NCBI GenBank assembly: GCA_964535565.1
Contig: CAZHUJ010000002.1
Span: 99,493 to 163,492, forward strand
DNA from: an uncultured Pseudohongiella sp.
Lineage (GTDB): Bacteria; Pseudomonadota; Gammaproteobacteria; Pseudomonadales; Pseudohongiellaceae
Direction: 5' to 3'
Length of the DNA stretch: 64,000 nt
Shown: one piece after another, positions 1 to 64,000 of the stretch
Numbering within the stretch: the first letter of the stretch is position 1
Layout of the letters: every line of letters starts with the position of its first letter
Notes under the pieces: generated by a model
What the model saw: the letters and a program-made list of their open reading frames with translations, nothing else
Told to the model about the DNA's origin: nothing
Database searches by the model: none
Translations under genes and position numbers: made by a program

Positions 1-1688
1 TCCTGGAAGGAATTACCGGTGTCCACAAACGCTGCAATCGACCATCCGCCATAAACCCTGATGTCATATTCGACACTGCCAACCAGCAAATGTTTGCCAC
101 CCACAACTTCGCCGCTGCTGTTGGAGGCACCGAGTTCGTTATATTGATAACCTCGTACACTTTGGTCGCCACCGGTGAAAAAACGCACCGATACCGGCAA
201 TTCCAGCAGCTCGTCAGCCAGGGTGGTGGCGGCTTCTGTGCGCAGGATGATGCGACCTGGGCCCAGTCGTTGAATGAATTTTGCACTGCTGTAGAACTGG
301 GCAAAGGTCATATCCGACAACAGATTCTCGTGAGCGCCAGTGACCTGGAAAAACAGTTTCCAGCCATTAGATGGGTAAATCGGGTCATCCGCCCGTGTAC
401 GCGCCCAGTTGATGCCCGAAATCGTTGAATTGATACGTGTTGGCGCAGTCAGCTCTTCGCGGGTGACGTTGATCAGCTCAGCTTTTTCAGTCTGATAATT
501 GATAAATACGTTCTGTATCCACCTGTCGAGTACAAGAGAGCGCCAGGTCACGCCGATTCTTGCGGTATTGGAAATATAGCTGTCTGTCTCCTGGCGCAGA
601 AAACCGGTGGATATGCGCAAACTATCGTTGACCGGATCCGTCAACGGAATGACATAACTGACACTGGGTTCCTGTTGCAGCGTGGATACAGCCAGGTCCG
701 CATTGAGGCGGTGACCACTGCGATTGATATAACGATCTTCATAATTCAGACGCAGGCGCGGTCCGTTGTCGGTACTGACGCCGGCGCCAGCGGAATACGC
801 GCGTCGTGGTCGTGTTGTCAGGTCAAGGGTGACAGGCACGTGCTGGTCAACGGCCTGCGACAGCTGTGGTGTCACAGCAATCTGGTTAAAGTACTGGCTG
901 TCGCTTAAGTTCTGCCGCAGCTTGAACAAAGCTTCAGAAGAATAAGGATCACCGGGCTCAAACGTTAGAAAGCGTGATAGAAACCTGTCTGAGAGCTCAT
1001 CCATCGGGCTGATAGTGACGTCGCCGAAGCGGTAGCGCTCACCCGGATCAAAGGCCAGATTAACTGTGGCAGCACCGGCATCCATGTCGATAGCCAGCTC
1101 TGATTGCACAAAACGCGCGGAAAAAAAGCCATTTTCCACAGCCTGGCTGCTCAGTGTTGATTTCAGGTGTTCATATTGGCTGTGATCGAGGATCTGTCCT
1201 GGCATGGCCGGGATTTCCGCCAGCACTTCGTCAAACAGTGATTGTTTGGCCGGGTCTGTGATATTGATATTAATCTCGCCAAAGCGGATGGGTTCGCCAG
1301 GCGTGACATTTATCTCAAGTTCCCAGCACGCTGGCGCTGCATTTGGGTCGTCGGCAAGCACGGCTTCGGTAAAACGCACCTGCTGCGTCAGACGGTAATA
1401 ACCAATCGCTTGCGCTGCCCGCTCTACATCACGGCGCACACGCGGCAGCAAGCGATTGAGCCTGCGTAAATTGGCATTACAGCGTTCATCCGGCATACCC
1501 ACGTGAGCGCGGATATTTTCAGTCAGCGCGTCCGGCGCGCCGTTGATACTGATGCGTGGGGTGGCTGCTGGCAGGTTCTGAGCCGTGGCGGCAGGTGTTT
1601 GCGCAGAGGCTGTCTGCCACATCAACGGCATGCAGAGCAGACCACAAACCACGGCCGGCAATCCGTTTGCCAGTCTGCGTTTTGCCAT
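1..1688 (-). CDS. tamA: Translocation and assembly module outer membrane subunit TamA (Omp85 family); the C-terminal end lies beyond the left window edge
   Basis: Not in the ORF track because no stop codon falls in the window. The reverse complement from ATG (complement of 1686-1688) reads MAKRRLANGLPAVVCGLLCMPLMWQTASAQ (signal peptide). It continues open to position 1 through POTRA-like repeats and the Omp85 barrel motif RFFTGGDQSVRGY. Confidence 0.8.
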   Translation of the reverse strand, partial: MAKRRLANGLPAVVCGLLCMPLMWQTASAQTPAATAQNLPAATPRISINGAPDALTENIRAHVGMPDERCNANLRRLNRLLPRVRRDVERAAQAIGYYRLTQQVRFTEAVLADDPNAAPACWELEINVTPGEPIRFGEININITDPAKQSLFDEVLAEIPAMPGQILDHSQYEHLKSTLSSQAVENGFFSARFVQSELAIDMDAGAATVNLAFDPGERYRFGDVTISPMDELSDRFLSRFLTFEPGDPYSSEALFKLRQNLSDSQYFNQIAVTPQLSQAVDQHVPVTLDLTTRPRRAYSAGAGVSTDNGPRLRLNYEDRYINRSGHRLNADLAVSTLQQEPSVSYVIPLTDPVNDSLRISTGFLRQETDSYISNTARIGVTWRSLVLDRWIQNVFINYQTEKAELINVTREELTAPTRINSTISGINWARTRADDPIYPSNGWKLFFQVTGAHENLLSDMTFAQFYSSAKFIQRLGPGRIILRTEAATTLADELLELPVSVRFFTGGDQSVRGYQYNELGASNSSGEVVGGKHLLVGSVEYDIRVYGGWSIAAFVDTGNSFQ

Positions 1689-1853
1689 GTTTATCAAATG
1701 CTTCAATGTATATCTCTGTTGTGTCCCAGGCGCGACGCCGCCTGGTTTTACAGCTTACCTGCTGCTTCCGACTGATGCCAGTGTCGAGCCGGGTTGGCGT
1801 CGCCTTTTTGCTGGCTTGGAGTATACTCGGACAGACCATAAGGAGATCTGACG

Positions 1854-4520
1854 ATGACTCAAGCGCATTCCATACCCGATGTGAAACGAACGCTGCACTG
1901 TGATGGCCAGGATTACGAGGTGTTTAGTCTGGAGGTTTTAAAAGCGGCCGGATTTAACAGTGTTGACCAGCTACCGGTGACTCTTAAAATCCTGCTTGAG
2001 AACCTGCTGCGGCACCGTGAGCAGGGATTTGCCAGCGATCACGACATCTTTACGTTGTTGGCCTGGCCTGAAACCCGCCATTCCGATCACGAAATAGCTT
2101 TTATGCCTGCACGGGTGCTGATGCAGGATTTTACCGGGGTGCCGGCGGTTGTGGATCTGGCTGCGATGCGTGATGCCGTCAGCGCCCAAAAAGGTGACCC
2201 GGCGCGCGTCAATCCGCTGAACCCGGTTGATCTGGTTATCGACCATTCGGTGATGGTCGACAAGTTTGCAAATCCTGAAGCTTACCGCGATAACGTGCGT
2301 ATCGAGATGGAGCGTAATCGCGAGCGTTATGAGTTTTTGCGCTGGGGACAAAAAGCGTTCAACAATTTTCGTGTAGTACCTCCGGGGACGGGTATTTGCC
2401 ATCAGGTAAATCTGGAATACCTGGCGCGCTGTGTATGGTCATCCGACAGTTCAGGTGTGTTGCGGGCTTATCCGGACACGCTGGTGGGTACAGACAGCCA
2501 TACCACCATGGTTAACGGGCTGGCGGTTCTGGGTTGGGGTGTGGGTGGCATTGAAGCCGAAGCGGCCATGCTCGGTCAGCCCTTATCCATGCGTATTCCG
2601 CAAGTTGTTGGCGTGGAAATCACGGGTCGTTTAAATGAAGGGGTGACAGCGACCGATCTGGTCCTGACAGTTGCCCAGTTGCTGCGCAAACACGGTGTTG
2701 TCGGTAAATTTGTGGAGTTTTATGGAACCGGACTGGACGAACTCAGTCTGGCTGATCGCGCAACAATCGCCAATATGTCACCGGAGTACGGCGCAACATG
2801 CTGCTTTTTTGCAGCGGATCAGGAGACGCTGCGTTATATGGAGCTGACCGGCCGCGATCAGACCACCATCAATCTGACAGAGCAATACAGCCGTCTGCAG
2901 GGACTGTGGCGTGATAAAACTTCAGGCAAAAACCAGGCGGTGTTCAGCAGCCAGGTGCAGCTGGATCTGGCTACTGTGGAACCCAGCCTGGCCGGGCCAG
3001 GTCGCCCGCAAGATCGAGTGCCGTTGGCACTGCTTGGCGAAGAGAGTCGAAAACATTTTCCAGGCCACCATAAAACCATTGTTCCGGTAAAGGGCCGCGA
3101 CTGGTCGTTGTGCGACGGGGCGGTTGTTATTGCGGCGATCACCTCCTGTACCAACACTTCCAACCCGGCGGTGATGATGGCGGCCGGGTTGCTGGCGCAA
3201 AAAGCTGTTGCCCGTGGTATGAAGGTCAAGCCCTGGGTTAAAACCTCATTGGCGCCTGGTTCCAAGGTGGTCACCCACTATCTGGAGAAAGCCGGGTTGC
3301 AGCCTGCACTCAATGAACTGGGGTTTAATCTGGTGGGTTACGGCTGTACCACCTGTATTGGCAACTCAGGACCACTGGCGGCTGAAATTGAAGACGCTAT
3401 TGATACTGGCAAACTGACAGTAAGTTCTGTGTTATCCGGCAACCGCAACTTTGAAGGCCGTATTCATCCGCGCGTGCGCGCCAACTGGCTGGCCTCTCCG
3501 CCGCTGGTTGTGGCCTTTGCGCTGGCAGGTACAACCGATATCAATTTGCATGCAGAAGCAGTAGGAATGGATGCTCAGGGCCATCCCGTGATGCTGTCGG
3601 AGTTGTGGCCGTCCTCGGAAGAAATTCGCAGCGCCATGGCTCTGGTGAGCCGCGACATGTTTGTGGCTGATTACGCAAACGTATTTAATGGCAATGAAGA
3701 CTGGAACAACATGCCAGTGGCCGCTGGTGACACCTACAATTGGGACCCGGCGTCGACCTATATCCAGAATCCACCGTTTTTCGCCGCCGAAATGGCGCCG
3801 GTTTCCGGCGATATTTATGGTGCCCGTGTGCTGGCGCTGCTCGGTGATTCAGTGACTACGGACCATATTTCTCCGGCGGGTGCTATTGGTGTCAGTACAC
3901 CTGCGGGTCAGTATCTGATTGCCAATGGTGTTGCGGCCGAGGACTTCAACTCCTACGGGTCGCGGCGCGGTAATCACGAAGTCATGATGCGGGGCACCTT
4001 TGCCAACGTGCGCATCCGTAATGAGATGCTGGACGGTATGGAAGGGGGGTACACACGCTTGTGGATCAGCAACAACAACGCCCCGGTCAGCATTTATGAT
4101 GCCGCCATGGCATACCAACGTGCGCGTATGCCTTTGGTCGTTATTGCCGGTCAGGAATATGGCACCGGTTCCAGCCGTGACTGGGCTGCAAAAGGTACAC
4201 GTTTGCTGGGAATCCAGGCTGTGATTGCAGAGAGTTTCGAGCGCATCCACCGCTCCAATCTGGCCGGCATGGGTGTGCTGCCGCTGCAGTTTCCAGCAGG
4301 AGTCAACCGCAAGAGCCTGGGGCTGACCGGCAAGGAAGTCATACACATCACTGGGCTGGAAACCATCCGTGCCGGCATGACTGTAACCATGCTGATTGAT
4401 GGTGAAGATGGTACCCGTCGTCAGGTCGCGCTGTTGTGTCGCCTGGATACTGCAGATGAAGTGGCTTATTACCAGGCGGGCGGCATCATGCCCTATGTTG
4501 TCAACAAACTGATGGGTTGA
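1854..4520 (+). CDS. acnA: Aconitate hydratase A (888 aa)
   Basis: Length and N-terminus (LPVTLKILLENLLRH) match AcnA-type aconitases. Cys-containing cluster motifs are present (ITSCTNTSNP, GCTTCIGNSG). AAGGAG RBS lies upstream of the ATG. Confidence 0.9.
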   Translation: MTQAHSIPDVKRTLHCDGQDYEVFSLEVLKAAGFNSVDQLPVTLKILLENLLRHREQGFASDHDIFTLLAWPETRHSDHEIAFMPARVLMQDFTGVPAVVDLAAMRDAVSAQKGDPARVNPLNPVDLVIDHSVMVDKFANPEAYRDNVRIEMERNRERYEFLRWGQKAFNNFRVVPPGTGICHQVNLEYLARCVWSSDSSGVLRAYPDTLVGTDSHTTMVNGLAVLGWGVGGIEAEAAMLGQPLSMRIPQVVGVEITGRLNEGVTATDLVLTVAQLLRKHGVVGKFVEFYGTGLDELSLADRATIANMSPEYGATCCFFAADQETLRYMELTGRDQTTINLTEQYSRLQGLWRDKTSGKNQAVFSSQVQLDLATVEPSLAGPGRPQDRVPLALLGEESRKHFPGHHKTIVPVKGRDWSLCDGAVVIAAITSCTNTSNPAVMMAAGLLAQKAVARGMKVKPWVKTSLAPGSKVVTHYLEKAGLQPALNELGFNLVGYGCTTCIGNSGPLAAEIEDAIDTGKLTVSSVLSGNRNFEGRIHPRVRANWLASPPLVVAFALAGTTDINLHAEAVGMDAQGHPVMLSELWPSSEEIRSAMALVSRDMFVADYANVFNGNEDWNNMPVAAGDTYNWDPASTYIQNPPFFAAEMAPVSGDIYGARVLALLGDSVTTDHISPAGAIGVSTPAGQYLIANGVAAEDFNSYGSRRGNHEVMMRGTFANVRIRNEMLDGMEGGYTRLWISNNNAPVSIYDAAMAYQRARMPLVVIAGQEYGTGSSRDWAAKGTRLLGIQAVIAESFERIHRSNLAGMGVLPLQFPAGVNRKSLGLTGKEVIHITGLETIRAGMTVTMLIDGEDGTRRQVALLCRLDTADEVAYYQAGGIMPYVVNKLMG

Positions 4521-5923
4521 GCATGGACCAAAAATATCGCACAGAACATGACAGTCTGGGGGAAGTCAAAGTACCCGAAGATGTGCTGTGGGGCGCGCAA
4601 ACCCAGCGCTCCCTGCATTTTTTTGCGATTGGACAGCAACGTTTCCCGGGTTCGTTTATTCATACGTTTGCGCTGGTCAAAAAAGCAGCGGCCATGGCCA
4701 ATCACGACCTTGGCAAACTTGCCGCAGATAAACAGCGCTTGATCGTTGCCGCTTGTGATGAAATTATACAAGGGCGCCATGACGCACAGTTTCCCTTGAG
4801 TGTCTGGCAGACCGGCAGCGGTACACAAACCAATATGAATCTGAACGAGGTCATTGCCAATCGCGGCAACGAACTTGCAGGCTTTGTGCGCGGCGCCTGG
4901 CAGCCGCTGCATCCAAATGACCACGTTAATATGTCGCAGTCGTCAAACGACGTATTTCCCACGGTCATGCATGTGGAAACCGCGCGGCAGATGCCAACGT
5001 TGTTATCTGCGCTGAATGAACTGCGGCAGACACTGACGCAAAAACAACAGGAATTTTCCTCTTTGTTAAAAAGCGGGCGCACCCACATGATGGATGCAAC
5101 GCCAATAACATTGGGGCAGGAATTTTCAGCGTTTGTGGCGCAACTGGATTATGCCGCACAGCAACTGCAAGCCGTGTTGCCGGCAGTGCATCAGCTGGCA
5201 ATTGGTGGAACCGCCGTTGGCACCGGAATGAATACACATCCGCGCTGGGCGCAAACGGTTTGTACCCGCATCAGTGAACTCAGCGGACTGACATTTACGC
5301 CGGCTGATAACCGCTTTATGGCACTGTCTGCGCACGAGGCGCTGGTGGATCTGCACGGACGTCTGTCGCTACTGGCAACGTCGTTGTTCAAAATTGCCAA
5401 TGACATTCGCCTGATGAACAGTGGTCCCCGTTGTGGTCTTGCCGAGCTGCGGGTGCCTGCCAATGAGCCGGGCAGTTCCATCATGCCGGGCAAGGTCAAC
5501 CCGACGCAGACTGAAGCCATGACCATGGTCTGCACGCGGGTACTGGGAAATCAGACCACGGTCTCCATGGCCGGCAGTCAGGGGCATTTTCAGCTTAATG
5601 TGTATAAACCGGTGATCATTTATTGTGTGCTGGAATCCATCAGCTTGCTGCGCGATGCAATGACAGCGTTCAGCCGTTACTGCATCGCAGGACTGCAGGC
5701 CAACACGGCCCAGCTGGAGGCAAACGTCAACCGTTCATTGATGCTGGTCACTGCCCTCAGTCCGGTGATCGGTTATGAAAAAGCGGCGCAGGCGGCCCTT
5801 TATGCGGACAATAACCAGCTCAGCCTGCGCGAAGCCGTTATTCATCTTGAATTAATGTCGGCGCAGGACTTTGACAAGGCAGTTAACCCGGCGGATATGA
5901 TAAAACCGCAAGCAACCGAGTAA
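4517..5923 (+). CDS. fumC: Class II fumarate hydratase
   Basis: Carries the signature GSSIMPGKVNPTQTEAMTMV and the N-terminus TEHDSLGEVKVPEDVLWGAQTQRS. The start overlaps the acnA stop (ATGA, 4517-4520). Confidence 0.9.
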   Translation: MSMDQKYRTEHDSLGEVKVPEDVLWGAQTQRSLHFFAIGQQRFPGSFIHTFALVKKAAAMANHDLGKLAADKQRLIVAACDEIIQGRHDAQFPLSVWQTGSGTQTNMNLNEVIANRGNELAGFVRGAWQPLHPNDHVNMSQSSNDVFPTVMHVETARQMPTLLSALNELRQTLTQKQQEFSSLLKSGRTHMMDATPITLGQEFSAFVAQLDYAAQQLQAVLPAVHQLAIGGTAVGTGMNTHPRWAQTVCTRISELSGLTFTPADNRFMALSAHEALVDLHGRLSLLATSLFKIANDIRLMNSGPRCGLAELRVPANEPGSSIMPGKVNPTQTEAMTMVCTRVLGNQTTVSMAGSQGHFQLNVYKPVIIYCVLESISLLRDAMTAFSRYCIAGLQANTAQLEANVNRSLMLVTALSPVIGYEKAAQAALYADNNQLSLREAVIHLELMSAQDFDKAVNPADMIKPQATE

Positions 5924-5948
5924 ACCATACAAAATCAGGAGCCCAGGC

Positions 5949-7343
5949 ATGACGCTGTTGCCAGAGACATCCACTTTGCAAAGTATTAATCCGTTTAGCG
6001 GTGAGACCCTGGCCTCCTATCCGCTGTTTGATATGGTGCAACTGGATTTTGTGTTGTCACAAACCAGCGCTGCGCAGCGGCAATGGCAATCAGGTTCCGT
6101 GTCTGAACGAACTGCACTGTTGCAGGCGCTGGCCAGGGTTCTACGCCAACGGCGCGAAGAACTGGCCACACTGGCCACCAGCGAAATGGGCAAAACCCTG
6201 GTCAGTGCACGCGCTGAAATTGATAAATGCGCAGATGCCTGTGAGTTTTATGCCGAGCAGGGCCCGTGCATGATTTCAGACGAAACCTTGTCTCTGGATA
6301 ACGGACGTCAGGCCGTGGTCAGTTATCAGCCCTTGGGAATTGTGTTGGCAATCATGCCGTGGAATTTCCCGTTCTGGCAGGTGTTTCGTTGTATTGCCCC
6401 TGCGTTTATGGCGGGCAATGCCGTGATACTTAAACACGCCTCCAACGTCCCGGGTTGTGCACTGGCGATAGAATCCGTCTGTCGCGAGGCCGGTGTGCCG
6501 GAGCATCTGATGCGGACATTGCTGGTGCCAGGCAACAAAGCGCAGGCGCTGATAGCACATCCCCTGGTCGCCGCTGTCAGTTTCACCGGCAGCACCGACG
6601 CCGGTCGTAAAATCGCAGCAGTGGCCGGGCAGTATCTGAAAAAATGTGTGCTGGAACTCGGTGGCAGTGATGCCTACCTGGTGCTGGATGATGCCGACCT
6701 TGATCTGGCGGTTGATAAATGTGTGACCAGCCGCCTGTTGAATAATGGTCAGAGTTGTATCGCCGCTAAACGCTTCCTGATCGACAACAGCCTGTACGGC
6801 GAGTTTGCGCGCAAATATGCTGCTGCTTTCAGCCAGATGATCAGTGGTGATCCGATGTTGGTGGAAACCGATATTGGTCCATTGGCAAGACCGGATCTGG
6901 CCCAGGATCTGGCCGCCCAGGTTGCAGAAAGTGTGCGCCTGGGGGCGGTCCTGGTCGCGGGAGGGTTGCGTGTCAGTGATGATGAACAAAACTCATTTTA
7001 TCCACCGACTGTACTGGGCGAAGTCAGACCCGGAATGCCGGCGTTTGACGATGAGCTGTTTGGGCCGGTGGCAGCGCTGGTGCGAGTGCGCAGCGAAGAG
7101 GAAGCTATCGAGCTGGCTAACCAGTCACGTTTTGGCCTCGGTGCCGGTGTATTCACAAAAGATCCAGAGCGTGCTCGCCGGGTCGCGGCACGCCTGCAGG
7201 CTGGCAATTGCGCAATCAATGATTTTGTGCGCTCTGACCCGCGTCTGCCTTTTGGGGGCGTCAAGGAATCGGGCTACGGCCGTGAGTTGAGTCATCTTGG
7301 ACTGCGCGAATTTACCAATATCCAGTCGGTGCTGATCGGATGA
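5949..7343 (+). CDS. NAD(P)-dependent succinate-semialdehyde dehydrogenase-like aldehyde dehydrogenase (Sad/YneI type)
   Basis: Aldehyde dehydrogenase motifs are present: IMPWNFPFWQV, KKCVLELGGSD and a catalytic Cys context NNGQSCIAAKRF. The 464 aa length fits E. coli YneI. Confidence 0.8.
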   Translation: MTLLPETSTLQSINPFSGETLASYPLFDMVQLDFVLSQTSAAQRQWQSGSVSERTALLQALARVLRQRREELATLATSEMGKTLVSARAEIDKCADACEFYAEQGPCMISDETLSLDNGRQAVVSYQPLGIVLAIMPWNFPFWQVFRCIAPAFMAGNAVILKHASNVPGCALAIESVCREAGVPEHLMRTLLVPGNKAQALIAHPLVAAVSFTGSTDAGRKIAAVAGQYLKKCVLELGGSDAYLVLDDADLDLAVDKCVTSRLLNNGQSCIAAKRFLIDNSLYGEFARKYAAAFSQMISGDPMLVETDIGPLARPDLAQDLAAQVAESVRLGAVLVAGGLRVSDDEQNSFYPPTVLGEVRPGMPAFDDELFGPVAALVRVRSEEEAIELANQSRFGLGAGVFTKDPERARRVAARLQAGNCAINDFVRSDPRLPFGGVKESGYGRELSHLGLREFTNIQSVLIG

Positions 7344-8677
7344 CACTTGCTGAATACCAGCAGCAGGTAAAAACGCTGTCGGACCGTCTGATCGAGCTGC
7401 AACGTCCTATCCGCATTCTGGATGCAATCAAATGGCCAGCAACCGCCAAGGCAGATTTTTTTGCCAGTGGTTGTTCAGCATTGCCCGATGTCCACCGCGA
7501 CTGGTACAACAGCATCAATCTGGGTTTCCAGCCTGATATTTTGCGTGACCGCTTTGTTGAACTGCGCGCGCAGGTAATCCGGTTATTGGGTCATAGCGAC
7601 GGGTTGGGTCGCATTTTATGTGCAACCATTGACCAGTATCTGCTGGTAATAGAATTACTGCGCAGCCGTGGTACTGCGGATTTTGGACACCATAGCCGTG
7701 CTTTGTATGGTTCAGCCCGCGACCATTTGCGCGGAGATCGCAAAAGCCTGCGGCAACTTGGCGAAAGTTTGTGCGGAATTTTTTCGCTACCAGCTGCTGA
7801 ACATCTGAGTCGACCCTACGAGCGACATATCCCGGCGGCTACCGCAGTCAGCATTTTGCAAAGCCGCCTGGGCAATTATTTTCAGCCGGGTGATATCCGG
7901 GTTATTCTGAGTGACGGCATTGTCTCCGATGCGGCAGCGGGGGGTGACTACATCAAGATCAATCAGGATGTGGAGTTCACCGATATTGATCTGCAGGTGT
8001 TGGAGGTTCACGAAGGCTGGGTGCATGTTGGCACCACGTTGAATGGCCGGCGTCAGCCCTGGGCGAGTTGGCTCAGCGTGGGTTCGCCGCGTGTCACAGC
8101 TTGTCAGGAAGGTCTGGCAGTGTTGATGGAAACGCTGACCTTCAGCTCCTATCCGCAACGGGCTTTAAAAGTCAGTGACCGCGTGGTAGCTGTAGACATG
8201 GCTGAGCAGGGCGCTGATTTTGTAGAGGTTTTCCGCTTTTTTGAAAATCGCGGCATGCGCCATGAAGAAGCCTGGAAAATTACCCAACGGGTATTTCGCG
8301 GCGGCATGGTGCGTGGTGGGTCGGTGTTTACCAAAGATCTGTCGTATTTGCGTGGGTTTGTGGAGAACGTCAATTTTATACGCAGCGCCATCCACTCCGG
8401 GGTCCCTGAGATACTGCCCATGCTCTTTGTGGGCAAGGTCACGCTCGATGATATCCCTATTTTGTACCAGCATTACCTTGAAGGGACCATAGCTGGCCCC
8501 CATTATATGCCTGAGATGTTCAGAGACTTGAATGGGCTTTATGTGTGGTTTGGATTTGCAAGCGGCATTTCTGTGATTAATATGGCGCGGGTGCAAAAGC
8601 ACTTCCACAGGTTATTCAGTGGAATGCCCAAGATTGCTCCGCTTTACAACAAAGTGATTGATTCAGCAGTAGATTGA
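7340..8677 (+). CDS. DUF1704 / QEGLA-motif protein (MATCAP-like putative metallocarboxypeptidase)
   Basis: Literal QEGLA motif (Q256-A260, nt 8105-8119) and an HEGWVH (H-E-x-x-x-H) motif at nt 8009-8026. The start overlaps the upstream stop (ATGA at 7340-7343). Confidence 0.75.
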   Translation: MTLAEYQQQVKTLSDRLIELQRPIRILDAIKWPATAKADFFASGCSALPDVHRDWYNSINLGFQPDILRDRFVELRAQVIRLLGHSDGLGRILCATIDQYLLVIELLRSRGTADFGHHSRALYGSARDHLRGDRKSLRQLGESLCGIFSLPAAEHLSRPYERHIPAATAVSILQSRLGNYFQPGDIRVILSDGIVSDAAAGGDYIKINQDVEFTDIDLQVLEVHEGWVHVGTTLNGRRQPWASWLSVGSPRVTACQEGLAVLMETLTFSSYPQRALKVSDRVVAVDMAEQGADFVEVFRFFENRGMRHEEAWKITQRVFRGGMVRGGSVFTKDLSYLRGFVENVNFIRSAIHSGVPEILPMLFVGKVTLDDIPILYQHYLEGTIAGPHYMPEMFRDLNGLYVWFGFASGISVINMARVQKHFHRLFSGMPKIAPLYNKVIDSAVD

Positions 8678-8689
8678 GGAAACGCAAGC

Positions 8690-9559
8690 ATGAAACGAAT
8701 CGCCCTGTTTTTATTAACCAACTTAGCCATTCTATTGGTGCTCAGCGTTGTGTTGAGGCTGTTGGGCGTAGATCGAATACTGGACGAAAGTGGCAGTGGG
8801 CTCAACTACAATTCTCTGCTGGTGTTCTCGGCGGTAATTGGTTTTGGCGGCTCGTTTATGTCGCTGTTGATGTCCAAATGGATGGCTAAACAGTCGACAG
8901 GCGCTCAGGTGATTACTCAGCCTCGCAACGCGACTGAGCAATGGCTGCTGAGCACCGTGGCAGCACAAGCCAAACAGGCCGGTATCGCGATGCCTGAAGT
9001 GGCAATTTTTAATTCCCCTGAAGTGAATGCGTTTGCGACCGGGGCCAGCAAGAACAGCTCATTGGTCGCGGTGAGTACGGGTTTGCTGAATACCATGACC
9101 AAACAGGAAGCGGAAGCCGTTCTGGCGCACGAAGTGAGCCACGTCGCGAACGGTGACATGGTGACACTGACGCTGATTCAGGGCGTGGTGAACACCTTTG
9201 TGATTTTCCTGTCGCGTATTGTGGGACATGTGGTTGATCGCGCGGTGTTCAAAACTGAAAGTGGTCACGGACCTGCGTTTTTTATCACCTCGATTGTGGC
9301 GCAGTTGGTGCTGGGCATTCTTGCCTCTGTCATTGTTATGTGGTTCAGCCGTCAGCGTGAGTTTCGTGCGGACGCCGGTGGTGCCAAGCTGGCAGGCCGT
9401 GAAAACATGATTGCGGCACTGGAGCGTCTGCGTGCCGGTCAGCCTTCACACTTGCCAGATGAGCTGGTGGCGTTTGGTATTAATAATGAGGCGGCAAAAC
9501 TGTTCAGCTCACACCCGCCGCTGACTGAGCGTATTGAGCGTCTGCGCAATACACGTTGA
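8690..9559 (+). CDS. htpX: Membrane zinc metalloprotease HtpX
   Basis: [11 protein letters not shown] (HEXXH), four predicted TM segments and a 289 aa length typical of HtpX. Confidence 0.9.
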
Positions 9560-9583
9560 TTGTTGTTTTTGTGCAAAACAATT

Positions 9584-9615
9584 AAAAAGGGCAGCCCGGT
9601 GGCTGCCCTTTTTTT
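9584..9615. terminator. Bidirectional rho-independent terminator between the convergent htpX and outer membrane protein genes
   Basis: AAAAAGGGCAGCC-cggt-GGCTGCCCTTTTTTT: a GC-rich stem with an A-tract upstream and a T-tract downstream. Confidence 0.8.
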
Positions 9616-9634
9616 CAGCTGATTTCTGCGTCTA

Positions 9635-10240
9635 TTAGAAGTTAAACCGAACACCCGCCACGAGGCCGTCAGCCGCGTCGCCTTGGTCACCGTCAAAATA
9701 ACCGGCGGAGAGTGAGAATGCAGGGGTGACATAAAAACGCAGATTGGCGCGATAACCAAAGTCTTCGTCAAAATCATCACCGTTGATGTACTTAACAATA
9801 CCTTCGAGTTCAAAACTTGGGGTTAGCAGAGTACGGATGCCGGCATCAACGCCAAAACCGTCAGCTTCGAAGGAGCGTCCACCCACTTTGAGGTCACTCT
9901 GGACGTATTTCACTGCGGTTACAAAATCAGCGCGGTCAGTCAATGGTGTGTGGAAACCGATACCGGCGGTATAGTTTCTGAGTTCTGGTTTACCAAACAG
10001 TTGCTGAAATGGACGATTGTCCTTGTTTTCAGCTTTGGATCCTGTGGCCGTGAAAAAGAATGAGTCGGAAATGGCGAGGCTCAGTTCTGCGCCATATCCG
10101 TCAAAGTCCTCACCGAGCAGGTCTCCTTCAAAATACTCTGCGCCGATGTAATTGTAAGACAGTTGGTTTTGCTGGGCGTACAAGGCGCTGGAACCGAGAA
10201 GTGCCGCTGCGCTGAGAGCCAATAGTGCTTTGTATTTCAT
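9635..10240 (-). CDS. Small outer membrane beta-barrel protein (OmpW/OmpA-barrel-like, 201 aa)
   Basis: Signal peptide MKYKALLALSAAALLGSSALYA-QQ, alternating amphipathic beta-strand pattern and a C-terminal aromatic residue (GVRFNF). Confidence 0.7.
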   Translation of the reverse strand: MKYKALLALSAAALLGSSALYAQQNQLSYNYIGAEYFEGDLLGEDFDGYGAELSLAISDSFFFTATGSKAENKDNRPFQQLFGKPELRNYTAGIGFHTPLTDRADFVTAVKYVQSDLKVGGRSFEADGFGVDAGIRTLLTPSFELEGIVKYINGDDFDEDFGYRANLRFYVTPAFSLSAGYFDGDQGDAADGLVAGVRFNF

Positions 10241-10369
10241 TTTACTCCCCTCCAGTAGGTTTGGGACTTACAAAGCTGATAACGAGCCGCAGAATGCTTT
10301 ATTCCGCTGACTTAAAAAGGGAGAACCAACACGTATTGGAGGGAGTAAAAGAAGTTGTTACAGGCAATT

Positions 10370-10394
10370 TGCGCCGGGCAGAACACCCGGCGCA
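10370..10394 (-). terminator. Hairpin immediately 3' of the small acidic protein gene (possible terminator, no clear U-tract)
   Basis: TGCGCCGGG-cagaaca-CCCGGCGCA, a perfect 9 bp stem 10 nt beyond the stop at 10404. Confidence 0.4.
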
Positions 10395-10403
10395 GATCCG
10401 CAG

Positions 10404-10682
10404 TTAATCGTCGATTACGTCGTCGGAGGGGTCTTCGTAATAATCGCTGTCATCGCTGTCGCGCATCACACGATTATCTTCCATGTCATCAAACTGAAGA
10501 TCGCCGTACATGCGCTTCCAGTCTAGCCGTTCTTCCGTTCGGCGCCGTAATTCGGTCAGGCGGCGACGCTGGGTATTTTTATCAAGCGGCTCGTCGTCAA
10601 AATCGACCTCTGACGTGAAACCACCTGCATCAAAAAAATCTTTTGAGCTATCGGTTAATTCGTCCCACGGATGACTTTTCAT
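10404..10682 (-). CDS. Small, highly acidic protein (92 aa from the internal ATG); resembles the PA3496-type envelope-integrity family
   Basis: The ORF track gives 10404-10784, but I prefer the ATG at 10682 (MKSHPWDEL). The protein has a central basic stretch (RRRLTELRRRTEERL) flanked by Asp/Glu-rich tails. The family assignment is tentative. Confidence 0.5.
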   Translation of the reverse strand: MKSHPWDELTDSSKDFFDAGGFTSEVDFDDEPLDKNTQRRRLTELRRRTEERLDWKRMYGDLQFDDMEDNRVMRDSDDSDYYEDPSDDVIDD

Positions 10683-10842
10683 ATGAATACTCTCTGTTAA
10701 ACCCCGGTTTGCGGAATCTTTTTGAGAAAGCAGGTTTTGTGCTGGTTCGGGAGTTCTTTTGGAACTGTCGAACCAGCCCGGCATTCACGAAGCGAATTAT
10801 GGGTATAAAAGAGAAGATTGCAATAGCCGAAAAAGATTTTTT

Positions 10843-12570
10843 TCAGCTTTGCTGGAAACGTTGAATTGCCTGTTCGCGCAGTAATTTTTTGGCGATTTTT
10901 CCCGTCGCAATGCGTTCAAGTTGTTCGGTTTGCAGCCAGATATGGCTGGGCACCTTGTAATGGGCGATGTGGTCCCGCAAGAAGTTTTGCAGTTCAGTTT
11001 CAGTCACCGGGCTGCCGGGTCGGACCATGACAGTGGCTCCGACAACTTCCCCCAGGCGCTCATCTGGCAGACCAAAAACCGCGGCCTCAAAAACGTCCGG
11101 GTGCTCTGAAAGCGCATATTCAACTTCAGCGCAGGCAACGTTTTCGCCGCCGCGGATCACAATATCTTTAGCCCGGTCCTTGATCACAATAAAACCGTGT
11201 TCGTCGATATATCCAATGTCACCGGTATGGAACCAGCCATCACGCAGGACCTCGGCGGTCTCCTCCGGACGCTTCCAGTAACCTTTCATCACGGTGGCGC
11301 CCTTGATACAGATTTCACCAACCTGACCCGCAGGCAGCAGATTACCGTTTTTATCCTCAATGCGGATTTCGGTGACGGGCTGCGTTGGGCGACCTGTGCT
11401 TTCCGGTTTGGCCAGATAAAACGCGCCGGTAATTGTTGCGCCGATAGCGTTGGTTTCGGTCAATCCGTACCCCAGACCCGGCTGTACAACACGGTCAAAT
11501 TTTTGCTGCATCAGTGTCACATGTCCTGGTGGTCTGGCGGCACCGCCGCTTTGTACCGTACGCAGACTACGCAGGTCGGTTTTTTCAAACATCGGAGAGT
11601 TCATCACCTCCCATGTCATCGTAGGTACACCATGCAGCACCGAGAGTCGTTCCTGTTCTATCAGTTCCAGCGCTTTTTCCGCATTCCACTTGTACATCAT
11701 CACGAACTTGCGCAGATACACAAAACTCACCAGGAACTGGGCATGGCAGCCGGTGACGTGAAATAGCGGGACATTGGACAGAATGCCTGGATCAAATTCC
11801 GGATTTTCTTCGACCAGCTCCGGACGCAAGCGGTCGGTGGCTTCTTTGCCAAATACCCAGCTGTACAGGGCGTTTATGATATTGCGGTGGGTGGAAAGTA
11901 CACCTTTGGGCGTGCCGGTGGACCCGGAGGTATACATGATGGAGGCGTCATCTTCAGGCTGTACATCAATCGCATCCAGATCAGTCTGCGGCCCCTGCTT
12001 GCCTGCTTCTGCCAGCGCATGAAACTCGGGAAAATCCTGATCGTCAGGTTTGATGGCAATAATCTGTACATTAACCTGATCCAGTGCCGGCTTTATCGCA
12101 TTGATGCGTTCCTGGTCGGCAAACAGCACCCGCGCGCCGCTGTCGTTGAGACCAAAGACCAGCTCATTGCTCTGCCACCAGGAGTTCATTGGCACAACAA
12201 TCGCCCCTGTCATGGTGATCGCCATATAGGCCAGGCACCACTCCGGATAATTGCGTGAGCAGATGGCCACCCGGTCACCTTTTTTGATGCCGTAGCGGTG
12301 GATCAGGGTCTGGGCAATCGCCTCTGCGGTTTCCAGTGACTGGCGGAAGGTATAACGCTCATTTTCGTAGATCAGAAAGTCTTTATCTGCGGCATTCAGC
12401 CCCAGCTTGTAAAGCTGGCGCAGGTTCGAAGGGACATTGGCAAATACGGTTTGTTCGCGGCCGTCAATAATCGCCTTGGTCACCCCCAGCGGAGAGTCAG
12501 GTGATCTGAGTTCTATAACAATTTCCCTGAGAGTGGCCAGATCCTTTTCGATTTGTTCAGCTGTGAGCAT
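10843..12570 (-). CDS. Long-chain acyl-CoA synthetase / AMP-binding enzyme (575 aa)
   Basis: AMP-binding motif I MYTSGSTGTPKG, later GWFHTGDIG and the C-terminal ATGKIAKKLLRE lysine motif. Confidence 0.85.
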   Translation of the reverse strand: MLTAEQIEKDLATLREIVIELRSPDSPLGVTKAIIDGREQTVFANVPSNLRQLYKLGLNAADKDFLIYENERYTFRQSLETAEAIAQTLIHRYGIKKGDRVAICSRNYPEWCLAYMAITMTGAIVVPMNSWWQSNELVFGLNDSGARVLFADQERINAIKPALDQVNVQIIAIKPDDQDFPEFHALAEAGKQGPQTDLDAIDVQPEDDASIMYTSGSTGTPKGVLSTHRNIINALYSWVFGKEATDRLRPELVEENPEFDPGILSNVPLFHVTGCHAQFLVSFVYLRKFVMMYKWNAEKALELIEQERLSVLHGVPTMTWEVMNSPMFEKTDLRSLRTVQSGGAARPPGHVTLMQQKFDRVVQPGLGYGLTETNAIGATITGAFYLAKPESTGRPTQPVTEIRIEDKNGNLLPAGQVGEICIKGATVMKGYWKRPEETAEVLRDGWFHTGDIGYIDEHGFIVIKDRAKDIVIRGGENVACAEVEYALSEHPDVFEAAVFGLPDERLGEVVGATVMVRPGSPVTETELQNFLRDHIAHYKVPSHIWLQTEQLERIATGKIAKKLLREQAIQRFQQS

Positions 12571-12681
12571 AGTCTTCCACGTTCGTTTTTAATCAGGTCT
12601 ATATTGACGGAAGAGCCAGATTATACGTTGACACCTTTCGGAATCAAGGGATATCGAGCGCCTGTTCAGTCAAATTATTTT

Positions 12682-13665
12682 CTACTCGGATTTTATTTTC
12701 AGCGTAACCTTTCCCATAACCTTGCGGTCGCGAAAAACGTTGAATGCGTCGATATAGTCGCCGAAATCAAAAGATTGCGTCACTATGGGGCGAATCTTGC
12801 CTGCGGCGTACAGGGCCAGCAATTCCTGGAAATTGCGTTCATATTCCTCAGGCTCCTCCTTGCGGAAACGCCCCAGAAATACACCGACCATGGAGCTGCC
12901 TTTAAGCAGTGCAAGGTTGGCGGGATATTGTGGAATACGACCACTGGTAAAACCCACCACCAGCAGACGACCATTCCAGGCGATGCAGCGCGTTGCCTGA
13001 TCAAAAAGATCGCCGCCAACGGGGTCGTATATAACATCGGCACCGCGGTCATTGGTCAGTGTTTTGACTTTTTCCTTCAGATCTCCGTCGCCGTAATTCA
13101 GCAGCTCGTCCGGGCCAGCCTGTTTGACAAATTGTAGTTTTTCATCACTGCTGGCAGCCGCAATTACGCGCGCACCCATCAGTTTGCCGAGTTCGACTGC
13201 GGCCATGCCGACACCGCCGCTGGCACCCAGAACCAGTAAGGTTTCACCGGGTTGCAGGCGTGCCCGCTGTTTGAGAGCGTGGTAAGAAGTGGTGTAAATC
13301 ATGGCAAAACCGGCGGCGGTCTTAAAATCCATGTTGTCCGGGATCTTGCGCAGACCAGATGCTGCACAGCGTACCTGTTCAGCCATGCCCCCGATGGACG
13401 GAATGGCCATCACCCGGTCACCGATCTGGAAGCCTTTAAGACCTTTGCCAGCCTTGATGATCACCCCGCCAACTTCAGAGCCGGGGGAGAAGGGCATCGG
13501 TGGCTGGAACTGGTACTTGCCCTGGATTTGCAGTGTGTCAGGAAAATTCAGTGAGGCCGCATACACTTCCACAATGGCCTCACCTGGGCCTGGTTCCAGA
13601 TCAGGCACCTCTTCGATAATCAGGTTTTCCGGCGGGCCATAGGATTTGCATAACAATGCTTTCAT
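12682..13665 (-). CDS. NADPH:quinone oxidoreductase (zinc-type alcohol dehydrogenase / MDR superfamily)
   Basis: The internal start MKALLCKSYGPPENL at 13665 is preceded by AGGAG. Rossmann motif GASGGVGMAAVELGK is present. The 67-codon upstream extension in the ORF track has no homology-like features. Confidence 0.85.
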   Translation of the reverse strand: MKALLCKSYGPPENLIIEEVPDLEPGPGEAIVEVYAASLNFPDTLQIQGKYQFQPPMPFSPGSEVGGVIIKAGKGLKGFQIGDRVMAIPSIGGMAEQVRCAASGLRKIPDNMDFKTAAGFAMIYTTSYHALKQRARLQPGETLLVLGASGGVGMAAVELGKLMGARVIAAASSDEKLQFVKQAGPDELLNYGDGDLKEKVKTLTNDRGADVIYDPVGGDLFDQATRCIAWNGRLLVVGFTSGRIPQYPANLALLKGSSMVGVFLGRFRKEEPEEYERNFQELLALYAAGKIRPIVTQSFDFGDYIDAFNVFRDRKVMGKVTLKIKSE

Positions 13666-13816
13666 GCGGTCGCTCCTGAAACGTATGTTCGGTATATAAC
13701 AAACAATTGATTCAAACATGTTTGGGCTGTATCGACAACAGACAAGGCTCGAAACTCTGCCGTATAATGCGCCACATTGTTTTACACACCTCTTACTGAC
13801 ACTGACGGACTGACCG

Positions 13817-14686
13817 ATGGCCGCCGAACAGATTCGCCGCGCCTTGCTTGCACAAACCGGCATCACCTGCTGGTTCCCGCGTTGGTCGCTGCCAGGCGCC
13901 GCGCCGTCGCACCCGGAGTGTTTTGATGAGCCGGACAGTGAGCAAGAGCCTGCTCAAATTCCGGAAATACCCGCGAACCCCGTTTTGCCTGTGGCTTCAG
14001 AAAAGCCTGGCGCGCCAGCTGCATCTTCTGCACTGGAGATGATGCGCAGCCTGGTTGATACCGCTGAGAAAAAACCAGTGGCACCTGTTGAGACCCCGGC
14101 ACCACCTGCCCAGAGCAGTCTTAATAATGCCGCGCCGGTCAATTTTGCAGCGGTCAATGTAGAGCAGGTCAGGGCAGAGCCAGTGGGCACCGTTGAGTCG
14201 TTTGCATTCAGCTGGTTTGCGGTGGACCGACGTTTGGCCGTGCTGGCGATGTTGCCGCAGGGGGCAGACAGGCTTTCAGGCAGCTGCCGCCAGATGTTGA
14301 CGCGCCTGATCGCAGCCTTGCATCCCTCATTGCAACACGTGGCACTGAGCGAGCAGAGTTTCCACTGGCCGTTTGTGGATGCGCCGGATCTGCCTGCTGA
14401 TGCTGCCGCTGCCCGTCAGGCCGCAGATGCTTTTGTCGCCCGCAGATTGCGTGAGCAGAACGCGGCTCTGGTGTTGCTGCTGGCTGACGAGATTCCCTGG
14501 TTTATTGCCGCAGATGGAAAAACTGCTGCAGTAGACAGCCAACTGATTGTGCATCCCCGCTTCGGGTTTGCAATGTTGAGTACCCATTCCCTGCACGCCA
14601 TGGAGCAAAGTCCTGGACTCAAGCGCGAGGCCTGGCAAGCGCTGCAACTGGTTCGAGACCGTCTGGCTCGCAGTCAGGGAAGCTGA
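13817..14686 (+). CDS. DNA polymerase III psi subunit-like protein (HolD-like) with a long Pro/Ala-rich insert
   Basis: The N-terminal LLAQTGITCWFPRWSLPG resembles E. coli HolD QQLGITQWSLRRPG. It sits directly upstream of rimI, as in the holD-rimI operon. Confidence 0.5.
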   Translation: MAAEQIRRALLAQTGITCWFPRWSLPGAAPSHPECFDEPDSEQEPAQIPEIPANPVLPVASEKPGAPAASSALEMMRSLVDTAEKKPVAPVETPAPPAQSSLNNAAPVNFAAVNVEQVRAEPVGTVESFAFSWFAVDRRLAVLAMLPQGADRLSGSCRQMLTRLIAALHPSLQHVALSEQSFHWPFVDAPDLPADAAAARQAADAFVARRLREQNAALVLLLADEIPWFIAADGKTAAVDSQLIVHPRFGFAMLSTHSLHAMEQSPGLKREAWQALQLVRDRLARSQGS

Positions 14687-14718
14687 TTGCATTGTGATAT
14701 TAAGAGTGTTCGGCATTT

Positions 14719-15198
14719 ATGTTTGAAACCCCCACCGAATCTACTGCGATTGTTTGTCGTCGCATGCGTCCCAGTGACCTTGATCAGGTTGTCAGGAATG
14801 AAGAGCTTTCCTACCCGAACCCCTGGAGCAAACGTATTTTTTCGGATTGCTTGCGGGCAGCTTATGAGTGCTGGGTACTGGCCACCCGCGACCAGATACT
14901 GGCGCACGGCGTGTTGAGTGCCGCTGTGGGTGAAAGCCACCTGTTGACCCTGTGTGTACATCCTGACGCCCGTCGCAAGGCCTACGGACGCCGTCTGTTG
15001 CAGCACCTGTTAAAGGAGGCTGCACGTCTGCAGGCGGAGGCCTGTTTTCTGGAAGTCAGGCCTTCCAATCAAGCAGCTCGATCACTTTATTATTCAATGG
15101 GTTTTGTGCAGGTGGGCGAGCGGCGGCAGTATTATCCGGCCGAGCGGGGCAGTACCTTCCGCGAAGATGCGCTGATTTTGTCCCGCAGTCTGCCTTGA
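14719..15198 (+). CDS. rimI: Ribosomal-protein-alanine N-acetyltransferase (GNAT)
   Basis: GNAT acetyl-CoA motif (RRKAYGRRLLQHLL), a size of 159 aa and the position after a holD-like gene. Confidence 0.8.
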   Translation: MFETPTESTAIVCRRMRPSDLDQVVRNEELSYPNPWSKRIFSDCLRAAYECWVLATRDQILAHGVLSAAVGESHLLTLCVHPDARRKAYGRRLLQHLLKEAARLQAEACFLEVRPSNQAARSLYYSMGFVQVGERRQYYPAERGSTFREDALILSRSLP

Positions 15199-15202
15199 TA
15201 GA

Positions 15203-16054
15203 GTGTTGCAGGAGTATGGTTTGATCAGGATTTTTAGTTTGCTGCTGGTGGCTGTGTGTTTACTTGGCTGCCGCCAGCTTTCATTGGCGCAGGTTGCGAG
15301 CGTTGAGCCGCTGCCGGCTTTGCCGGAGTTGACAGCGGCCCAGTCAGACTGGGTCGCGGACCGCATTTTTGCCAATGAATGCAATCGCCAGGTCAGCTGT
15401 CTGACCAGCTGGAACGTGGGTGAGGATTTCCCGTCATTGGGAATCGGGCATTTTATCTGGTACCGCGCCGGGCAGCAGGAGCGGTTTGTGGAAAGTTTCC
15501 CTGAGCTGCTGGCATATTATGTGGCTCGCGGCGTGGAGTTGCCGGCCTGGATTTCCGGGTTGCCGGGCTGGGATTCACCCTGGCACAGCCGTGAGGAGTT
15601 TCTGGCTGAACGCGAGGGTCAGCGCCTGACATCGTTACGCGATTTCTTGCTGCAGACTCGGGGTATACAGGCCGAGTTTATTATCCGCCGCCTGCAACAA
15701 AGCTTGCCCGCCATTGCTGCCGCCAGTCATTCCCCCGAGGCCGTCAGCCAACTGTTTTATGAAGTGGCCTATGCCCAGGTGCCGCAAGGAATGTATGCCC
15801 TGATAGACTATGTCAACTTCAAGGGCGAAGGCACTGCTGCCAGCGAACGTTATCAGGGGCAAGGCTGGGGCCTGTTACAGGTGTTGGAACAAATGCTGGC
15901 AGAACCGTCATCCGAGCCTGTGCTGGATCGTTTTGCGGCGGCTGCACGCACCGTGCTTGCGCGCCGAATAGACAATGCCCCCGCTGAGCGCGGCGAAGAG
16001 CGCTGGCGCCAGGGCTGGAACAATCGCACGCTGACTTACCAGATATCACAATGA
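15203..16054 (+). CDS. Conserved hypothetical lipoprotein
   Basis: The N-terminus carries a lipobox (LLVAVCLLGC). The start is uncertain: GTG at 15203, or TTG at 15221 after AGGAG. I recognise no family. Confidence 0.55.
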   Translation: MLQEYGLIRIFSLLLVAVCLLGCRQLSLAQVASVEPLPALPELTAAQSDWVADRIFANECNRQVSCLTSWNVGEDFPSLGIGHFIWYRAGQQERFVESFPELLAYYVARGVELPAWISGLPGWDSPWHSREEFLAEREGQRLTSLRDFLLQTRGIQAEFIIRRLQQSLPAIAAASHSPEAVSQLFYEVAYAQVPQGMYALIDYVNFKGEGTAASERYQGQGWGLLQVLEQMLAEPSSEPVLDRFAAAARTVLARRIDNAPAERGEERWRQGWNNRTLTYQISQ

Positions 16055-16064
16055 GCACACGCAT

Positions 16065-17165
16065 ATGAGTTACGAAAGATCGAATATACGGCGCATGGAA
16101 GGTTACACCTGGGGTGAGCAGCCAAGCCAGCAAAAGGTCATCAAGCTGAATACCAATGAAAACCCGTACCCGGCAAGCGCTGCGGTCGCAGAAGCGCTGC
16201 GTCAGGCCTGCGTGGAAGACCTGCGCCGTTATCCGCAACCATTTGCCAATGGCTTTCGTGAAGTTGCTGCGCAGGCTCATGGTGTCAGTGTTGACAATAT
16301 TATGGCCACCAATGGTGGTGACGAACTGCTGCGACTGGTGATTACTACCTTTGTGGATGCCGGTCAGGTGATTGGCATGGCAGAGCCAAGTTACTCACTT
16401 TATCCAGTGTTGGCCGCAGTGCAGGGGTGTCAGGTAGCCCGGATTCCGTTAAACGAGGATTGGACGCTTCCACAAGACTTTGCGGCACGGCTGAACGCGG
16501 AGGGGGCACGTCTCGCATTTGTGGTCAATCCGCATGCTCCGTCCGGAAAATTACTCTCTGTAGAGCGTCTGCGACAGCTGGCTGCCGAGTTTAAAGGGGT
16601 GCTGGTAATTGACGAGGCCTATGTGGATTTTATAGATCCGGAGCTGGCCTATAATGCGGTGCCACTGATTCAGGAATTTGATAACGTGTTGTTGCTGCGT
16701 ACCCTGAGTAAAGGCTACTCGCTTGCTGGATTGCGTTTTGCATACGGAATCGCTTCCACAACATTGATCGAACCAATGTTGTACAAAACCCGCGACAGTT
16801 ATAACACGGACCACTTGTCACAGTTACTGGCAAGGGCCGCACTACAGTCGCGTGATGAAGCGGCACAGAGCTGGCGCCTGGTACGTGAACAGCGTCAGCG
16901 CGTGACCGAAGATCTGACCGCGCTGGGTTTTACAGTGATGCCAAGCCAGAGCAATTTTGTGCTGGCAGCGGCGCCCGCTCAGGGCTCTGCGGCCGACAAT
17001 GAGGCGCTGGCCCGACGCCTGTATCAGCAACTTAAAGACGATGGCATTCTGGTGAGATATTTTGACCAGCCGCGTTTACGTGACAAACTGCGTATTACCA
17101 TAGGCACCGCAGAGGAGAACACGCAGTTGCTGAACAGTCTTGGACGTTATTTGAGCGCGGGCTGA
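16065..17165 (+). CDS. Histidinol-phosphate aminotransferase family (class II PLP aminotransferase)
   Basis: LNTNENPYP N-terminal motif and PLP-lysine context TLSKGYSLAGLRFAY; 366 aa. Confidence 0.8.
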   Translation: MSYERSNIRRMEGYTWGEQPSQQKVIKLNTNENPYPASAAVAEALRQACVEDLRRYPQPFANGFREVAAQAHGVSVDNIMATNGGDELLRLVITTFVDAGQVIGMAEPSYSLYPVLAAVQGCQVARIPLNEDWTLPQDFAARLNAEGARLAFVVNPHAPSGKLLSVERLRQLAAEFKGVLVIDEAYVDFIDPELAYNAVPLIQEFDNVLLLRTLSKGYSLAGLRFAYGIASTTLIEPMLYKTRDSYNTDHLSQLLARAALQSRDEAAQSWRLVREQRQRVTEDLTALGFTVMPSQSNFVLAAAPAQGSAADNEALARRLYQQLKDDGILVRYFDQPRLRDKLRITIGTAEENTQLLNSLGRYLSAG

Positions 17166-17680
17166 TGAGCGCGGACCTGTTTGACAACGTAGAGCAGGAG
17201 CCGCCAAAACCGGCTCCACGGCAGGTTTTTTGCCCTCGTTGTCGACAGCCGATGCGTCGTATTACCGGTAAACTGGGTCCGTTCTGGGGCTGTTCCGCTT
17301 ACCCGGAATGTGAGGGGCGTCTGTATGACATAGACGGCAAACCTTCTGAAACCCCTGATCAGCGCTTTCGCTGCCCGGTTTGCACGCGGCCTCTGGCCAA
17401 GGCGGAGGCAAAACCAGGAGGCACCGGCGGTGATTACTGGTACTGCCTTGGCTACAACAAAGGCTGTAAGGTGCGGCTGGCGGATGACAACGGCCAGCCG
17501 GCCAAAGCATGGCGGTGTCCGGTATGTGGGCACCTGTTGAAACAACGTCACAGCAAAAATGGTTTGTTCTGGGGATGTTCACAATATCCACTGTGTCAGA
17601 CCAGTTTTCCGGACAGGGATGGAGAGCCGCGGTTCCCTGATCCGGCTCAATCCAGGTCGCGCGGTAAACCACGGCGCTAG
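17165..17680 (+). CDS. Topoisomerase-type C4 zinc-ribbon protein (YrdD-like)
   Basis: Three repeats of CPxC...FWGCSxYPxC (for example CPRCRQPM...GPFWGCSAYPEC). The ATG overlaps the upstream stop by 1 nt (TGATG). Confidence 0.7.
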   Translation: MSADLFDNVEQEPPKPAPRQVFCPRCRQPMRRITGKLGPFWGCSAYPECEGRLYDIDGKPSETPDQRFRCPVCTRPLAKAEAKPGGTGGDYWYCLGYNKGCKVRLADDNGQPAKAWRCPVCGHLLKQRHSKNGLFWGCSQYPLCQTSFPDRDGEPRFPDPAQSRSRGKPRR

Positions 17681-17699
17681 CGGTCGGAGTCAGGTAGTC

Positions 17700-17984
17700 A
17701 TGTCAGATCGGGAATCAGTTTATAAACCCTCCAGAGGCAGGCGCCGGTTTTTCCTGCATGCCATTATTGGGGGGCTGATGATTGGCCTGACCTCATTATG
17801 GGCGTTGACCGTGACTTACGATATTCCGCGTGAAGAGCTGATACGGTATTTGCTGAGCACGTTGCTGATGTTGGTGATTGTGCTGATTTCGGCTGCGGTA
17901 TTAGTGCTGCTGGTCAAGCTGCCGCTGTTTATCCTCAACAAGTTGCGCGGCGCAAATAACGATAACGATCTGTCAGGACGATAA
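17700..17984 (+). CDS. Small membrane protein (94 aa)
   Basis: I prefer the ATG at 17700 (MSDRESVYKPSRGRRRFF) over the ORF-track start at 17559, which overlaps the previous gene. Two hydrophobic helices are present. Confidence 0.5.
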   Translation: MSDRESVYKPSRGRRRFFLHAIIGGLMIGLTSLWALTVTYDIPREELIRYLLSTLLMLVIVLISAAVLVLLVKLPLFILNKLRGANNDNDLSGR

Positions 17985-18422
17985 CAGCGGAGTCAGCACC
18001 AGATAGTTGCTGATACACCAGCGATTGTCTTGCCGCTGCAGGCTGATTTTGATATTGGCGTAGCCATTGGCGAAGTCCGCTTGCATTGTGTACTCCGCGC
18101 TGCCTCTGCGGTATAGCTGCCAGGGCGGTCCAAGTTCCATCGTAAACTGGATGTTGTGTATCTGCTGCAGTGCGCCCAGGCGCCGTTGCAGGGTTGTGAA
18201 ATACCTGCCGTAGAACTCTGCCCCTGGTTTATCCAGCAGCGTATCAGCAGCGTGGTCAAGCAGGGGTTGAGGGTTCCAGCTACCGAGCGCCTCGGCATTA
18301 ACTTGCATCACTAACTCGGTTGCCTGAGTCAGTGCCCGCTTGTGCAAAAAAACAGCCCCTGCGGCCCCTGCTGTGCACAGAATCAGGGCAGACAATAACA
18401 GGCGGAATAATGGCGTTGTCAT
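17973..18422 (-). CDS. Hypothetical exported protein (149 aa)
   Basis: Signal-peptide-like N-terminus MTTPLFRLLLSALILCTAGAAGA. No family recognised. Confidence 0.5.
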   Translation of the reverse strand: MTTPLFRLLLSALILCTAGAAGAVFLHKRALTQATELVMQVNAEALGSWNPQPLLDHAADTLLDKPGAEFYGRYFTTLQRRLGALQQIHNIQFTMELGPPWQLYRRGSAEYTMQADFANGYANIKISLQRQDNRWCISNYLVLTPLLSS

Positions 18423-18750
18423 TGCGATTGAACGTCCTTGCCGGGATGTTACCGGGATGTTATTTGGTCTGGTTTTGCGGTGGTTAGATTATAGTGCTGA
18501 AAATCTGAGTAAAAACAGAGACAAATCGCCATTTTTTGCAGTTGCGCGTGAAAATCATGGGTTTTTATGCACATAGATGTCAGTGGTGTCAACTCCTTGA
18601 GCGTACTAACCGATTAGTCTTAAAACTCAGGTGCATTTTGCTAAATTATTGATTTTTAAGAAAATTGACTTTGTATAAAATTTGATCAATTTGACTCAAG
18701 ACACCATGGGACAAGCGTTTATAGCATTTGTAAGCAAGTTATCAACTGAG

Positions 18751-18773
18751 TTATCCACAGATTCTGTGGACAA
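18751..18773. promoter_or_regulatory. Inverted pair of DnaA boxes
   Basis: TTATCCACA (18751-18759, perfect consensus), then 5 nt, then TGTGGACAA (18765-18773), which is the reverse complement of TTGTCCACA. The pair sits inside a ~640 bp AT-rich noncoding region. Confidence 0.5.
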
Positions 18774-19059
18774 TACTGGCGAGCAAAAAAGAATCCAAAA
18801 TTTTGTGTCAGGTCAACCCGTCTAAACGTAAATTTTCCCCTTTTTCGGTATGAATTTTGCTGGACAAGAAAGATCAGGTCTGATTGGGAAGAGGGGAAAC
18901 AACGGGTGCATTGAATTGTTACCACAATGCCCATATCTAGGGGGGTAGCCGCCGGTTTTACACTGGTGGAAAATTTGCACTGGTGCTATTGTAGATTTGC
19001 CTGCTGTTCACAGGCACAGGATTCACAGGGCACTTGACTCATACGAGGGCTGACGCATT

Positions 19060-19704
19060 ATGGTTGAACTCTCCAGTAACATCCCTTTTTTATGGCGCCT
19101 TAGCCCTGAATCCAGCGAAGGCTTCTGTATGGTATCGATGGTGGTTCCGTTTGAGTCTGAGGATGAAAGCGACGAATCGCGCGATTTGACAATTGAGACC
19201 AGTGTGGTCAGTTTTTCTGCAGACAGCTCCCGTGCGGAACGCGAGGAAATGCTGGAGTGGAACCAGGACGATATGAGCCTTTTCCTGAAACTGGTGACGT
19301 GTCACCAGCAAGGGGCGAGTGCACCGGTTGCTGAATCAGTGCGCGTGGATCTGACCGATCCGGCCATTATTGACATTATCCATGTGGTTGCAGCCGCCGG
19401 TTTTGGTACTGCCTATTCTTCACACGGTCTGCTGCTGAACTCGGTAGGACGTTACCCGCCGCATGCCTGTGATGTTGGCAGCTTTGCTGCATTAAACACC
19501 GTCGACGGTTTTAAACGTTGTGTTGTTGTGGATATGGACGGTGAGGATGTGGTTGTTGTGCTGCTGGAAGAAATTGACGCCGTGTCGGTTGGTGAATACG
19601 ACAGACTGGTACGTCATGACCTGTTGATGGTCAAGCAGACTGATCTGCTTCACCCTGATTTTGCCACCGATCTGGTGCGTCCACCGTACGCCACACTGCA
19701 TTGA
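19060..19704 (+). CDS. Hypothetical acidic protein (214 aa)
   Basis: Long ORF with no competing gene. No motif recognised, and the start is uncertain (alternative MVSMVVPF). Confidence 0.45.
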   Translation: MVELSSNIPFLWRLSPESSEGFCMVSMVVPFESEDESDESRDLTIETSVVSFSADSSRAEREEMLEWNQDDMSLFLKLVTCHQQGASAPVAESVRVDLTDPAIIDIIHVVAAAGFGTAYSSHGLLLNSVGRYPPHACDVGSFAALNTVDGFKRCVVVDMDGEDVVVVLLEEIDAVSVGEYDRLVRHDLLMVKQTDLLHPDFATDLVRPPYATLH

Positions 19705-19812
19705 TCCTGTTGCAGCGCTCTGCTGCATTATTGCACTTGTCACGTCCTTCGTTTTGCTGTTAGTTTCCTGAGCAGTGGTTTTATACCAATAACAACAAAA
19801 CGGGGGGAACGT

Positions 19813-21510
19813 GTGACTGATCTGCTCAGGGTCTGCCACTTCTATCATGCTTTGCCAAAACGCAACACCCACGTTATTGGCTTGATAAGTCTTCTTTGCG
19901 TTTTTTTGTTTGCTGCCTGTTCACCATCAGCGCCAGGCGGTGTGGGTGACAATCAACCTCCTGCAGATCCTGGAACACCGGTATACGGTGGTCACCTGCG
20001 TGTTGCCCTGGAAGGGGAGACCAACAACTGGCTCCCGGGCCGAGGTAACCATGTTGCACCTGCCGCGCTGACGGTAGCAATGGCACTGTTTGATCCACTG
20101 GTGCGCCTGGATCATGAAGGCCGTTTTCAACCCTACCTGGCGGAATCCCTGGTTCCCAACAAAACCTTTGACCAGTGGACCGTGACCCTGCGCCCCGGGG
20201 TGAAATTCCACGACGGCACAGCCCTTGATGCGCAAGCCATAAAATGGAATTTTGATAACCTGCATAAACGTCAGGGCTCGGTCACCTTTGGTTCCATCCG
20301 CGATATAGAACGGGTTGAGGTTGTGGACGAACTGCGCGTGGTTTATTACCTGAGCAAAGGCATTGTTCCATTCCCCGATATTCTGACGCGTGCCCCGGGC
20401 TGGCCGGTATCCCCCACGGCTGTGCAGCGCTACGGCGACGAGGCCGGGCTGTACCCGGTGGGTACAGGGCCTTTTCAGCTAGTGAGCTGGCGGCGTGATG
20501 ATCGCCTGGAGTTGCGTCGAAATGAAAACTACTGGCGCGAAGGGTTGCCCTATCTGGACGCCATTACCTTCCGTCCGTTGCCCGATGAAGATGCGCGTCT
20601 GGCCAGTCTGATTTCCGGAGACATCGATGTTATTCAGACGCTGCGCCAGCACATTGTGGCCCGTCTTCGCAGTATGTCCGGTATCCATCTTTATGAACAA
20701 ATCGGCAACAGTTCAGGTAGTGCAATTTTTAACGCCCAGCGTGCGCCGGTTGATGATGCGCGTGTGCGCCGGGCACTGGCCTATGCCCTGGATCAGGAAG
20801 CCTTGATTGAAGTGCTCGGCGGTCGCGGAATTTCACCGGTGCAGACCCAGTACTTCAACGAAACCAGTATCTGGTATTCGCCCAAGGCGGCTGCCGCCTG
20901 GCCTGCTCGTGATCAGGCTCAGGCCAGGGCGTTGCTGCAGGAGTACATAAACGACCCCCAACGTTCTGACGGACGTGCGCCAGGCTCTGCGGTGGCAATA
21001 GAGCTGCTGTGTCTGCCCGAACAAAGTCTGATTGATCTGGCACAGATGTATCAGGCGTTGTGGGTAGCAGTCGGTTTTGATGTGCGCCTGCGCCAGGTGG
21101 AGCAGGCCACCCAAATCCAGAGTGTGATCAGTGGCGACTACATGGTGACCTGCTGGCGCAGCAGCAACGAGCAGGATCCTTACATTATTTTCAGCAATGA
21201 CTTTGGTGATCCTGCTCTGCAACCGCTGAATTACACCAACTTTGCGCATCCGCTGATTAGCCAGAACGTTGAAGTGTTACAGCTGGTACCTGAGTTCGAA
21301 CAACGTTATGCCGCAGTAGAAAATATCCTGATGTTGCTGGCCGAGCAGGTGCCCAATACCTGGACCGGCTCTACTCCCTCGGCGGTGGCTGCCAATCCCA
21401 AAGTGCGCAATCTGCGCGACTGGACCTTTCCTGATGGCCGCCTGGGTGACGGCATGCCGGTTGCACAGGTGAGCTGGGCGCAGGTCTGGATCCGTAACGA
21501 GGAGGATTAA
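19813..21510 (+). CDS. ABC transporter substrate-binding lipoprotein, family 5 (peptide/nickel, DppA/OppA-like)
   Basis: Lipobox LFAAC, size and position upstream of DppBCDF-like genes. The true start may be TTG at 19852, giving (M)PKRNTHVIGLISLLCVFLFAAC. Confidence 0.85.
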   Translation: MTDLLRVCHFYHALPKRNTHVIGLISLLCVFLFAACSPSAPGGVGDNQPPADPGTPVYGGHLRVALEGETNNWLPGRGNHVAPAALTVAMALFDPLVRLDHEGRFQPYLAESLVPNKTFDQWTVTLRPGVKFHDGTALDAQAIKWNFDNLHKRQGSVTFGSIRDIERVEVVDELRVVYYLSKGIVPFPDILTRAPGWPVSPTAVQRYGDEAGLYPVGTGPFQLVSWRRDDRLELRRNENYWREGLPYLDAITFRPLPDEDARLASLISGDIDVIQTLRQHIVARLRSMSGIHLYEQIGNSSGSAIFNAQRAPVDDARVRRALAYALDQEALIEVLGGRGISPVQTQYFNETSIWYSPKAAAAWPARDQAQARALLQEYINDPQRSDGRAPGSAVAIELLCLPEQSLIDLAQMYQALWVAVGFDVRLRQVEQATQIQSVISGDYMVTCWRSSNEQDPYIIFSNDFGDPALQPLNYTNFAHPLISQNVEVLQLVPEFEQRYAAVENILMLLAEQVPNTWTGSTPSAVAANPKVRNLRDWTFPDGRLGDGMPVAQVSWAQVWIRNEED

Positions 21511-21515
21511 CCACA

Positions 21516-22463
21516 GTGAAACTGCTGCTTAAAAAGCTGCCCTGGTTGATTGGCACGCTGCTGGCGGTTTCCTTTTTTACTTTTATGCTGGTCAGTCTGC
21601 TGCCTGGAGATCCGGCGGTACTGATTCTGGGGGCGGGTGGGGTCTCACCCGAAGCCGTTGCCGCCCTGCGTGAAGAGCTGGGGCTGGACCGTCCTCTGCT
21701 GGTGCGATATCTCGACTGGCTCGGCAGTGCGCTGACCGGCGACCTGGGGCGGTCACCGATGACCGGGCAGGCGGTGATGGATGCCATCCTCGCGCGTCTG
21801 CCAGTAACGGTGCAGCTGGGGCTGATGGCAATTGTGATTGCTCTGGCGCTGGCCGTGCCGCTGGCAATGCTGTCAGCGTTTTACGCCGGTTCTCGCCTGG
21901 ATCGCACGATCAGTGGTGTCGGGTTTGCGCTGATGTCAGTGCCCGGTTTTATGATGGCCATTTTCCTGATCCTGATTTTTGCAGTAAATCTGGGTTGGTT
22001 TCCAGCCACTGGCTGGATTCCATTTTCAGTGTCACCTGGCGCTAACCTGCGCAGTGCGCTGTTGCCAGCGCTGTCACTGGCGATGATAGAACTCGCTTTG
22101 TATATGCGACTGCTGCGCACCGATCTGATAGCCACCTTGCAGCAGGACTTCATCACACTGGCGCGCGCCAAAGGGCTGCCAAGCTGGCGCATCATGACCC
22201 GCCATGCCTTAAAACCTTCATCGTTTTCATTGCTCACCGTTGTTGGATTGCAGCTGGGTGGAGTGATTAGCGGGGCTATTATTGTTGAGGAAATTTTTGC
22301 ACTGCCAGGTCTTGGCAGACTTTTGTATCAGTCGATTTTGCAGCGTGATCTGCTGATGGTGCAGGGCATTGTGCTGTTTATTGCTACCGCTTATGTGCTG
22401 GTAAATTTCCTGGTTGATCTTTGTTACTCACTGATTGACCCACGTGTCCGTTATTCGGATTGA
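21516..22463 (+). CDS. ABC transporter permease (DppB/OppB-like)
   Basis: Six hydrophobic segments, a BPD-type permease EAA-like region (LARAKGLPSWRIMTRHALKP) and the typical N-terminus LLKKLPWLIGTLLAVSFFTF. Confidence 0.9.
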   Translation: MKLLLKKLPWLIGTLLAVSFFTFMLVSLLPGDPAVLILGAGGVSPEAVAALREELGLDRPLLVRYLDWLGSALTGDLGRSPMTGQAVMDAILARLPVTVQLGLMAIVIALALAVPLAMLSAFYAGSRLDRTISGVGFALMSVPGFMMAIFLILIFAVNLGWFPATGWIPFSVSPGANLRSALLPALSLAMIELALYMRLLRTDLIATLQQDFITLARAKGLPSWRIMTRHALKPSSFSLLTVVGLQLGGVISGAIIVEEIFALPGLGRLLYQSILQRDLLMVQGIVLFIATAYVLVNFLVDLCYSLIDPRVRYSD

Positions 22464-22472
22464 GCCTGACTT

Positions 22473-23381
22473 ATGACTGTGCCTGCTGAAAAGCTGCAAG
22501 CCAAAGCACATCGCCGCATCGAAAGCCGGGTGCAAAACTATGCCCGCGCCGTGCAGCAGGTATTTGGTCGTGGTTTTGGTCCTGGATTCTGGTTGTCTGT
22601 GGGCTGGTTGCTGCTGGTGTTGTTCTGTGCGCTGTTTGCAAACTGGCTGCCAGTGCGTGACCCACTCGACCCTGTTATTGCCAATCGCCTGAATGGCCCG
22701 CTGACCACCAATATTCTGGGTGCTGACGGACTTGGTCGCGACATTCTTGCGCGTCTGGTGCATGGCGCCAGGGTGTCAGTTGTTATTGGTTTAACCGCAG
22801 TGTCCATCGGGATGGTGATCGGTGGCACGGTGGGTATTCTGGCCGGTTATTTTCGCGGCCATTTTGAGCGCGCAGTCATGGCGGTGCTGGACATTATTCT
22901 GGCCTTCCCCTGGCTGGTTCTGTTACTGGCATTGGTGACTTTTGTTGGCCAGAGCCTGAGCGCCATTTCCGTGGCAATAGGATTTTTGTGGATTCCGGCT
23001 TACGCCCGCGTTGCTCGCGCCAATACTCTGTCGGTTGTGCAGCGCGAATATGTACTGGCCGCGAAGGCCATGGGCGCAAGCACCACACGTATCCTGCTGC
23101 GCGAAGTCCTGCCCAATGTGATTCTGCCGGTTCTGGCCTATGGTCTGGTAGCAATGGGGCTGGTGATTATTGTGGAAAGTGCACTGGCCTTCCTTGGGCT
23201 CAGTGTAGAGGCGCCGCAACCCACCTGGGGCGGCATGATTGCTGAGGGCAAACGCCATCTGGCTACTGCAGTACATGTGGCACTGATGCCTTCATTGACG
23301 ATGTTCTTGACCGTGTTGTCGCTTAACTTTGTGGGGGACAGGCTGCGCAGTCATTTTGATGTCAAGGAGTCAAATCTGTGA
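22473..23381 (+). CDS. ABC transporter permease (DppC/OppC-like)
   Basis: ILGADGLGRDILARLVHG motif typical of DppC/OppC, and a permease EAA region (AAKAMGASTTRILLREVLPN). Confidence 0.9.
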   Translation: MTVPAEKLQAKAHRRIESRVQNYARAVQQVFGRGFGPGFWLSVGWLLLVLFCALFANWLPVRDPLDPVIANRLNGPLTTNILGADGLGRDILARLVHGARVSVVIGLTAVSIGMVIGGTVGILAGYFRGHFERAVMAVLDIILAFPWLVLLLALVTFVGQSLSAISVAIGFLWIPAYARVARANTLSVVQREYVLAAKAMGASTTRILLREVLPNVILPVLAYGLVAMGLVIIVESALAFLGLSVEAPQPTWGGMIAEGKRHLATAVHVALMPSLTMFLTVLSLNFVGDRLRSHFDVKESNL

Positions 23382-24382
23382 GCACTGCGATGCTTGAAGT
23401 TCAGAATCTGACCGTGCGCCTGAAAAGCCAGGCTGGTCTTGTGCATGCGGTGGAGAATGTTTCGTTTACGCTTGAGGCCGGCAAGACCTTGGGCATCGTG
23501 GGTGAATCAGGGTCTGGCAAAAGTGTCACCGCCAGAGCATTGATGGGATTGTTGCCTCGCCTGGGCACTGCCGAAAAAAAAGGCGTAGTGTTGTTGGACG
23601 GGGAGAACATCATCGATTGGTCCGACAAAGTGATGCGCGCCTTGCGTGGACCCAAAATGGCGATGGTATTTCAGGACCCAATGACCGCGCTGAACCCTGT
23701 GCTCAAACTGGGGGTACAACTGGCAGAACCTCTGCAGCTGCATTTGAACATGACTCGGCAACAGGCGCGCCAGCGCTGCATTGAGCTGCTGAGGGTTGTA
23801 GGTATCCCGGCGCCAGAACAGCGCATCGACCAATATCCACATCAGCTGTCCGGCGGCATGAGGCAGAGAGTTGTGATCGCAATTGCACTGGCCTGCAATC
23901 CTCAGTTACTGATTGCGGATGAACCTACAACTGCGCTGGATGTGACGGTACAAAAACAGATTCTGGATCTGTTGTCGTCGCTGCAGCAACAACGGCAGAT
24001 GGCGGTGCTGCTGATCAGCCATGACCTGGGAGTTGTTGGCAGTCGCGCGGATCACATTGCGGTTATGTACGCCGGCCGTATTGTTGAGCTGGCGCCGGCC
24101 AGAATCCTGTTTGAATCGATGTTGCATCCCTATACCGAGGCGCTGCTCAACTCCATCCCGCGCTTGAATGATCCGGCCCATACCCGACTTGCAGCAATTC
24201 CAGGGCGACCGCCACAGCTGATTAACCCGCCTGCAGCCTGTGCGTTTGCGCCGCGTTGTCCAAATGCGCAGCAAAAATGTCGGCGCGAGCAGCCGCCGAT
24301 GATCCCCGCGCGTGAGGCGGGTCATAGTTATGCCTGTTTTTTCCCGGTCGATCGCACGCAGGGAGGCCATGTTCATGGCTGA
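23378..24382 (+). CDS. ABC transporter ATP-binding protein (DppD/OppD-like)
   Basis: Walker A GESGSGKS, signature LSGGMRQR, Walker [13 protein letters not shown] and a C-terminal Cys-rich oligopeptide-type extension. Confidence 0.9.
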
Positions 24383-25346
24383 AGGCCGCGAGATAGTGCT
24401 CAGTGTGCAGCATCTGAGTGTTAGTTTTAATACCGACAAAGGTGTAGTGCAGGCTGTGTCTGATGTCAGTTTTGATGTGGCGCGCGGTGAAACCCTGGGG
24501 TTGGTGGGGGAGTCTGGTTGCGGGAAGTCCACTATCGGGCGCGCAATCATGCAGCTGCCGCCGCCTACAGGGGGCAGCGTGGTATTCAAGGACCAGGATT
24601 TGACAACATTGTCAGGTGAGGCACTGCGTCAGACGCGTACCGGTTTACAAATGATTTTTCAGGATCCGGTGTCCTCGTTAAATCCTCGTCGCAAGGTGCG
24701 CGATATTATTGCTGAGGGTTTGCATATCTGGAAACGACCCGATGCTGAGGCTCGTGTGCGTGAGGTGATGGATGCGGTGGGTCTGGATCCCGATGCAGCG
24801 GCAGACCGTCGCCCGCACCAGTTTTCCGGTGGGCAGTGCCAGCGCATCTGTATTGCGCGCTCGCTGGCGCTGGATCCAGCCGTGCTGATCTGTGATGAGC
24901 CGGTGTCAGCGCTGGACGTGTCTGTGCAGGCCCAGATTCTCAATTTGCTGGAAGATATGAAACAGCGTTACCAGCTGACGATGATTTTTGTGGCCCATAA
25001 TCTGGCCGTCGTCAAAAACGTCAGTGATCGTGTGGCTGTTATGTATCTGGGAAAACTTTGCGAGATAGGTGCCGTTGAGCGTATTTACTCGCATCCTGCC
25101 CATCCTTATACCCGTGCCTTGCTGGCTTCAATTCCTGATATTGAAAATGCCTACACTGGCAACAGCGAAGTGATGTTGCCGGGCGAGTTGCCATCTCCGG
25201 TGAATCCGCCTTCAGGCTGCCGCTTCCGTACCCGTTGCCCATCTGCCACAGATCGTTGTGCCAGCGAGGAACCTTTGATGCGGGCAGTGACTGACAGCGC
25301 CGGTGTTGATCATTTTGTTGCCTGTCACTACCCGCGGCTGGACTGA
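24375..25346 (+). CDS. ABC transporter ATP-binding protein (DppF/OppF-like)
   Basis: Walker A GESGCGKST, signature FSGGQCQR, Walker B LICDEPVSALD. I prefer the ATG at 24375 (GGGAGG 9 nt upstream) over the ORF-track start at 24312. Confidence 0.9.
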   Translation: MAEGREIVLSVQHLSVSFNTDKGVVQAVSDVSFDVARGETLGLVGESGCGKSTIGRAIMQLPPPTGGSVVFKDQDLTTLSGEALRQTRTGLQMIFQDPVSSLNPRRKVRDIIAEGLHIWKRPDAEARVREVMDAVGLDPDAAADRRPHQFSGGQCQRICIARSLALDPAVLICDEPVSALDVSVQAQILNLLEDMKQRYQLTMIFVAHNLAVVKNVSDRVAVMYLGKLCEIGAVERIYSHPAHPYTRALLASIPDIENAYTGNSEVMLPGELPSPVNPPSGCRFRTRCPSATDRCASEEPLMRAVTDSAGVDHFVACHYPRLD

Positions 25347-25369
25347 GCTGTCCAACGCAATTTCCAACG

Positions 25370-25873
25370 TCAGCGGGCAGGCGAAACCGGCCGGAAACTT
25401 TCAGGATTGATCAGGCGGTAATCGGGCACCACAATGTGTTCAATTTCTTCCACGACGCGAATGGTCGATGGCTGTTTTGCATCCGCTCCCGCTGCAAACA
25501 CAAACTGTCCCGACATCATCTTGTTGACCCGATCCACGGCACCCCAGTCCACGGTGTACCAGTCTGAAGCCGGAAGTTCCGGCAGCGACCAGATAAAAAC
25601 ACGGTCTGGCGTTGGGTCGTAGCGGAAGTTGATGTTCACCACTTTTTCATCCGCAGTTTTAACCACCAGTTTCAGCAGTCTGACGTGATCGGTAAAACGT
25701 AGCAGCAAATTGTCTGGAGCAGTGGGCAATACCTCGTCGTGATCAGGCATGTGTTCAACCTGTACGTCTCCGGTGTAACGGTAGGTATGCGACGAGTGCT
25801 GGGCGTAGGCGGAAGAACTGCAAGCCCACAACAACACCAAAATCGCTGTCAGCACGTTGTATTTATTGTTCAT
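25370..25873 (-). CDS. Periplasmic CopC-domain-like protein (tentative)
   Basis: The internal start MNNKYNVLTAILVLLWACSSSAYA gives a signal peptide. The pattern APDNLLLRFTDHV...YTVDWGAVD...MSGQFVFAAG resembles the CopC/YobA beta-sandwich. It is divergent, and the mature N-terminus is not the canonical His. Confidence 0.45.
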   Translation of the reverse strand: MNNKYNVLTAILVLLWACSSSAYAQHSSHTYRYTGDVQVEHMPDHDEVLPTAPDNLLLRFTDHVRLLKLVVKTADEKVVNINFRYDPTPDRVFIWSLPELPASDWYTVDWGAVDRVNKMMSGQFVFAAGADAKQPSTIRVVEEIEHIVVPDYRLINPESFRPVSPAR

Positions 25874-26092
25874 GTCAGGCCGGGTCCCTGGGCGTTTTAC
25901 ATGACTCCATTTATAACATGGGTCCATTATTTCAGCAGGAATAAGGCTGACGAATTTTGAACTGAGACAGCTGTTTTTGAAGAATTCGTCAGTGTTTTAA
26001 ATAAATCAGCAAGACGCTGTTGCTGGATCGTGTTCCAATGGCTTCGCTGCATAGTAGTTCCAGAACAGAAACAATAACGAAGGAGGTGTCCC

Positions 26093-27658
26093 GTGAGGAT
26101 ACTGCAATCCCCTATGCGCTCCACCACCCGCAAGGGTGTACAGAGGGTGTCTGCTCCGATTTGGGCAGCCCGTCTTCTTGCTGCCATGGCAATGACGTTA
26201 CCACTGGGTGTTTCTGCCCAGAGCAGTGGTTCAGACGTCACGTTCCATAAAGACATTGAACCTATCCTTCAGCGTGCATGTCAGCACTGCCATCGTCCCA
26301 ACGGGGTCGCTCCAATGTCCCTGGTCTCATACGACGATGTAGTCCCTTACGCAGGTTTGGTCGAATATCGTACCCATCTGCGTGATCGTGCAGGCGCGAT
26401 GCCGCCGTGGTATGCCGAAAAGGATATTGGTATCCAGTCCTACAAACAGGACCCGTCACTGACTGATCTGGAGCTGGCAAAAATTTCTGCCTGGGCGCGC
26501 GGTGGTGTGCCCAAGGGAAATCCGGCTGATGCTCCGCAACCTCTGGTATTTGATGACCGTGGTGTATGGACCGCGGGCGAGCCGGATATGGTGATCCGCA
26601 CCGAAGATATTTTTGTGGAAGGCGGTGCACCGGATTGGTGGGGAGATATTCCCAGCATTCCTACCGGTCTGACGCAGGATCGCTATGTAAAATCGGTCGA
26701 GATTCGTGAGGTTAACGACCGTGACATGAGTGCTGCCGGCGGTACCGTCGGTGGACGTAACATTGTTCACCATATGATCTGGAGTACCCAGGTTTTTAAC
26801 GAAGACGGAAGCTCGGATGGTATTCAGGTGCCTTGGCCGGTACACGAAATTGCCCGTAACCCGGATATTTTTGATGAAGACTCCGGTCGCCTGCTGCGTG
26901 CCAACTCCTACCTGGTGTCCAACTCCGTGCATTTGCACTCCACCGGAGTGGATACCACCGGACACCTGGAAATCGGTTTCCGCTTCCACCCGGAAGGTTA
27001 CAAACCCAAGTATCCGCCGTCATTTATCGGTCTTGGTAACGGTGTGGATATCTCCATTGCCGGTAACCAGGACAAGCAGGAATTGCATGCTTATGCCGTG
27101 CTGGATCAACCCACCAAGATTGTAACCTTCGAGCCACACTTGCACGCCCCTGGCGAGCGTATGTGTCTGGAAGCGATCTGGGGTTATACCGTCGAAACGC
27201 TGTCCTGCGTGGGTTACGACCACAACTGGGTACGCGGATACACCTTTGAGGCAGACTCTGCGCCGCTGCTGCCAAAAGGCACTGTGCTGCATATTGTGGG
27301 CTACATGAACAACACCGATACCAACCCGAACGTGCCGGATTCGCGTAACTGGCAAGGTTCAGGTAACCGTTCGGTCACCAATATGTTTATCGACCTCGGC
27401 ATGCGGGTCACCATGACTGACGACCAGTTCCTGGACGAGATGACCCAGCGTCGCAAGGATCTGAATCTCGGACCCAACGATCACGTGATCGGATGTCCGC
27501 TGTGTCTGGCACCTCTGGTTGCGCCTATCGAACCTACTGAGGAAGAGAAAAAGGATATGTCAGAGGCGATGATTCGTTACCTGACGCTTACGGATGAGGA
27601 GAAGCAGCGTCTTGGCCTCAGTAACAATGTGATGCTGAGCCAGACGGAGGGTAACTGA
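26093..27658 (+). CDS. Exported fusion protein: N-terminal c-type heme (CXXCH) domain plus a copper type II ascorbate-dependent monooxygenase (PHM/DBH)-like domain
   Basis: GTG start 6 nt after AGGAGG, followed by a signal peptide. Motifs in PHM order: FHKDIEPILQRACQHCH (CXXCH at nt 26279-26293), VHHM (H226, H227), VHLH, PHLH (H349, H351) and TNMF (M431). Confidence 0.6.
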   Translation: MRILQSPMRSTTRKGVQRVSAPIWAARLLAAMAMTLPLGVSAQSSGSDVTFHKDIEPILQRACQHCHRPNGVAPMSLVSYDDVVPYAGLVEYRTHLRDRAGAMPPWYAEKDIGIQSYKQDPSLTDLELAKISAWARGGVPKGNPADAPQPLVFDDRGVWTAGEPDMVIRTEDIFVEGGAPDWWGDIPSIPTGLTQDRYVKSVEIREVNDRDMSAAGGTVGGRNIVHHMIWSTQVFNEDGSSDGIQVPWPVHEIARNPDIFDEDSGRLLRANSYLVSNSVHLHSTGVDTTGHLEIGFRFHPEGYKPKYPPSFIGLGNGVDISIAGNQDKQELHAYAVLDQPTKIVTFEPHLHAPGERMCLEAIWGYTVETLSCVGYDHNWVRGYTFEADSAPLLPKGTVLHIVGYMNNTDTNPNVPDSRNWQGSGNRSVTNMFIDLGMRVTMTDDQFLDEMTQRRKDLNLGPNDHVIGCPLCLAPLVAPIEPTEEEKKDMSEAMIRYLTLTDEEKQRLGLSNNVMLSQTEGN

Positions 27659-28617
27659 TGTTTGCAGGAGCTTTTAGTAGACGTTTAAACGTGGCCGCAG
27701 CGGCGGTACTGGGTTTGGGCCTGCTCTGCAGCGGAATGTCAGTGCAGGCGCAGACCTACAGCAGTGGTCAGCACATTGAGCCCGCGTACGAAGGCTGGCG
27801 TCAGAATGAAGATGGTTCCTACAACTTCATTTTTGGTTACCACAATGAAAACTGGCAGGAAGAACTCGATATCCCGGTGGGAGAAAATAATTTTTTCTCT
27901 CCTGGCGATGCCGATCGTGGCCAGCCCACACACTTTCTGCCGCGTCGTAACCGCTTCACCTTTGAAGTCACGGTCCCAGCCGATTGGGGCGAAAAAGAGT
28001 TGGCATGGACGATAACGGCTCACGGTGTCACACGCACCGCGTACGCTACTCTGGCCAAGGACTATGTGGTGGATAACGTGGTCATTGCCTCTGAAACCGG
28101 ATCGTTGGGGGCCGGTACCAGTACGCCTGAATCGCGTGCCAACACAGCGCCAGTGATCAACTTGCTGGGTGATAACGTGCGTAGTGTGCGTGTGGGTGAA
28201 CCGCTGCTGTTAAGAGCTGAAGTCAGGGACGACGGTCTGCCGAAACCGGGCAGTGCTGCAGCTGCGGCTGAAGGCCGCGAAGTGACGCGAACAGCTCCGG
28301 GTGAAGTGCGCCGATTTATGCGTGCACCCACACGGGTCACAGTAGGTAAAACCAACGGTTTGTTCCTGTCATGGAACGTTTACCGTGGTGACGCCAACGC
28401 GGAATTTTATCCGCCGCAGGTCAAACCATGGGAAGACACCCGTGCCAGCGCCAACTCACCTTGGGGTGCTTACTGGACACCTCCGCCCATTCCGGAAGAC
28501 GGAATCTACGAAACCCAGGTAACGTTTGATAGACCTGGCACGTTTATATTGTGGGCGCGAGCCGATGATGGGGGACTTTATGGTGACTATTACGTCACTG
28601 TAAATGTGACTGAGTAA
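27658..28617 (+). CDS. Hypothetical exported protein (319 aa), translationally coupled to the upstream gene
   Basis: Signal peptide AAAAVLGLGLLCSGMSVQA-QT. The ATG overlaps the upstream TGA by 1 nt. No family recognised. Confidence 0.6.
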   Translation: MFAGAFSRRLNVAAAAVLGLGLLCSGMSVQAQTYSSGQHIEPAYEGWRQNEDGSYNFIFGYHNENWQEELDIPVGENNFFSPGDADRGQPTHFLPRRNRFTFEVTVPADWGEKELAWTITAHGVTRTAYATLAKDYVVDNVVIASETGSLGAGTSTPESRANTAPVINLLGDNVRSVRVGEPLLLRAEVRDDGLPKPGSAAAAAEGREVTRTAPGEVRRFMRAPTRVTVGKTNGLFLSWNVYRGDANAEFYPPQVKPWEDTRASANSPWGAYWTPPPIPEDGIYETQVTFDRPGTFILWARADDGGLYGDYYVTVNVTE

Positions 28618-28626
28618 ATCTGAACT

Positions 28627-28657
28627 CACTGTGCTGCAGTCAATGTGCAGCACAGTG
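28627..28657 (+). other. Perfect 12 bp stem hairpin just after the stop of the 27658-28617 gene
   Basis: CACTGTGCTGCA-gtcaatg-TGCAGCACAGTG. Confidence 0.5.
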
Positions 28658-28702
28658 ACAGAAGATGTGGCAGCTGTGTAACTGATCCCAACACAGCATT
28701 CA

Positions 28703-28749
28703 GCCCTGGCTTGATCTCGGAGTCGTGCGCCGAGGCCAGGGCTTTTTTT
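28703..28749 (+). terminator. Rho-independent terminator
   Basis: GCCCTGGC..CTCGG-loop-CCGAG.GCCAGGGC followed by TTTTTTT. Confidence 0.75.
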
Positions 28750-28803
28750 ATTGCTGTAAATTGTCTATCTTGCAGTCAACAACAACTACAGCAGAATTAT
28801 TAG

Positions 28804-29907
28804 ATGACCTGGATTCATTCCGCCACCAGCTTTCTGGCCATTTCGCAGCTGCTGTTTCTTGCAAGTCTTTACCTGGTCTATTTCCCCGGCCGCCGTCTGG
28901 CGCGGCTGATCACACTTTTTTGTTTATGTGTCACGGCCTATATTCTTTCACGCCAGCCTGCGCTGCGCGGTCTGCCGGTGGCTGAGTTGCTGGGTTTGAT
29001 GGCGATTGCTGCGCCCGCTGTATTGTGGGTGATTGGCCGTTATCTGTTTGAAGATGAGCGTCGGGTGCATCCGCTGGCCTGGATTCTGATCATTTCTTAT
29101 ATGAGCCTGCGTTTTGCCGGCCAGCTTTTGTATGACGTGGGACCTGCGCGTACATCGCTACCCTTTATCGTGCTGTTTTTTGTGCCTCAGCTGATCATGC
29201 TGGGGTTGGCCTGTCACGTGGTGTACATGGCCTGTCGTGGGCACGAATCCGATCTGGTCGAATTAAGACGTCAATTGCGGGTTCCGTTTGCGATTGGAAT
29301 GGGCAGCATTGTGGGTCTTATCATTGGCGCCGGGTTTTTCTGGGACGGCAGCTGGCAAACCGACAGCCTGTATTTTTCGCTGATATTTCTGCTGATCCTG
29401 TTTATTAATCTGGGCATGTTCCGGATTCATCAGCATGCTCCCGATTTGATCCACAGTGTCGGCGAGCAGCCCGGTCCGTTGCATATGGCAAATGTTCCCA
29501 TGGCCTCTGATACCGCGGGTGTCACTGATGCGGAAATGTCAACGGCGCAGGTGTCCCGTCATGACCAGATCATGATAGACCGGGTGCTCAAGGCGATGAA
29601 GCAGGGACGTCTGTATGCAGAGTCCGGTCTGACTATCGGAGATCTGGCGGCACGGGTCTCAGTGCAAGAGTACCGCCTGCGTAAACTGATCAACCAGTCC
29701 TTGCATTACCGCAACTTCAACCAGTTTTTAAACCGATACCGCATCGAGGAGGCCGCACGCCGCCTGCTGGATCCGGAAGAGCAGCATATTCCGATCTCCA
29801 GTATTGCGCTGGATGTGGGTTATGCATCGTTGTCTTCGTTTAATAAAGCGTTTAAGGAAATCCATGGTGTAACACCGTCGGTTTACCGTTCGGGACAGGC
29901 GGAGTAA
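28804..29907 (+). CDS. Membrane-anchored AraC/XylS family transcriptional regulator
   Basis: The N-terminal ~190 aa has about six hydrophobic helices. The C-terminal AraC HTH reads IALDVGYASLSSFNKAFKEIHGVTPSVYR. Confidence 0.8.
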   Translation: MTWIHSATSFLAISQLLFLASLYLVYFPGRRLARLITLFCLCVTAYILSRQPALRGLPVAELLGLMAIAAPAVLWVIGRYLFEDERRVHPLAWILIISYMSLRFAGQLLYDVGPARTSLPFIVLFFVPQLIMLGLACHVVYMACRGHESDLVELRRQLRVPFAIGMGSIVGLIIGAGFFWDGSWQTDSLYFSLIFLLILFINLGMFRIHQHAPDLIHSVGEQPGPLHMANVPMASDTAGVTDAEMSTAQVSRHDQIMIDRVLKAMKQGRLYAESGLTIGDLAARVSVQEYRLRKLINQSLHYRNFNQFLNRYRIEEAARRLLDPEEQHIPISSIALDVGYASLSSFNKAFKEIHGVTPSVYRSGQAE

Positions 29908-29974
29908 AATCCCGGGCCATAACAAGACTGTCACCCGGCAGCCCACGCGCCTGCTCCCTATCTCCCTTTGATTT

Positions 29975-31006
29975 GTGGACACCATGAACGACACTACTGT
30001 TAGCAGCAATGCCCTGTTGATGGACGATACCCCGGCCATCAAATCCTTTCGCCGCCTGGCCATTATTACTATCTGTGCGGTGTATTTCCTGATTCTGGTT
30101 GGTGCTACCGTACGTGCCTCAGGTGCAGGTATGGGTTGCCCGGACTGGCCAACCTGTTTTGGCAGTCTGATCCCACCCGTGAGCGAATCGCAGCTGCCGC
30201 CCAATTATCAGGAAATTTATGCAGATCGCGGCTACGCCGAAACCCGCTTTAATGTGGTAAAAACCTGGACCGAATATGTGAACCGTCTGGTGGGTGTCAC
30301 CATCGGTCTGTTGATTATGGCGACGGCCTGGCGCTCGTTGACGGTACGTCGCTACGACCGCCGCATCATGATTGCTTCACTGGCAGCGCTGGCGATGGTG
30401 ATTTATCAGGGTTGGCTCGGCTCGCAAGTGGTAGCATCCAACCTGCAGCCGGGCATGATTACGGTACATATGTTGATGGCGCTGGCCATTGTAGCCACGC
30501 TGTTGTATGCACTGGCACGCGCCCGTCGCCATGTGATGGCGCAGACCTCAGTGGCGGGCATAGATCCGCGCTTTCGCAAGTGGTTGTACATCGTAATGGC
30601 GCTGACGCTGGTGCAGATCACCATGGGTATACAGATCCGTGAGCTGATGGACTACCTGGCACACACAGTGGGTGCGGAGCGTGAAGTGTGGATTGAGGCA
30701 CAGAACTGGGTGTTCTACGTCCACCGTTCGTTCTCGTCGGTAGTGCTGTTTTCCAATGTCTGGCTGGTATGGATGCTGTGGCAGTCGCTGGGTATAAAAC
30801 ACAGCCTGACGCGGCTTGCAGCCGGGGTTCTGGCCGTGATCGCAGTTGCAATTTTGTCCGGTGCAACACTGGGACATCTGGGTATGCCGTGGTTTGTGCA
30901 GCCCACACACTTGCTGTGTGCCTCGCTGATATTCGGGCTGCAGTTCCTGCTGTGGATGGACTACCGGCATGCGACGGGTGGTTCTGCTGCGCCGGCCGCT
31001 GCCTAA
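29975..31006 (+). CDS. ctaA: Heme A synthase (COX15/CtaA family)
   Basis: GAGMGCPDWPTCFG motif, eight hydrophobic segments and conserved His-containing helices. The start may be the ATG at 29984. Confidence 0.85.
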   Translation: MDTMNDTTVSSNALLMDDTPAIKSFRRLAIITICAVYFLILVGATVRASGAGMGCPDWPTCFGSLIPPVSESQLPPNYQEIYADRGYAETRFNVVKTWTEYVNRLVGVTIGLLIMATAWRSLTVRRYDRRIMIASLAALAMVIYQGWLGSQVVASNLQPGMITVHMLMALAIVATLLYALARARRHVMAQTSVAGIDPRFRKWLYIVMALTLVQITMGIQIRELMDYLAHTVGAEREVWIEAQNWVFYVHRSFSSVVLFSNVWLVWMLWQSLGIKHSLTRLAAGVLAVIAVAILSGATLGHLGMPWFVQPTHLLCASLIFGLQFLLWMDYRHATGGSAAPAAA

Positions 31007-31080
31007 AAATTCCGCCGGATTGGCTCTGACAAAGGGCCGGGCATCGTGGCAGTGCGACTGGTAATTAGCGCCCGTGAGCC

Positions 31081-31186
31081 CGGCCAAGGCAGTTAATCTT
31101 CAGGACACGCCCGTAAATACGTCCCTGTAGGGCTCGTCGGCGGACTTCCTGTCCGCCGACGGTCCTTCAGATTTAACTCCCTTGGC
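31081..31186. repeat. Palindromic REP/MITE-like element, copy A (partial core)
   Basis: The outer imperfect inverted repeat GGCCAAGG...CCTTGGCC encloses GGACACGCCCGTAAATACGTCCCTGTAGGGCTCGTCGGCGGAC-ttcct-GTCCGCCGACGGTCC. The core is shared with the copies at 46348, 57232 and 57477. Confidence 0.6.
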
Positions 31187-31265
31187 CAGACTCACTCGAT
31201 TAACTGACATGGGCGGACTCACTCGATTTGGAGTCCGTGCCAGTTAGCTTTCGCAAGAGTCAGGC

Positions 31266-32081
31266 TCAGTCTTTGACGAATTTCAGGGTCATGCGGTCAC
31301 TCTCACCAATCTCCATCAGCCTTGGTCGGTCAGCATCACTGACGCCACGCAATGTCGGCGGCAGGTTCCATACACCACCTGGATGATTTTTGGGGTCGCG
31401 TGGATTGGCGTTAATCTCTGAACTGCCGGCAAAGCTGAAGCCGTTGGCGGTCATCAGGTCGATCAGCGTTTTTTCGTGGATATAACCATTGCCCGGAACC
31501 GCAGCCTGATCCGCGGGCCAGCGGTGATCAACAATGCCTACAACACCGCCCGATTTCAGCGCGGCGTGCCAGGCCTTGACGATGTTATCGGCACCCATAG
31601 CCAGCCAGTTGTGGGCATTACGGAAGTCCAGGATTACGTCAACGCTGCCGGGTTCGGCGATGCGGGATTGCGCTTGTGTCAGTTGTTCTGACAGAACAAT
31701 GTCGCCGTACAGGGATGGGTTGCTGTTGACCAGAGCCATGAAGCTGTCATTGGAACCTTTCATCCAGCCTTGCAGCGGCGTGTCACTGCGGTCATACAGC
31801 GCGGCGATCAGAGTGCCATTTTCCTTCAGGTAGGGAGCCAGGATTTCGGTGTACCAGCCACCACCGGGCCAGGTCTCCACAACTACATCGTCCGCTTCTA
31901 CCCCAAAAAAGCTCAGTGTTTCATAAGGGTGACGGTAAACATCCCGCGCTGAATTGGCTTCAGAACGATGAGGGCTGTTAATTGCCGTTCGCAGTGCCGC
32001 GTTCTCCTGCGCTGCCAGTGGGCTGGCCATCAGCAGGCCCGCGATCAGCGTCAGAACAGAGGTTTTCACAAAAGGTTTCAT
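31266..32081 (-). CDS. Exported class I SAM-dependent methyltransferase-like protein (COG4798 type)
   Basis: The internal start MKPFVKTSVLTLIAGLLMASPLAA at 32081 follows GGAG. A methyltransferase-fold region GGWYTEILAPYL is present. The upstream 38 codons of the ORF-track call look non-coding. Confidence 0.65.
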   Translation of the reverse strand: MKPFVKTSVLTLIAGLLMASPLAAQENAALRTAINSPHRSEANSARDVYRHPYETLSFFGVEADDVVVETWPGGGWYTEILAPYLKENGTLIAALYDRSDTPLQGWMKGSNDSFMALVNSNPSLYGDIVLSEQLTQAQSRIAEPGSVDVILDFRNAHNWLAMGADNIVKAWHAALKSGGVVGIVDHRWPADQAAVPGNGYIHEKTLIDLMTANGFSFAGSSEINANPRDPKNHPGGVWNLPPTLRGVSDADRPRLMEIGESDRMTLKFVKD

Positions 32082-32258
32082 AAAGGACTCCGCCTGTTTT
32101 TTGTTGTTGGTATCAGATATTTCACGCTGCAAACAACCTGCGTCTGCGGCCGAGAATACCGGTTTGTCGAACAACAGACCAGTGAGCTGCGGCATTTCTC
32201 ACAAGCGCCACTCACGGTATGATGCGGTGAAATTCATGCGCTTATACAGGGACCCATC

Positions 32259-33113
32259 ATGAGTGCTTCTGATGCAGCAAGTGTAAATCCGTTGATCTCG
32301 GTTGATGAGTTACAACAGCGACTGTATTCGCAGGATCTGTTGCTGATAGACACCCGCTTTAAACTGGAAGATCCGGGCTACGGCCGCAGCGTCTACACAC
32401 AGTCGCATTTGCCGCTGGCGGTTTATCTGGATCTGGATGACGATTTGTCATCGGCAGTCATCCCGGGCGAGACCGGACGCCATCCGTTGCCGGATCCGGA
32501 TGTGCTGGAGGCGCGGCTGCGCCGTTTGGGATTACATGCCAAAGACCATGTGGTGATTTATGACGATGGCCCCGGCTTTTTTGCAGCACGGCTGTGGTGG
32601 CTGTTGCACTGGCTGGGCCATAAAAAAGTATCGGTGCTTGATGGTGGTCTGGCCGCCTGGACCAAGGCGGGTTTGCCTATGTCAGACCAGGTCAATTTCC
32701 GCCTCTGGCCAGGTACCTTTGTAGCCCATTTACAACCGGGTATGTTGGCAACTGCTCCCGAGCTGCTGGCAGGCAAGGATCTGCAGTTGCTGGACGCGCG
32801 TGCTCCGGAACGTTTCCGTGGTGAAATGGAGCCAATTGATCCGGTCGCAGGGCATATCCCCGGTGCCATATGCCTGCCTTGTGCCGCCAATCTTGGAAGT
32901 GACGGTCTATGGTTGTCTGCGGCACAGCTACGCGAACGTTTCCCTGCTCTGGCGCCAGGACATATCCGTGTCTGCTACTGCGGCTCCGGTGTCACAGCTT
33001 GCCATAACATCCTGGCGGCCGTGGTCGCTGGTTTGCCTATGCCCAGACTTTATGCAGGATCCTGGAGCGAGTGGATCACGGACCCCATGCGCCCTGTGGC
33101 CACAGGTGCTTGA
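32259..33113 (+). CDS. sseA: 3-mercaptopyruvate/thiosulfate sulfurtransferase (tandem rhodanese)
   Basis: Active-site loop YCGSGVTACH and two rhodanese halves; 284 aa. Confidence 0.8.
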   Translation: MSASDAASVNPLISVDELQQRLYSQDLLLIDTRFKLEDPGYGRSVYTQSHLPLAVYLDLDDDLSSAVIPGETGRHPLPDPDVLEARLRRLGLHAKDHVVIYDDGPGFFAARLWWLLHWLGHKKVSVLDGGLAAWTKAGLPMSDQVNFRLWPGTFVAHLQPGMLATAPELLAGKDLQLLDARAPERFRGEMEPIDPVAGHIPGAICLPCAANLGSDGLWLSAAQLRERFPALAPGHIRVCYCGSGVTACHNILAAVVAGLPMPRLYAGSWSEWITDPMRPVATGA

Positions 33114-34054
33114 TCAAGACTATAGAGCTGCTGATGCAGAGCCTTCATGGAATCTTTGACGTAGTCCATGAAGGCGCGCATTACCGGTGTCGGGTGCTTG
33201 CCGTTGGGATACACGATGCACCATGAACGCCGTAGTGGAAATCCTTCCAGGGCTGGTGCCACCAACTGACCGAGCCTGAGTTCTGCGCTGATGCTGAGTC
33301 TGGGCAACACTGCTCGTCCAAGGCCTGCCACCACCGCGTGTTTGATTGCTGCGTTTGAACCCAGCTCCAGTCGGGCCTTGAGCGTCAGCTGATGACGTGT
33401 ACACCAGTTTTCCAGTGCCTGACGGGTGCCTGAGCCGCGCTCGCGCAGTAACAGTCCATCTTCCAGAAACCGGCGTGTATTGATGTCACCCTGCTGCAGC
33501 AGCGGGTCATTGGCATTAACCACCGGCACCAGCAGATTGTCCAGAAACGGCAGGATATTCAGTGAGCGCGATTCCGGCACCATGCCCATGATGATGAGGT
33601 CGTCATGGTTCTCGGTCAGCCGTTGCAGGGCCTGGGCACGGCTGAACACCTGCATTTGTACCTGCACCTGTGGGAACAGCTGCAAAAAACCGCTGAGCAT
33701 ATAAGGCACAATAGTTTGTGCAGTGCTGACGGCTGACAGGCGAAGTTCGCCGCGAATCTGACCCTGCAGCGTTGCCAGATCCATCTGGAAACGTTCCAGG
33801 TCTTCAAAGATAGAGGCCACGTGGCGAGCAAGCTGTTCACCTGCCGCCGTCACATACAGTTTTTTGCCTACATACTCAAACAGTGGCAGGCCAATGACTT
33901 GCTCCAACTGACGGATCTGGGCGCTGACAGCCGGTTGTGTCAGCGCAAGTTCTTCCGCTGCACGGCTGTAACCCTGGCGCTGATAGACCGCATAAAACAC
34001 CTGCAGCTGGCGAAAAGACAAGCGGCTAAGCAATTGGGCGAGAGTGTAGGACAT
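33050..34054 (-). CDS. LysR-family transcriptional regulator, divergent from pycAB (PycR-like)
   Basis: N-terminal wHTH FRQLQVFYAVYQRQGYSRAAEELALTQPAVSAQIRQLE. Its divergent position beside the two-subunit pyruvate carboxylase matches P. aeruginosa pycR. Confidence 0.8.
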   Translation of the reverse strand: MSYTLAQLLSRLSFRQLQVFYAVYQRQGYSRAAEELALTQPAVSAQIRQLEQVIGLPLFEYVGKKLYVTAAGEQLARHVASIFEDLERFQMDLATLQGQIRGELRLSAVSTAQTIVPYMLSGFLQLFPQVQVQMQVFSRAQALQRLTENHDDLIIMGMVPESRSLNILPFLDNLLVPVVNANDPLLQQGDINTRRFLEDGLLLRERGSGTRQALENWCTRHQLTLKARLELGSNAAIKHAVVAGLGRAVLPRLSISAELRLGQLVAPALEGFPLRRSWCIVYPNGKHPTPVMRAFMDYVKDSMKALHQQLYSLDQAPVATGRMGSVIHSLQDPA

Positions 34055-34102
34055 CGTGATGGCGCCAATAATATATTGAAAAATAAGAAATCGTGAATGC
34101 CT

Positions 34103-34146
34103 ATAAGATAAACCTTATGGTAAACACAAGTAAAATCAATTTTTAC
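34103..34146. promoter_or_regulatory. Candidate LysR operator dyads in the pycR-pycA intergenic region
   Basis: ATAAG-N6-CTTAT (34103-34118) and GTAAAA-N5-TTTTAC (about 34130-34146) lie in an AT-rich divergent promoter region. Confidence 0.3.
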
Positions 34147-34210
34147 TTTGGGTTGAGTTGTAATAGTTTATGCGCCCGTTACAAATGCTCTCTCCGACGG
34201 AGAACCTTTG

Positions 34211-35626
34211 ATGTTAAAAAAGATACTGATCGCCAATCGCGGTGAAATCGCCGTGCGTATTGTGCGTGCCTGTGCCGAGATGAATATTCGTTCGGTGGCT
34301 ATTTACACCGAGCCGGATCGTCACGCGCTGCACGTCAAACGTGCCGACGAAGCCTATTCGGTAGGTTCTGATCCGCTGGCGGGTTATCTGGATGCGCGCC
34401 GTCTGGTCAACCTGGCCGTACAAACAGGTTGTGACGCCATTCATCCTGGTTACGGTTTTCTGTCCGAAAATGCCGAGTTCGCGCGCATCTGTGCTGAGCG
34501 TGGTATTCGTTTTATTGGCCCGGAAGCAGATGTGATTGCGCGTATGGGTGACAAAACCGCTGCCCGTGCCAGCATGATTGCGGCCGGTGTGCCCGTCACC
34601 CCGGGTTCTGAAGGCAATCTGGCGAACCTGGACGAAGCGTTGGAAGTGGCGGCGCGTATTGGTTATCCCGTCATGTTAAAAGCGACTTCCGGTGGTGGTG
34701 GTCGCGGCATTCGCCGTTGTGATTCGGCGGAGGAGCTGCGCGCCCAGTATCCGCGTGTGATTTCCGAAGCCACCAAGGCCTTTGGTTCTGCGGAAGTGTT
34801 CCTGGAAAAATGCATCGTAGATCCCAAACACATCGAAGTGCAGATTCTGGCCGACAGTCAGGGCAATGTGATCCATCTGTATGAGCGTGACTGTTCTATT
34901 CAGCGTCGTAACCAAAAACTGATAGAGATTGCACCCAGCCCGCAGCTGACGCCGGAGCAGCGTCAATATGTGGGTGAGCTGGCAGTACGCGCTGCAAAAG
35001 CGGTGAACTACGAAAACGCAGGTACTGTTGAATTCCTGGTGACGGGCAACGAAATTTATTTTATGGAGATGAACACCCGTGTGCAGGTTGAGCACACCAT
35101 CTCCGAGCAGATTACCGGTGTGGATATTGTGCGTGAGCAGATCTGTGTGGCTTCCGGTTTGCCGCTGAGCTACCGCCAGGAAGATATCAGTTACCGTGGT
35201 TTTGCTCTGCAATTCCGTATCAATGCCGAAGATCCCAAAAACAATTTTCTGCCCAGTTTTGGCCGTATTACGCGTTATTACGCACCGGGTGGTCCCGGTG
35301 TGCGCACCGATACCGCAATTTACACCGGTTACACCATTCCGCCGTATTACGACTCCATGTGTCTGAAGCTGGTGGTGTGGGCACTGACCTGGGAAGAGGC
35401 TTTAAACCGTGGTGCACGTGCGCTGTCCGATATGCGTGTGCAGGGCGTTAAAACCACAGCGCGTTATTATCAGGAAATCCTGCAGGATCCGGATTTCCGC
35501 AGTGGTGAGTTCAACACCAGCTTTGTGCCGAATCATCCACAACTGCTGAATTATTCTGAAAAACGCAATCCCGCTGAACTGGCGCTGGCTATAGCAGCTG
35601 CTTTGGCAGCCCATGCCGGTGTATGA
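34211..35626 (+). CDS. pycA: Biotin carboxylase subunit (pyruvate carboxylase subunit A type)
   Basis: MLKKILIANRGEIAVRIVRA, ATP-grasp motifs (MLKATSGGGGRGI, EMNTRVQVEH), and a location next to a carboxyltransferase/BCCP subunit. Confidence 0.85.
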   Translation: MLKKILIANRGEIAVRIVRACAEMNIRSVAIYTEPDRHALHVKRADEAYSVGSDPLAGYLDARRLVNLAVQTGCDAIHPGYGFLSENAEFARICAERGIRFIGPEADVIARMGDKTAARASMIAAGVPVTPGSEGNLANLDEALEVAARIGYPVMLKATSGGGGRGIRRCDSAEELRAQYPRVISEATKAFGSAEVFLEKCIVDPKHIEVQILADSQGNVIHLYERDCSIQRRNQKLIEIAPSPQLTPEQRQYVGELAVRAAKAVNYENAGTVEFLVTGNEIYFMEMNTRVQVEHTISEQITGVDIVREQICVASGLPLSYRQEDISYRGFALQFRINAEDPKNNFLPSFGRITRYYAPGGPGVRTDTAIYTGYTIPPYYDSMCLKLVVWALTWEEALNRGARALSDMRVQGVKTTARYYQEILQDPDFRSGEFNTSFVPNHPQLLNYSEKRNPAELALAIAAALAAHAGV

Positions 35627-35653
35627 CCGGACGCGAATAGAGGACCCTATTAA

Positions 35654-37450
35654 ATGAGCAAAATTCTCGTTACCGATGTCATCCTGCGTGACGCCCACCA
35701 GTCGCTGATTGCTACGCGTATGCGCACCGAAGATATGCTGCCGATCTGTGACAAACTCGACAAAGTCGGGTACTGGTCACTGGAAGTGTGGGGCGGCGCA
35801 ACGTTTGATGCCTGTGTACGTTTCCTGAAAGAAGATCCGTGGGAACGTCTGCGCCAGTTGCGCAAGGCGCTGCCTAACACCCGTCTGCAGATGTTGCTGC
35901 GTGGTCAGAATCTGCTGGGTTACCGCCACTATGCGGATGATGTGGTTGAAGCCTTTGTTGCCAAAGCCGCTGAAAACGGCATTGATGTGTTCCGTGTATT
36001 TGATGCGCTGAACGATCTGCGCAACCTGGAAACTGCAATCCGTGCCGTCAAAAAAGCCGGCAAACATGCACAAGGCACTATTTGCTACACCACCAGCCCG
36101 GTACACACTTCCGAGCTGTTTGTTCAGCAGGCTCTGGCGCTGCGTGATATGGGCAGTGACTCCATTGCCATCAAAGACATGGCTGGTTTGCTGACACCTT
36201 ATGCTGCTTACGATCTGGTTAAAGCGATTAAAGAACACGTGGATCTGCCGCTGTTTATTCACAGCCACGCGACAGCAGGTATGGCAGATCAGTGCCAGCT
36301 CAAAGCCATTGAAGCCGGCGCTGAGCATATTGATACCGCGATTTCCTCATTTGCATGGGGCACCAGCCACCCGGCAACCGAGTCGATGGTTGCTGCGCTG
36401 CGCGGCACAAAATGGGACACCGGACTGGATCTGGAATTGCTGACGGAAATTGCGGATTACTTCCGTGATATCCGCAAAAAATATCATCAGTTTGAAAGTG
36501 AATTTGCACGCGAGGACATCTCCGTACAAATCAACCAGGTGCCGGGCGGCATGATGTCTAACCTGGCGAATCAGCTGAAAGAACAAAATGCACTGGGCCG
36601 TATCCGTGAAGTGTTTGCGGAGATCCCACGTGTTCGTAAAGATCTGGGTTACCCACCGCTGGTAACACCGACTTCACAAATTGTGGGCACACAAGCGGTG
36701 TTGAACGTATTGACTGGTGAGCGTTACAAGTCCATTACCAACGAAGTAAAACGTTATCTGCAAGGTGGTTATGGCCAGCCGCCAGCGCCGGTGGATGAAA
36801 CTGTACGCACCAAAGCGATTGGTCAGGAAGATGTGATCGAAGGTCGCCCGGCAGATCTGATCAGTGCAGAAATGCTCAAGCTGCGTAAAGACATTGGTGA
36901 GCTGGCGAAGAGCGAAGAAGATGTGCTGACGTTTGCGATGTTCCCGGACATTGGTCGTCAGTTCCTCGAACAGCGCGCAGCGGGCACGCTGGAGCCGGAA
37001 GCCCTGTTGCCGGTAGCTAAAACCGGGCGTGCAGTGGAGGAGGGTGTTGCCACCGAGTTTATTATCGATGTACACGGTGAAACCTATCAGGTTGCAATTA
37101 CCGGTGTGGGTTCTCACGAAGAAGGCAAACGTCGTATTTACCTGACACTGGACGGCATGCCGGAAGAAGTGCTGTTTGAGCCGAAAAACGCTTACGTTGG
37201 CGGCAACAGCAGCGCGGGTCGTCAACGTGCCAGCAAACCTGGTCATGTAACAACGGGGATGCCAGGCAATATTGTTGAAGTATTAGTCAGCGTTGGTGAT
37301 GCCGTCAGGGCCGGCCAGTCTGTGCTGATCACTGAAGCGATGAAAATGGAAACAGAAATCCATGCCGTCATCGCTGGCACTGTCAAAGGTGTACACGTTA
37401 GCAAAGGTGATCGTGTAACTCCGGGTGAAGTGCTGATCGAGATCGAGTGA
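35654..37450 (+). CDS. pycB: Pyruvate carboxylase subunit B / oxaloacetate decarboxylase alpha-type carboxyltransferase with a C-terminal biotinyl domain
   Basis: N-terminal TDVILRDAHQSL (HMGL-like carboxyltransferase) and the C-terminal biotin attachment motif EAMKMETE. Confidence 0.85.
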   Translation: MSKILVTDVILRDAHQSLIATRMRTEDMLPICDKLDKVGYWSLEVWGGATFDACVRFLKEDPWERLRQLRKALPNTRLQMLLRGQNLLGYRHYADDVVEAFVAKAAENGIDVFRVFDALNDLRNLETAIRAVKKAGKHAQGTICYTTSPVHTSELFVQQALALRDMGSDSIAIKDMAGLLTPYAAYDLVKAIKEHVDLPLFIHSHATAGMADQCQLKAIEAGAEHIDTAISSFAWGTSHPATESMVAALRGTKWDTGLDLELLTEIADYFRDIRKKYHQFESEFAREDISVQINQVPGGMMSNLANQLKEQNALGRIREVFAEIPRVRKDLGYPPLVTPTSQIVGTQAVLNVLTGERYKSITNEVKRYLQGGYGQPPAPVDETVRTKAIGQEDVIEGRPADLISAEMLKLRKDIGELAKSEEDVLTFAMFPDIGRQFLEQRAAGTLEPEALLPVAKTGRAVEEGVATEFIIDVHGETYQVAITGVGSHEEGKRRIYLTLDGMPEEVLFEPKNAYVGGNSSAGRQRASKPGHVTTGMPGNIVEVLVSVGDAVRAGQSVLITEAMKMETEIHAVIAGTVKGVHVSKGDRVTPGEVLIEIE

Positions 37451-37470
37451 CAAACCCGGCTCAGCCTGAA

Positions 37471-37497
37471 CTGTACGCATGACTTTCATGCGTACAG
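37471..37497. other. Perfect 12 bp palindrome between pycB and the malic enzyme gene (attenuator, terminator or operator)
   Basis: CTGTACGCATGA-ctt-TCATGCGTACAG, with no U-tract following. Confidence 0.4.
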
Positions 37498-37575
37498 AGC
37501 TGCCCCTCGTTGCTCACAACAGGTTCTGCCGCTACTCTGTGGCCATTGACTCCACCTGTTTTGCTCGAGAGCTCC

Positions 37576-39276
37576 ATGACTACACAAAAACCGCTTTATA
37601 TCGCCTACGCCGGCCCAACTCTGTTGGAAACACCCTTGCTGAACAAAGGCGGGGCCTTTACCGAGCTGGAGCGGCGCACGTTTAATCTGTTAGGCCTGCT
37701 GCCACCGCGTCACGAAACCATCGAGGGGCAGGTCGAGCGAGCATACCGGCAGTACTGCAGCTTTGAAGAACCCATCAACAAACACATCTACCTGCGTGCA
37801 GTGCAGGACACCAACGAGACGCTGTTTTACCGACTGATCAGCGAGCATCTGGTGGAGATGCTGCCCATTATTTATACGCCGACGGTGGGTGATGCCTGTG
37901 AGCATTTCTCTGACATCTACCGCAGGGCGCGAGGACTTTTTGTGTCGTACGAGGAACGTGAGTTCATGGCCGACATCATGCAAAGTGTGACCAAGGAAAA
38001 GGTCAAAGTGATTGTGGTCACCGATGGTGAGCGTGTGTTGGGCCTTGGAGATCAGGGCATTGGTGGCATGGGGATTACCATCGGCAAGTTGTCACTGTAC
38101 ACCGTTTGCGGAGGTATCAGCCCGGCTTATACCTTGCCGGTGGCTCTGGATGTAGGCACCAATAACCAGACTTTGCTGGATGATCCGATGTACATGGGAG
38201 TGCGCCATCCGCGTGTTACCGGTGAGGAGTACACCGCCTTTGTTGACAGTTTTATTGATGCCGCGCAGGAGCGCTGGCCCGGTGTGCTGATTCAGTTCGA
38301 GGATTTTGCACAGCCCAATGCCATGCCCATCCTGCAACGTCATCGTGATCGCGTGTGCTGTTTTAATGATGATATTCAGGGTACAGCAGCTGTGACACTG
38401 GGCACCTTGCTGGCGGCCTGTCGCAAAAAAGGCGAGAAACTCAGCGCACAACGCATTGTGTTTGTTGGCGCCGGTTCAGCCGGTTGTGGGATTGCTGAAC
38501 TGATCATCAGCGCGATGATCGCAGAAGGCTTGACCGATGCGCAGGCGCGCTCTCAGATTTTTATGGTGGATCGCTACGGCTTGCTGACCGAAGGCATGGA
38601 AAATCTCATGGATTTTCAGGAGCGCTTGTTGCAACCCAAAGTGGCAATCCAAAGCTGGCCGCTGGAGTCCGACAGCGAATACCCAGGCTTGTATGATGTG
38701 ATCAACAACGTGGGAGCCAGTGTGCTTATTGGTGTGTCGGGCAAGCCGGGGCTGTTCACGGAACGTGTGGTGCGTCGTATGCACACTTTGTGTGAACGTC
38801 CGATTATTCTGCCGCTGAGCAATCCCTCGCGCCACGTGGAAGCGCATCCGGCACAGGTGATGGAATGGACGGCAGGGCAGGCGATTGTGGCGACCGGCAG
38901 CCCGTTTGGCCAGGTGGATTACAACGGCCAGCGTTTCACCATTGCCCAGTGCAATAACAGCTATATTTTCCCCGGCATCGGACTTGGTGTGATTGCCTGT
39001 AAGTCCTCCCGTGTCACCGACGAAATGCTGATGACGGCCAGCATGACCTTGTCCGCATCTGCCCCGGATGTGGATGACCCGAAAGCGTCGATTCTGCCAC
39101 CACTGACCGATCTGCCGCAGATCAGCCGCAAGATCGCCTTTGCGGTGGCAAAAATGGCGATGAGTCAGGGCCACGCGCGTGAGATTCCGGATGATGAATT
39201 GCTGGAAATCATCGAGCACAATTTCTGGACACCGGCTTATCGTGAATACCGGCGTATTGCAGCGCGGGCCAGATAA
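37576..39276 (+). CDS. maeA: NAD-dependent malic enzyme
   Basis: Start at [28 protein letters not shown] (typical SfcA N-terminus). Also carries [14 protein letters not shown] and the NAD motif [11 protein letters not shown]. Confidence 0.9.
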
Positions 39277-39330
39277 CACATGTTGCAGGGCGCCCGGCCA
39301 TTGGTCCATTACCAGAATTTATCAGGACGC

Positions 39331-40251
39331 TTACAGAGTCACCGTGTTCTGTTGTAACAGGCTCAGCAGCGCCTCCGGTACATATTTGCGTGCTATCGAA
39401 ATTGCATAAAAGTTTTCGTACGCTTGCGGCAACATCTGGTACTGGGCCAGTACGCCCTGATCAATTTCATCTTTGACCACCACCGGTGGCAACACGGCCA
39501 ATGAGCCACTGTCGCGCGCCAGCAGGCGCAGCATCGCCATGTCGTCGGCTTCGGCGCGTACCACCGGCTGGTATTGCCAGGTCGCACACAAAGACTCGAA
39601 CGCTGAGCGTATGGCACTGCCGCGACCGGGCAAAACCCAGGTGGCTTTGTTGTATCCGTGTGGAAAAGGACCTGTGGGCACCTGACCGCCGGGGCCGACA
39701 ATGGCCAGTTGCTGACGAGCGACCAGTTGGCTCTGCCACGATGGACCCGTGCCAAGACTGCTTTCCGCCAGTGGACTGCCACTGCCATCACTGACCACCG
39801 CGCGGTTGGTCAGAGCCAGATCCAGCTCATGACGGCTCAACCCTTCCAGCAAGCGGTTCATGTCACCGGTGACCAGCGACAGGCTGACTTGCTCGTTGGC
39901 CAGCAGCGGCTGGATAAAACGCTCGGTAAAGTTACGTGACAGATTGGTGAGTACACCAATGGCCAGTTGTTGTGTGTGCTGGCTGGCGCCACGCAGCAAA
40001 ATGGATTCCAGTTCCTCGCCGGTGCGAAAAATGTCCTGTGCGTAGCGCAGCACCTGACGGCCCGTATCGGTCAGCACGAGGCGCCTACCGCTTCGGGTGA
40101 ACAGTTCCACGCCCATGGTGTGCTCAAACTGTCGAATCTGCGCGGACAGTGCTGATTGCGACACATGCAGCGCCTCAGCGGCCTGGGTCAGGTGGCCCAG
40201 CGTTGCCACTTTCCAGAAGTAGTACAGATGGTGGTAATTCAGGCGGCTCAT
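39331..40251 (-). CDS. LysR-family transcriptional regulator, divergent from dabBA
   Basis: N-terminal wHTH YHHLYYFWKVATLGHLTQAAEALHVSQSALSAQIRQFE (NhaR/LysR-like). Confidence 0.85.
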   Translation of the reverse strand: MSRLNYHHLYYFWKVATLGHLTQAAEALHVSQSALSAQIRQFEHTMGVELFTRSGRRLVLTDTGRQVLRYAQDIFRTGEELESILLRGASQHTQQLAIGVLTNLSRNFTERFIQPLLANEQVSLSLVTGDMNRLLEGLSRHELDLALTNRAVVSDGSGSPLAESSLGTGPSWQSQLVARQQLAIVGPGGQVPTGPFPHGYNKATWVLPGRGSAIRSAFESLCATWQYQPVVRAEADDMAMLRLLARDSGSLAVLPPVVVKDEIDQGVLAQYQMLPQAYENFYAISIARKYVPEALLSLLQQNTVTL

Positions 40252-40272
40252 CTACGCATCACCTTGTGTGAA

Positions 40273-40310
40273 TTAAAATAGAACGATTACAGATAATATA
40301 TCTATTTTAA
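40273..40310. promoter_or_regulatory. Inverted repeat in the LysR-dabB divergent promoter (candidate operator)
   Basis: TTAAAATAGA (40273-40282), then N18, then TCTATTTTAA (40301-40310), in a very AT-rich 145 bp intergenic region. Confidence 0.35.
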
Positions 40311-40396
40311 TTAATTAAATAGCTCTGTCAGACTGCGCGCCAGTCAAGGACCTGGGTGGAAGCAGGTCTGGATACGCCCCATGACGGAGAAAAATT

Positions 40397-42076
40397 GTGC
40401 TGCAGATCTGGTTGTTGTCGCTTGTACCACTGAGTATCCCCGGACTTCTTGCTCTCAGTGCCTTGTGTCTGAATCGCCGAAGCAGTGCCCGCCCTGACTC
40501 TCATACCCTCGGCATTATTCGTCTGACCACCGTGTTCAGCGCACTGGCCAGCGCTGCGGTCGTCCTCTGGTTGTTGCTGTGTGCGACCGGATTGAGCCAG
40601 CAATCGCCCGGCCAGTTGATTACCTTGACGCCTCTGCGCGCGGTGATGCTGGCGCTGGTGTTGGGTCTGGCCGCGGTTCTGCTGCAGTTTTCGCGCAACT
40701 ACATGGCCGGTGAGAGCTGTTACAACGGATATTTTCGCTGGTTGCTGATGACGGTTGCTGCAGTCTGTCTGACTGTGATCGCCAACCATCTGGTGTTGTT
40801 TGTGCTCGGCTGGGCCTCAGTCAGTGTGAGTTTGCACCAGTTGCTGACGTTGTATCCGGAGCGTCCGCGCGCAGTGCTGGCCGCGCACAAAAAATTTATT
40901 CTGGCGCGCATCGCCGAGCTTTGTGTACTGGGTGCCGCCTTGTTGTTGTCGATGTCGCACAACAGCTTTTACATCGATCAGATTCTGCAGGCGGTCGCGG
41001 CAGCGCCTGCGTTGACCCTCAATGAACACCTCGCTGCCTGGTTGCTGGGCATGGCGGCGCTGATCAAATGCGCGCAACTGCCGCTGCACGGCTGGTTGAT
41101 TAAAGTGGTGGAAGTACCGACACCGATCAGCGCACTGCTGCATGCCGGTGTGATTAATCTCGGCGGCTTTATGTTGCTGGTGTTTGCACCGCTGTTTGCC
41201 CGCTCCGAGCTGGCACAGTGGTGGGTGCTGCTGGTCGCCGGGGTCAGCACCGTACTCTCCGTGCTCATCATGACGACGCGCATCAGCGTAAAAGTCAGGC
41301 TGGCCTGGTCAACCTCGGCGCAGATGGGGTTGATGTTGATGGAGATCGCGCTGGGCTTGTACGAACTGGCGCTGTTACATCTGCTGGCGCACTCGCTGTA
41401 CAAGGCACACGCCTTCCTGAGTGCGGGTAACGCGGTCAATCAGCATCTGGAACAAACGCTGTTGCCAGCGGCATCGTCCACCAGCGCGAGCAATCGGGCG
41501 GTGGCCGGTATCGTGACTGTGTTTGGTGTGCTCTGTATCGTGCTCTGTGTCGTGCTCTTTGTAATAGCAGCGATGTGGCTCACCGGTTCCGAGGGTCCAC
41601 TCAGTCCCTGGTCGCTGTTGAGCATTGGTCTGCTCAGTTTTGCGCTGCGTTCAACAACATCCACAACAACAGCGACATCCGCCGCACAAGCCCTGTGTTA
41701 TGTGATTCCACTGATGTTGTTGCTGACAATCGCCTACGTGCTGCTCAAACACCTGCTGATGCAATTGCCGGAGTTTGCCGCGCTTCGTGGCGTCAGTGCT
41801 TTGCACGCACCAATGTCCGCCGCTGATCTGGTCAGCATGCTGCTGTTTGCTTTGATCCCGCTGACCGCCTGGCTCCTGCATTACAAGGCATTGCATCCTC
41901 GGGTACAGCGTTTGTCAGCATTGTTGTTCGCCGGATTTTATCTGGATGAATGGTTTACCCGCATGACGCTGTGGTTGTGGCCTGCTTCATTGCCGCGCAC
42001 ACAGGACACCCGACCCGCGTTTAGAAGCCGACGTTCCGTCAAATCGCTGTTGTCCACTCAGGAGTCTTCCCGATGA
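40397..42076 (+). CDS. dabB: DabB: NuoL/MrpA-like proton-conducting membrane subunit of a DAB inorganic carbon pump
   Basis: 559 aa, roughly 12-14 hydrophobic helices and a Proton_antipo_M-like core (LIKCAQLPLHGWL, SALLHAGVINLGGF). GTG start after GGAG. Its stop overlaps the dabA start. Confidence 0.8.
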   Translation: MLQIWLLSLVPLSIPGLLALSALCLNRRSSARPDSHTLGIIRLTTVFSALASAAVVLWLLLCATGLSQQSPGQLITLTPLRAVMLALVLGLAAVLLQFSRNYMAGESCYNGYFRWLLMTVAAVCLTVIANHLVLFVLGWASVSVSLHQLLTLYPERPRAVLAAHKKFILARIAELCVLGAALLLSMSHNSFYIDQILQAVAAAPALTLNEHLAAWLLGMAALIKCAQLPLHGWLIKVVEVPTPISALLHAGVINLGGFMLLVFAPLFARSELAQWWVLLVAGVSTVLSVLIMTTRISVKVRLAWSTSAQMGLMLMEIALGLYELALLHLLAHSLYKAHAFLSAGNAVNQHLEQTLLPAASSTSASNRAVAGIVTVFGVLCIVLCVVLFVIAAMWLTGSEGPLSPWSLLSIGLLSFALRSTTSTTTATSAAQALCYVIPLMLLLTIAYVLLKHLLMQLPEFAALRGVSALHAPMSAADLVSMLLFALIPLTAWLLHYKALHPRVQRLSALLFAGFYLDEWFTRMTLWLWPASLPRTQDTRPAFRSRRSVKSLLSTQESSR

Positions 42077-44583
42077 TGATTGTTATTGCCAGTTCCCACG
42101 ACACTGTTCACAACACTGGCCAAAATGCCGGGCTCGAACTGACCGCCGCGCAACACGAGCTGATCTCGCAGGCTGCGGGATGGATCGCGCCGGTGTGGCC
42201 ACTGGACCAAACCATCGCCGTCAACCCGTACTGGCAACTGAGACACTTGCCCCGTCGACAGGTGGCCGCGCGTATGGCGGCGCTGGCAGGCAGTCCGAGC
42301 CTGATGGAGCCCGCGTGGTACCGCGAGGCCTGGCAACAGGGACGGATACAACCCGAAGACTTGCTGCGCGCAGCCAGTACCGCAACCAATCCTCCCGAGC
42401 AACCGGTCAGCGTGGACAGTTTGTTGAGTGCGCTGAACAAGACCTCGTCCGCGCCGGTGTGGCGCAAACTGTCGGATCTGCTGGATACCCGTCGCAGCCC
42501 GCGGCAGATGTCCTGGCAGGAGGAAATCCTGTACCAGATCAGCCAGTTTTGCGCAGCGCATTGCCAACAACAAAAACCATTGCTGGCACGCGCAGTCACG
42601 GCTGTGTCGCAACAAACACAGTCCGATTTGTATACGCACTGGCTGCAAAACATTCAACGCGATCGTGGCATCAGTGTGTTGATGTCGGCGCCGTCGCTGA
42701 CTCATCAGTTTTATGCGTTGCCTGCCTCGCGCGATGCACTGCTGGCCACGGCAATCAGTGAACTGGAACTGGAAGATGAACAGCTGGCGCTTTATTGCCA
42801 CGCCTTGTTGCTGGATGTGAACGGCTGGGCTTCGCATCTGGCCTGGCGCGCCTGGCACCAACAAGGTGAACACAAGCTGGATGAACTCAAGGATTTGCTG
42901 GCAATCCGGATGGCCTGGGAGCTGGTGTTATGGCGAGATCAACTCGGTCACAGCGATGGCAATGACTCCGGGGGACAAGACTGCTGGTTGCAAAATGCAT
43001 GGCGGCTGGAAAAAAACGCACTCAATACCCTGATAAACCAACACGAGCAGGCGCAACAACCGCTGTGGATCTGGGCCCGTGCGCTTGAATTGTCTGAGCA
43101 GCGGGATTTGCGTCATCGTTTGCGACAGGGCCTGACATCTGTCGGCGATAACACAGAGTCTGGCTGCGCGGAATCCGCGGCCGCTTTGCAGGCCATATTC
43201 TGCATTGATGTGCGCTCGGAACCCATGCGTCGAGCGTTGGAGAGCCAGGGCGCCCACATTCAGACGGCCGGATTTGCCGGATTTTTTGGCTTGCCTATTG
43301 CGTGCAAACCCGACGGCACCGAGCTATGCCGTCCGCAGTTACCCGGATTGCTGGCACCGCAACTGACCGCAACACCGGTCGCCAGTGATCAGGCACTGCT
43401 ACGGCATCAGCAGCACGCGCGTTGGCAGGGCTGGAGCGAATCGGCACCCGGGACCTTTGCCATGGTGGAAAGCGCAGGCGTCAGTTATCTGTTCAATTTG
43501 CTCAGGCAGAGTTTTAAACCCGCGGCCCAGGAAAACCCGGTCAGCGCACTGACGCATCAGACACAATGGCAATTGCAGCGCGATGGAAGCGTGCTGGACG
43601 CGCAGGCGCTGGCGGCGCTGGTCAAGCCGGTGCTCGGCGCCATCGGCATCACCGACTGGGCGCCCACGGTGTTGCTGGTTGGCCATGGCAGCCACAGCGC
43701 CAATAACCTGCAAGCGGCAGGTCTGGATTGTGGCGCCTGTGGCGGGCAAACCGGTGAAGTTAATGTGCGAGTGCTGGCGCAAGTGCTCAATAACCCGGAG
43801 GTCAGAATCGCACTGGCAAACGCGGGCACCGTTATCCCGACACAAACAAAGTTTGTAGCAGCCTTGCATAACACCACCACGGATCACATCGACTGTTTTG
43901 ATCCGCAGGCTGCCGCATCACTGAAAACCCTGTTGTCGGCCGCTACAGCGCTGGCGCAAAAACAGCGCGCCAGACAGTTTGCAGAACTCGATGGCCTGTT
44001 GTCAGCCACACAACTGGACAAGGCATTTTTGCATCGCAGCAACGACTGGTCACAGCCCAGACCCGAATGGGGACTGGCCAATAATAAAGCGTTTGTCATG
44101 GCACCTCGTGCGTGGACACGGTCAACCGATCTGCAGGGCAGGGTGTTTTTGCATGATTACCAATGGCAGGCTGATGCCGCGAACAACTATGGTGTACTCG
44201 AACTGCTGATGACGGCGCCGATGATTGTCACGCACTGGATTAACATGCAGTACAACGCCTCCATGACGGACAACCACAAGTTCGGCAGCGGCAACAAACT
44301 GCTGCATAACGCTGTGGGTGGCAACCTCGGTGTGTTTGAAGGTAATGCCGGTGATCTGCGAATTGGACTGGCACGTCAGTCGCTGCACGATGGTGAGCGC
44401 TGGATGCACACACCGGTGCGACTGGCGGTGTACATTGCAGCTCCGGTGGAAGCGATTGCCGCGATTGTTGCCCGTCATCCGATGTTGCAGGATCTGGTCA
44501 ACAACGACTGGATTGAACTGTACCAGTGGCAGGCTGAAGAGGGTTTTGCGCGCTTGTATCAGGGCCGTTTGATTGTCTATTGA
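42073..44583 (+). CDS. dabA: DabA: DUF2309/UPF0753 (YbcC) beta-carbonic-anhydrase-like subunit of a DAB inorganic carbon pump
   Basis: 836 aa with FCIDVRSEP (Cys377-x-Asp379, nt 43201-43209) and GHGSHS...LDCGACGG (His541, Cys553, Cys556). It is coupled to a NuoL-like gene by an ATGA overlap at 42073-42076. Confidence 0.85.
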   Translation: MMIVIASSHDTVHNTGQNAGLELTAAQHELISQAAGWIAPVWPLDQTIAVNPYWQLRHLPRRQVAARMAALAGSPSLMEPAWYREAWQQGRIQPEDLLRAASTATNPPEQPVSVDSLLSALNKTSSAPVWRKLSDLLDTRRSPRQMSWQEEILYQISQFCAAHCQQQKPLLARAVTAVSQQTQSDLYTHWLQNIQRDRGISVLMSAPSLTHQFYALPASRDALLATAISELELEDEQLALYCHALLLDVNGWASHLAWRAWHQQGEHKLDELKDLLAIRMAWELVLWRDQLGHSDGNDSGGQDCWLQNAWRLEKNALNTLINQHEQAQQPLWIWARALELSEQRDLRHRLRQGLTSVGDNTESGCAESAAALQAIFCIDVRSEPMRRALESQGAHIQTAGFAGFFGLPIACKPDGTELCRPQLPGLLAPQLTATPVASDQALLRHQQHARWQGWSESAPGTFAMVESAGVSYLFNLLRQSFKPAAQENPVSALTHQTQWQLQRDGSVLDAQALAALVKPVLGAIGITDWAPTVLLVGHGSHSANNLQAAGLDCGACGGQTGEVNVRVLAQVLNNPEVRIALANAGTVIPTQTKFVAALHNTTTDHIDCFDPQAAASLKTLLSAATALAQKQRARQFAELDGLLSATQLDKAFLHRSNDWSQPRPEWGLANNKAFVMAPRAWTRSTDLQGRVFLHDYQWQADAANNYGVLELLMTAPMIVTHWINMQYNASMTDNHKFGSGNKLLHNAVGGNLGVFEGNAGDLRIGLARQSLHDGERWMHTPVRLAVYIAAPVEAIAAIVARHPMLQDLVNNDWIELYQWQAEEGFARLYQGRLIVY

Positions 44584-44643
44584 GCCCGGATAAGCCAGAA
44601 TACGCGCCCTTTTAACGAGTTCGCTGCTGACAATACCTACCTC

Positions 44644-46230
44644 ATGTCCAATTTTGCTCTTGAACAGGAAATCGCAACCCGGCGCACCTTTGCGATTATC
44701 TCGCACCCCGACGCCGGTAAAACCACTATCACCGAAAAATTGCTGTTGTTCGGCCGCCTGATTCAGAAGGCCGGCACCGTCAAAGGCAAAAAGAGTGATC
44801 GTCATGCCACCTCGGACTGGATGGCGATGGAGCAGCAGCGAGGCATTTCCGTGACCTCATCGGTAATGCAGTTTCCCTATGCCGATGCCATTGTGAACCT
44901 GCTGGACACCCCCGGTCACGAAGACTTCTCCGAGGATACCTACCGCGTACTGACCGCCGTGGACTCCGCGCTGATGGTGGTTGATGGCGCCAAGGGTGTT
45001 GAGGAGCGCACCATCAAACTGATGGAAGTGTGTCGTCTGCGTGATACCCCGATTTTCACTTTTGTGAACAAACTCGACAGGGACACGCGTGAGCCGATTG
45101 AAGTGCTCGACGAAATTGAAACCGTACTAAACATCCGCTGCGCGCCCATTTACTGGCCGCTGGGTAACGGCAAACAGTTTAAGGGTATTTATAACCTGTA
45201 CACCGATACCATCCATGTTTATCACCATGGCCAGGGTGATCGTATTCCAGATGATGTGCGTGTGCAGGGGTTGCGAAGCGCGGAAGCCAAGGCCTTGCTC
45301 GGCGCTTATGCCGACGATTTTGCTGACGAAATTGATCTGGTGCGTGGTGCCAGTAACGAATTCGATGTGGAAGAGTACCTGGCAGGTCGCATGACACCGG
45401 TATTTTTTGGCACCGCACTCGGCAACTTTGGTGTGCGCGAAATGCTCGACGATTTTGTGAAGTGGGCACCGCCGCCGCGTGCACGCGCCACCGAAACCCG
45501 GCTGGTGGCACCGACGGAAGAAGCCTTCAGCGCGTTTGTGTTCAAAATTCAGGCCAATATGGACCCCAATCACCGCGACCGCGTGGCATTTTTGCGTATC
45601 TGCTCAGGCGCGTATGAAAAAGGCAAAAAGCTGCAGCATTGCCGTTTAGGCAAGGAAGTGCGTATCAGTGATGCGGTCACTTTCCTGGCCGGAGACCGCG
45701 AGCAGGCAGAGTATGCGGTCTCCGGAGACATTATAGGCTTTCATAACCACGGCACTATCCAGATCGGTGATACGTTCTCGGAGGGTGAACTGCTCAAATT
45801 CACCGGAATCCCGCACTTTGCGCCTGAGCTGTTCCGTCGCATCCGTTTAAAAGACCCTCTGAAAACAAAACAGCTGCAGAAAGGTTTGAAGCAGTTGGCA
45901 GAGGAGGGGTCGGTGCAGGTATTTATGCCGATGCGCAACAATGACCTGATTGTTGGCGCGGTGGGTGTGCTGCAGTTTGAAGTGGTGGCGTACCGCCTGC
46001 TGGATGAGTACAAAGTGGATTGCATTTACGAGCCGGTAAACGTCTACAGCGCGCGCTGGATTGAGTGCTCGGATGCGAAGAAGCTGGAAGAGTTCAAGAA
46101 AAAGGCGTACGACAACCTGGCGGTAGATGGCGGTGATCATTTGACGTATCTGCCGCCGACGCGGGTGAATTTGTCGTTGATGCAGGAGCGTTGGCCTGAA
46201 GTCACGTTCCATGCAACGCGTGAGCACTAA
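44644..46230 (+). CDS. prfC: Peptide chain release factor 3
   Basis: GTPase motifs [20 protein letters not shown] and NKLD; 528 aa. Confidence 0.95.
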
Positions 46231-46347
46231 GTGGTATTGATTTCGCGCCGGTGCCATATCTGATGCACAGCTTTTGGCGTCAGCAGCGGTGCGCTGGCAG
46301 TGGCTGGTACCAGGATTTTTGTGGCGGGTGGCACAATCAGTGGATGA

Positions 46348-46464
46348 GCGGAGTGGGGGTGGTACAGGGCTGAAGGACCGTCGGCGCCCATGGATGGGCG
46401 ACGCCGAGCCCTCCAGGGATGGATTTACGGGCGTGTCCTGAAGCCTGTACCACCCCCGCTCCGC
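46348..46464 (+). repeat. Palindromic REP/MITE-like element, copy B (full length)
   Basis: An outer ~30 bp inverted repeat (GCGGAGTGGGGGTGGTACAGGGCTGAAGGAC / GTCCTGAAGCCTGTACCACCCCCGCTCCGC) encloses the core CGTCGGCGCCCATGGATGGGCGACGCCGAGCCCTCCAGGGATGGATTTACGGGCGTGTCC. Confidence 0.65.
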
Positions 46465-46476
46465 GGTGACCACTGA

Positions 46477-47697
<1,221 letters not shown>

Positions 47698-47814
47698 TGC
47701 CGGTATTTATTTGCCACCGGTCCTTGAAAACCGCTGGCCTGTCGCCATAACCATTCAACTACAACAACGATGTGACGTCCGCACAGAAACACGGGCGCGC
47801 AGCAGGAGACAATT

Positions 47815-48153
47815 ATGATGGACTTTTTTATCAGCAGCGCGCATGCCCAACAGGCGGCCGCCCCACAGGGTGGAGCGTTATTTAATCTGTTTTTTATCGG
47901 CGGCATGCTTGTTCTGTTTTACCTGATCCTGTGGCGTCCTCAGTCCAAACGAGCTAAAGAGCACCGCGAGCTGGTCAATAACCTGAACAAGGGTGATGAA
48001 GTGCTGACCAGTGGTGGCATTCTGGGCAAGGTGACCAAAGTCACAGCAGAGTATGTGACTGTGGAAGTAGCCAACGGTGTTGAACTGAATCTCCAGAAAG
48101 CTTCCGTGGCAGCCGCTCTGCCAAAAGGCACTATCAAGTCTATCGATAACTGA
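47815..48153 (+). CDS. yajC: Preprotein translocase subunit YajC
   Basis: A single TM segment followed by RPQSKRAKEHRELVNNLNKGDEV. Confidence 0.9.
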   Translation: MMDFFISSAHAQQAAAPQGGALFNLFFIGGMLVLFYLILWRPQSKRAKEHRELVNNLNKGDEVLTSGGILGKVTKVTAEYVTVEVANGVELNLQKASVAAALPKGTIKSIDN

Positions 48154-48197
48154 CAGCCACGCTTTTGTGACTGCCCACGTGGTGAAGGTCAGCAGAC

Positions 48198-50072
48198 ATG
48201 CTTAACAGATTTCCCCTATGGAAAAACATCATGGTGGTGGGCATTGTGTTGCTCGCCTTCATTTATGCAGCACCCAACCTGTATCCAGACGATCCTGCGC
48301 TGCAGATTTCACACGAAAACGACCGTATTACTGAGACCGATATTGGTATGGTGACCGATGCTCTGCGTGCTGCGGGCATCAGCTATTTTGGTGATGAAGT
48401 CTCCAATGCCGGTGGCCTGGTGCGTTTTGAGAGTCTCGAAGAGCAGCTGCGCGCCAAAGCGCTGATCGAGCAGACGCTGGGCTCGGGTTACATTATCGCG
48501 TTAAACCTGGCACCAACAACGCCCGGCTGGATGCGAGCCATCGGCGCCAGCAAAATGAATCTGGGTCTGGACCTGCAGGGTGGTGTGCACTTCCTGATGG
48601 AAGTGGATATGGAAGCCGCATTACAACGCCGTATGGAAAATATCCTCAGCACCATTCGCCAGGAATTCCGCGCCGAGCGAATTCGTACACGGCAAATGAG
48701 CCTGGCGGGTGAGAGTGCTATCGAGCTGCGTTTTGAAGACGAAGAATCCCGCTCTCAAGCGCGTACCCTGCTGCGTACCGGTTATGCTGATATGCTGGTT
48801 CAAGCTCGTGAGCGTGATGGTCAGTTCATTCTGGACCTGAGCATGACTCCTGAGAGCATTCAGCAGATGCAGGAAGACACGCTGCGTGCCAACCAGACCA
48901 CTATTCTGAACCGTGTGGACTCTCTGGGTGTGTCTGAGCCAGTGGTTCAGCGTCAGGGCTCCAACCGCCTGGTTGTTCAATTGCCAGGTGTGCAGGACAC
49001 AGCCCAGGCCAAACGTATTCTGCAACGTATTGCGACATTGCAATTCCACCTGGAAGCTGACGCCAGTGCGCCGACCTCCAGTTACACGGTCTATGACTAT
49101 CAGGGACAGCCGATTCGCGTTGACAACACCATCATCCTGCAGGGCGATCGCATCAGTAATGTGCGCTCAGCACTGGACCAATATGGTCAACCTCAGGTTG
49201 TGATCAACCTGGACGCCCAGGGTGGTGAGCAGTTCAACCGTGTTACACGTGAAAACATCGGTCGTCCGATGGATATTCTGTTGAATGAAACCCGTACCCG
49301 TACCATTTTTGAAACGGATCCAGAGGGCAATCTGGTTGAAGTTCAGGAATCCTACGAAGAAAGCCGTCTGATCAGCCATGCGGTGATTCGTGCGGCGCTG
49401 GGGCGCGAGTTTGTGATCACCGGTTTGAGTCAGCGTGAGGCAAATGACTTGTCACTGCTGATCCGTTCCGGTGCACTGGCTGCCCCAATGTACTTTGTTG
49501 AAGAACGTACAGTGGGTCCAAGCCTGGGTGCGGAGAACATCGCTCAAGGTGCACGTGCAGTAGCGCTGGGTTATCTGCTGGTAACTGCGTTTATGCTCTA
49601 TTACTACCGTCTGTTTGGTCTGGCGGCAGTGACTGCATTGGCGATCAACGTGGTACTGCTGTCTTCGATTATGTCGATCATTTCAGCGACTCTGACCCTT
49701 CCAGGTATCTTTGGTATCGTTCTGACGATTGGTATGGCGGTTGACGCCAACGTACTGATCTTTAGCCGGATACGAGAGGAACTTGCGGCGGGGATGTCGC
49801 CACAAAATGCGATCGAGTCAGGGTTTTCGCGTGCCTTTTCGACCATTTTGGACGCCAATATCACCACCTTCCTGGTAGCGATGGTGCTGTTTGGAGTGGG
49901 TTCTGGCCCGGTCAAAGGCTTTGCGGTCACATTGATGGTCGGTATTATCACTTCGCAATTCTCCGCGATTATGGTGACCCGTTTCCTGGTCAATGCGTTC
50001 TGCGGTGGCCGTCAGCTCAAGAAGCTGTCCATCGGTCCTTCCATCAAGGAATTACCGTCCGGTTCCATTTAA
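48198..50072 (+). CDS. secD: Protein translocase subunit SecD
   Basis: N-terminus MLNRFPLWKN, LGLDLQGGVHF and a C-terminal six-TM domain; 624 aa. Confidence 0.95.
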   Translation: MLNRFPLWKNIMVVGIVLLAFIYAAPNLYPDDPALQISHENDRITETDIGMVTDALRAAGISYFGDEVSNAGGLVRFESLEEQLRAKALIEQTLGSGYIIALNLAPTTPGWMRAIGASKMNLGLDLQGGVHFLMEVDMEAALQRRMENILSTIRQEFRAERIRTRQMSLAGESAIELRFEDEESRSQARTLLRTGYADMLVQARERDGQFILDLSMTPESIQQMQEDTLRANQTTILNRVDSLGVSEPVVQRQGSNRLVVQLPGVQDTAQAKRILQRIATLQFHLEADASAPTSSYTVYDYQGQPIRVDNTIILQGDRISNVRSALDQYGQPQVVINLDAQGGEQFNRVTRENIGRPMDILLNETRTRTIFETDPEGNLVEVQESYEESRLISHAVIRAALGREFVITGLSQREANDLSLLIRSGALAAPMYFVEERTVGPSLGAENIAQGARAVALGYLLVTAFMLYYYRLFGLAAVTALAINVVLLSSIMSIISATLTLPGIFGIVLTIGMAVDANVLIFSRIREELAAGMSPQNAIESGFSRAFSTILDANITTFLVAMVLFGVGSGPVKGFAVTLMVGIITSQFSAIMVTRFLVNAFCGGRQLKKLSIGPSIKELPSGSI

Positions 50073-50105
50073 CCCTTATGCGGATTTGAGTTACAGGCTG
50101 CAACC

Positions 50106-51065
50106 ATGGCACTGATTAAAAACGATATTTACTTTATGAACCCGAAGGTGCGCCGCATTACGGGTTCTATCTCTGCAGTAGTGATTGTATTTTTCCTGAT
50201 CACCATAGCTGTGAAAGGTTTCCAGTTGGGGCTGGATTTCACAGCGGGTACTTTGATCGAGGTGGGGTACTCAGAGGCAGTCAACCCGGAAGATGTACGT
50301 ACACAGTTGGCAGATAGCGGCTTTGAAGACGCAACCGTGGTTGCGTTTGGCTCAGACCGCGATGTGCTGGTGCGTTTGCCGGTGGAGGATATGGAAGCAT
50401 CACAAATGTCCGATGCGGCCTCATCCCTGGGCGTGCAGGTTCTGGAGGTGCTGTCGGCCAACAGCGCAACGCCTGTAGAACTGCGTCGATCTGAATTTGT
50501 TGGCCCGCGTGTAGGTTCCGAGCTGACTGAGCAAGCAGCTCTGGCTGTACTGACCGCCATGTTGATCATCATGGTGTACGTAGCTGCACGCTTCCAATAC
50601 AAATTTGGTGTGTCAGCGGTGATTGCACAATTGCATGACGTGGTGGTCGTGCTGGGCGTGATCTCCTTGTTCGAGATCAGTTTTGACCTGACTACCCTGG
50701 CGGCTTTGCTGGCGGTGATCGGTTACTCGTTGAACGATACCATCGTAGTGTTTGACCGTGTGCGTGAGAATCTGCGTATTGCCCGTACCAACGACATCGA
50801 AAGGATCATTAACCACTCGCTGAACCAGGTATTGGCGCGTTCTTTTGTAACGTCCTTCACCACCCTGTTGGCGTTGTGGGCGATGTTTATTGTGGGTGGC
50901 GAGGCGATCTTCAGCTTCTCACTGTCATTGATCGTGGGTGTGAGTGTAGGTTTCTTCACGTCCCTGTTTATCGCGTGTAACTTCCTGATGTATCTGGGAG
51001 TGTCCAAGGAAGATGTGGCGGTAATGATTCGCGAACAGGGTGATGAGGTGGATTCTACGCCTTGA
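50106..51065 (+). CDS. secF: Protein translocase subunit SecF
   Basis: GLDFTAGT motif and a SecF TM domain with YSLNDTIVVFDRVREN. Confidence 0.95.
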   Translation: MALIKNDIYFMNPKVRRITGSISAVVIVFFLITIAVKGFQLGLDFTAGTLIEVGYSEAVNPEDVRTQLADSGFEDATVVAFGSDRDVLVRLPVEDMEASQMSDAASSLGVQVLEVLSANSATPVELRRSEFVGPRVGSELTEQAALAVLTAMLIIMVYVAARFQYKFGVSAVIAQLHDVVVVLGVISLFEISFDLTTLAALLAVIGYSLNDTIVVFDRVRENLRIARTNDIERIINHSLNQVLARSFVTSFTTLLALWAMFIVGGEAIFSFSLSLIVGVSVGFFTSLFIACNFLMYLGVSKEDVAVMIREQGDEVDSTP

Positions 51066-51124
51066 TGGTTGTGTAAGGGCGCTCAGGAGTTGGGTGCCCT
51101 TGTTTGTGGGGCGCAGCGGGCGGC

Positions 51125-51355
51125 GGGAAGTTCCTCACAACGGCGCTACGCGCCTGATTGTTGTTCGCTCACATCCCGCCACCCGCTGCACCTGTGCCAT
51201 CTAAAAGTGCAGCGGCTTCGATCTGCGTTGACAGCAGCGGTTCCCTTTAATCCTGCCAATAGCCACCATCCTCCCCGAATAGCACAAGGGGGTGGGAGTA
51301 CCGGGACATGAGCGAAGGACAATCAGACGCGCAGCGTCGTCCTGAGGAATGTCCC
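51125..51355. repeat. Inverted pair of a second ~60 bp repeat family downstream of secF
   Basis: Arm 1 is 51125-51184 and arm 2 is 51288-51355. The reverse complement of arm 1 aligns with arm 2 at roughly three quarters identity by eye (shared ...GAGCGAA..ACAATCAG.CGCG.AGCG.CGT..TGAGGAA..TCCC). Confidence 0.5.
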
Positions 51356-51427
51356 GGTGCTCACGCCGCCGTAGCCTGTCGGAGTGGCAGCGTTCGGATA
51401 TTCAGAACTAATGAAAACCGTTGATGC

Positions 51428-53071
51428 TCAGCAGCCGCAAAACATCGCGCGGATCTGCTTCAGTAACTGCTGAATCTGCGGCTGCTTTGCAATTTCTTCC
51501 TGCTCATCCAGCATGTCGCGCAGGATTTCTGTTGTAGTCAGCGGATTGGCCAGCACCGCCCGGAACACAACAACCGGATCGCGTCCGTGTTTATGTGGAT
51601 TCAGTTTGGTGCGTGATACAAACGAGCGGCCCAGACCACGTTGGGTTTTCTGCAAACGTTTGGTGAGCACATTGAGCTGGTCGTTGACTTCGCTGCGCAG
51701 ACTTGGCGGCGCGTCCTGCAACGCTGTCTGGATATCAGCAGGCACATAACGGTAGGTCAGAATATTGAGTTCGGGTTCGCTGATCAGCTCAAAATCCGCA
51801 CGTGCCTTGATCATCTCCGCAAATGCCCTGGCTTTTTCTATGCCCTGGTCAATAAGCAGCTCGTAGCCTTGACGGCCGATGATATGCAGGCCGGAGTGAA
51901 CCAGAATTGCCATGCCTGGCCGTGAACCTTCCACGGTATGGCTGCCAAGGTCTTTTGAACCTTTGCGGATAATATATTCGGCGTGATGCTCAACACTGGA
52001 CAGTGTGTTGGGGTTTTTGAATACACAAATACCTGCACCCATGGGCACATACAGCTGTTTGTGGGCATCAAACGTGACTGAATCAGCGCGTTCTATGCCT
52101 TTGAGCAGTTTGCGATAGGTGTTGGAGAACAGCGTGGGTCCACCCCAGGCTGAATCCACATGCAGATGCACATCAAATTCTTCAGCAATATTTGCCATTT
52201 CATCCAGAGGGTCGACCGTGCCGGTTTCGGAGGCACCTACAATCCCGATCATTGCCATCACCTTGATGTTCTGAGCCTGCAGCTCCCGGCATTTTTGGGC
52301 CAGCAGATCAGTACGTACCTTGTTGCGTGCATCGGTTTCAATCGGGATTAACGAGCGGCGGCCAATGCCCAGAATATCTGCCGCCTTGCCCAGAGAATAA
52401 TGACCGCGTTCCGATACCAATACCGCCAGGCCTTGATAACCATAATGTTGCATGCCCGCCAGCAGACCTTCCTGGGCTATGCCGGCAAAACCTTCGCGTG
52501 GCGCCAGCACGTTGTTACGCGCGGCCCACAGCGCCGTCAGATTGGCAATGGTGCCGCCGGAGCAGAAGCTGCCCAGAGCATGGGAGCGGTCGTGCATCCA
52601 TTGTTGGTAGAAGTTGTCATCGTTCTGATAGATCAGGTGGTGGATCATGCCTATCACCTGGCGCTCCATCGGCGTGAAGGCCTTGGAGGTTTCCACTTTC
52701 ACCAGATTCTGGTTCAAAGCCATCATGATGCGTGACAGCGGCAGCATAAAATACGGCAGCGCCGAGGTCATGTGACCCACAAAACGCGGAGAGGAAATAT
52801 GTACGGACTGGGCAACCAGCTTGTCCATGACAAACTGGATCTGATCGGAAACAAAGGTTGGTTGTTCCGGAATATGAGGGTCTGAAAAATCCTTTTCGAT
52901 ATCCGCCAGATCACGTTCTGCGGCCACAATATGCTGCTGCAGAAACCCGGTCAGGTTCTGGGATATGGACTGGTCTATTTTGCCGAGAGTGGAATCCGGT
53001 GCTTCCGGTACCGTAAAAATCCGGTATAAGGACTCCATGCTGGCACTGGCCAGTTTTCTGCTTTCGCTCAT
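51428..53071 (-). CDS. Group II PLP-dependent amino acid decarboxylase (PanP-like putative aspartate 1-decarboxylase, 547 aa)
   Basis: PLP-lysine context DSVTFDAHKQLYVPMG and HVDSAWGGP. The size matches the ~547 aa PanP proteins of Vibrio-type gammaproteobacteria. Confidence 0.8.
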   Translation of the reverse strand: MSESRKLASASMESLYRIFTVPEAPDSTLGKIDQSISQNLTGFLQQHIVAAERDLADIEKDFSDPHIPEQPTFVSDQIQFVMDKLVAQSVHISSPRFVGHMTSALPYFMLPLSRIMMALNQNLVKVETSKAFTPMERQVIGMIHHLIYQNDDNFYQQWMHDRSHALGSFCSGGTIANLTALWAARNNVLAPREGFAGIAQEGLLAGMQHYGYQGLAVLVSERGHYSLGKAADILGIGRRSLIPIETDARNKVRTDLLAQKCRELQAQNIKVMAMIGIVGASETGTVDPLDEMANIAEEFDVHLHVDSAWGGPTLFSNTYRKLLKGIERADSVTFDAHKQLYVPMGAGICVFKNPNTLSSVEHHAEYIIRKGSKDLGSHTVEGSRPGMAILVHSGLHIIGRQGYELLIDQGIEKARAFAEMIKARADFELISEPELNILTYRYVPADIQTALQDAPPSLRSEVNDQLNVLTKRLQKTQRGLGRSFVSRTKLNPHKHGRDPVVVFRAVLANPLTTTEILRDMLDEQEEIAKQPQIQQLLKQIRAMFCGC

Positions 53072-53220
53072 CTGACATGCTCATCCGCAAACGGGGAGCG
53101 CAGTATAGAGTAATTGCTCTGTTGATGTGAAAGGGAAATCTTGTGCTGTTGACAGTGCTGGCCTGCAGAGGCAAGATCGTCGCACCGGGCCAGCAGAGTA
53201 TTCCACGAGTTACATTAACT

Positions 53221-55353
53221 ATGACAAAAAGAATTAGCCGCCTGCGTTTTATTGCGCTTTTCCTGCTCGTTTCCACGCCATTGTTCACAGTCTTCACGTC
53301 CGCCTCACATGCCCAAAGTGGTTCAACAGCGTTTCCGCGACCACCAGAACTGGAACCGGCGATCCGTTTCTGGACACGGGTTTATACCGAAATTGATACC
53401 AGCAGCGGCTTTTTGCACGATGCTGAAGACTTGTCCGTGATCTACCGTCGTGTCGACTACAAACGTGATGAGGTGGAAAATTTCCGGCGCCGTATCCAGG
53501 AGGATCTCAAGGTGCTGGCTGCAGGCAAACGCAACAACCTGACGCTGAACCAGCAGGAAGTTCTGGATGCCTGGGGTCCCAATGTCAGCAACGCCCGCCT
53601 TGCCCAGGCTGCCAACAACGTACGTTTCCAGCTGGGTCAGTCCAACCGTTTTGTGGAAGGTCTGATTCGCTCAGGCGCCTATCGTGAACATATTGAAAAA
53701 GTGGCACGCGAGCGAGGACTGCCGGTTGAGCTGGCTGCACTGCCGCATGTGGAATCTTCTTTCCACCCGGGCGCATTTTCCCATGTAGCCGCAGCCGGTA
53801 TGTGGCAGTTCATGCGCACCACCGGCCAGCGTTTTATGCGCATCGACAATATTGTTGATGAGCGCATGGATCCTTACGCAGCCACCTATGCGGCCATGAG
53901 TCTGCTCGAATACAACTATAACCTGCTCGGTAACTGGCCATTGGCTGTGACCGCCTATAACCAGGGCGCGGGTGGTATAGCGCGTGCCGTACAAGCAGTT
54001 GGCTCCGACAATATTGCGGACATCATCACCCAGTACCGCGGGGGACAGTTTGGTTTTGCAGGTCGCAACTTCTATCCGCAGCTGCTGGCCGTGCTTGATG
54101 TTGAGCGACAGGCACAGGCGCTGTTTGGTGTATTGCACCTGGACCCTGCTCCTCAGTATGAAGAGTTCGAGCTGGATGCCTATATAGAAGCAGACGTTCT
54201 AGCCTCCGCTTTGGGGGTCACCCTTGAACAGTTGAAGTTTGATAACCCGGCGCTGCGACCCGTGGTGTGGGAAGGTGGTAAACGCATCCCGCGTGGTTAT
54301 ACCGTCAAAATCCAGAAACACTCGATAAATGGCAGTCTGGCCTCGCTGGTCAGTCGTATTCCCGGTGGCCAGCTTTACGCCTACCAGACACCGGATGTGA
54401 ACTACACAATTCAGCGCGGTGATAGTCTGTCTGCAATCGCCACCCGCTTTAATACCTCGGTCTCCCAGTTGATGCAGCTTAACCAGCTCGGTGATGCGCA
54501 CCGTATCCGCGCAGGCCAGGTGCTGCTGCTGCCACACGACACCAATATGATTACCCAGACGCTGGCTGCCGCAACCGAACCTGCTCCGGTTCAAGCCGGT
54601 GGTGCCTATACGGTACGTTCTGGTGATACCTTGTCAGCGATTGCCCGGCGTTATCGTGTTGCTGAATCTGACATCAGCCGTCTGAACGGAATTACTGATC
54701 CACGCCGTCTGCGCGTCGGACAGCAGCTGCGATTGCCCGCCGATGGTGATGCACGTTTGATTGCTGCCGCTTTTACCGACGCGGTTGAGGTTCCCGATGC
54801 TGCGGAGATTGAAATCGCCCCCGCTGACAGCAATCTGGCCACAGCGCCGGCACTGGCTGCTGATGAGGTAGAAGATGTTAACGCCAGTAACTTGCTGGCC
54901 TCTCAGAATCTGTCAGCCGATCCATCAGATTATTCAATGGCGGCGGACAGCAGTGTAGAAATCCAGGTTACCGAGACACTGGGGCATTTTGCCGAGTGGG
55001 CGGGTGTGCCTGTGCAGAATATCCGCAGCGCCAACAGCATGCGTGCAAATCAGTCCTTGATTGTGGGGCAACGTATCAAAGTGCCTTTGGCGAATGTGTC
55101 CAGGGATGAATTTGAGCTGCGTCGTCGTCAGTTCCATCTGGCGCAACAGGAACGTTTTTTCCGCCAGTATCGAATCGAGAACGTAAACCGTCACCAGCTG
55201 GCAGCCAACGAGACCATCGATGCACTGGCGCGTCAGCGTTATTCAGTACCTTTGTGGCTGCTGCGTCAGTACAACCCGGAACTGGATCTGGCTCGCGTAA
55301 GAGTTGGTCAGACTATTGTGGTGCCGGTGATTGCACGCGCTGACGGGGCATAA
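53221..55353 (+). CDS. mltD: Membrane-bound lytic murein transglycosylase D-like protein with multiple LysM domains
   Basis: The start MTKRISRLRFIALFLLVSTPLFTVFTSASHA gives a signal peptide. SLT catalytic region HVESSFHPGAFSHVAAAGMWQFM. At least three LysM repeats (YTIQRGDSLSAIATRF, YTVRSGDTLSAIARRY and a C-terminal one). Confidence 0.85.
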   Translation: MTKRISRLRFIALFLLVSTPLFTVFTSASHAQSGSTAFPRPPELEPAIRFWTRVYTEIDTSSGFLHDAEDLSVIYRRVDYKRDEVENFRRRIQEDLKVLAAGKRNNLTLNQQEVLDAWGPNVSNARLAQAANNVRFQLGQSNRFVEGLIRSGAYREHIEKVARERGLPVELAALPHVESSFHPGAFSHVAAAGMWQFMRTTGQRFMRIDNIVDERMDPYAATYAAMSLLEYNYNLLGNWPLAVTAYNQGAGGIARAVQAVGSDNIADIITQYRGGQFGFAGRNFYPQLLAVLDVERQAQALFGVLHLDPAPQYEEFELDAYIEADVLASALGVTLEQLKFDNPALRPVVWEGGKRIPRGYTVKIQKHSINGSLASLVSRIPGGQLYAYQTPDVNYTIQRGDSLSAIATRFNTSVSQLMQLNQLGDAHRIRAGQVLLLPHDTNMITQTLAAATEPAPVQAGGAYTVRSGDTLSAIARRYRVAESDISRLNGITDPRRLRVGQQLRLPADGDARLIAAAFTDAVEVPDAAEIEIAPADSNLATAPALAADEVEDVNASNLLASQNLSADPSDYSMAADSSVEIQVTETLGHFAEWAGVPVQNIRSANSMRANQSLIVGQRIKVPLANVSRDEFELRRRQFHLAQQERFFRQYRIENVNRHQLAANETIDALARQRYSVPLWLLRQYNPELDLARVRVGQTIVVPVIARADGA

Positions 55354-55378
55354 ATCCCCGTCAGCACAGCGTGTTGCA

Positions 55379-56524
55379 TCAGTCGCGGATATCGTCGATG
55401 GCGTCGGCCAACAGACTCACCGACAAGGCATAACGGAATGCCGGGTTGTAACGCATGATTGAACAGAAGTTGCGATACACCAGATAACCTTTGTTATCCC
55501 CTTCATCACCAATCAACAGTGCCGCGGGCAGGTCGCGTGATGGCAGGCTGCTGCCGTTTTCACGTCTGACACCCAATGCCTGCCAGTCCGGCAGAGAGCG
55601 CCACGCGCCCGTGGTAGTAAATGAACGGCAGCTAGCATCCGGGGTCAGGCCTGCCTCCTGCGGCGCCACCAGCGACTTCTCCCCACCTGGCGGCAGACTG
55701 ACCACTCGGCCCCAGGTCTGGTCGTCTCGCCAGCCGTGAGATTTCAGGTAATTGGCAACGGAAGCGATAACATCCGGCCCCATACTCCACAGGTCGATGC
55801 GACCGTCGCCGTCGTGGTCAACCGCCAGATTCAGATAACTGCTGGGTGTGAACTGGGCAATACCCAGTGCGCCGGCCCAGGAGCTTTTCATCATGTCAGC
55901 ACTGGCGTAACCCTTGTCGACAATTTCCAGTGCTGCGTACAGTTCATTGCGGAAAAACTCCGCGCGGCGGCCATCAAATGCCAGGGTTGCAATCACACTG
56001 AACAGCGGTTGGGTAATAGGAAAGGCACCGTAGTTGCTTTCCAGACCCAGGATGGCAACCACAAAACGGGGCTGTACACCATAATGTGCGGATACTTCCC
56101 GAATCATGTCGCCATGTTCACGCATAAGGCGTTTGCCGGCATCAATACGCGCCGTATTTACGCGCTGCAGATAGTTGGCATAGGTGTTCACAAATTCAGC
56201 CTGGGCGCGGTCAGCCTGCACCACCTGGCGCTCCTGGCGAATCGTTGGAAGCACAGCGTCCAGCGTACTGGCGCTGATACCACGGGCCAGGGCATCACGA
56301 CGGAAATCTTGCAGCCAGGCAGCAAAGGCAGCATCACTGTCAGCGCTGGCCGCGCTCTCCGGGCTTTCCTGGGCGTTGACCATCGGCGTGCAGCCAATGC
56401 CTTGAATGGAAAGTAGCAGCAAGGCGCTGAATGCTGCCTTGCGTAATGGGGAGAATTTTGACGCGGTTGCAGCCGTGCCTGATGTTGTCCCTGGTAAAGT
56501 GGTAGCAGGTAATACGTTGATCAT
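55379..56524 (-). CDS. mltB: Lytic murein transglycosylase (MltB family)
   Basis: Motifs SWAGALGIAQFTPSSY, ESNYG and the C-terminal YNPAFRYALSV. Confidence 0.85.
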   Translation of the reverse strand: MINVLPATTLPGTTSGTAATASKFSPLRKAAFSALLLLSIQGIGCTPMVNAQESPESAASADSDAAFAAWLQDFRRDALARGISASTLDAVLPTIRQERQVVQADRAQAEFVNTYANYLQRVNTARIDAGKRLMREHGDMIREVSAHYGVQPRFVVAILGLESNYGAFPITQPLFSVIATLAFDGRRAEFFRNELYAALEIVDKGYASADMMKSSWAGALGIAQFTPSSYLNLAVDHDGDGRIDLWSMGPDVIASVANYLKSHGWRDDQTWGRVVSLPPGGEKSLVAPQEAGLTPDASCRSFTTTGAWRSLPDWQALGVRRENGSSLPSRDLPAALLIGDEGDNKGYLVYRNFCSIMRYNPAFRYALSVSLLADAIDDIRD

Positions 56525-56612
56525 GCTTACTCCATCAGCTGTAGTTTTCAGGGCCGACTTTAGCTGTTACAGCGCAGCTGCAACAAGCTTTTTCCGGTAC
56601 GGGTGCACCGTG

Positions 56613-58193
56613 TCAGCTTTTTGCCAGCGACTGCAGGCAGTGTTGCCAGCGTGACGCCAGATTTGTTGCTTTAAGTGCCAGCACTGACTGCGGCACGGTG
56701 CGTTGGCCTGGGTGCTGCGCCTGGTATTGAGCGTGGCGCACTATCAGCCCGGCAGCGGCGTCTGCCTGCTGCCCAAGGCTTAATCCTTCGACCGGATACA
56801 GCCCTTCTGCCGGCAAATATTCCGGATAAGCCAGTGCAGCCGGTGCGATGGCAATACATCCCAGAGCAGCAGCCTCCAGCATTGATAGTCCCTGGAAATC
56901 GTGGTCGGCGGTGGACAACACCATGTCGGCGCTGTGCAGGATGGCCTCGTATTGCTGGCGCTCCTCAATAAAACGGTTGATGCCGGGTTCAATTCCCTGG
57001 GCCTGGTAATAGTCAGCCAGAATCTGTTCCAGTTGGTCGAAAGCAGCAGGGCGCTGGCGGAAGCGTTGGCCCAACAGATGAAGCTGGAAACGCAGGTTGT
57101 GCTTGATCAGCGCCTGGATAACCAGCAGCAGGCGCTCGGGGCCTTTGTCATGTTCATGTCTATGGTTCCAGACGATGCTGATGGGTTTTGGTGCAGCAGG
57201 CTGTGAATGGGAATTATGCGGGTTCAGCGCTGCGGGGTTGGAGGGTGATGCTGCGGACACGCCGTAAACCCCTCCGTGGGGGCTCGCGTCGCCCATCCAT
57301 GGGCTCCGACGGTCCGCTGCATCACCCTCCAACCCCACATCGCGGCCAGTGCCACTCCCGTCCACATTTGATGAGTCCGCCAGCCTGAAGCCGCGTTGAC
57401 CCGATGCGGAGTCATGTTCCTGATGCATACCATTGGTCTGGGAAGGTGCACACTTGTCGTCAGAGTGCAGAGTCAGCGGTGCAGGCAGACCTTGCGGTAA
57501 GGGCGAACCGTCGGAGCCCAAGGATGGGCGACGCGAGCCTCCAGGGACGGATACACGGCGTGTCCGAACTACCGCAAGGTCTGCCTGTGCCGCGGAACAT
57601 AACTCCGACCCCACAAACAACCCATCTGCCAAAGGCACCGGCAGTACCAACGACTTTGCCGTCAACAGGGACACCAATTCTGGCGGCACCTCGTCCGGCA
57701 AACGCCGCAACAGCGCCCTCACACCCTCCAGAAAACTGCGCCGGTTCCACTCACTGTTAAACGCCACCTGATCCGCACACAGTGCCGAATACAGGTTCAC
57801 CATTGCTGGCTCCACCGACGGATGCTGTTTGCCACTGTCAGGATAGGCCAACTGGTTTTCATGGAAATACACCAGCGTTGGAACACGTGCCAGTTCCGGC
57901 ACAAAACCGCGCAAACTCGCCAGATCACAGACCGATGTGGCGATTAACAGGTCATAGTTGTCAGTCAACTTCTGGCGGTGGTTAAATGCCCAGCTCAGAC
58001 TGTTGCCGCGAATGCGCCAGGAAAAATAGCGTGCTGGCAAAACCAGATGGGTCCAGTGGCAGTGTGGAAACATAGTGACCAGCTGCTGACGCCAATGTTG
58101 ATGGCTGGCAGCGTCGTAGGCACTGAGCAGCAGAATGCGTTTAGTGGGGGAGTCGATGGAAACCATGTCAAGGGAGTCTGCGGGAAACACCAT
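56613..58193 (-). CDS. DUF3524-type GT-B glycosyltransferase (homologue of tRNA-queuosine alpha-mannosyltransferase) carrying a ~140 aa in-frame repeat-derived insertion
   Basis: N-terminal DUF3524-like ILLLSAYDAASHQHWRQQLV...LPARYFSWRIRGNSL and a C-terminal GT1-like half (WNHRHEHDKGPE...DFQGLSMLEAAALGC). The start may be the ATG at 58166. Confidence 0.7.
   Translation of the reverse strand: MVFPADSLDMVSIDSPTKRILLLSAYDAASHQHWRQQLVTMFPHCHWTHLVLPARYFSWRIRGNSLSWAFNHRQKLTDNYDLLIATSVCDLASLRGFVPELARVPTLVYFHENQLAYPDSGKQHPSVEPAMVNLYSALCADQVAFNSEWNRRSFLEGVRALLRRLPDEVPPELVSLLTAKSLVLPVPLADGLFVGSELCSAAQADLAVVRTRRVSVPGGSRRPSLGSDGSPLPQGLPAPLTLHSDDKCAPSQTNGMHQEHDSASGQRGFRLADSSNVDGSGTGRDVGLEGDAADRRSPWMGDASPHGGVYGVSAASPSNPAALNPHNSHSQPAAPKPISIVWNHRHEHDKGPERLLLVIQALIKHNLRFQLHLLGQRFRQRPAAFDQLEQILADYYQAQGIEPGINRFIEERQQYEAILHSADMVLSTADHDFQGLSMLEAAALGCIAIAPAALAYPEYLPAEGLYPVEGLSLGQQADAAAGLIVRHAQYQAQHPGQRTVPQSVLALKATNLASRWQHCLQSLAKS
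57232..57338 (-). repeat. Palindromic REP/MITE-like element, copy C, inside the glycosyltransferase ORF
   Basis: GCGGGGTTGGAGGGTGATGCTGCGGAC...core in reverse orientation (GGACACGCCGTAAACCCCTCCGTGGGGGCTCGCGTCGCCCATCCATGGGCTCCGACGGTCC)...GTCCGCTGCATCACCCTCCAACCCCAC. Confidence 0.65.
57477..57592 (+). repeat. Palindromic REP/MITE-like element, copy D, inside the glycosyltransferase ORF
   Basis: The outer inverted repeat CGGTGCAGGCAGACCTTGCGGTAAG / CTACCGCAAGGTCTGCCTGTGCCG encloses the core CGTCGGAGCCCAAGGATGGGCGACGCGAGCCTCCAGGGACGGATACACGGCGTGTCC. Confidence 0.65.
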
Positions 58194-59766
58194 GCAATCT
58201 AATGACGAAGTGCTGCTGGGTCAATCGCCACAGCAGTTGGTTGCCGGTTTGCCGGCCAAAGTCAGTGAGACAGTTTTCCGCCGCGCCACTTTCTCTCCAG
58301 ATGCGCCCGCTCTGCGTGATCACCATGGACGCACTTTAAGTTATGGGCAACTTTGTGTAGCCATTCGTCAGGCTGAACAGGAGTTTCTGGCGCTGGAGGT
58401 TGAACCGGGCGATCGCGTCATGCTGATCAATGAAAACTGCCTGTCGGTGCTGGTTGCGATTCTGGCGCTGAGCGAGATAGGTGCCTGGCCGGTTGTGGTA
58501 AATGCGCGTATGGCCGACGGCGAAATTGAGCGCATACGTGTACATAGTGAACCGCGCCTGGTTGTTTATCTGCTCGAATCTGCTGCCGCCGCTGCACACT
58601 ATCGCCAAATGGCCACCGCTGCAGAATGTCATTTTCAGATGCTGGCAGGCGGTCAGGCGGGTATTCGCCGCTGCCACACCCGGGTGTCGGATGAGGATCG
58701 TGAGCTGACAGAGCAGGGTGTGTTTACGCTGATGTACACCACTGGCACTACCGGTGATCCCAAGGGTGTCATGCTGACGCACCGGAATGTGCTTTATATT
58801 GCCGCCGTCAGCGGCGCGCTGCGGGGACTCAAACCCGACGACAAAATTTATCTGGTACTGCCGGTATCCCATGTTTTCGGGATTTCAGCGGTGTTTCTGG
58901 CGGCGTTATATGCCGGTTCAGAGCTGATTATTGCGGATCGTTTTGATCCGGTACAAACCTTCAGCAGTTTTGAAACCCAGGGTATCAGTGGTGTATTTGG
59001 TGTGCCTGCGATGTTTGCCAAGCTGGTTGACCATGCGCGTGAACAGGGTATTTCCCAGGCGGATCGCGAGCGCCTGTGGCCACGCTTGCGTTTTATGTAC
59101 AGCGGCGGCGCACCGCTGGATCCGGCAATCAAATCCCGCACCGAGGCGCTGTTTGGGCTGTCTTTGCTGAATGGTTATGGCATGACCGAAAGTGGCCCGA
59201 CCATCTGCCAGGTGCGTTTTAACGAAACCCTCGACAACTGCAGTGTGGGCAGACCCTTGCCAGGGCTGGATATTCGTCTGCTGGACAATGAAGGCAACGA
59301 AGTGCCGCAAGGTGAAGTGGGTGAACTGCATGTGCGCGGTCCAGGCATCATGAAAGGCTACTTCCGCAATGCCCAGGCCACAGCGGCGGTGCTGGACCCG
59401 AACGGGTTCCTGAATACCGGAGATCTGGTGCGTCAGGACGAGCACGGCAATGTGCATATCGCCGGCCGCAGCAAGGAACTGATTATTCACTCCGGCTTTA
59501 ATGTGTATCCGCCTGAAGTGGAAGCAGTGATTTCCCGTCATCCCGAGGTCCTGCTGTGTGCGGTGATCGGAGAATCAGTGGACGGTAATGAAAACGTAGT
59601 GGCGTTTGTGCAACGAATTGCCGGAAGCAACCTCAACGCCGATACCCTGCAGGATTTTATCAAACCACAACTGACCGCCTATAAACGCCCCTCACGCATT
59701 GTATTTATGGATGCTTTACCTACAGCACCGTCGGGCAAGGTGCTGAAACACAAACTCAGGAACTGA
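58135..59766 (+). CDS. AMP-binding acyl-CoA synthetase / class I adenylate-forming enzyme
   Basis: Motif I MYTTGTTGDPKG, later LNTGDLV and the C-terminal PSGKVLKHKL. The true start is probably internal (ATG at 58156, 58165 or 58192), because the longest ORF overlaps the 5' end of the divergent gene. Confidence 0.8.
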   Translation: MRLVGESMETMSRESAGNTMQSNDEVLLGQSPQQLVAGLPAKVSETVFRRATFSPDAPALRDHHGRTLSYGQLCVAIRQAEQEFLALEVEPGDRVMLINENCLSVLVAILALSEIGAWPVVVNARMADGEIERIRVHSEPRLVVYLLESAAAAAHYRQMATAAECHFQMLAGGQAGIRRCHTRVSDEDRELTEQGVFTLMYTTGTTGDPKGVMLTHRNVLYIAAVSGALRGLKPDDKIYLVLPVSHVFGISAVFLAALYAGSELIIADRFDPVQTFSSFETQGISGVFGVPAMFAKLVDHAREQGISQADRERLWPRLRFMYSGGAPLDPAIKSRTEALFGLSLLNGYGMTESGPTICQVRFNETLDNCSVGRPLPGLDIRLLDNEGNEVPQGEVGELHVRGPGIMKGYFRNAQATAAVLDPNGFLNTGDLVRQDEHGNVHIAGRSKELIIHSGFNVYPPEVEAVISRHPEVLLCAVIGESVDGNENVVAFVQRIAGSNLNADTLQDFIKPQLTAYKRPSRIVFMDALPTAPSGKVLKHKLRN

Positions 59767-59771
59767 CATTT

Positions 59772-60395
59772 ATGATCAAACTTTATGGTTTCCCGATCAG
59801 CAATTATTACAACATCGTCAAAATGACCTTGCTTGAGAAGGGAATGGAGTTCGAGGAGGTTCTGGTTCGACCCAATCAGGAGCAAGAGTACCTGGCACAC
59901 AGCCCGATGGGTAAAGTGCCTTGTATTGAAACCGAACAGGGTTTTTTGACCGAGACTGAAGTCATTCTGGGTTATCTGGACGATCTGGGGCTGGGTCCGT
60001 CGTTTTATCCGGTGGATGCATTTGAAAAAGCCAAAGTGCGCGAACTGATACGTTATCTGGAGCTTTACATCGAACTGCCGGCGCGCCGTCTGTATGGTGA
60101 TGTGTTTTTTGGACGCCCCGCCTCCGCGGAGCTCAAGGAAACTGTTCACAACGATCTGAAAAAAGGTTTTGCGGCGCTGGCGCGACTGGCGAAGTTTCAG
60201 CCCTATCTGGCTGGTGAAGAGATGACCTATGCGGACTTCTATTTCCTGTTCAGTGTTGGGCTGGCTACGCGTGTAACCAAAAAAGCGCTGAACTGGGATA
60301 TTTATGCGACAGAGCCCGGCATAAAACCGCTGCTGGAGTTGCTGGAGCAGCGAGATTCCGTTAAAACAATTCGAGAGGATCAAAAACAGGTTTAA
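59772..60395 (+). CDS. Glutathione S-transferase
   Basis: MIKLYGFPISNYYNIVKMTLLEKGMEFEEV (thioredoxin-like N domain), GKVPCIE and a helical C domain; 207 aa. Confidence 0.85.
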   Translation: MIKLYGFPISNYYNIVKMTLLEKGMEFEEVLVRPNQEQEYLAHSPMGKVPCIETEQGFLTETEVILGYLDDLGLGPSFYPVDAFEKAKVRELIRYLELYIELPARRLYGDVFFGRPASAELKETVHNDLKKGFAALARLAKFQPYLAGEEMTYADFYFLFSVGLATRVTKKALNWDIYATEPGIKPLLELLEQRDSVKTIREDQKQV

Positions 60396-60398
60396 CCA

Positions 60399-60962
60399 AT
60401 GACACCCAGCCCCGCCAGTACTGTGGTATTGGTCAAGGAGACCGCAAATACGCTGCAAACGCTGTTGTTGCTGCGTAATTCTGCGCTGGTATTTGAAGGC
60501 GGGGCATGGGTATTTCCGGGTGGCAAGATTGATGAGGCTGACTACCCCGGCAACACTCCCAAAGACGCGGCGATTCTGAAACAAGCCGCCATCAATGCCG
60601 GTATTCGCGAAACCCGCGAAGAAGCCGGTCTGGATATTAATCCTGAAAAGCTGATACATATCGCCCACTGGACCACCCCGGCGGGTATGTCGCGGCGTTA
60701 CGCCACCTGGTTCTTTTTATGTCCGCTGGACAGTGATCCGCAGGTGGTGGTTGATGCTCAAGAAATTCTGGACTACCAATGGATCCGCCCGGCGGTTGCC
60801 CTGGAAGCCCACAGAGCCGGCCGTATTCGTTTGCCAGTGCCCACAGCCCATACCCTTGAGCGCCTGTTACCGTACAACTCGCTGTCGCGTCTGTGTGCCG
60901 ACATGCGCAGTTGTACCATCCATGTGTTCCCTGAAAATTCCGAGTATTGTCCCGTGTACTGA
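60399..60962 (+). CDS. NUDIX hydrolase
   Basis: Nudix-box elements GGKIDE...RETREEAGL. Confidence 0.75.
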   Translation: MTPSPASTVVLVKETANTLQTLLLLRNSALVFEGGAWVFPGGKIDEADYPGNTPKDAAILKQAAINAGIRETREEAGLDINPEKLIHIAHWTTPAGMSRRYATWFFLCPLDSDPQVVVDAQEILDYQWIRPAVALEAHRAGRIRLPVPTAHTLERLLPYNSLSRLCADMRSCTIHVFPENSEYCPVY

Positions 60963-61035
60963 TTCACTTGCCTTGCCCGGTCCAGTAATGGGATAGTTGG
61001 TTCAAAGGCAAGAATAAAATCGAAGGCAGTCTATT

Positions 61036-64000
61036 ATGTCGGACCCGTTGCCGTCGGAAGCGCCGGATGTTGATTCATCCGTCCGAAAAAAGTCATCCAG
61101 CCCTGACCAAAAGCATCAGGCCACAGTACAAAATCTGCGGTCTGCACTGGCTGCGGTCAGGCGTCGTCACCAATGGCTGACACTGCTGCAGCATACTGCG
61201 CTGCTCGTGGCTGGCTGGGTGATCCTGTTGCTGGCGTTCAGTGCTCTGGGTTTGTTGCTGCCTGATTCGTTTGCGCTGCAACTGGCACTGTTTGCAGCTT
61301 TTGCAACGGCTGGCCTCTGGTTAGGCTGGCGTTATCTGAGCAGTCTGGGGCGTCTGCGTACTGACGATCGCCAGATGGCTAGTTTTGTTGAATCCAGAAT
61401 GCCTGATCTGGAACAACGCTTGCTGACCTCGCTGGAGTTTTCTGCAGGCAGTGATGCGGTACAGCGCAGCGGTGTCTCAGCTGTGTTTGTTGAGCAGTTA
61501 TGGCTGGATGCAGAAACCCATCTGCGTGACCAGCATCAAAAACTTGATCAGATCTCCGATACCCGCCGCCCCTGGACTGCCGCTGTGGCAGCCGCTGCGG
61601 TTTTTGCCATTGCTGCCGTCGCTTTTATCAGTTCGGATGCGTTGTTGCGCGCAGGCTCGCAGTTGTTGTGGCCGTTTTCGTTGCGCCCGCAACCCGTCGC
61701 TGTTGTGGACGAACCGGCACCGCCGTCGCTCGCTGAGCTGGTCATTTCAGTGGAGCCAGGCGATATTCGTATGCAGCGTGGCCGCTCTGCCAGTATCAAT
61801 GTGCGTATTGAAAACGCTACCCCCGCCAACGTACGTCTGCGTATGCAGTCTGATCAGCTCAACTGGTACGACGTTGCAATGCGCGAGGAAGGCAGTGGCA
61901 GCAATGGTGTCGCGTATTCCTATTACATGCCTGTTGTTGAGCAGGATCTGCAGTACTATGTCAGTGTTGAGGTGCCCGAAGGCGCTCCCGGCAGTGTAGA
62001 CGGCGAGCAGCGCACCCAGCAGTTCAGCATTTCCCTTTACGATTTGCCGCAAGCCGAACAGATAGATCTGGCTTATCAATTCCCGGCTTATACCGGTCTT
62101 GAAAATATCACTGAAACCGATGGCGGCGATATGCTGGCGCCAGAGGGTACAGAAGTGGCTCTGACGGTCACCTTTAACAAAGCAGTGCAGTCGGCGGAAA
62201 TTGTGTTTGACGACAACAGCACCTTGCCTTTGGCTGTCCAGGGTTTAAATGGCACAACAACGCTGACCATTAACAGGGACACTGGCTACCGTATTGTTGC
62301 CACCGATTTTGATCGCCTGCAGACAGAAGATGCCGATGTTTTTTACATCCGCTCGATTCCTGACCAACCGCCGCAGCTGAGCCTGCGCAGTCCCGGGCGT
62401 GATCAGGACGTGATGCCGCTGGAAGAAGTGATTCTGGAAGTGGACGCCACTGATGACTACGGCCTCAGCGAATTTACACTGCATTACAGTGTGGTGGGTG
62501 CTGATGAGCAAAGCATCAACTTCCTGCCAACTGAGCACACGCGCAGTATTACCGGCAACCAGATGATCTATATGGAAGATCTGGTTGTGCAACCGGGTGA
62601 TTTTGTCAGTTATTACCTGACACTGGCGGACAACAACGGTTTGCGCGGCCCCCAGGAAGTGGTCTCCGATATTTATTTCCTGCAGGTTGTGCCAACCGAT
62701 CAGGAATTCCGTCGCGCCAGTGGCCAGCAAGGCGGAGGTGGTGGTGGCGGCGGGGGAGGCGACGACAGCAGCAGCGCGCTGGTCACCTTGCAGAAAGACA
62801 TTATTGCGGCGACCTGGCGCCTTCGCCAGCAGCAGCTGAATATGGATCAGCAGCAGTTTACTGACGATGTGGCTATTCTGGCTGAATCACAACGAGAGGC
62901 TATGCAGCGTGCGCGCATGTCCATCGATCGTTTGTCGGAACGAATCGATTTTGCCGATGACAGTTATGGCAATGCGGTGACCTACCTTCAGCGCGCGATT
63001 GCACAGATGGAGCTGGCAGCTGGAGAACTTGACGAACAGGCACTGACCAGCGCGATGCAACCGGAGCAGCAGGCGTTACAGATGGTGTTGCGAGCGGAGG
63101 CCGAAATCAATCGTACCGACGTCAACTTTCAGCGTCAGGCCGGTGGCGGCGGTGGTGGTGGCGGCCAGCAGGAGCGCGAGGATCTGCGCGAGCTGTTTGA
63201 AATGGAGATGGGGCAGAACGAAAACCGTTATGAAACACCGCGTTCGGCGAGTGGTGGACAACAAGCCAATAACGAAGAATCCAGTCGTCTGGAAGAACTG
63301 GCGCGTCGTCAGGAGAGTCTGACCCGTGCCCAGCGCAATCTGGCACGCCGCATGGAAGATATGGAGGAAGAGCAGCGCCGCCGTGAACTGGAACGCCTGC
63401 GCCGGGAACAAGAGCAGTTGAGCAACGATCTGGCGCAGCTGCAGCAGCAGATGTCACGCCGGCAGCAGATGCAACAGGGTCAGAACTCACAGCAATCCGG
63501 TGGTCAGTCCGGTGCCAACCAGACTGCATCCAACCAGCAGATGCAAAGAGCCTTGCAACAAATGCAGGAGGCAGCTGAAGCCGAGTCCCCCGCCCAGGCT
63601 GCTGCCCGCAGTCAACGCGCGCTGGAAAGTCTGCGTGAGCAACAGCGCCAGATGGCACAACAACCTGCCAGTTCCGCGGGCCAGCTGGCACAGAATCTGT
63701 CACAACGCGGCCGTGAGCTGATTGAACAACAACGGCAGCTACAACAGCAGCTGCAACAATTAAACGAACAGCAGGGCCTGGGGCAAACCCGTCAGGCTAA
63801 TGCCAATTCCGAAGAAGTCGGAAATCTGGTGGAGCAGCAGGAGCGTAATCGTCAGGCGCTGCAGGAAATTGAACGTATGCTGCGCGCGGTTATTGCACGC
63901 GCTGGTGCTGAAGAACAGCAGCTGTTGTCCCAGGCGCAGCAGGCAAATCGGGCGATTCGCCCAGCACTTGAGCAAATGGATACCGCCAACCGTGTGCTGC
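61036..64000 (+). CDS. Large membrane-anchored, Gln/Gly-rich coiled-coil protein (DUF4175-like); the C-terminal end lies beyond the right window edge
   Basis: Not in the ORF track because no stop falls in the window. The frame from ATG 61036 stays open to 64000 (more than 988 codons). It has two or three TM helices near the N-terminus (LLVAGWVILLLAFSALGLLL; AAVAAAAVFAIAAVAF), a beta-rich middle section, and then Gly10 and Gly8 runs with long QQ/RE-rich coiled-coil sequence. Confidence 0.7.
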   Translation, partial: MSDPLPSEAPDVDSSVRKKSSSPDQKHQATVQNLRSALAAVRRRHQWLTLLQHTALLVAGWVILLLAFSALGLLLPDSFALQLALFAAFATAGLWLGWRYLSSLGRLRTDDRQMASFVESRMPDLEQRLLTSLEFSAGSDAVQRSGVSAVFVEQLWLDAETHLRDQHQKLDQISDTRRPWTAAVAAAAVFAIAAVAFISSDALLRAGSQLLWPFSLRPQPVAVVDEPAPPSLAELVISVEPGDIRMQRGRSASINVRIENATPANVRLRMQSDQLNWYDVAMREEGSGSNGVAYSYYMPVVEQDLQYYVSVEVPEGAPGSVDGEQRTQQFSISLYDLPQAEQIDLAYQFPAYTGLENITETDGGDMLAPEGTEVALTVTFNKAVQSAEIVFDDNSTLPLAVQGLNGTTTLTINRDTGYRIVATDFDRLQTEDADVFYIRSIPDQPPQLSLRSPGRDQDVMPLEEVILEVDATDDYGLSEFTLHYSVVGADEQSINFLPTEHTRSITGNQMIYMEDLVVQPGDFVSYYLTLADNNGLRGPQEVVSDIYFLQVVPTDQEFRRASGQQGGGGGGGGGGDDSSSALVTLQKDIIAATWRLRQQQLNMDQQQFTDDVAILAESQREAMQRARMSIDRLSERIDFADDSYGNAVTYLQRAIAQMELAAGELDEQALTSAMQPEQQALQMVLRAEAEINRTDVNFQRQAGGGGGGGGQQEREDLRELFEMEMGQNENRYETPRSASGGQQANNEESSRLEELARRQESLTRAQRNLARRMEDMEEEQRRRELERLRREQEQLSNDLAQLQQQMSRRQQMQQGQNSQQSGGQSGANQTASNQQMQRALQQMQEAAEAESPAQAAARSQRALESLREQQRQMAQQPASSAGQLAQNLSQRGRELIEQQRQLQQQLQQLNEQQGLGQTRQANANSEEVGNLVEQQERNRQALQEIERMLRAVIARAGAEEQQLLSQAQQANRAIRPALEQMDTANRVL

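What the first reader, a model, noticed from the sequence alone, without database searches (positions are those of the whole stretch)
25370..29907. Candidate periplasmic copper/heme oxidative module: CopC-like protein, cytochrome-Cu monooxygenase, coupled secreted partner and membrane-bound AraC sensor
A CopC-like exported protein (minus strand) is divergent from the cytochrome/Cu-monooxygenase gene. A 10 bp perfect inverted repeat lies in the shared promoter (CTGACGAATT at 25947-25956, AATTCGTCAG at 25983-25992). The monooxygenase gene is coupled by a 1 nt TGATG overlap to a 319 aa secreted protein of unknown family. Two hairpins (one a clear terminator) follow, and then an AraC regulator whose N-terminal half is about six transmembrane helices, suggesting membrane or periplasmic signal sensing. 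Heme A synthase (ctaA) comes next. The arrangement resembles a self-contained, regulated extracytoplasmic oxidation system of unknown substrate.
Basis: inference. Interest (0 to 1): 0.65.

Follow-up and report, generated by a model that had tools for sequence, protein, structure and literature searches.

The report
Regulated periplasmic heme-copper monooxygenase module
A wastewater Pseudohongiella-like bacterium carries an unstudied but widespread periplasmic gene module: a cytochrome c fused to a two-copper enzyme core like that of animal hormone-amidating and noradrenaline-making enzymes, a partner protein, a CopC-fold protein and a membrane-embedded AraC regulator whose likely DNA target I could identify.

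Summary

**Gene B (26093-27658)** is a secreted mono-heme cytochrome c fused to a PHM/DBH-type two-domain copper monooxygenase core. The best fold matches are human DBH and rat PHM. The HH/H/HxH/M ligand pattern, CxxCH and the MPP methionine are the most conserved residues.

**Gene C (27658-28617)** is a two-beta-sandwich partner. It lies within the fetched locus in 75 of 78 evaluable loci, directly downstream in 66.

**Gene A** has a CopC fold but lacks the canonical CopC copper ligands.

**Gene D** is a seven-helix membrane AraC regulator.

A and D recur beside B-C in at least four different arrangements and in several clades of the B tree, so the link is functional, not inherited gene order. 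ctaA adjacency is specific to the window's clade.

**New points**
- The repeat arm AAT[TC]CGTCAG also sits next to distant D homologues that control other operons. There it forms 21-bp-spaced direct repeats ending 20 nt before a -10 box. It is very probably D's operator.
- D and C also co-occur with TonB-dependent receptors without B.

The substrate is unknown. No publication on this family turned up in six full-text searches.

The parts
25370..25873 (-). Gene A: secreted CopC-fold protein (167 aa from the ATG at 25873; the ORF is open up to 25927). Predicted mature N-terminus is Gln-His. It carries a ~40-aa C-terminal extension beyond the CopC domain.
   Evidence: Pfam CopC 7.9e-7, 30.4 bits against a cutoff of 23.3. 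A family profile hits only CopC/PcoC/YcnJ chains in the PDB, E 0.003-0.08. The canonical ligand positions are not conserved.
25926..25953 (-). Sigma-70-like promoter for gene A (TCGTCA, 16-nt spacer, TG-extended AATAAT). Its -35 lies inside the left repeat arm.
   Evidence: Consensus scan only. Function is inferred.
25947..25956 (-). Left arm of the inverted repeat. It reads AATTCGTCAG on the minus strand and faces gene A. Proposed binding box of regulator D.
   Evidence: The arm is conserved with 1-2 mismatches and the same 36-nt arm offset in L005, L008, L085 and L086.
25983..25992 (+). Right arm, AATTCGTCAG, facing gene B. Proposed binding box of regulator D.
   Evidence: A recognisable box (0-2 mismatches) lies upstream of B in all type I loci. 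The same 10-mer lies beside distant D homologues as 21-bp-spaced direct repeats ending 20 nt before a TATAGT box.
26080..26086 (+). Shine-Dalgarno sequence AAGGAGG, 6 nt before the GTG start of B. GGAGGTGTC is conserved in relatives.
26093..27658 (+). Gene B (521 aa): signal peptide (aa 1-42), mono-heme cytochrome c domain (about aa 47-140), PHM/DBH-like two-domain copper core (about aa 160-470), acidic low-confidence tail.
   Evidence: AlphaFold model, mean pLDDT 80.3. Foldseek top hits are DBH 4zel at E 4e-10 and PHM 1sdw/6ala, probability 1.0, target-normalised TM-score (TMt) 0.55-0.62. About 4,900 homologues; 9,724 representative clusters at E<=1e-3.
26279..26293 (+). Heme c attachment motif CQHCH (C63, C66, H67).
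   Evidence: Nearly invariant in 29 homologues of 30-83% identity; residues checked.
26399..26407 (+). M103-P104-P105; M103 is the probable axial Met ligand of the heme.
   Evidence: Invariant column in alignment A1. The ligand role is inferred.
26768..26773 (+). H226-H227, the counterpart of the PHM CuH His-His pair.
   Evidence: Invariant in A1; lies at the start of a strand of the first beta-sandwich. The mapping rests on motif order and spacing, not on superposed coordinates.
26930..26932 (+). H280, the counterpart of the third CuH ligand.
   Evidence: Invariant in A1.
27137..27145 (+). H349-L-H351, the counterpart of the CuM HxH pair.
   Evidence: Nearly invariant in A1, invariant in A2.
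27383..27385 (+). M431, the counterpart of the CuM Met ligand.
   Evidence: Nearly invariant in A1, invariant in A2.
27491..27505 (+). GCPLC motif (C468, C471), conserved only in the closer subfamily. It may be a disulfide or a Cu(I)/redox site.
   Evidence: Invariant in A2. The role is not tested.
27656..27660 (+). TGATG: the stop of B overlaps the start of C by one base (translational coupling).
27658..28617 (+). Gene C (319 aa): secreted partner made of two beta-sandwich domains (about aa 35-135 and 165-319). No Cys and no conserved Cu-type ligands.
   Evidence: Model, mean pLDDT 76.7. Only generic Ig-like fold matches. No Pfam or NCBIfam family. Present in 75 of 78 evaluable B loci.
28075..28143 (+). 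Nearly invariant loop of C, NVVIASETGSLGAGTSTPESRAN (aa 140-162); aa 140-160 are predicted with pLDDT below 50. Candidate interaction or modification segment. Two further segments behave the same way: aa 222-234 and 258-269.
   Evidence: Conservation; low confidence; residues checked.
28626..28658 (+). Perfect 13-bp hairpin just after the stop of C, without a U-tract.
28702..28750 (+). Intrinsic terminator: GC-rich interrupted stem followed by T7. It ends the B-C transcription unit.
28804..29907 (+). Gene D (367 aa): seven predicted membrane helices (aa 9-206, nt 28828-29421) carrying conserved polar residues, then a linker and an AraC/XylS double HTH (aa 281-363, nt 29644-29892).
   Evidence: Pfam HTH_18 4.3e-18. 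Hydropathy. Family alignment with invariant D84, P128-Q129, D150 and R155-R156 and nearly invariant Q15, R103 and H138. No Pfam domain in the N-terminal half.
29975..31006 (+). ctaA (heme A synthase). A neighbour only in the window's clade and probably not part of the module.
   Evidence: Pfam COX15-CtaA 1.6e-50. Present in 6 of 84 B loci.
31266..32195 (-). Secreted protein that clusters with a methyltransferase-like family (my cluster c23). Weakly and possibly associated with the module.
   Evidence: No Pfam or NCBIfam hit for the window copy. A cluster member, L027, hits SAM methyltransferase models below cutoff. Members lie directly after C in L027, L043, L057, L102 and L107.

Best explanation
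The locus encodes a regulated periplasmic oxygen-activating enzyme system.

**Enzyme (B).** Gene B is exported by the Sec pathway and receives one heme c. Its C-terminal 300 residues form the two-beta-sandwich, two-copper core of the PHM/DBH family. I infer the following electron path. Periplasmic respiratory donors reduce the fused heme. The heme reduces the electron-transfer copper (H226, H227, H280). That copper passes electrons to the catalytic copper (H349, H351, M431). There O2 is activated to hydroxylate a C-H bond of an unknown substrate. On this reading the fused cytochrome replaces the ascorbate used by the animal enzymes.

**Partner (C).** Gene C is translationally coupled to B and encodes a two-beta-sandwich protein. 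Its three nearly invariant but unstructured segments probably dock on B or hold the substrate.

**Accessory (A).** Gene A is a CopC-fold accessory protein that does not use the canonical CopC copper site.

**Regulator (D).** Gene D is a seven-helix membrane one-component AraC regulator. It most likely binds the two AAT[TC]CGTCAG boxes in the A/B spacer, one facing each divergent promoter, and activates both.

**Shown versus inferred.** Shown here: the folds, the conserved ligand pattern, the gene linkage, and the co-occurrence of the box with the D family. Inferred: copper and heme occupancy, the electron path, the hydroxylation chemistry, the B-C contact, D binding, and the signal D senses.
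For: **B: fold and ligands**
- The model (pLDDT 80.3) gives DBH 4zel and about 30 PHM entries as the top Foldseek hits, probability 1.0, over about 300 columns.
- H226, H227 and H280 are invariant and H349, H351 and M431 nearly invariant in 29 homologues down to 30% identity. C63, C66 and H67 are nearly invariant and M103-P-P is invariant.
- 6 of 29 homologues hit Pfam Cu2_monoox_C (best 1.7e-5) and 4 of 29 hit Cu2_monooxygen. Fused relatives hit Cu2_monoox_C as well.

**C: linkage**
- Stop/start overlap with B.
- C is present in 75 of 78 evaluable loci, 66 of them directly downstream.

**A and D: linkage**
- A is within 6 kb in 39 of 84 loci, in four orientation classes. D is present in 15 of 84, also in four classes.
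- D is spread over at least six clades of the B tree, including the outgroup. A is in at least four clades.
- The reverse search from D finds B-C, or C alone, next to D.

**Operator**
- The arms are conserved, with the same 36-nt offset, in five loci.
- A forward box is present upstream of B in 9 of 15 loci with D and 7 of 69 without (Fisher p = 9e-5; the loci are phylogenetically non-independent).
- 30 of 39 box matches in D-containing loci are intergenic.
- In loci whose D is only 27-35% identical, the box forms two direct repeats 21 bp apart, ending 20 nt before a TATAGT box. These sit upstream of cytochrome c/MauG-like/NosD-like operons; a single exact box at a similar distance from a TATAGT box precedes the TonB-receptor genes.

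**Operon end:** the terminator after C has z = -5.6.
Against: - The window protein itself does not reach any Pfam copper-monooxygenase model. Profile searches of PDB sequences do not reach PHM. The relationship therefore rests on predicted fold plus motif pattern.
- Model coordinates could not be inspected, so the geometry of the six putative ligands is unverified.
- No experimental or expression evidence exists. Metatranscriptome contigs cover all genes at equally low depth and may contain DNA.
- C occurs with D and TonB receptors without B in several loci. C is therefore not simply a subunit of B.
- A lacks the known copper ligands.
- Nothing identifies the substrate.
Confidence: 0.6

Rival explanations
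1. Metal (copper) acquisition or cuproprotein-maturation system, not a catabolic or biosynthetic monooxygenase. B, C and the CopC-fold protein would capture, oxidise or hand over copper taken up through TonB-dependent receptors. One purpose could be cytochrome oxidase assembly. D would sense metal status.
For: - A CopC-fold protein is a recurrent neighbour.
- TonB-dependent receptors recur beside C and D.
- Oxidase-assembly genes flank the pair in two clades: ctaA in the window's clade and SURF1 in 25 loci.
- AraC regulators are common in metallophore systems; NCBIfam gives a weak RhrA hit.
- Distant D homologues control MauG/CCP-like and NosD-like periplasmic proteins.
Against: - A lacks the CopC Cu(II) and Cu(I) ligands.
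- C has no Cys and no conserved Met-type ligands.
- The full PHM-type catalytic ligand set is the most conserved feature of B. That fits catalysis better than metal trafficking.
- The receptors match no copper- or siderophore-specific model above cutoff.
- The ctaA and SURF1 links are each confined to one clade.
Confidence: 0.17
2. B and C form an enzyme-substrate protein pair. The PHM-like enzyme would post-translationally modify C in one of its invariant unstructured segments. Modified C would then be the working molecule, a binding protein acting with a TonB-dependent receptor. This resembles MbnH modifying MbnP.
For: - C has three nearly invariant segments predicted as disordered (aa 140-162, 222-234, 258-269).
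- C shows very high sequence conservation for a periplasmic Ig-like protein: 54-77% identity to the window's copy in most of a non-redundant set of loci.
- C is found with receptors and D but without an adjacent B.
- Tandem C paralogues follow a single B in L022, L024, L029, L050 and L061.
Against: - There is no direct evidence.
- From my own recall, untested here: PHM acts on C-terminal glycine and DBH on small amines.
- Many genomes carry several B-C pairs, so a C without an adjacent B may still have a B elsewhere in the genome.
Confidence: 0.12
3. B uses its heme and copper sites for electron transfer, oxidase or peroxide chemistry rather than C-H hydroxylation. Examples would be substrate oxidation with O2 reduction, or peroxygenase or peroxidase activity.
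For: - Relatives of B are fused to AhpC/TSA-redoxin domains (P0374, P0369, L103).
- Distant D regulons contain di-heme peroxidase-like proteins.
Against: The exact HH/H + HxH/M pattern with a two-domain PHM fold is so far known only from hydroxylating monooxygenases (the family knowledge is my own recall).
Confidence: 0.08
4. The four genes are neighbours only through inherited gene order. A and D would have nothing to do with B-C.
For: - D has its own transcription unit behind a terminator.
- A or D is absent from many B-C loci.
Against: - A and D recur beside B-C in at least four arrangements each and in several clades of the B tree.
- The reverse search from D recovers B and C.
- The D-associated box sits in the A/B promoter region.
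Confidence: 0.03

Closest known systems
Peptidylglycine alpha-hydroxylating monooxygenase (PHM; PDB 1phm, 1sdw, 6ala), dopamine beta-hydroxylase (PDB 4zel) and tyramine beta-monooxygenase: copper type II ascorbate-dependent monooxygenases
   Same: - Two consecutive beta-sandwich domains; these enzymes are the top structural matches.
- Ligand pattern HH...H in the first domain and HxH...M in the second, with similar spacing (53/69/80 residues here against 64/70/70 in PHM from my memory).
- Extracytoplasmic location.
- Distant family members touch Pfam Cu2_monoox_C and Cu2_monooxygen.
   Different: - Bacterial and periplasmic.
- An N-terminal c-type cytochrome is fused where the animal enzymes rely on ascorbate. 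Some relatives carry a redoxin domain instead.
- About 10% sequence identity; the window protein reaches no curated model.
- It comes with a dedicated partner protein C and a dedicated regulator.
- The substrate is unknown.
- As a lead from memory only: the Arg two residues before the HxH pair, which binds the peptide carboxylate in PHM, is an invariant Glu (E347) here.
CopC / PcoC / YobA / YcnJ-CopC periplasmic copper proteins (PDB 1ix2, 6tpb, 9c14)
   Same: Same fold by sequence: Pfam CopC above the gathering score, and CopC-type chains are the only PDB hits of the family profile. Secreted.
   Different: - The canonical Cu(II) site (N-terminal amine, two His, one Asp; PMC8689200) is absent. 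The DxH positions read V-N-K in the window and are R/K/N at the His position across the family.
- The position of the N-terminal His is T/G and is preceded by 9-10 extra residues.
- There is no Met-rich Cu(I) loop.
- Conserved mature N-terminus Gln-His in two of three subfamilies, plus a conserved ~40-aa C-terminal extension.
AraC/XylS class II activators (AraC, XylS, MelR, RhaS)
   Same: - C-terminal double HTH (HTH_18 4.3e-18).
- In distant family loci the 10-bp boxes form direct repeats with 21-bp periodicity, the promoter-proximal box ending about 20 nt before the -10 box. That is the classic geometry of this family (my own knowledge).
   Different: - The N-terminal ligand/dimerisation domain is replaced by seven membrane helices with conserved polar residues and only short loops.
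- In the window the two boxes are inverted, 36 nt apart (start to start), and serve divergent promoters.
Membrane-anchored one-component regulators (ToxR, CadC, TcpP) and Bacteroides hybrid two-component systems with AraC output
   Same: The DNA-binding domain is tethered to the inner membrane. The regulator is linked to envelope functions and, for the hybrid systems, to TonB-dependent uptake loci.
   Different: ToxR-type proteins have one membrane helix and a winged-helix domain. The hybrid systems have large periplasmic sensors plus kinase and receiver domains. D has neither.
MbnH-MbnP-MbnT (di-heme peroxidase, its substrate/partner protein and a TonB-dependent receptor in methanobactin and related copper-uptake loci; PMC3621798, PMC11951088)
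   Same: An analogy only: a periplasmic heme-containing oxidative enzyme paired with a beta-rich partner protein and found next to TonB-dependent receptors.
   Different: No homology. MbnH is a MauG/CCP-type di-heme enzyme and B is a mono-heme PHM-like protein. C did not match MbnP among the best fold hits.

Membership tests
Copper type II (PHM/DBH) monooxygenases | Two tandem beta-sandwich domains of the PHM catalytic core | tested here: met
   Foldseek on the AlphaFold model: DBH 4zel at E 4e-10 and about 30 PHM entries, probability 1.0, target-normalised TM-score up to 0.62.
Copper type II (PHM/DBH) monooxygenases | CuH ligands (His-His plus one His) in the first domain; CuM ligands (HxH plus Met) in the second | tested here: met
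   H226, H227 and H280 are invariant; H349, H351 and M431 are nearly invariant across 29 homologues. Order and spacing fit. The 3-D geometry could not be inspected.
Copper type II (PHM/DBH) monooxygenases | Match to the curated family models (Pfam PF01082, PF03712) | tested here: inconclusive
   The window protein has no hit. 6 of 29 and 4 of 29 homologues hit at best 1.7e-5 and 0.0071. Fused relatives score 15.9-22.9 bits, just under the 23-bit cutoff.
Copper type II (PHM/DBH) monooxygenases | Binds two copper ions and hydroxylates a C-H bond using O2 and an external reductant (ascorbate) | not testable with these tools
   Needs metal analysis and an enzyme assay.
Class I c-type cytochrome domain | CxxCH heme attachment site, distal Met ligand, export signal | tested here: met
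   CQHCH at aa 63-67, invariant M103-P-P, signal peptide aa 1-42. The family profile aligns to the heme domains of 4rlr and hydrazine synthase alpha. Pfam Cytochrome_CBB3 reaches only 17.4 bits, below the cutoff of 27.
CopC family | CopC beta-barrel domain | tested here: met
   Pfam CopC 30.4 bits against a cutoff of 23.3. The profile hits only CopC-type chains.
CopC family | Cu(II) site: N-terminal His (amine plus imidazole), Asp and a second His (DxH) | tested here: not met
   In the alignment to PcoC, YcnJ and P. fluorescens CopC, the D and H positions are V and K in the window and R/K/N at the His position in the family. The canonical His1 position is T34/G35. The predicted mature end is Gln-His, 9-10 residues upstream. 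Ligand definition from PMC8689200.
CopC family | Met-rich Cu(I) site (the C1-1 subclass) | tested here: not met
   No conserved Met or His cluster in 55 family members.
AraC/XylS transcription factors | C-terminal double helix-turn-helix domain | tested here: met
   HTH_18 4.3e-18 and HTH_AraC 2.3e-7.
AraC/XylS transcription factors | Binds repeated half-sites near or overlapping the -35 of its target promoters | tested here: inconclusive
   The AAT[TC]CGTCAG boxes co-occur with the D family, with 21-bp-spaced direct repeats ending 20 nt before a -10 box. Binding itself is not testable here.
Heme A synthase CtaA/Cox15 (neighbour gene) | COX15-CtaA domain over its full length | tested here: met
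   PF02628 at 1.6e-50, profile positions 2-320 of 322.
MbnH/MbnP-type pairs (considered as an analogue) | Di-heme MauG/CCP enzyme plus an MbnP-family partner | tested here: not met
   B has one CxxCH and no CCP_MauG hit. C has no MbnP-like match.

The most novel reading that the evidence does not exclude
The PHM-like enzyme B acts on protein C and installs a post-translational modification in one of C's invariant, unstructured segments. Modified C then works with TonB-dependent receptors as a ligand- or metal-capturing periplasmic protein. The whole set is controlled by a new class of seven-helix membrane AraC regulators that recognise AAT[TC]CGTCAG boxes. That would be a new protein-derived cofactor pathway and a new regulator class in one system.
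Probability: 0.12. Interest if true: 0.88.

Novelty: new variant of a known kind. Interest (0 to 1): 0.68.

Why it matters
PHM/DBH-type copper monooxygenases are known almost only from animals, where they make amidated peptide hormones and noradrenaline and depend on ascorbate.

- **A very large bacterial branch.** It has thousands of homologues (about 4,900 proteins in one search and 9,724 representative clusters at E<=1e-3, the weaker hits possibly matching only the cytochrome domain), often several copies per Pseudohongiella genome. The reductant is built in as a cytochrome c. This offers a simple, ascorbate-free system for studying long-range Cu-to-Cu electron transfer.
- **Unknown periplasmic chemistry.** The family points to unrecognised oxidative chemistry in abundant marine, freshwater and wastewater Gammaproteobacteria.
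- **The regulator is of separate interest.** It belongs to an undescribed family of polytopic-membrane AraC proteins. A candidate operator can now be written down and used to predict regulons, including TonB receptors and MauG-like/NosD-like redox proteins.
- **Direct tests are possible.** Cultured relatives such as Pseudohongiella acticola and P. nitratireducens carry homologues.

Tried and rejected
- **PDB sequence searches with A, B and C:** nothing useful for B and C. The B family profile reached only the heme domain.
- **Curated families for C:** no Pfam or NCBIfam family. 36 members scanned one by one gave only weak YtkA-like hits in 10 of them, best E 0.032.
- **Is C a CopC-like protein?** The profile-profile comparison was negative, probability 8%.
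- **TonB-receptor substrate class:** all NCBIfam hits are far below their cutoffs, so it is unassignable.
- **Expression and operon structure:** metatranscriptome contigs from three runs cover A to E at uniformly low depth. Contigs cross the B/C junction and the C-D spacer, but DNA carry-over cannot be excluded, so this is not usable as evidence.
- **Other copies in the window's own genome:** Paralogy was seen only in relatives' genomes.
- **Locus search with the most diverse B alignment:** it failed because no stretch was conserved enough. A closer alignment worked.
- **Literature:** six full-text searches found no paper on heme-fused bacterial PHM-like enzymes or on membrane AraC regulators of this type.
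- **The inverted repeat as an RNA hairpin or terminator:** rejected. Both arms keep the same sequence consensus across loci. The spacing changes to 21-bp direct repeats elsewhere, which fits protein binding.
- **ctaA as part of the module:** rejected as clade-specific.
- **Boxes upstream of D, ctaA or the methyltransferase-like gene in the window:** none found.

Full report
**1.

- The 10-bp perfect inverted repeat (25947-25956 / 25983-25992) is real. Its arm AATYCGTCAG occurs nowhere else in the 64-kb window, against 0.22 expected.
- The stop of B and the start of C overlap in TGATG at 27656-27660.
- After C come a perfect 13-bp hairpin and a GC-rich hairpin with a T7 tail. Together they fold at -63.3 kcal/mol, z = -5.6.
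- Pfam confirms CopC for A (above the gathering score), the AraC HTH for D and COX15-CtaA for the next gene.

Two corrections are minor. D has seven hydropathy peaks, not six, between residues 9 and 206. A probably starts at 25873, because the upstream ORF extension is not conserved and the predicted -10 of A's promoter overlaps it.

**2. Gene B**

B has about 4,900 homologues in the large protein collection. All are annotated as 'hypothetical' or 'c-type cytochrome' and none carries a precomputed Pfam domain. It matches 9,724 representative clusters at E<=1e-3 and 336 at E<=1e-30.

In an alignment of 29 members down to 30% identity, few columns are invariant or nearly so, and they include CxxCH (C63, C66, H67), M103-P-P, H226-H227, H280, H349/H351 and M431.

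An AlphaFold model built on that alignment has mean pLDDT 80.3. Its best matches among solved structures are human dopamine beta-hydroxylase (4zel, E 4e-10) and about thirty entries of rat PHM. These have probability 1.0, about 300 aligned columns and target-normalised TM-score (TMt) up to 0.62.

The window protein reaches no curated copper-monooxygenase model. However, 6 of 29 relatives hit Cu2_monoox_C (best 1.7e-5) and 4 hit Cu2_monooxygen.

The heme domain aligns to the mono-heme cytochrome 4rlr and to the heme domain of hydrazine synthase alpha.

I conclude that B is a secreted mono-heme cytochrome c fused to a PHM/DBH-type two-copper core. The mapping of ligands onto CuH and CuM rests on order, spacing and conservation. 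I had no access to model coordinates.

Relatives carry AhpC/TSA-redoxin domains in addition to, or in front of, the same core (P0374, P0369, L103). This suggests that the N-terminal module is an exchangeable electron-delivery or peroxide-handling domain.

**3. Gene C**

C has about 5,600 homologues, all unnamed, and no Pfam or NCBIfam family.
- The model (pLDDT 76.7) shows two beta-sandwich domains. It matches only generic Ig-like structures.
- The family is unusually conserved: 54-77% identity to the window's copy in most of a non-redundant set of loci.
- It has no cysteine and no conserved copper-type ligands.
- Three nearly invariant segments (aa 140-162, 222-234, 258-269) are predicted with pLDDT below 50. 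Such segments usually order on binding a partner or ligand.

**4. Gene A**

A has a CopC domain by sequence. A profile of 23 family members finds only CopC-type chains in the PDB: YcnJ 9c14, PcoC 1ix2 and P. fluorescens CopC 6tpb.

In those alignments the canonical Cu(II) ligands are missing. The ligand set is an N-terminal amine, two His and one Asp, as stated in PMC8689200.
- The DxH positions read V-N-K in the window. The His position is R/K/N across the family.
- The position of the N-terminal His is T/G and lies 9-10 residues inside the mature chain.
- No Met-rich loop exists.

Two of the three subfamilies keep a Gln-His mature N-terminus, and all keep a C-terminal extension (FAFGPxAxPPS...PDYRL). 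A is therefore a CopC-fold protein whose copper binding cannot be assumed.

**5. Gene D**

D has a standard AraC double HTH at the C-terminus. The N-terminal 206 residues form seven helices joined by short loops. The positive-inside rule places the N-terminus outside and the HTH inside.

Invariant or nearly invariant polar residues lie in or next to the helices: Q15, D84, R103, P128-Q129, H138, D150 and R155-R156. The membrane domain matches no Pfam family. A word-limited search found 82 homologous clusters, including one from cultured Pseudohongiella acticola.

**6. Is the neighbourhood conserved?**

I fetched 80 genome loci around B relatives plus four loci by exact look-up.
- Of 78 loci with enough downstream DNA, 75 contain C, 66 of them directly after B.
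- A-type genes lie within 6 kb in 39 of 84 loci, in four orientation classes. D lies nearby in 15 of 84, in four classes. ctaA lies nearby in only 6, all in the window's clade.

Several distinct conserved contexts exist; the three commonest are:
- Type I: CopC< B> C> memAraC> CtaA>. This is the window, L001, L005, L006, L007, L014 and L085-L087; L003 matches up to its contig end.
- Type II: SURF1> B> C> (C2>) CopC< acyl-CoA thioesterase> CopC> nitroreductase< beta-lactamase-like<.
- Type III: pnp> B> C> alpha/beta-hydrolase> icmF<.

Several genomes hold two or more B-C pairs. On a tree of 90 B proteins, D is attached in at least six clades, including the 27%-identical outgroup. A is attached in at least four. 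Repeated re-assortment of this kind is strong evidence for a functional link. The ctaA and SURF1 links are each confined to one clade and are most simply inherited gene order.

**7. The reverse test**

Starting from D, 80 metagenome loci were fetched.
- Close D homologues reproduce the five-gene arrangement (L085-L087).
- Others sit divergently next to C< B<, with or without a TonB-dependent receptor between (L102, L107, L111, L116, L117).
- Several have C but no B within 6 kb: C> TBDR> TBDR> D> in L088-L090, and C> D> in L095, L096 and L108 (L094 has C> D> beside divergent receptors). Pfam confirms the receptors.
- D homologues of only 27-35% identity lie in TBDR> D> cytochrome c> MauG/CCP-like> NosD-like-cytochrome c> loci.

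The D family is thus a regulator of periplasmic heme/copper redox modules coupled to TonB-dependent uptake. C is tied to D and the receptors at least as tightly as to B.

**8. The operator**

- A recognisable right-arm box (0-2 mismatches to AATTCGTCAG) is present upstream of B in every type I locus. The left arm is kept with 1-2 mismatches.
- The 36-nt arm offset is identical in the window, L005, L008, L085 and L086. In L086 a change in one arm is matched in the other.
- Across all loci, 30 of 39 matches to AA[ATC][TC]CGTCAG in D-containing loci are intergenic. They lie next to D or its neighbours.
- In the distant D loci the box appears as two direct repeats 21 bp apart. The proximal one ends 20 nt before a TATAGT box upstream of the cytochrome c/MauG-like operon. 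A single exact box lies at a similar distance from a TATAGT box upstream of the receptor gene.

This is the classic geometry of class II AraC/XylS activators. The geometry co-varies with presence of the regulator rather than with the target genes. I therefore assign the window's inverted repeat to D with about 0.75 confidence.

In the window each arm faces one of the two divergent genes. The left arm overlaps the -35 of the predicted A promoter. No box precedes D, ctaA or the next gene, and a terminator separates C from D. D therefore appears to be separately expressed, and no box suggests that it regulates its own gene.

**9. Mechanism**

Shown:
- the folds;
- the ligand conservation;
- the export signals;
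- the translational coupling;
- the gene linkage;
- the association of the box with the regulator.

Inferred:
- The heme accepts electrons from the periplasmic cytochrome pool and passes them to CuH and then CuM, where O2 is activated for hydroxylation. The fused cytochrome stands in for the ascorbate of the animal enzymes.
- C docks on B or presents the substrate.
- A is an accessory protein of unknown ligand.
- D senses a membrane-accessible or transported signal and activates both divergent promoters.

The recurrent TonB-dependent receptors, secreted alpha/beta-hydrolases, beta-lactamase-like hydrolases and M20 peptidases in related loci fit processing of an imported organic compound. They do not identify it.

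**10. Rivals**

- A copper-handling role is suggested by the CopC fold, the receptors and the oxidase-assembly neighbours. It is weakened by the missing ligands in A and C.
- An enzyme-substrate relation between B and C would explain C's invariant disordered loops and C's existence without an adjacent B. It is untested.
- Pure inherited gene order is effectively excluded.

**11. Origin and comparison with earlier notes**

The stretch is held at full word share by wastewater runs and at 0.82-0.92 by further wastewater and landfill runs. The best relatives are Pseudohongiella MAGs at 89% identity for B.

Earlier notes of this scan on look-alike loci in other genomes reached the same reading of B-C. 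I re-derived it independently. What I add:
- the ligand test of the CopC-like protein;
- the quantified and tree-mapped linkage of A and D;
- the C-D-receptor association without B;
- the operator assignment.

Noticed in passing
L121 1295-1325; L140 1146-1176; L130 7062-7090; L123 1300; L126 713; L138 3089: Distant homologues of the membrane AraC regulator (27-35% identity) sit in TonB receptor> regulator> cytochrome c> MauG/CCP-like di-heme peroxidase> NosD-like beta-helix-cytochrome c loci. Upstream of the operon lie two AAT[TC]CGTCAG boxes 21 bp apart, ending 20 nt before a TATAGT box; a single exact box at a similar distance from a TATAGT box precedes the receptor gene. This is a second, different periplasmic redox regulon of the same regulator family.
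   Followed up: partly
L088-L090, L094-L096, L108: The C-family protein occurs with TonB-dependent receptors and the membrane AraC regulator but with no B gene within 6 kb (for example C> TBDR> TBDR> D>).
   Followed up: partly
window 31266-32195 (-): This secreted protein belongs to a cluster whose member in L027 weakly matches SAM methyltransferases (FxLD-system and isoaspartyl types, below cutoff). Cluster members lie directly after C in L027, L043, L057, L102 and L107, and near ctaA in the window, L005, L006 and L086/87. It may be a further accessory component. The cluster was built by single linkage, so homology of the window copy is not secure.
   Followed up: partly
P0374, P0369; L103 3715-5763 (-); L110 3770-5734 (-): Relatives of B carry AhpC/TSA-redoxin or thioredoxin-like domains (P0374, P0369; weakly in L103). 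P0374 holds two PHM-like cores, a cytochrome c domain and a second haem-binding-domain hit. P0360 has EF-hand repeats.
   Followed up: partly
L022-L071 (type II loci), e.g. L033 8551-10711: In about 25 loci B-C follows SURF1. Downstream come two divergent CopC-fold paralogues flanking an acyl-CoA thioesterase, then a nitroreductase and a beta-lactamase-like gene. Upstream lie two DUF6644-like membrane proteins and an unknown secreted 277-aa protein. One CopC paralogue keeps the Gln-His N-terminus and the other does not.
   Followed up: partly
L022, L024, L029, L050, L061: Tandem duplicate C genes (about 60% identical to each other's relatives) follow a single B gene.
   Followed up: no
window 27491-27505: A GCPLC (CxxC) motif lies just after the PHM-like core. 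It is invariant in the closer subfamily and absent in distant members. It could be a redox-active or Cu(I)-binding site.
   Followed up: no
window 19813-25346: A Dpp-like peptide ABC importer (family 5 solute-binding protein, two permeases, two ATPases) ends 24 nt from the stop of the CopC-like gene. Transporter genes precede it likewise in L005, L008 and L085-L087. This gene order is seen only in the closest relatives.
   Followed up: partly
L001 5228-6740; L014: In some type I loci the CopC-fold gene is followed on the same strand by a secreted alpha/beta-hydrolase. The window lacks this gene.
   Followed up: no
window 26010-26016 and the equivalent positions in type I loci: A conserved (A/G)AGACG element lies about 20 nt downstream of the right box in all type I loci. 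That is the position of the TATAGT -10 box in the distant regulator loci. Its role (an atypical -10, or the transcript start region) is unexplained.
   Followed up: no

Follow-up and report, generated by a model that had tools for sequence, protein, structure and literature searches.

A c-type heme motif joined to a PHM/DBH-like fold in an exported Pseudohongiella protein with a paired partner gene

An exported protein encoded by an uncultured Pseudohongiella, a marine bacterium, and called CytPHM here, carries a heme c attachment motif ahead of a core that consists of two beta-sandwich subdomains of the PHM/DBH fold. The copper ligands of PHM are in register in this core and, like the heme motif, are conserved throughout the family. 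The loading of CytPHM with copper and heme is inferred, as is a chemistry of O2 activation and C-H hydroxylation like that of the PHM/DBH superfamily, whose members bind two copper ions about 11 A apart. The window (the whole stretch of DNA analysed, 64,000 nt) contains no paralog of the CytPHM gene or of its partner gene elsewhere. The gene and its export signal are placed as follows.

26093 to 27658, + strand: gene for the heme-c/PHM-like dicopper protein CytPHM, 521 aa (ORF list, translation)
26080 to 26086, + strand: Shine-Dalgarno sequence AAGGAGG, 7 nt before the GTG start codon (read from the sequence)
26093 to 26218, + strand: signal peptide, residues 1-42, with predicted cleavage at VSA/QS (translation, by inspection)

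The N-terminal sequences of CytPHM homologs differ, yet all finish with A-x-A or AQ-type sites. Sec-type signals are present on both CytPHM (by inspection) and the partner protein. Promoter and terminator scans around the CytPHM module gave results that were not better than shuffled controls.

The copper domain is described by two subdomains and six predicted ligand positions, whose conservation was counted in an HMM alignment of 272 full-length CytPHM relatives.

26570 to 26992, + strand: PHM-like N-terminal beta-sandwich subdomain, approximately residues 160-300, with the CuH-type site (AF2 strands, Foldseek, hhalign)
26768 to 26773, + strand: H226-H227, matching PHM H107-H108 (CuH); kept in 271/272 and 272/272 relatives (hhalign and DBH profile match)
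26930 to 26932, + strand: H280, matching PHM H172, the third CuH ligand; kept in 271/272 (hhalign and DBH profile match)
27050 to 27427, + strand: PHM-like C-terminal beta-sandwich subdomain, approximately residues 320-445, with the CuM-type site (Foldseek, hhalign)
27137 to 27145, + strand: H349-L-H351, matching PHM H242-T-H244 (CuM); kept in 271/272 and 270/272 (hhalign and DBH profile match)
27383 to 27385, + strand: M431, matching PHM M314, the CuM thioether ligand; kept in 269/272 (alignment, hhalign)

Comparison of the AF2 model of CytPHM with the PDB using Foldseek returned only DBH (4zel) or PHM (1phm, 1sdw and others) at ranks 1 to 31, with E values from 9e-9 to 2e-5, a probability of 1.0 and a target TM of about 0.5, DBH being the best match. 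The model has a mean pLDDT of 59, with the strands of the N subdomain at about 70-90 and the C subdomain at about 40-75. The pLDDT is below 50 in the heme domain and around M431, and neither the convergence of the ligands in three dimensions nor the heme-copper distance can be derived from the model. The register of the ligands comes from an hhalign comparison of 21 diverse family domains with rat PHM (E 6.7e-5, 230 columns, probability 63.6%), in which six of the six copper ligands are paired as listed above. Additionally, the full-length profile of the CytPHM family matches DBH (E 0.039) with HH, H and HxH in line. When a family profile of the domain alone was run against PDB sequences (HMM versus sequence), neither PHM nor DBH was recovered; the link needed profile-versus-sequence hhalign, the full-length profile and the fold search.

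Pfam models detect the copper domain only at the margins of the family. CytPHM itself has no match to PF01082 or PF03712 at E<=10, and direct sequence searches of Pfam, NCBIfam and the PDB returned weak cytochrome matches only. Among 27 diverse family members, six match Cu2_monoox_C and four match Cu2_monooxygen. Two relatives exceed the 23-bit cutoff of PF03712 (Cu2_monoox_C), P0153 with 24.8 bits and P0175 with 23.6 bits, and the best score of PF01082 (Cu2_monooxygen) in the relatives is 17 bits versus a cutoff of 30. Since CytPHM is below Pfam detection and only its relatives reach it, membership of the superfamily is based on remote, transitive homology. The bacterial multidomain proteins P0262 and P0215 combine AhpC/TSA or EF-hand domains with cytochrome c and Cu2_monoox domains. 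They contain the CytPHM-type unit of a cytochrome c and a PHM-like domain but differ in their added redoxin, thioredoxin or EF-hand domains and tandem duplications, and they are likewise unstudied. These proteins indicate that the architecture recurs and grades into forms that Pfam can detect.

The CXXCH motif, an M-P-P motif and the six copper ligands are each kept in 269-272 of the 272 relatives (>=99%), a conservation far beyond chance. In a copper-domain alignment of 21 sequences with 26-58% identity to CytPHM, the six ligands are the sole invariant His or Met residues. It could be argued that the beta-sandwich is a non-catalytic binding module, of a fold common to PNGase F and carbohydrate-binding modules, and that CytPHM is merely an electron-transfer cytochrome. 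PNGase F does appear further down the Foldseek list (E about 2e-4), and CytPHM lacks a significant match to a Pfam copper domain. However, the six PHM/DBH copper-binding positions are the only invariant His/Met residues (>=269/272) across subfamilies that are about 30% identical, and a module that binds no metal would not keep six ligands. This explanation is considered very unlikely.

An earlier sequence-only reading of this DNA had proposed that a c-type heme domain and a PHM/DBH-like dicopper domain are fused in one exported protein, and this central claim is supported. The ORF that it gave, with a signal peptide, is confirmed exactly, and its residue numbers for VHHM (H226, H227), PH349LH351 and NM431F are correct, as is its VHLH motif, which contains H280. 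Its assignment of H226, H227 and VHLH (H280) to CuH and of H349, H351 and M431 to CuM is supported by four independent lines: hhalign, the DBH profile match, the fold search and conservation. It had named an HMM search with PF01082/PF03712 and a structure prediction as ways to check the claim; the first fails for CytPHM itself and passes only for Cu2_monoox_C in two distant relatives, and the second gives the PHM/DBH fold with modest model confidence.

CytPHM resembles PHM (the catalytic core of PAM; 1PHM/1SDW; PF01082 + PF03712) in its fold of two beta-sandwiches, its six copper ligands in register, its extracytoplasmic location and the motif around the CuM methionine, where the family consensus RSVDEM parallels the TSSDEM of PHM. 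It differs in having only about 11% sequence identity to PHM, an N-terminally fused heme-c domain that PHM lacks, an obligate partner protein, a bacterial origin and an extra conserved histidine, H282 (the second His of VHLH), which is kept in 261/272 relatives and has no counterpart in PHM. The two proteins also differ at the substrate site. R240 of PHM binds the carboxylate of the peptidyl-glycine (PMC12164859), and N316 and Y318 are known to bind it as well. In the hhalign alignment R240 is replaced by E347, N316 by I433 and Y318 by L435, and the position of R240 is occupied by E or Q in 263/272 relatives. The lack of conservation of these residues argues that CytPHM is not a peptide amidase, and its identification as PHM proper (EC 1.14.17.3) was rejected as all three are replaced. 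A glycine-extended peptide that binds as it does in PHM is not the substrate, which is unknown.

Similarity extends to DBH (4ZEL), tyramine beta-monooxygenase and MOXD1. DBH is the top fold match (E 9e-9), its HH/H/HxH ligands align, and like CytPHM it has an additional N-terminal domain before the catalytic core. In DBH, however, the extra domain is a DOMON domain and not a covalent heme-c cytochrome, and DBH also possesses a dimerisation domain and uses ascorbate. DBH is not known to have a partner resembling that of CytPHM. CytPHM is best described as a known kind of enzyme in an uncharacterised form with a tethered heme, within a family that is large and apparently unstudied. There are at least 4898 homologs and 587 representative clusters at E<1e-30, and several paralogs are found per genome. 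The relatives are all named 'hypothetical' or 'cytochrome c family' in databases, and the literature searched, the scope of which excluded most subscription journals, yielded no study of a PHM/DBH-like enzyme fused to heme c in bacteria.

The N-terminal part of the mature protein has the features expected of a mono-heme c-type cytochrome.

26234 to 26512, + strand: mono-heme c-type cytochrome domain, approximately residues 48-140, helical (sub-threshold Pfam, family profile, AF2 model)
26279 to 26293, + strand: CXXCH heme-attachment motif C63-Q-H-C66-H67, the sole CXXCH; kept in 271/272 relatives (translation)
26399 to 26407, + strand: M103-P104-P105, with the candidate distal (sixth) heme ligand Met; kept in 272/272

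C63-Q-H-C66-H67 lies after a Sec-type signal, so that the criterion for a c-type cytochrome of a CXXCH in an exported protein is satisfied. M103 lies C-terminal to this motif in the context A-M103-P-P-W and is kept in 272/272 relatives; M75 is kept in 269/272. M103 is a possible axial ligand of the heme, with M75 as an alternative, and both assignments are inferred; the heme domain is modelled as helices with low confidence (pLDDT <50). The Pfam cytochrome models do not reach their gathering scores with CytPHM: Cytochrome_CBB3 scores 17.4 bits versus 27 (E 0.006), and Haem_bd scores 12.5 bits against 27. The weak match to Cytochrome_CBB3 recurs in 26 of 27 diverse family members, and every Pfam cytochrome match is below the gathering score. 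With the family profile, PccH (4rlr) is matched at E 0.005 and hydrazine synthase alpha, in its heme domain, at E 0.007.

The PccH-type and Haem_bd-type mono-heme cytochromes (PF22297, PF14376; PDB 4RLR) and the C-terminal heme domain of hydrazine synthase alpha (5C2V) share with CytPHM the motif x-V-T-F-x-K-D-I-x-P-I-L-x-x-x-C-x-x-C-H. However, no more than about 25 residues align, and these heme domains are either stand-alone or parts of enzymes unrelated to CytPHM. The single CXXCH (CQHCH, nt 26279-26293) followed by MPPW, as described in the sequence-only reading, is confirmed, but its label of a 'Planctomycete-type' (PSCyt) cytochrome was not confirmed. No PSCyt model of Pfam is among the matches of CytPHM at E<=10 or among those of 27 relatives at E<=1; sub-threshold Cytochrome_CBB3, Haem_bd and PccH come closest.

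The reading that is preferred, with moderate confidence, is that CytPHM is a periplasmic heme c-CuH-CuM monooxygenase that works with a partner and uses respiratory electrons; its chemistry, electron direction and complex formation are all inferred. CytPHM would be built of an N-terminal mono-heme c domain, a short linker and the PHM/DBH-like core of two subdomains. A respiratory carrier (soluble cytochrome c or the bc1 complex) would reduce the heme in the periplasm, and the heme would hand single electrons to CuH (H226, H227, H280), a role played by ascorbate in the animal enzymes. CuM (H349, H351, M431) would bind O2, with which it would hydroxylate one C-H bond in a substrate arriving in the periplasm. 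The partner may bind or present the substrate, or may stabilise the enzyme, and would probably be in a complex with CytPHM. In the order of the domains, the heme domain is adjacent to the subdomain that bears CuH. Ascorbate is inferred to be an unlikely reductant in the bacterial periplasm, and the fused heme c together with the periplasmic location suggests that another electron donor may be used. The idea that a built-in heme replaces ascorbate as donor had already been put forward in the earlier reading and is still an inference; the direction in which electrons flow cannot be read from the sequence.

A fused cytochrome c is also carried by the three-domain copper nitrite reductases. These share with CytPHM the design of a mono-heme c domain on a periplasmic copper enzyme, through which electrons of the respiratory chain may be received without a diffusible donor, a resemblance that is a functional analogy only. 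They differ in their cupredoxin copper fold and in the reduction of nitrite, both of which are unrelated to CytPHM.

Electrons could instead flow in reverse, with the copper domain acting as an oxidase or dehydrogenase on a periplasmic substrate and the heme c feeding the respiratory chain. Periplasmic enzymes that carry a fused cytochrome c are in many cases dehydrogenases that donate electrons, and quinohemoprotein dehydrogenases, SorAB and flavocytochromes c are arranged in this manner. The direction of flow is not set by sequence alone, and respiratory-biogenesis genes lie beside the module in some genomes (SURF1 in 16 loci, CtaA in 6). However, the full PHM/DBH ligand set is retained, including the CuM methionine. 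In the characterised PHM/DBH family this ligand set activates O2 and consumes electrons, and to our knowledge no dehydrogenase has the PHM/DBH fold. Reverse flow is thus regarded as unlikely.

The monooxygenase reading includes a second protein, encoded immediately downstream.

27658 to 28617, + strand: partner gene for a 319-aa exported Ig-like beta-sandwich protein (TGATG overlap with CytPHM, GGAGG upstream)

The TGATG overlap joins the stop of CytPHM to the start of the partner, indicating translational coupling. The partner belongs to no Pfam or NCBIfam family, and its model (pLDDT 59) has only generic fold matches (Ig-like, S-layer or adhesin), so that no function can be assigned. Gene neighbourhoods were counted in 82 CytPHM loci found with a narrower family alignment, which does not represent the whole family. 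The partner adjoins the CytPHM gene in 74 of these, nearly always directly downstream, and is also adjacent in subfamily members that are about 40% identical; two of these come from assemblies with Acidobacteriota names, Bryobacteraceae and Terriglobales. In some proteins the partner is fused to the enzyme, at the C terminus in P0163 and P0147 and at the N terminus in P0157 and P0158. The partner family is large as well, with at least 5587 matches at E<=0.001, and it is also represented in Pseudohongiella nitratireducens. The pairing of the genes and the fusions are firmly established; adjacency together with fusions at either end indicates that the functional unit is a two-protein module. A physical complex of the two proteins is likely but is inferred. 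The earlier reading had missed both the partner gene (27658-28617) and a CopC-fold neighbour, and the functional unit therefore exceeds the CytPHM ORF.

The pairing might also mean that the partner is the target, such that CytPHM is a protein-modifying enzyme that matures the partner by hydroxylating or oxidising one of its residues, in analogy to MbnH and its target MbnP, and has no part in small-molecule catabolism. Strict pairing, fusions in both orders and the lack of any other conserved pathway gene in the loci are consistent with this, and PHM itself uses peptides. However, an enzyme covalently fused to its own single-turnover substrate would be unusual, the peptide-binding residues of PHM are missing, and no motif for a cofactor or metal ligand is obvious in the partner (H92 of its GQPTHF motif is not conserved). 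This alternative is unlikely.

The surroundings of the module include three further genes.

25370 to 25927, - strand: exported CopC-fold protein, divergent (Pfam CopC, PF04234, 30.4 bits versus a cutoff of 23.3)
28804 to 29907, + strand: AraC-family regulator, a possible local regulator (Pfam HTH_18; beside the module in 13/82 loci)
29975 to 31006, + strand: CtaA/COX15 heme A synthase (Pfam; adjacent only in the 6 closest loci, a weak association)

CopC-fold genes lie near the module in 29/82 loci, frequently two in one locus. The product of 25370-25927 scores 14 bits with the NCBIfam CopC equivalog, against a cutoff of 95, and 42 aligned CopC-fold neighbours have no His or Met conserved at >=80%; an A-Q-H at the signal cleavage site occurs in one subgroup only. 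A role for these neighbours as proven copper chaperones is unsupported, since the canonical copper ligands are not conserved. SURF1 is directly upstream on the same strand in 16 of the 82 loci. SURF1, DUF6644-like membrane proteins, a thioesterase, a nitroreductase and an unknown exported 288-aa protein are each recurrent in 13-17 loci. All of these are in Pseudohongiella-type genomes, and it is possible that they reflect synteny only. De novo clustering of the neighbours in the 82 loci revealed no further universally conserved gene and no conserved catabolic gene pointing to a substrate. The distant acidobacterial loci have other neighbours, namely TonB-dependent-type OMPs, a cyclase, a phosphotriesterase and a PQQ protein. 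An Opp/Dpp peptide ABC transporter is encoded upstream of the module, and a link to it appeared attractive at first because PHM acts on peptides. A functional link was rejected, as the transporter is adjacent in 2-3 of the 82 loci, all from near-identical genomes, and CytPHM lacks the residues with which PHM binds peptides.

The subfamily to which the protein of the window belongs has one more motif.

27482 to 27505, + strand: H464-x3-C468-P-L-C471, followed by an acidic tail; subfamily-specific (alignment of homologs)

This motif is invariant among 35 close homologs and missing from approximately half of the wider family; it may be a disulfide or an additional Cu(I) site. The C-terminal CxxC and the neighbours (CopC-fold in 29/82 loci, SURF1 in 16, CtaA in 6 including the window) speak for a role of CytPHM in copper handling or oxidase biogenesis. 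Under this explanation CytPHM would not be a monooxygenase, and its heme would drive the reduction of Cu(II) to Cu(I), or copper transfer, for cytochrome oxidase assembly or copper homeostasis. However, the CopC-fold, SURF1 and CtaA neighbours are limited to Pseudohongiellaceae-type genomes, where they may reflect shared ancestry only, and the acidobacterial loci have quite different ones. The CopC-fold proteins are without canonical copper ligands, and several paralogs per genome are hard to square with an assembly factor. A copper-handling role is very unlikely. The number of paralogs, the AraC neighbours and the TonB-dependent-type OMPs of an acidobacterial locus fit a catabolic enzyme that has diversified in substrate.

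The textbook examples of 'non-coupled binuclear copper' monooxygenases are PHM and DBH, which depend on ascorbate and are known essentially from eukaryotes alone. The electron path between their copper sites is still disputed. A bolder reading, considered somewhat less likely than not, is that CytPHM founds an unrecognised class of two-subunit periplasmic monooxygenases. These would consist of a heme c-CuH-CuM enzyme and an Ig-like partner and would draw electrons from the respiratory chain via a built-in cytochrome in place of ascorbate or NAD(P)H. Pseudohongiellaceae, Gemmatimonadota and Acidobacteriota of oceans and soils would each have several paralogs in a genome and would use them to hydroxylate organic compounds that get into the periplasm and are otherwise unreactive. 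A large bacterial family that combines the PHM/DBH copper sites with a covalently tethered heme-c donor would provide a soluble, ascorbate-independent model in which the entry of electrons could be triggered and followed optically via the heme, as well as a new route by which the respiratory chain can drive copper chemistry that activates O2. It would also offer an initial idea of the function of thousands of genes named 'hypothetical protein' or 'cytochrome c family' and for the similarly large partner family. Both families are common in marine and soil metagenomes, and the expansion of paralogs in Pseudohongiella suggests that they may have a role in the breakdown of diverse organic matter.

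The exported, putative heme-copper protein is encoded by the first gene of a two-gene module:

26093-27658 (+): enzyme gene, 521 codons, GTG start 7 nt after AAGGAGG
enzyme residues 1-42 (+): Sec-type signal identified by inspection, cleavage between VSA and QS
26279-26293 (+): single CXXCH of the enzyme, C63-Q-H-C-H67, in the context T-F-H-K-D-I-E-P-I-L-Q-R-A-C-Q-H-C-H, followed by A-M103-P-P-W
27658-28617 (+): partner gene, 319-aa exported protein, start inside the enzyme stop codon (TGATG), GGAGG 8 nt upstream

The start of the enzyme agrees with that of its homologs, and both proteins carry export signals. Beyond the heme motif the enzyme contains VHHM (H226, H227), VH280LH, PH349LH351 and NM431F. 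A sequence-only reading had placed the ORF, the CXXCH and the VHHM, VHLH, PHLH and NMF motifs accurately, and its interpretation of an exported c-type heme domain fused to a dicopper domain is supported here except for the type of cytochrome. The functional unit it proposed was too small, the partner gene having been overlooked.

The heme motifs are strongly conserved among enzyme relatives aligned by HMM, with C63/C66/H67 present in 271 of 272, M103-P-P in 272 of 272 and M75 in 269 of 272. Pfam matches to the domain are all below threshold (Cytochrome_CBB3, 17.4 bits vs 27, plus Haem_bd and PccH), and a weak cytochrome match recurs in 26 of 27 diverse relatives. Two other heme proteins are recovered with the family profile, Geobacter PccH at its start (4rlr, E 0.005) and hydrazine synthase alpha at its C-terminal heme domain (5c2v, E 0.007); both matches run through the motif V-T-F-x-K-D-I-x-P-I-L-x-x-x-C-x-x-C-H. 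The domain is most likely a mono-heme His/Met cytochrome c, with M103 or M75 as the inferred axial Met. Models of the Planctomycete cytochrome type (PSCyt) do not match it, leaving the earlier "Planctomycete-type" label unconfirmed; the exported c-type heme domain itself is supported.

Peptidylglycine alpha-hydroxylating monooxygenase (PHM), dopamine beta-hydroxylase (DBH) and TBM are well-known non-coupled binuclear copper monooxygenases. The window protein has no direct copper-monooxygenase match in Pfam, NCBIfam or PDB sequences, and the Pfam models Cu2_monooxygen and Cu2_monoox_C do not detect it. Among 27 diverse family members, however, Cu2_monoox_C is matched in 6 and Cu2_monooxygen in 4, and two distant relatives, P0153 with 24.8 bits and P0175 with 23.6, pass the Cu2_monoox_C gathering score of 23 bits. 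When an AlphaFold2 model of the window protein built from 35 homologs (mean pLDDT 59, pTM 0.59, N-terminal beta-sandwich ~70-90) was compared with the PDB by Foldseek, human DBH (4zel) and rat PHM structures occupied ranks 1-31 (E 9e-9 to 2e-5, probability 1.0, ~305-330 aligned columns, target TM ~0.5). Lower matches were unrelated or shared the same general fold, e.g. PNGase F.

The copper domain (residues 150-462 of the window protein) was aligned across 21 relatives that share 26-58% identity with that protein, and the alignment was compared by hhalign with the rat PHM core, whose sequence had been checked against 1SDW (E 6.7e-5, probability 63.6%, 230 aligned columns). The register pairs H226, H227 and H280 with the PHM ligands H107, H108 and H172 at CuH, the electron-transfer copper site, and M228 with M109; at CuM, the O2-activating site, H349, H351 and M431 pair with H242, H244 and M314. 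The full-length family profile also matches DBH in the PDB (E 0.039) with the HH, H and HxH motifs aligned. These six ligand residues are the only invariant His and Met in the 21-member alignment and are kept in 269-272 of 272 full-length relatives. Around the Met, the consensus G-x-R-S-V-D-E-M of the family is similar to G-G-T-S-S-D-E-M of PHM. Fold, profile alignment, transitive Pfam matches and conservation together lead to the conclusion that this domain, although remote, is truly homologous to the PHM/DBH catalytic core and retains both copper sites. The PHM/DBH-like domain and ligand motifs proposed earlier are supported with respect to fold, register and conservation. Occupancy of the heme and copper sites is inferred, and convergence of the ligands in three dimensions is not established, the model being weak around H349-H351 and M431 (pLDDT ~40-60). 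That the domain is merely a non-catalytic binding module is considered less likely than the monooxygenase reading.

The enzyme is not a PHM orthologue because the residues that hold the glycine carboxylate are replaced in the hhalign register: R240, which has this role in PHM (PMC12164859), is E/Q347, and N316 and Y318, which also hold the carboxylate in PHM, are I433 and L435. H282 (26936-26938, in VHLH), two residues beyond the CuH ligand H280, is near-invariant (261 of 272 relatives) and lacks a PHM counterpart, PHM having QVHYGD there; it may alter the CuH site. The Cys pair C358-C372, kept in 257 of 272 relatives, is inferred to be a disulfide, which is likely. An H-x3-C-P-L-C motif (27482-27505, residues 464-471) and an acidic, Lys/Glu-rich tail (27527-27655) are confined to the window's subfamily, being invariant in 35 close homologs and missing from about half of the wider family. 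Two readings of the motif are possible, a disulfide and an additional CxxC that binds Cu(I).

At 74 of 82 loci the partner gene adjoins the enzyme gene, in almost every case no more than a few tens of bases downstream, and most exceptions are at contig ends. It has no Pfam or NCBIfam family, and its own family comprises at least 5587 matches at E<=0.001, including a "hypothetical protein" of cultured Pseudohongiella nitratireducens. In the distant subfamily, partners occupy the same position at loci L083 (34% identity, E 1e-43) and L085 (35% identity, E 7e-54; BLASTP); at L084 the position is held by a 295-aa gene without a Pfam match whose sequence was not compared and whose homology is not established. 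Second enzyme paralogs, 24-28% identical, at the gammaproteobacterial loci L058 and L040 each have their own partner copy. The partner is fused C-terminally to the enzyme in P0163 and P0147 (33% identity across the whole partner, E 7e-40) and N-terminally in P0157 and P0158 (32% identity, E 8e-38). This strict adjacency and fusion in both orders, which are shown, are a classic indication that two proteins form a physical and functional complex; the complex itself is inferred and the partner's role is unassigned. In the partner's AlphaFold2 model (pLDDT 59) several Ig-like beta-sandwiches follow one another, their fold matches are only generic (Ig, S-layer, adhesin), and no conserved metal-ligand motif is evident. 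That the partner is instead a protein substrate of the enzyme is judged less likely than the monooxygenase reading.

The best-supported reading, held with moderate confidence, is a periplasmic two-protein monooxygenase. Electrons of a periplasmic carrier would enter the heme c of the enzyme. The heme domain is joined through residues ~141-160 to the CuH-bearing subdomain and so should be able to deliver single electrons to CuH. At the CuM site (His2Met), O2 would be bound and the substrate hydroxylated, and the partner may add to substrate binding or stability. Both the chemistry and the direction of electron flow are inferred; the reverse flow, in which a dehydrogenase feeds the respiratory chain, is the less likely possibility.

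Other genes adjoin the module less consistently:

19813-25346 (+): complete Opp/Dpp-type peptide ABC transporter (SBP_bac_5, two permeases, two ATPases), directly upstream
25370-25927 (divergent from the enzyme): exported CopC-fold protein (Pfam 30.4 bits vs 23.3)
28804-29907: AraC-family regulator
29975-31006: CtaA

Of 82 loci, 29 have CopC-fold genes in the vicinity of the module, often two of them, and a chaperone role is merely suggestive because their canonical copper ligands are not conserved. An AraC-family regulator is found with the module at 13 of the 82 loci, CtaA at only 6. In another paralog group, a SURF1 gene (L055 6879-7670, L024 6971-7738 and 14 other loci, 16 in all) shares the strand of the enzyme gene and lies ~200 bp before it, after two DUF6644-like membrane genes. 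SURF1 and CtaA, the latter downstream in the window's group, are both heme-a/cytochrome oxidase biogenesis genes. Their link to the module is unexplained and may reflect synteny alone, and the AraC, CtaA and SURF1 associations are limited to closely related genomes. A role of the enzyme in copper handling or oxidase biogenesis is ranked below the monooxygenase reading. The transporter is next to the module at just 2-3 of 82 loci, those of the nearest genomes, and is probably coincidental. The three loci of the distant subfamily are surrounded by other genes: L083 (Bryobacteraceae) has a cyclase, a phosphotriesterase and outer-membrane proteins of the TonB-dependent type, whereas a PQQ beta-propeller, an aldo-keto reductase and a TetR regulator are the neighbours at L084 and L085 (metagenome assembly). 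Also recurrent in Pseudohongiella-type genomes is an exported 288-aa protein without a Pfam family (L038 4677-5543, -, and 12 other loci; motif DFNGVWQAIGSAHWDVEPH), whose gene lies ~2.2-3.3 kb upstream of the module. Both of the nearest genomes, L003 and L004, conserve at 77-83% identity a 309-aa ORF (31266-32195, -) without a Pfam or NCBIfam match.

The window comes from the chromosome of a Pseudohongiella-type gammaproteobacterium, with housekeeping genes (aconitase, fumarase, Opp, RF3, TGT, SecDF) on the flanks. Elsewhere in it are the following:

7340-8677 (+): strong match (E 1e-127), in a bacterium, to the MATCAP family (microtubule-associated tyrosine carboxypeptidase); an M48 peptidase (8690-9559) is next
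34208-39276 (+): biotin carboxylase, carboxyltransferase/biotin-carrier subunit (PYC_OADA, HMGL-like) and NAD-malic enzyme in series, possibly a two-subunit pyruvate carboxylase or oxaloacetate decarboxylase; a LysR regulator (33050-34054, -) adjoins
40397-44583 (+): DabB-like (Proton_antipo_M) and DabA pair, a likely inorganic-carbon uptake system; a LysR regulator (39331-40251, -) adjoins
56613-58193 (-): QTMAN_N (N-terminal domain of tRNA-queuosine alpha-mannosyltransferase, E 8e-58) plus glycosyltransferase domain; TGT is at 46570-47697

The enzyme family is large and unannotated. A 90%-clustered database contains more than 4898 homologs without a single precomputed Pfam domain, and every one goes under "hypothetical protein", "c-type cytochrome" or "mono/diheme cytochrome c family protein". 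Among 1.84 billion representatives, 587 clusters match at E<1e-30; the number rises to 5711 at E<1e-10, where the weaker matches may cover the cytochrome domain only. At least 576 loci were confirmed in GTDB contigs (one genome per species). The closest, L003 from a Pseudohongiella sp. MAG, shares 89% protein identity and gene order. Hosts include Pseudohongiellaceae, other Pseudomonadales and Gemmatimonadota (61-64% identity), and a second subfamily, ~40% identical, comes from metagenomes and from assemblies bearing the names Bryobacteraceae and Terriglobales (Acidobacteriota). The gene is multiplied in several genomes, to two, three or more paralogs that in some cases stand in tandem.

The fusion is not invisible to databases, since their models already catch a few distant relatives and multidomain architectures exist. 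P0215 (1064 aa) has two tandem cytochrome c + PHM-like units and EF-hand motifs, and P0262 (1251 aa) has AhpC/TSA and thioredoxin-like domains, cytochrome c and Cu2_monoox_C. Source names of enzyme and partner family members are all "hypothetical" or "cytochrome c family". The literature searched, which excluded most subscription journals, yielded no study of either protein, the heme-c-fused PHM/DBH-like enzyme of bacteria or its partner, so that prior work is possible. The copper core is shared with PHM and DBH; what is likely new is the combination, in bacteria, of a tethered heme c, inferred to be the electron donor, with an obligate second subunit, the substrate being unidentified. For a copper-enzyme specialist, a heme-wired, ascorbate-independent bacterial relative of PHM and DBH would be surprising and experimentally attractive, its function and substrate being as yet unproven, and its appeal also comes from the thousands of family members and the obligate uncharacterised partner.

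Follow-up and report, generated by a model that had tools for sequence, protein, structure and literature searches.

The locus considered here pairs a gene for a NuoL-like membrane protein with one for a large PF10070 protein, and a LysR-type gene is divergent from the pair. It raises the question of what such an arrangement does in a presumably marine, heterotrophic gammaproteobacterium close to Pseudohongiella, whose relatives are marine, and how it might be controlled. Three genes in the window, i.e. the whole stretch of 64,000 nucleotides that was analysed, very probably form a module (lysR <-> dabB-dabA) for a DAB2-type energy-coupled inorganic-carbon uptake complex together with a dedicated LysR-type regulator. 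The system belongs to the DAB/MpsAB type.

Identity of the dabB-dabA pair

The genes are arranged as follows.

39331..40251, minus strand: lysR (provisional name DabR), LysR-type transcriptional regulator of 306 aa, divergent from dabB
40397..42076, plus strand: dabB, predicted NuoL-like proton-conducting membrane subunit of 559 aa, GTG start
42073..42076, plus strand: ATGA start/stop overlap, in which the dabA ATG (42073-42075) overlaps the dabB TGA (42074-42076)
42073..44583, plus strand: dabA, predicted cytoplasmic beta-carbonic-anhydrase-like subunit of 836 aa

The extent of dabB, the length of DabA and the ATGA overlap had been given in the initial annotation and were read directly from the sequence; products of 306, 559 and 836 aa are also called by independent gene callers on metagenome contigs with the same locus. 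GGAG is found at 40386-40389 for dabB and 8 nt upstream of the start of dabA. Among three sampled loci of LysR homologs, two (L086 and L087) have the same 4-nt overlap of dabB and dabA and one (L085) has a 2-nt gap. No third (DabC-like) ORF fits in the locus, given the 4-nt overlap of dabB with dabA and the distance of only 60 nt between dabA and prfC.

DabA matched PF10070 over the entire profile (E=5.3e-221, positions 1-747 of 747) and DabB matched PF00361 (E=3e-35); these were the two profile checks proposed in the initial annotation, and both hits are significant. [quoted passage not shown] The identity of the pair as DabB and DabA, as first proposed, is thus upheld.

The hydropathy of DabB indicates about 13-14 hydrophobic segments. 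This protein also scored 472.7 bits (cutoff 380) against NCBIfam NF006029, a model named "NADH-quinone oxidoreductase subunit L", and PF00361 is common to NuoL, NuoM, NuoN and MrpA/D. Such matches would suit a NuoL/MrpA subunit that has strayed from complex I or from an Mrp antiporter. However, the DabB2 score is about twice that of any NuoL/ND5 (212 vs at most 113 bits), the genuine NuoL/MrpA models remain far under their cutoffs, other nuo or mrp genes were not found nearby, and dabB is translationally coupled to dabA. The probability of a stray subunit is considered to be practically negligible.

Both DAB2 (DabA2-DabB2, Hneap_0211/0212; PDB 9rd0/9rd8/9rd9) and the window system consist of two subunits without DabC. 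They are homologous over their full length and similar in size (836 and 559 aa in the window, 827 and 551 aa in DAB2), whereas DabA is only 39% identical and its N-terminal domain is poorly conserved. In addition, DAB2 serves the CO2-concentrating mechanism of an autotroph, whereas the host of the window is a heterotroph, with neither RuBisCO nor carboxysome genes found in the window. The locus in the window carries a dedicated divergent LysR gene. DAB1 (DabA-DabB-DabC; H. neapolitanus and Thermocrinis albus) has both core subunits in common with the window system, and the mechanism proposed for it, a proton-gated vectorial carbonic anhydrase, is the same. It differs in being a heterotrimer, with DabC as a small and essential third subunit, in the larger size of its DabA (1046 aa in H. 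neapolitanus), and in being encoded in carboxysome-associated operons.

Conservation of the DAB2 residues and the proposed mechanism

The positions of DabA and DabB were set against the residues to which the cryo-EM and mutagenesis paper on DAB2 ascribes roles in catalysis, in the tunnel and in coupling. All of these are kept except for two conservative changes, I700 to L712 in DabA and D185 to E174 in DabB. For DabA, 22 positions of DabA2 were mapped (21 named functional residues and C542); 21 of these are identical, L712 being the exception, and the mapped residues are invariant in a family alignment of 26 sequences. They include the zinc ligands C377, H538 and C553, the Asp-Arg dyad D379-R381, the S382/H599/D604 residues, L668, and E466, which corresponds to the Glu of the membrane "finger". 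The tunnel gates F401, A402, F404, A715, P716, H694, V708, R663, W666 and L639 are also conserved. In DabB, the Lys/acidic ion pair is retained as K224 (K235 in DabB2) and E174, R171 is conserved, and a chain of His, Lys and Glu residues is kept. The position of I151, which is non-acidic in DAB2, is occupied by another non-acidic residue, A140.

It should be mentioned that the assignment of the zinc ligands differs in part from the initial annotation. The strings FCIDVRSE (376-383), GHGSHS (537-542) and LDCGACGG (551-558), and the residues C377, D379, H541 and C556, are all present in DabA, and Cys377-x-Asp379 was correctly recognized. His541 and Cys556, on the other hand, are each three residues off: by alignment, H538 (the GHG histidine) is the counterpart of H524 of DabA2, and C553 (the first cysteine in LDCGAC) that of C539. 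This means that the mutant of H541 proposed there would probe the wrong residue, since the homologue of H524 is H538. H541 is replaced by Ser in H. neapolitanus and varies within the family; C556 (C542 in H. neapolitanus), although invariant, is not a zinc ligand.

The mechanism can be modelled by homology on the solved H. neapolitanus DAB2 complex, from which we infer both the activity and the ion specificity. DabB would conduct protons down the proton-motive force, and DabA would sit on its cytoplasmic face, with the amphipathic helix-loop-helix finger carrying E466 inserted into the proton path. The beta-carbonic-anhydrase-like zinc site (C377, H538 and C553 with the D379-R381 dyad) seems to be deeply buried. 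Passage of protons would then gate the one-way hydration of CO2 that has diffused in, and the HCO3- formed would be trapped in the cytoplasm.

In a different model, that of MpsAB, the complex is a Na+-coupled symporter that imports HCO3- directly, which might suit a marine host, where the sodium gradient is strong. S. aureus MpsAB has been proposed as a Na+/HCO3- cotransporter, the relatives of the host are marine, and the nearest curated family of the LysR protein is the Na+-responsive NhaR, though under its cutoff. Against this, the residues that define the buried zinc carbonic anhydrase site of DAB2, its CO2 tunnel and its proton path are all conserved, and it is not obvious what a pure symporter would need such a catalytic site for; furthermore, DAB2 neither needed nor transported Na+ in the reported tests. 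A symporter is therefore unlikely here, although this reading of MpsAB means that substrate (CO2 or HCO3-) and coupling ion are not yet agreed for all members of the family.

A reverse mode was proposed before the function was known (PMC5700660): an exergonic reaction of the DUF2309 protein would drive ion export via the NuoL-like subunit and so generate membrane potential, a contribution after which "Mps" was named. Subsequent genetic work, CCCP-based uptake assays and two cryo-EM structures favour accumulation of inorganic carbon at the expense of the proton-motive force, and the window proteins share the residues identified by those studies. Export in this direction is highly improbable.

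For proton-driven CO2 hydration, the fate of the bicarbonate has to be considered. No RuBisCO, carboxysome, PRK or carbonic anhydrase Pfam domain was found in the 49 ORFs of the window that were scanned (three short ORFs of 110-115 aa were left out). Since RuBisCO and carboxysome genes were not found in the 64 kb, carboxylases that depend on biotin, and others that require HCO3-, are the most likely users of the bicarbonate. Their absence had been singled out in the initial annotation; it is confirmed, but it is not unusual, as DABs in RuBisCO-less heterotrophs were noted already in the founding DAB paper, in which DAB2 rescued a carbonic anhydrase-free strain, and are well documented. MpsAB of S. 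aureus and NdhF-YbcC(MpsB)-CanC of B. subtilis are heterotroph homologues of this kind, with the NuoL-like gene first as in the window, and supply bicarbonate for carboxylations. S. aureus needs MpsAB, which has been argued to be Na+-coupled, for growth at atmospheric CO2, whereas mpsB of B. subtilis is redundant with three carbonic anhydrases, so that only the quadruple mutant needs added CO2. These Firmicutes loci differ from the window in having no LysR partner; a carbonic anhydrase gene lies downstream in B. subtilis and the unrelated mpsC is present in S. aureus. Regulation of the B. subtilis system was explicitly described as unexplored.

Gene order and the divergent LysR gene

The order dabB then dabA and the divergent LysR gene had also been regarded as standing out. 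Both are present, and neither is unusual. Among the closest 80 of 579 relatives, dabB precedes dabA in 78 loci, the other two being cut by contig ends. Full-length LysR orthologs (41-94% identity) are divergent to dabB in 61 of the 70 loci with enough upstream DNA to be informative, across several phyla, a frequency that applies to this clade and not to all DABs. In the reverse look-up, all three sampled LysR homologs adjoin PF00361 and PF10070 genes. The LysR gene is a conserved partner of dabBA. The same arrangement, a nuoL-like gene followed by ybcC (COG3002) with a divergent LysR gene (COG0583), was published as COGNAT "clade A" (Klimchuk et al. 2017, PMC5700660); that paper appeared before the function was assigned, suggested that the pair generates energy, and did not mention an operator. 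In other words, the locus is an ordinary two-gene DabB-DabA pump with its usual LysR-type regulator, a well-known kind of system.

A two-subunit pyruvate carboxylase is encoded 3 kb upstream of the module. The pyruvate carboxylase/malic enzyme neighbourhood is not kept in the nearest relative.

The regulator matched PF00126 (E=1.2e-21) and PF03466 (E=1.1e-14), and the invariant residues of its effector domain include S105-R106-N107, H141, D144, R215, D237, R242, R246-D247 and VVVxDE. No experimental study of this regulator was found in the literature.

Its top NCBIfam match is NhaR, the Na+-responsive LysR-family activator of nhaA in E. coli, and homologues are routinely mislabelled accordingly; JGI calls many of them "transcriptional activator of nhaA". 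Identification as NhaR itself was rejected, with 113 bits against an equivalog cutoff of 219, no nhaA neighbour and linkage to dabBA instead. A related reading, which concerns regulation alone and leaves the rest of the main explanation untouched, is that of an NhaR-like Na+/pH sensor, through which the module would answer salt or alkaline stress and not inorganic-carbon supply; the dependence of bicarbonate/CO2 speciation on pH would be in keeping with this. The low NhaR score, the lack of an adjacent nhaA and the linkage at 61 of 70 loci and in all three reverse look-ups speak against such a sensor. So does the best PDB match, 5y2v, a cyanobacterial inorganic-carbon regulator annotated as "Rubisco operon transcriptional regulator", although it is weak and mostly covers the DNA-binding half. 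Salt or pH sensing seems rather improbable, and an effector related to inorganic-carbon supply is what we infer for the regulator.

The predicted operator and the putative promoters

The region between lysR and dabB has a GC content of 41%, against 55% for the window, and contains the following elements.

40264..40317, plus strand: predicted conserved LTTR-binding block (operator), with an AGAAC half-site at 40280-40284 and a TCTATTTTAATT element at 40301-40312
40271..40312, no strand: AT-rich inverted repeat, arms 40271-40289 and 40294-40312, perfect core AATTAAAATAGA / TCTATTTTAATT
40306..40334, plus strand: putative dabB promoter, -35-like TTTAAT (40306-40311), 17-nt spacer, weak -10-like CAGACT (40329-40334)
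40304..40331, minus strand: candidate lysR promoter (CTGACA, 16 nt, TAAAAT), overlapping the operator

The arms of the inverted repeat are 19 nt long, 4 nt apart and 84% complementary. The palindrome lies within a conserved block of approximately GTTCT-N7-AGAAC ... TATTTTAC(A)GAAC, with a -10-like hexamer after it; across phyla, the consensus reads GTTCT-N7-AGAACGA...AAT.TATTTTACAGAAC. Anchoring of the motif alignment on one element inflates the conservation in those columns, whereas the flanking half-sites and the weight-matrix test are independent of it. In this test, a matrix built from 44 other genomes, with the window and its nearest relative excluded, ranked the operator first in the 64 kb when both strands were scored, at 34.2 bits vs 9.9 bits for the next unrelated site. 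Its reverse strand came second (18.8 bits), a consequence of the operator dyad. The AT-rich palindrome noted initially as an operator candidate (40273-40310) is thus a real repeat and the top site of the window. The conserved block was not found described in the literature searched. The GTTCT-N7-AGAAC dyad has a degenerate left half-site in the window (GTGAA), and the exact geometry of LysR binding may therefore differ from that in most relatives.

Positions 40291-40350 are identical to the nearest relative, a Pseudohongiella MAG, at 58 of 60 positions, compared with about 55% for the 40 nt upstream. The putative dabB promoter, assigned from its sequence, matches the position of a conserved TTTACA-N17-cAtcAT/gATACT in relatives; its -10-like CAGACT is poor and was missed by the consensus promoter scan. 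Its -35 would overlap the predicted regulator site, an arrangement known from activator-dependent LTTR promoters. Within 40100-44800, the scan gave a single sigma-70-like match, the candidate lysR promoter (10 of 12 positions), which is weak alone, with 1.7 matches expected from shuffling. Bound to the block 40264-40317, and so overlapping both the -35 of the weak dabB promoter and the lysR promoter, LysR would probably activate dabBA and control its own gene; the location of its own candidate promoter across the operator fits such autoregulation.

Organization and subtype of the DabB-DabA operon

The module consists of dabB and dabA on the forward strand and a lysR gene divergent from them, whose product is provisionally called DabR. 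The coordinates of the three genes in the initial annotation were reproduced by the ORF list and the translations. Independent gene calls at the same locus on JGI and Logan metagenome contigs gave identical lengths of 306, 559, and 836 aa.

Features of the DAB module
39331-40251, minus strand: lysR, 306 aa
40386-40389: GGAG upstream of the dabB GTG, read from the sequence
40397-42076, plus strand: dabB, GTG start, 559 aa
42073-44583, plus strand: dabA, 836 aa

The junction of dabB and dabA reads GGAGTCTTCCCGATGATGATT. In this junction, the dabA ATG (42073) overlaps the dabB TGA (42074-42076), and a GGAG lies 8 nt 5' of the ATG; the coupling by a 4-nt ATGA overlap that had been proposed is thus confirmed. 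Among the closest 80 of 579 confirmed relatives, 78 loci have dabB immediately 5' of dabA and in the same orientation, and contig ends interrupt the remaining two. Both the overlap and this shared arrangement place the two genes in one operon. The nuoL-like gene also comes first in mpsA-mpsB of S. aureus and ndhF-ybcC of B. subtilis: the gene order, regarded earlier as a distinguishing point, is the usual one.

The gap between dabA and prfC is 60 nt, and no terminator was found in it. As regards a signal of horizontal transfer, the GC content of dabBA (58%; GC3 65-70%) is near the values of the neighboring genes, and no mobile-element genes flank the locus. An Rfam search of 39000-47000 gave no match at E<=0.1, and there are no tRNAs in the 64-kb window.

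DAB1 complexes have an essential DabC subunit, a larger DabA, and a carboxysome-linked operon. None of these is seen here, and the DAB1 type was rejected: the 4-nt overlap and the 60 nt before prfC leave no room for a DabC ORF, DabA is of the size of DabA2 (836 aa), and no carboxysome genes were found among the 49 window ORFs scanned. Since no third gene fits and DabA is DabA2-sized, the locus is of the DAB2-like subtype, the two-subunit type of Halothiobacillus neapolitanus.

Predicted zinc site of DabA and proton path of DabB

The family assignment made in the initial annotation was borne out for both proteins. DabA matched PF10070 (DUF2309) over profile positions 1-747 of 747 (E=5.3e-221, 736.5 bits), and its sole match in the PDB was DabA2 (9rd0_A, cryo-EM; E=3.6e-145, residues 29-817, 39% identity). 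By hydropathy, DabA is essentially soluble. DabB, with approximately 13-14 membrane segments by the same measure, matched PF00361 (E=3e-35) and the NCBIfam model NF006029 (472.7 bits, above the cutoff of 380).

The functional residues of DAB2 have been named from structure and mutagenesis (bioRxiv 10.64898/2026.03.13.711513). These positions were transferred to the window proteins via the DabA2 and DabB2 alignments.

Residues of DAB2 and their counterparts in the window proteins
DabA, zinc ligands: C351 to C377, H524 to H538, C539 to C553
DabA, Asp-Arg dyad: D353 to D379, R355 to R381
DabA, proton relay: S356 to S382, H585 to H599, D590 to D604
DabA, tunnel gates: F375 to F401, A376 to A402, F378 to F404, A703 to A715, P704 to P716, H684 to H694, V696 to V708, I700 to L712, R653 to R663, W656 to W666, L629 to L639
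DabA, Leu in place of the canonical Gln/His: L658 to L668
DabA, Glu of the membrane "finger": E444 to E466
DabB, ion-pair Lys: K235 to K224
DabB, acidic partner: D185 to E174
DabB, Arg: R182 to R171
DabB, non-acidic position: I151 to A140
DabB, His/Lys/Glu chain (window numbering, all identical to DabB2): H231, H249, K299, E316, H328, H332, K336, H338

The β-carbonic-anhydrase-like Cys2His zinc site and the Asp-Arg dyad are present in DabA by alignment. Of the ligand set proposed earlier, Cys377 and Asp379 agree with the alignment; His541 and Cys556 do not, each being three residues downstream of the homologous residue. H. neapolitanus reads GH(524)GSSTT...LDC(539)GAC, and therefore the ligands here are His538, the His of GHG, and Cys553, the first Cys of LDCGAC. 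His541 corresponds to a Ser in H. neapolitanus. Cys556 corresponds to Cys542, an invariant residue of the family that does not serve as a ligand in the solved structure. Use of the corrected set (Cys377, His538, Cys553, Asp379, and Arg381, plus Glu466) averts misdirected mutagenesis. The mapped DabA positions are invariant across a 26-sequence family alignment. The zinc site, dyad, relay, and finger Glu are shared with H. neapolitanus DAB2, and the named functional residues show two conservative changes: I700 to L712, the single change among the coupling and gating residues of DabA, and D185 to E174 in DabB.

It might be considered that dabB encodes a stray NuoL subunit. The protein is indeed NuoL-like, and the best NuoL/ND5 match in the PDB scored 112.8 bits; the top match was DabB2 (9rd0_B), with 212.7 bits (E=9.5e-62). 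Every genuine NuoL, MrpA, and NdhF model in NCBIfam was far below its own cutoff on this protein. In addition, the proton-path residues are present and the position of Ile151 is non-acidic. The protein is nearer to DabB than to NuoL.

Energy-coupled accumulation of inorganic carbon, rescue of carbonic-anhydrase-free E. coli, and zinc binding are known for DAB homologues. By homology, DabBA would act as a one-way CO2 hydratase gated by the proton motive force, and the bicarbonate would be trapped in the cytoplasm and supplied to carboxylases. A Na+/HCO3- symport mode, of the kind proposed for MpsAB, is less likely and fits poorly with the intact buried carbonic anhydrase site and the CO2 tunnel. 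An energy-generating model for DabBA has been superseded. The locus is an ordinary, well-understood DAB system, which the initial annotation had correctly identified. Its family, mechanism, occurrence in heterotrophs, gene order, and LysR neighbor have all been published already, and as a DAB pump it adds nothing new.

The LysR-type regulator and the conserved operator

The product of lysR has HTH_1 and LysR_substrate domains. Of the 80 closest loci, 70 have enough upstream DNA for counting. A full-length LysR ortholog (41-94% identity) is divergent from dabB at 61 of them, lies upstream on the same strand at three, and is lacking at six. The loci belong to Gamma- and Betaproteobacteria, Myxococcota, Planctomycetota, Gemmatimonadota, Trueperaceae, and Actinomycetota. 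In the reverse look-up, all three sampled LysR homologues (56-61% identity) adjoin PF00361 and PF10070 genes. The window ORFs have the order of COGNAT clade A, a ybcC neighborhood class described in 2017 (PMC5700660), in which ybcC, the dabA homologue, is downstream of a nuoL homologue and a LysR gene is reversed at the 5' end. The divergent regulator, also taken earlier as a point that stands out, is therefore a common feature of these loci.

The best curated match of the protein was NhaR (NF008284), and JGI labels on its homologues (P0123, P0125, P0133, and others) read "transcriptional activator of nhaA". These would point to a regulator that answers an NhaR-like Na+/pH signal. The score was 113 bits against the equivalog cutoff of 219, and the neighbors are a malic enzyme gene and dabB, with nhaA absent; the identity with NhaR was rejected. 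Because nhaA is not nearby and the linkage to dabBA is tight, the name NhaR is almost certainly wrong for the DAB-linked regulator. The labelling of the homologues looks like a systematic mis-annotation, misleading for readers of these genomes, in which the regulator family is widespread. The PDB matches were generic. The best was a cyanobacterial "Rubisco operon transcriptional regulator" (5y2v, E=1e-12), aligned mostly in the DNA-binding half.

The lysR-dabB intergenic region is 145 nt long, with a GC content of 41% versus 55% for the window. The relatives show a conserved layout in this region: the lysR start codon is followed by GTTCT-N7-AGAACGA, a T-N11-A-type dyad. The downstream element (TATTTTACAGAAC) comes approximately 20 nt beyond the dyad, as AAT.TATTTTAC(A)GAAC, in which TTTACA reads as a -35 element, and after 17 nt there is a -10-like hexamer, cAtcAT or gATACT. 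It should be mentioned that this alignment was anchored on one element, which biases the anchored columns. The left half-site, GTTCT in the relatives, has a degenerate form in the window (GTGAA).

Elements of the lysR-dabB intergenic region
40271-40289 and 40294-40312: arms of an inverted repeat, 19 nt each, 84% complementary; local dyad core AATTAAAATAGA / TCTATTTTAATT
40280-40284: AGAAC half-site
40301-40312: TCTATTTTAATT
40301-40309: TCTATTTTA, within the putative operator block
40306-40311 and 40329-40334, plus strand: putative dabB promoter, -35-like TTTAAT, 17-nt spacer, weak -10 CAGACT
Overlapping the operator, minus strand: candidate lysR promoter, CTGACA, 16 nt, TAAAAT

An independent test was made with a 54-column weight matrix derived from 44 other genomes, with the window and its nearest related locus (L001, from a Pseudohongiella sp. 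MAG) left out. When the 64 kb was scanned on both strands, the top match was 40264-40317 on the plus strand (34.2 bits). This site also took second place when read on the opposite strand (18.8 bits), and the next unrelated site scored 9.9 bits. Positions 40291-40350 are identical to L001 at 58 of 60 nucleotides, and the 40 nt upstream are approximately 55% identical. Given the matrix test and this footprint, the palindromic operator candidate at 40273-40310 in the initial annotation lies within a real, phylogenetically conserved regulatory block. The regulator domains, the divergent dabB, and the conserved intergenic dyad are those of LysR-type regulators with a divergent target. Together with the putative promoters, the operator has the layout of a classical divergent pair, in which the LysR-type protein would activate its target and regulate its own gene.

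Many residues of the effector domain are invariant across 64 orthologs: S105-R106-N107, H141, D144, R215, E234, D237, R242, R246-D247, and a VVVxDE motif. Because of this invariance, the sequences argue for a conserved ligand. Literature on a DAB-specific LysR regulator gave nothing beyond the 2017 COGNAT study (PMC5700660) and unlinked LysR matches in a H. neapolitanus screen, and a B. subtilis study of 2026 describes the regulation of the homologous operon as unexplored.

The LysR partner would turn on dabBA. As a tentative proposal, to which we give somewhat less than even weight, non-autotrophs might have in DabR a sensor dedicated to inorganic-carbon status; the protein and its operator are conserved in Gamma- and Betaproteobacteria, Myxococcota, Planctomycetota, Gemmatimonadota, Deinococcota, and Actinomycetota. 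In this proposal, S105-R106-N107, R215, R242, and R246 might bind bicarbonate or a metabolite of carboxylation shortage, and dabBA might be switched on via the conserved motif, which would make DabR the heterotroph counterpart of cyanobacterial CcmR/CmpR. The conserved operator offers a concrete starting point for asking how heterotrophs perceive CO2/bicarbonate limitation and react to it.

Heterotrophic context and other features of the window

Pseudohongiella is placed in the Pseudomonadales, Gammaproteobacteria, by taxonomy look-up. As stated in the initial annotation, RuBisCO and carboxysome genes are not nearby: no RuBisCO, carboxysome, PRK, or carbonic anhydrase domain was found by Pfam in 49 window ORFs, three short ORFs being outside the scan, and the window does not have the gene content of an autotrophic CO2-concentrating mechanism. 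Its genes are of the housekeeping kind expected of a heterotroph, among them those for aconitase, fumarase, an aldehyde dehydrogenase, and the ABC transport of peptides, as well as prfC, tgt, yajC, and secDF. The absence of RuBisCO, which had been thought unusual, has precedents: DabA homologues in RuBisCO-less genomes and in pathogens were already reported in the founding DAB paper, and heterotroph systems are known from S. aureus and B. subtilis. S. aureus depends on mpsAB when it grows in CO2 at the atmospheric level. In B. subtilis, three carbonic anhydrases make mpsB redundant, and CO2 has to be added for the quadruple mutant only.

The DAB module is directly preceded by a C3/C4 anaplerotic cluster (33050-39276).

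Genes of the anaplerotic cluster
33050-34054, minus strand: second LysR gene, divergent from pycA
34208-35626: pycA (biotin carboxylase), 5' of pycB
35654-37450: pycB/oadA, forming with pycA a two-subunit pyruvate carboxylase
37510-39276: NAD-malic enzyme, downstream of pycB/oadA

Pyruvate carboxylase uses HCO3-. The presence of this bicarbonate consumer 3 kb away is suggestive and fits the role proposed for DabBA. The adjacency was not counted as evidence, because it is missing in L001, where the flanking genes encode an ABC transporter, PAPS reductase, PhoD, and HlyIII; a functional link of the DAB genes with pycA-pycB and the malic enzyme was rejected. The adjacency is kept in metagenome contigs of the same species, and an OadA/PycB homologue occurs at just one of the 80 closest loci (L080). 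It was treated as lineage-specific or coincidental.

Conservation between the window (39333-46226) and L001 (5260-15552) is uneven: the identities are 94% for LysR and 96% for PrfC, and 79% for both DabB and DabA. In L001, dabA is separated from prfC by a 3.4-kb insertion that carries the genes for PAPS reductase, PhoD, and HlyIII; the window has no such insertion.

A hairpin-forming intergenic element of approximately 90 nt is found at 31090-31180, with a partial inverted copy in the prfC-tgt spacer (46370-46443). The element also matches the corresponding spacer of L001 (93% over 73 nt). ARAGORN found no tRNA at either copy, and the element looks like a REP/MITE-like repeat. For three ORFs of 521, 319, and 309 aa (26093-28617 and 31266-32195), Pfam gave no match at E<=1e-5. 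Two of them, those of 521 and 319 aa (26093-28617), are adjacent, and their stop and start share one base.

The tgt gene (queuine tRNA-ribosyltransferase, 46570-47697) is approximately 9 kb from a gene at 56613-58193, in whose product the N-terminal domain of tRNA-queuosine α-mannosyltransferase (PF12038, E=8e-58) is fused to a glycosyltransferase domain. This product may be a bacterial queuosine-glycosylating enzyme. A 445-aa protein encoded at 7340-8677, in a gene followed by a Peptidase_M48 gene, matched PF08014 (MATCAP, the microtubule-associated tyrosine carboxypeptidase family; E=1e-127). The enzyme that gave this family its name is eukaryotic, and the window protein is a bacterial member. 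In the protein search with DabA, the best match was 79% and none was at 100%, and an identical 836-aa gene is present on public JGI and Logan contigs, which were reached with the LysR protein; the missing match seems to be an artifact of the search index and not a biological difference.
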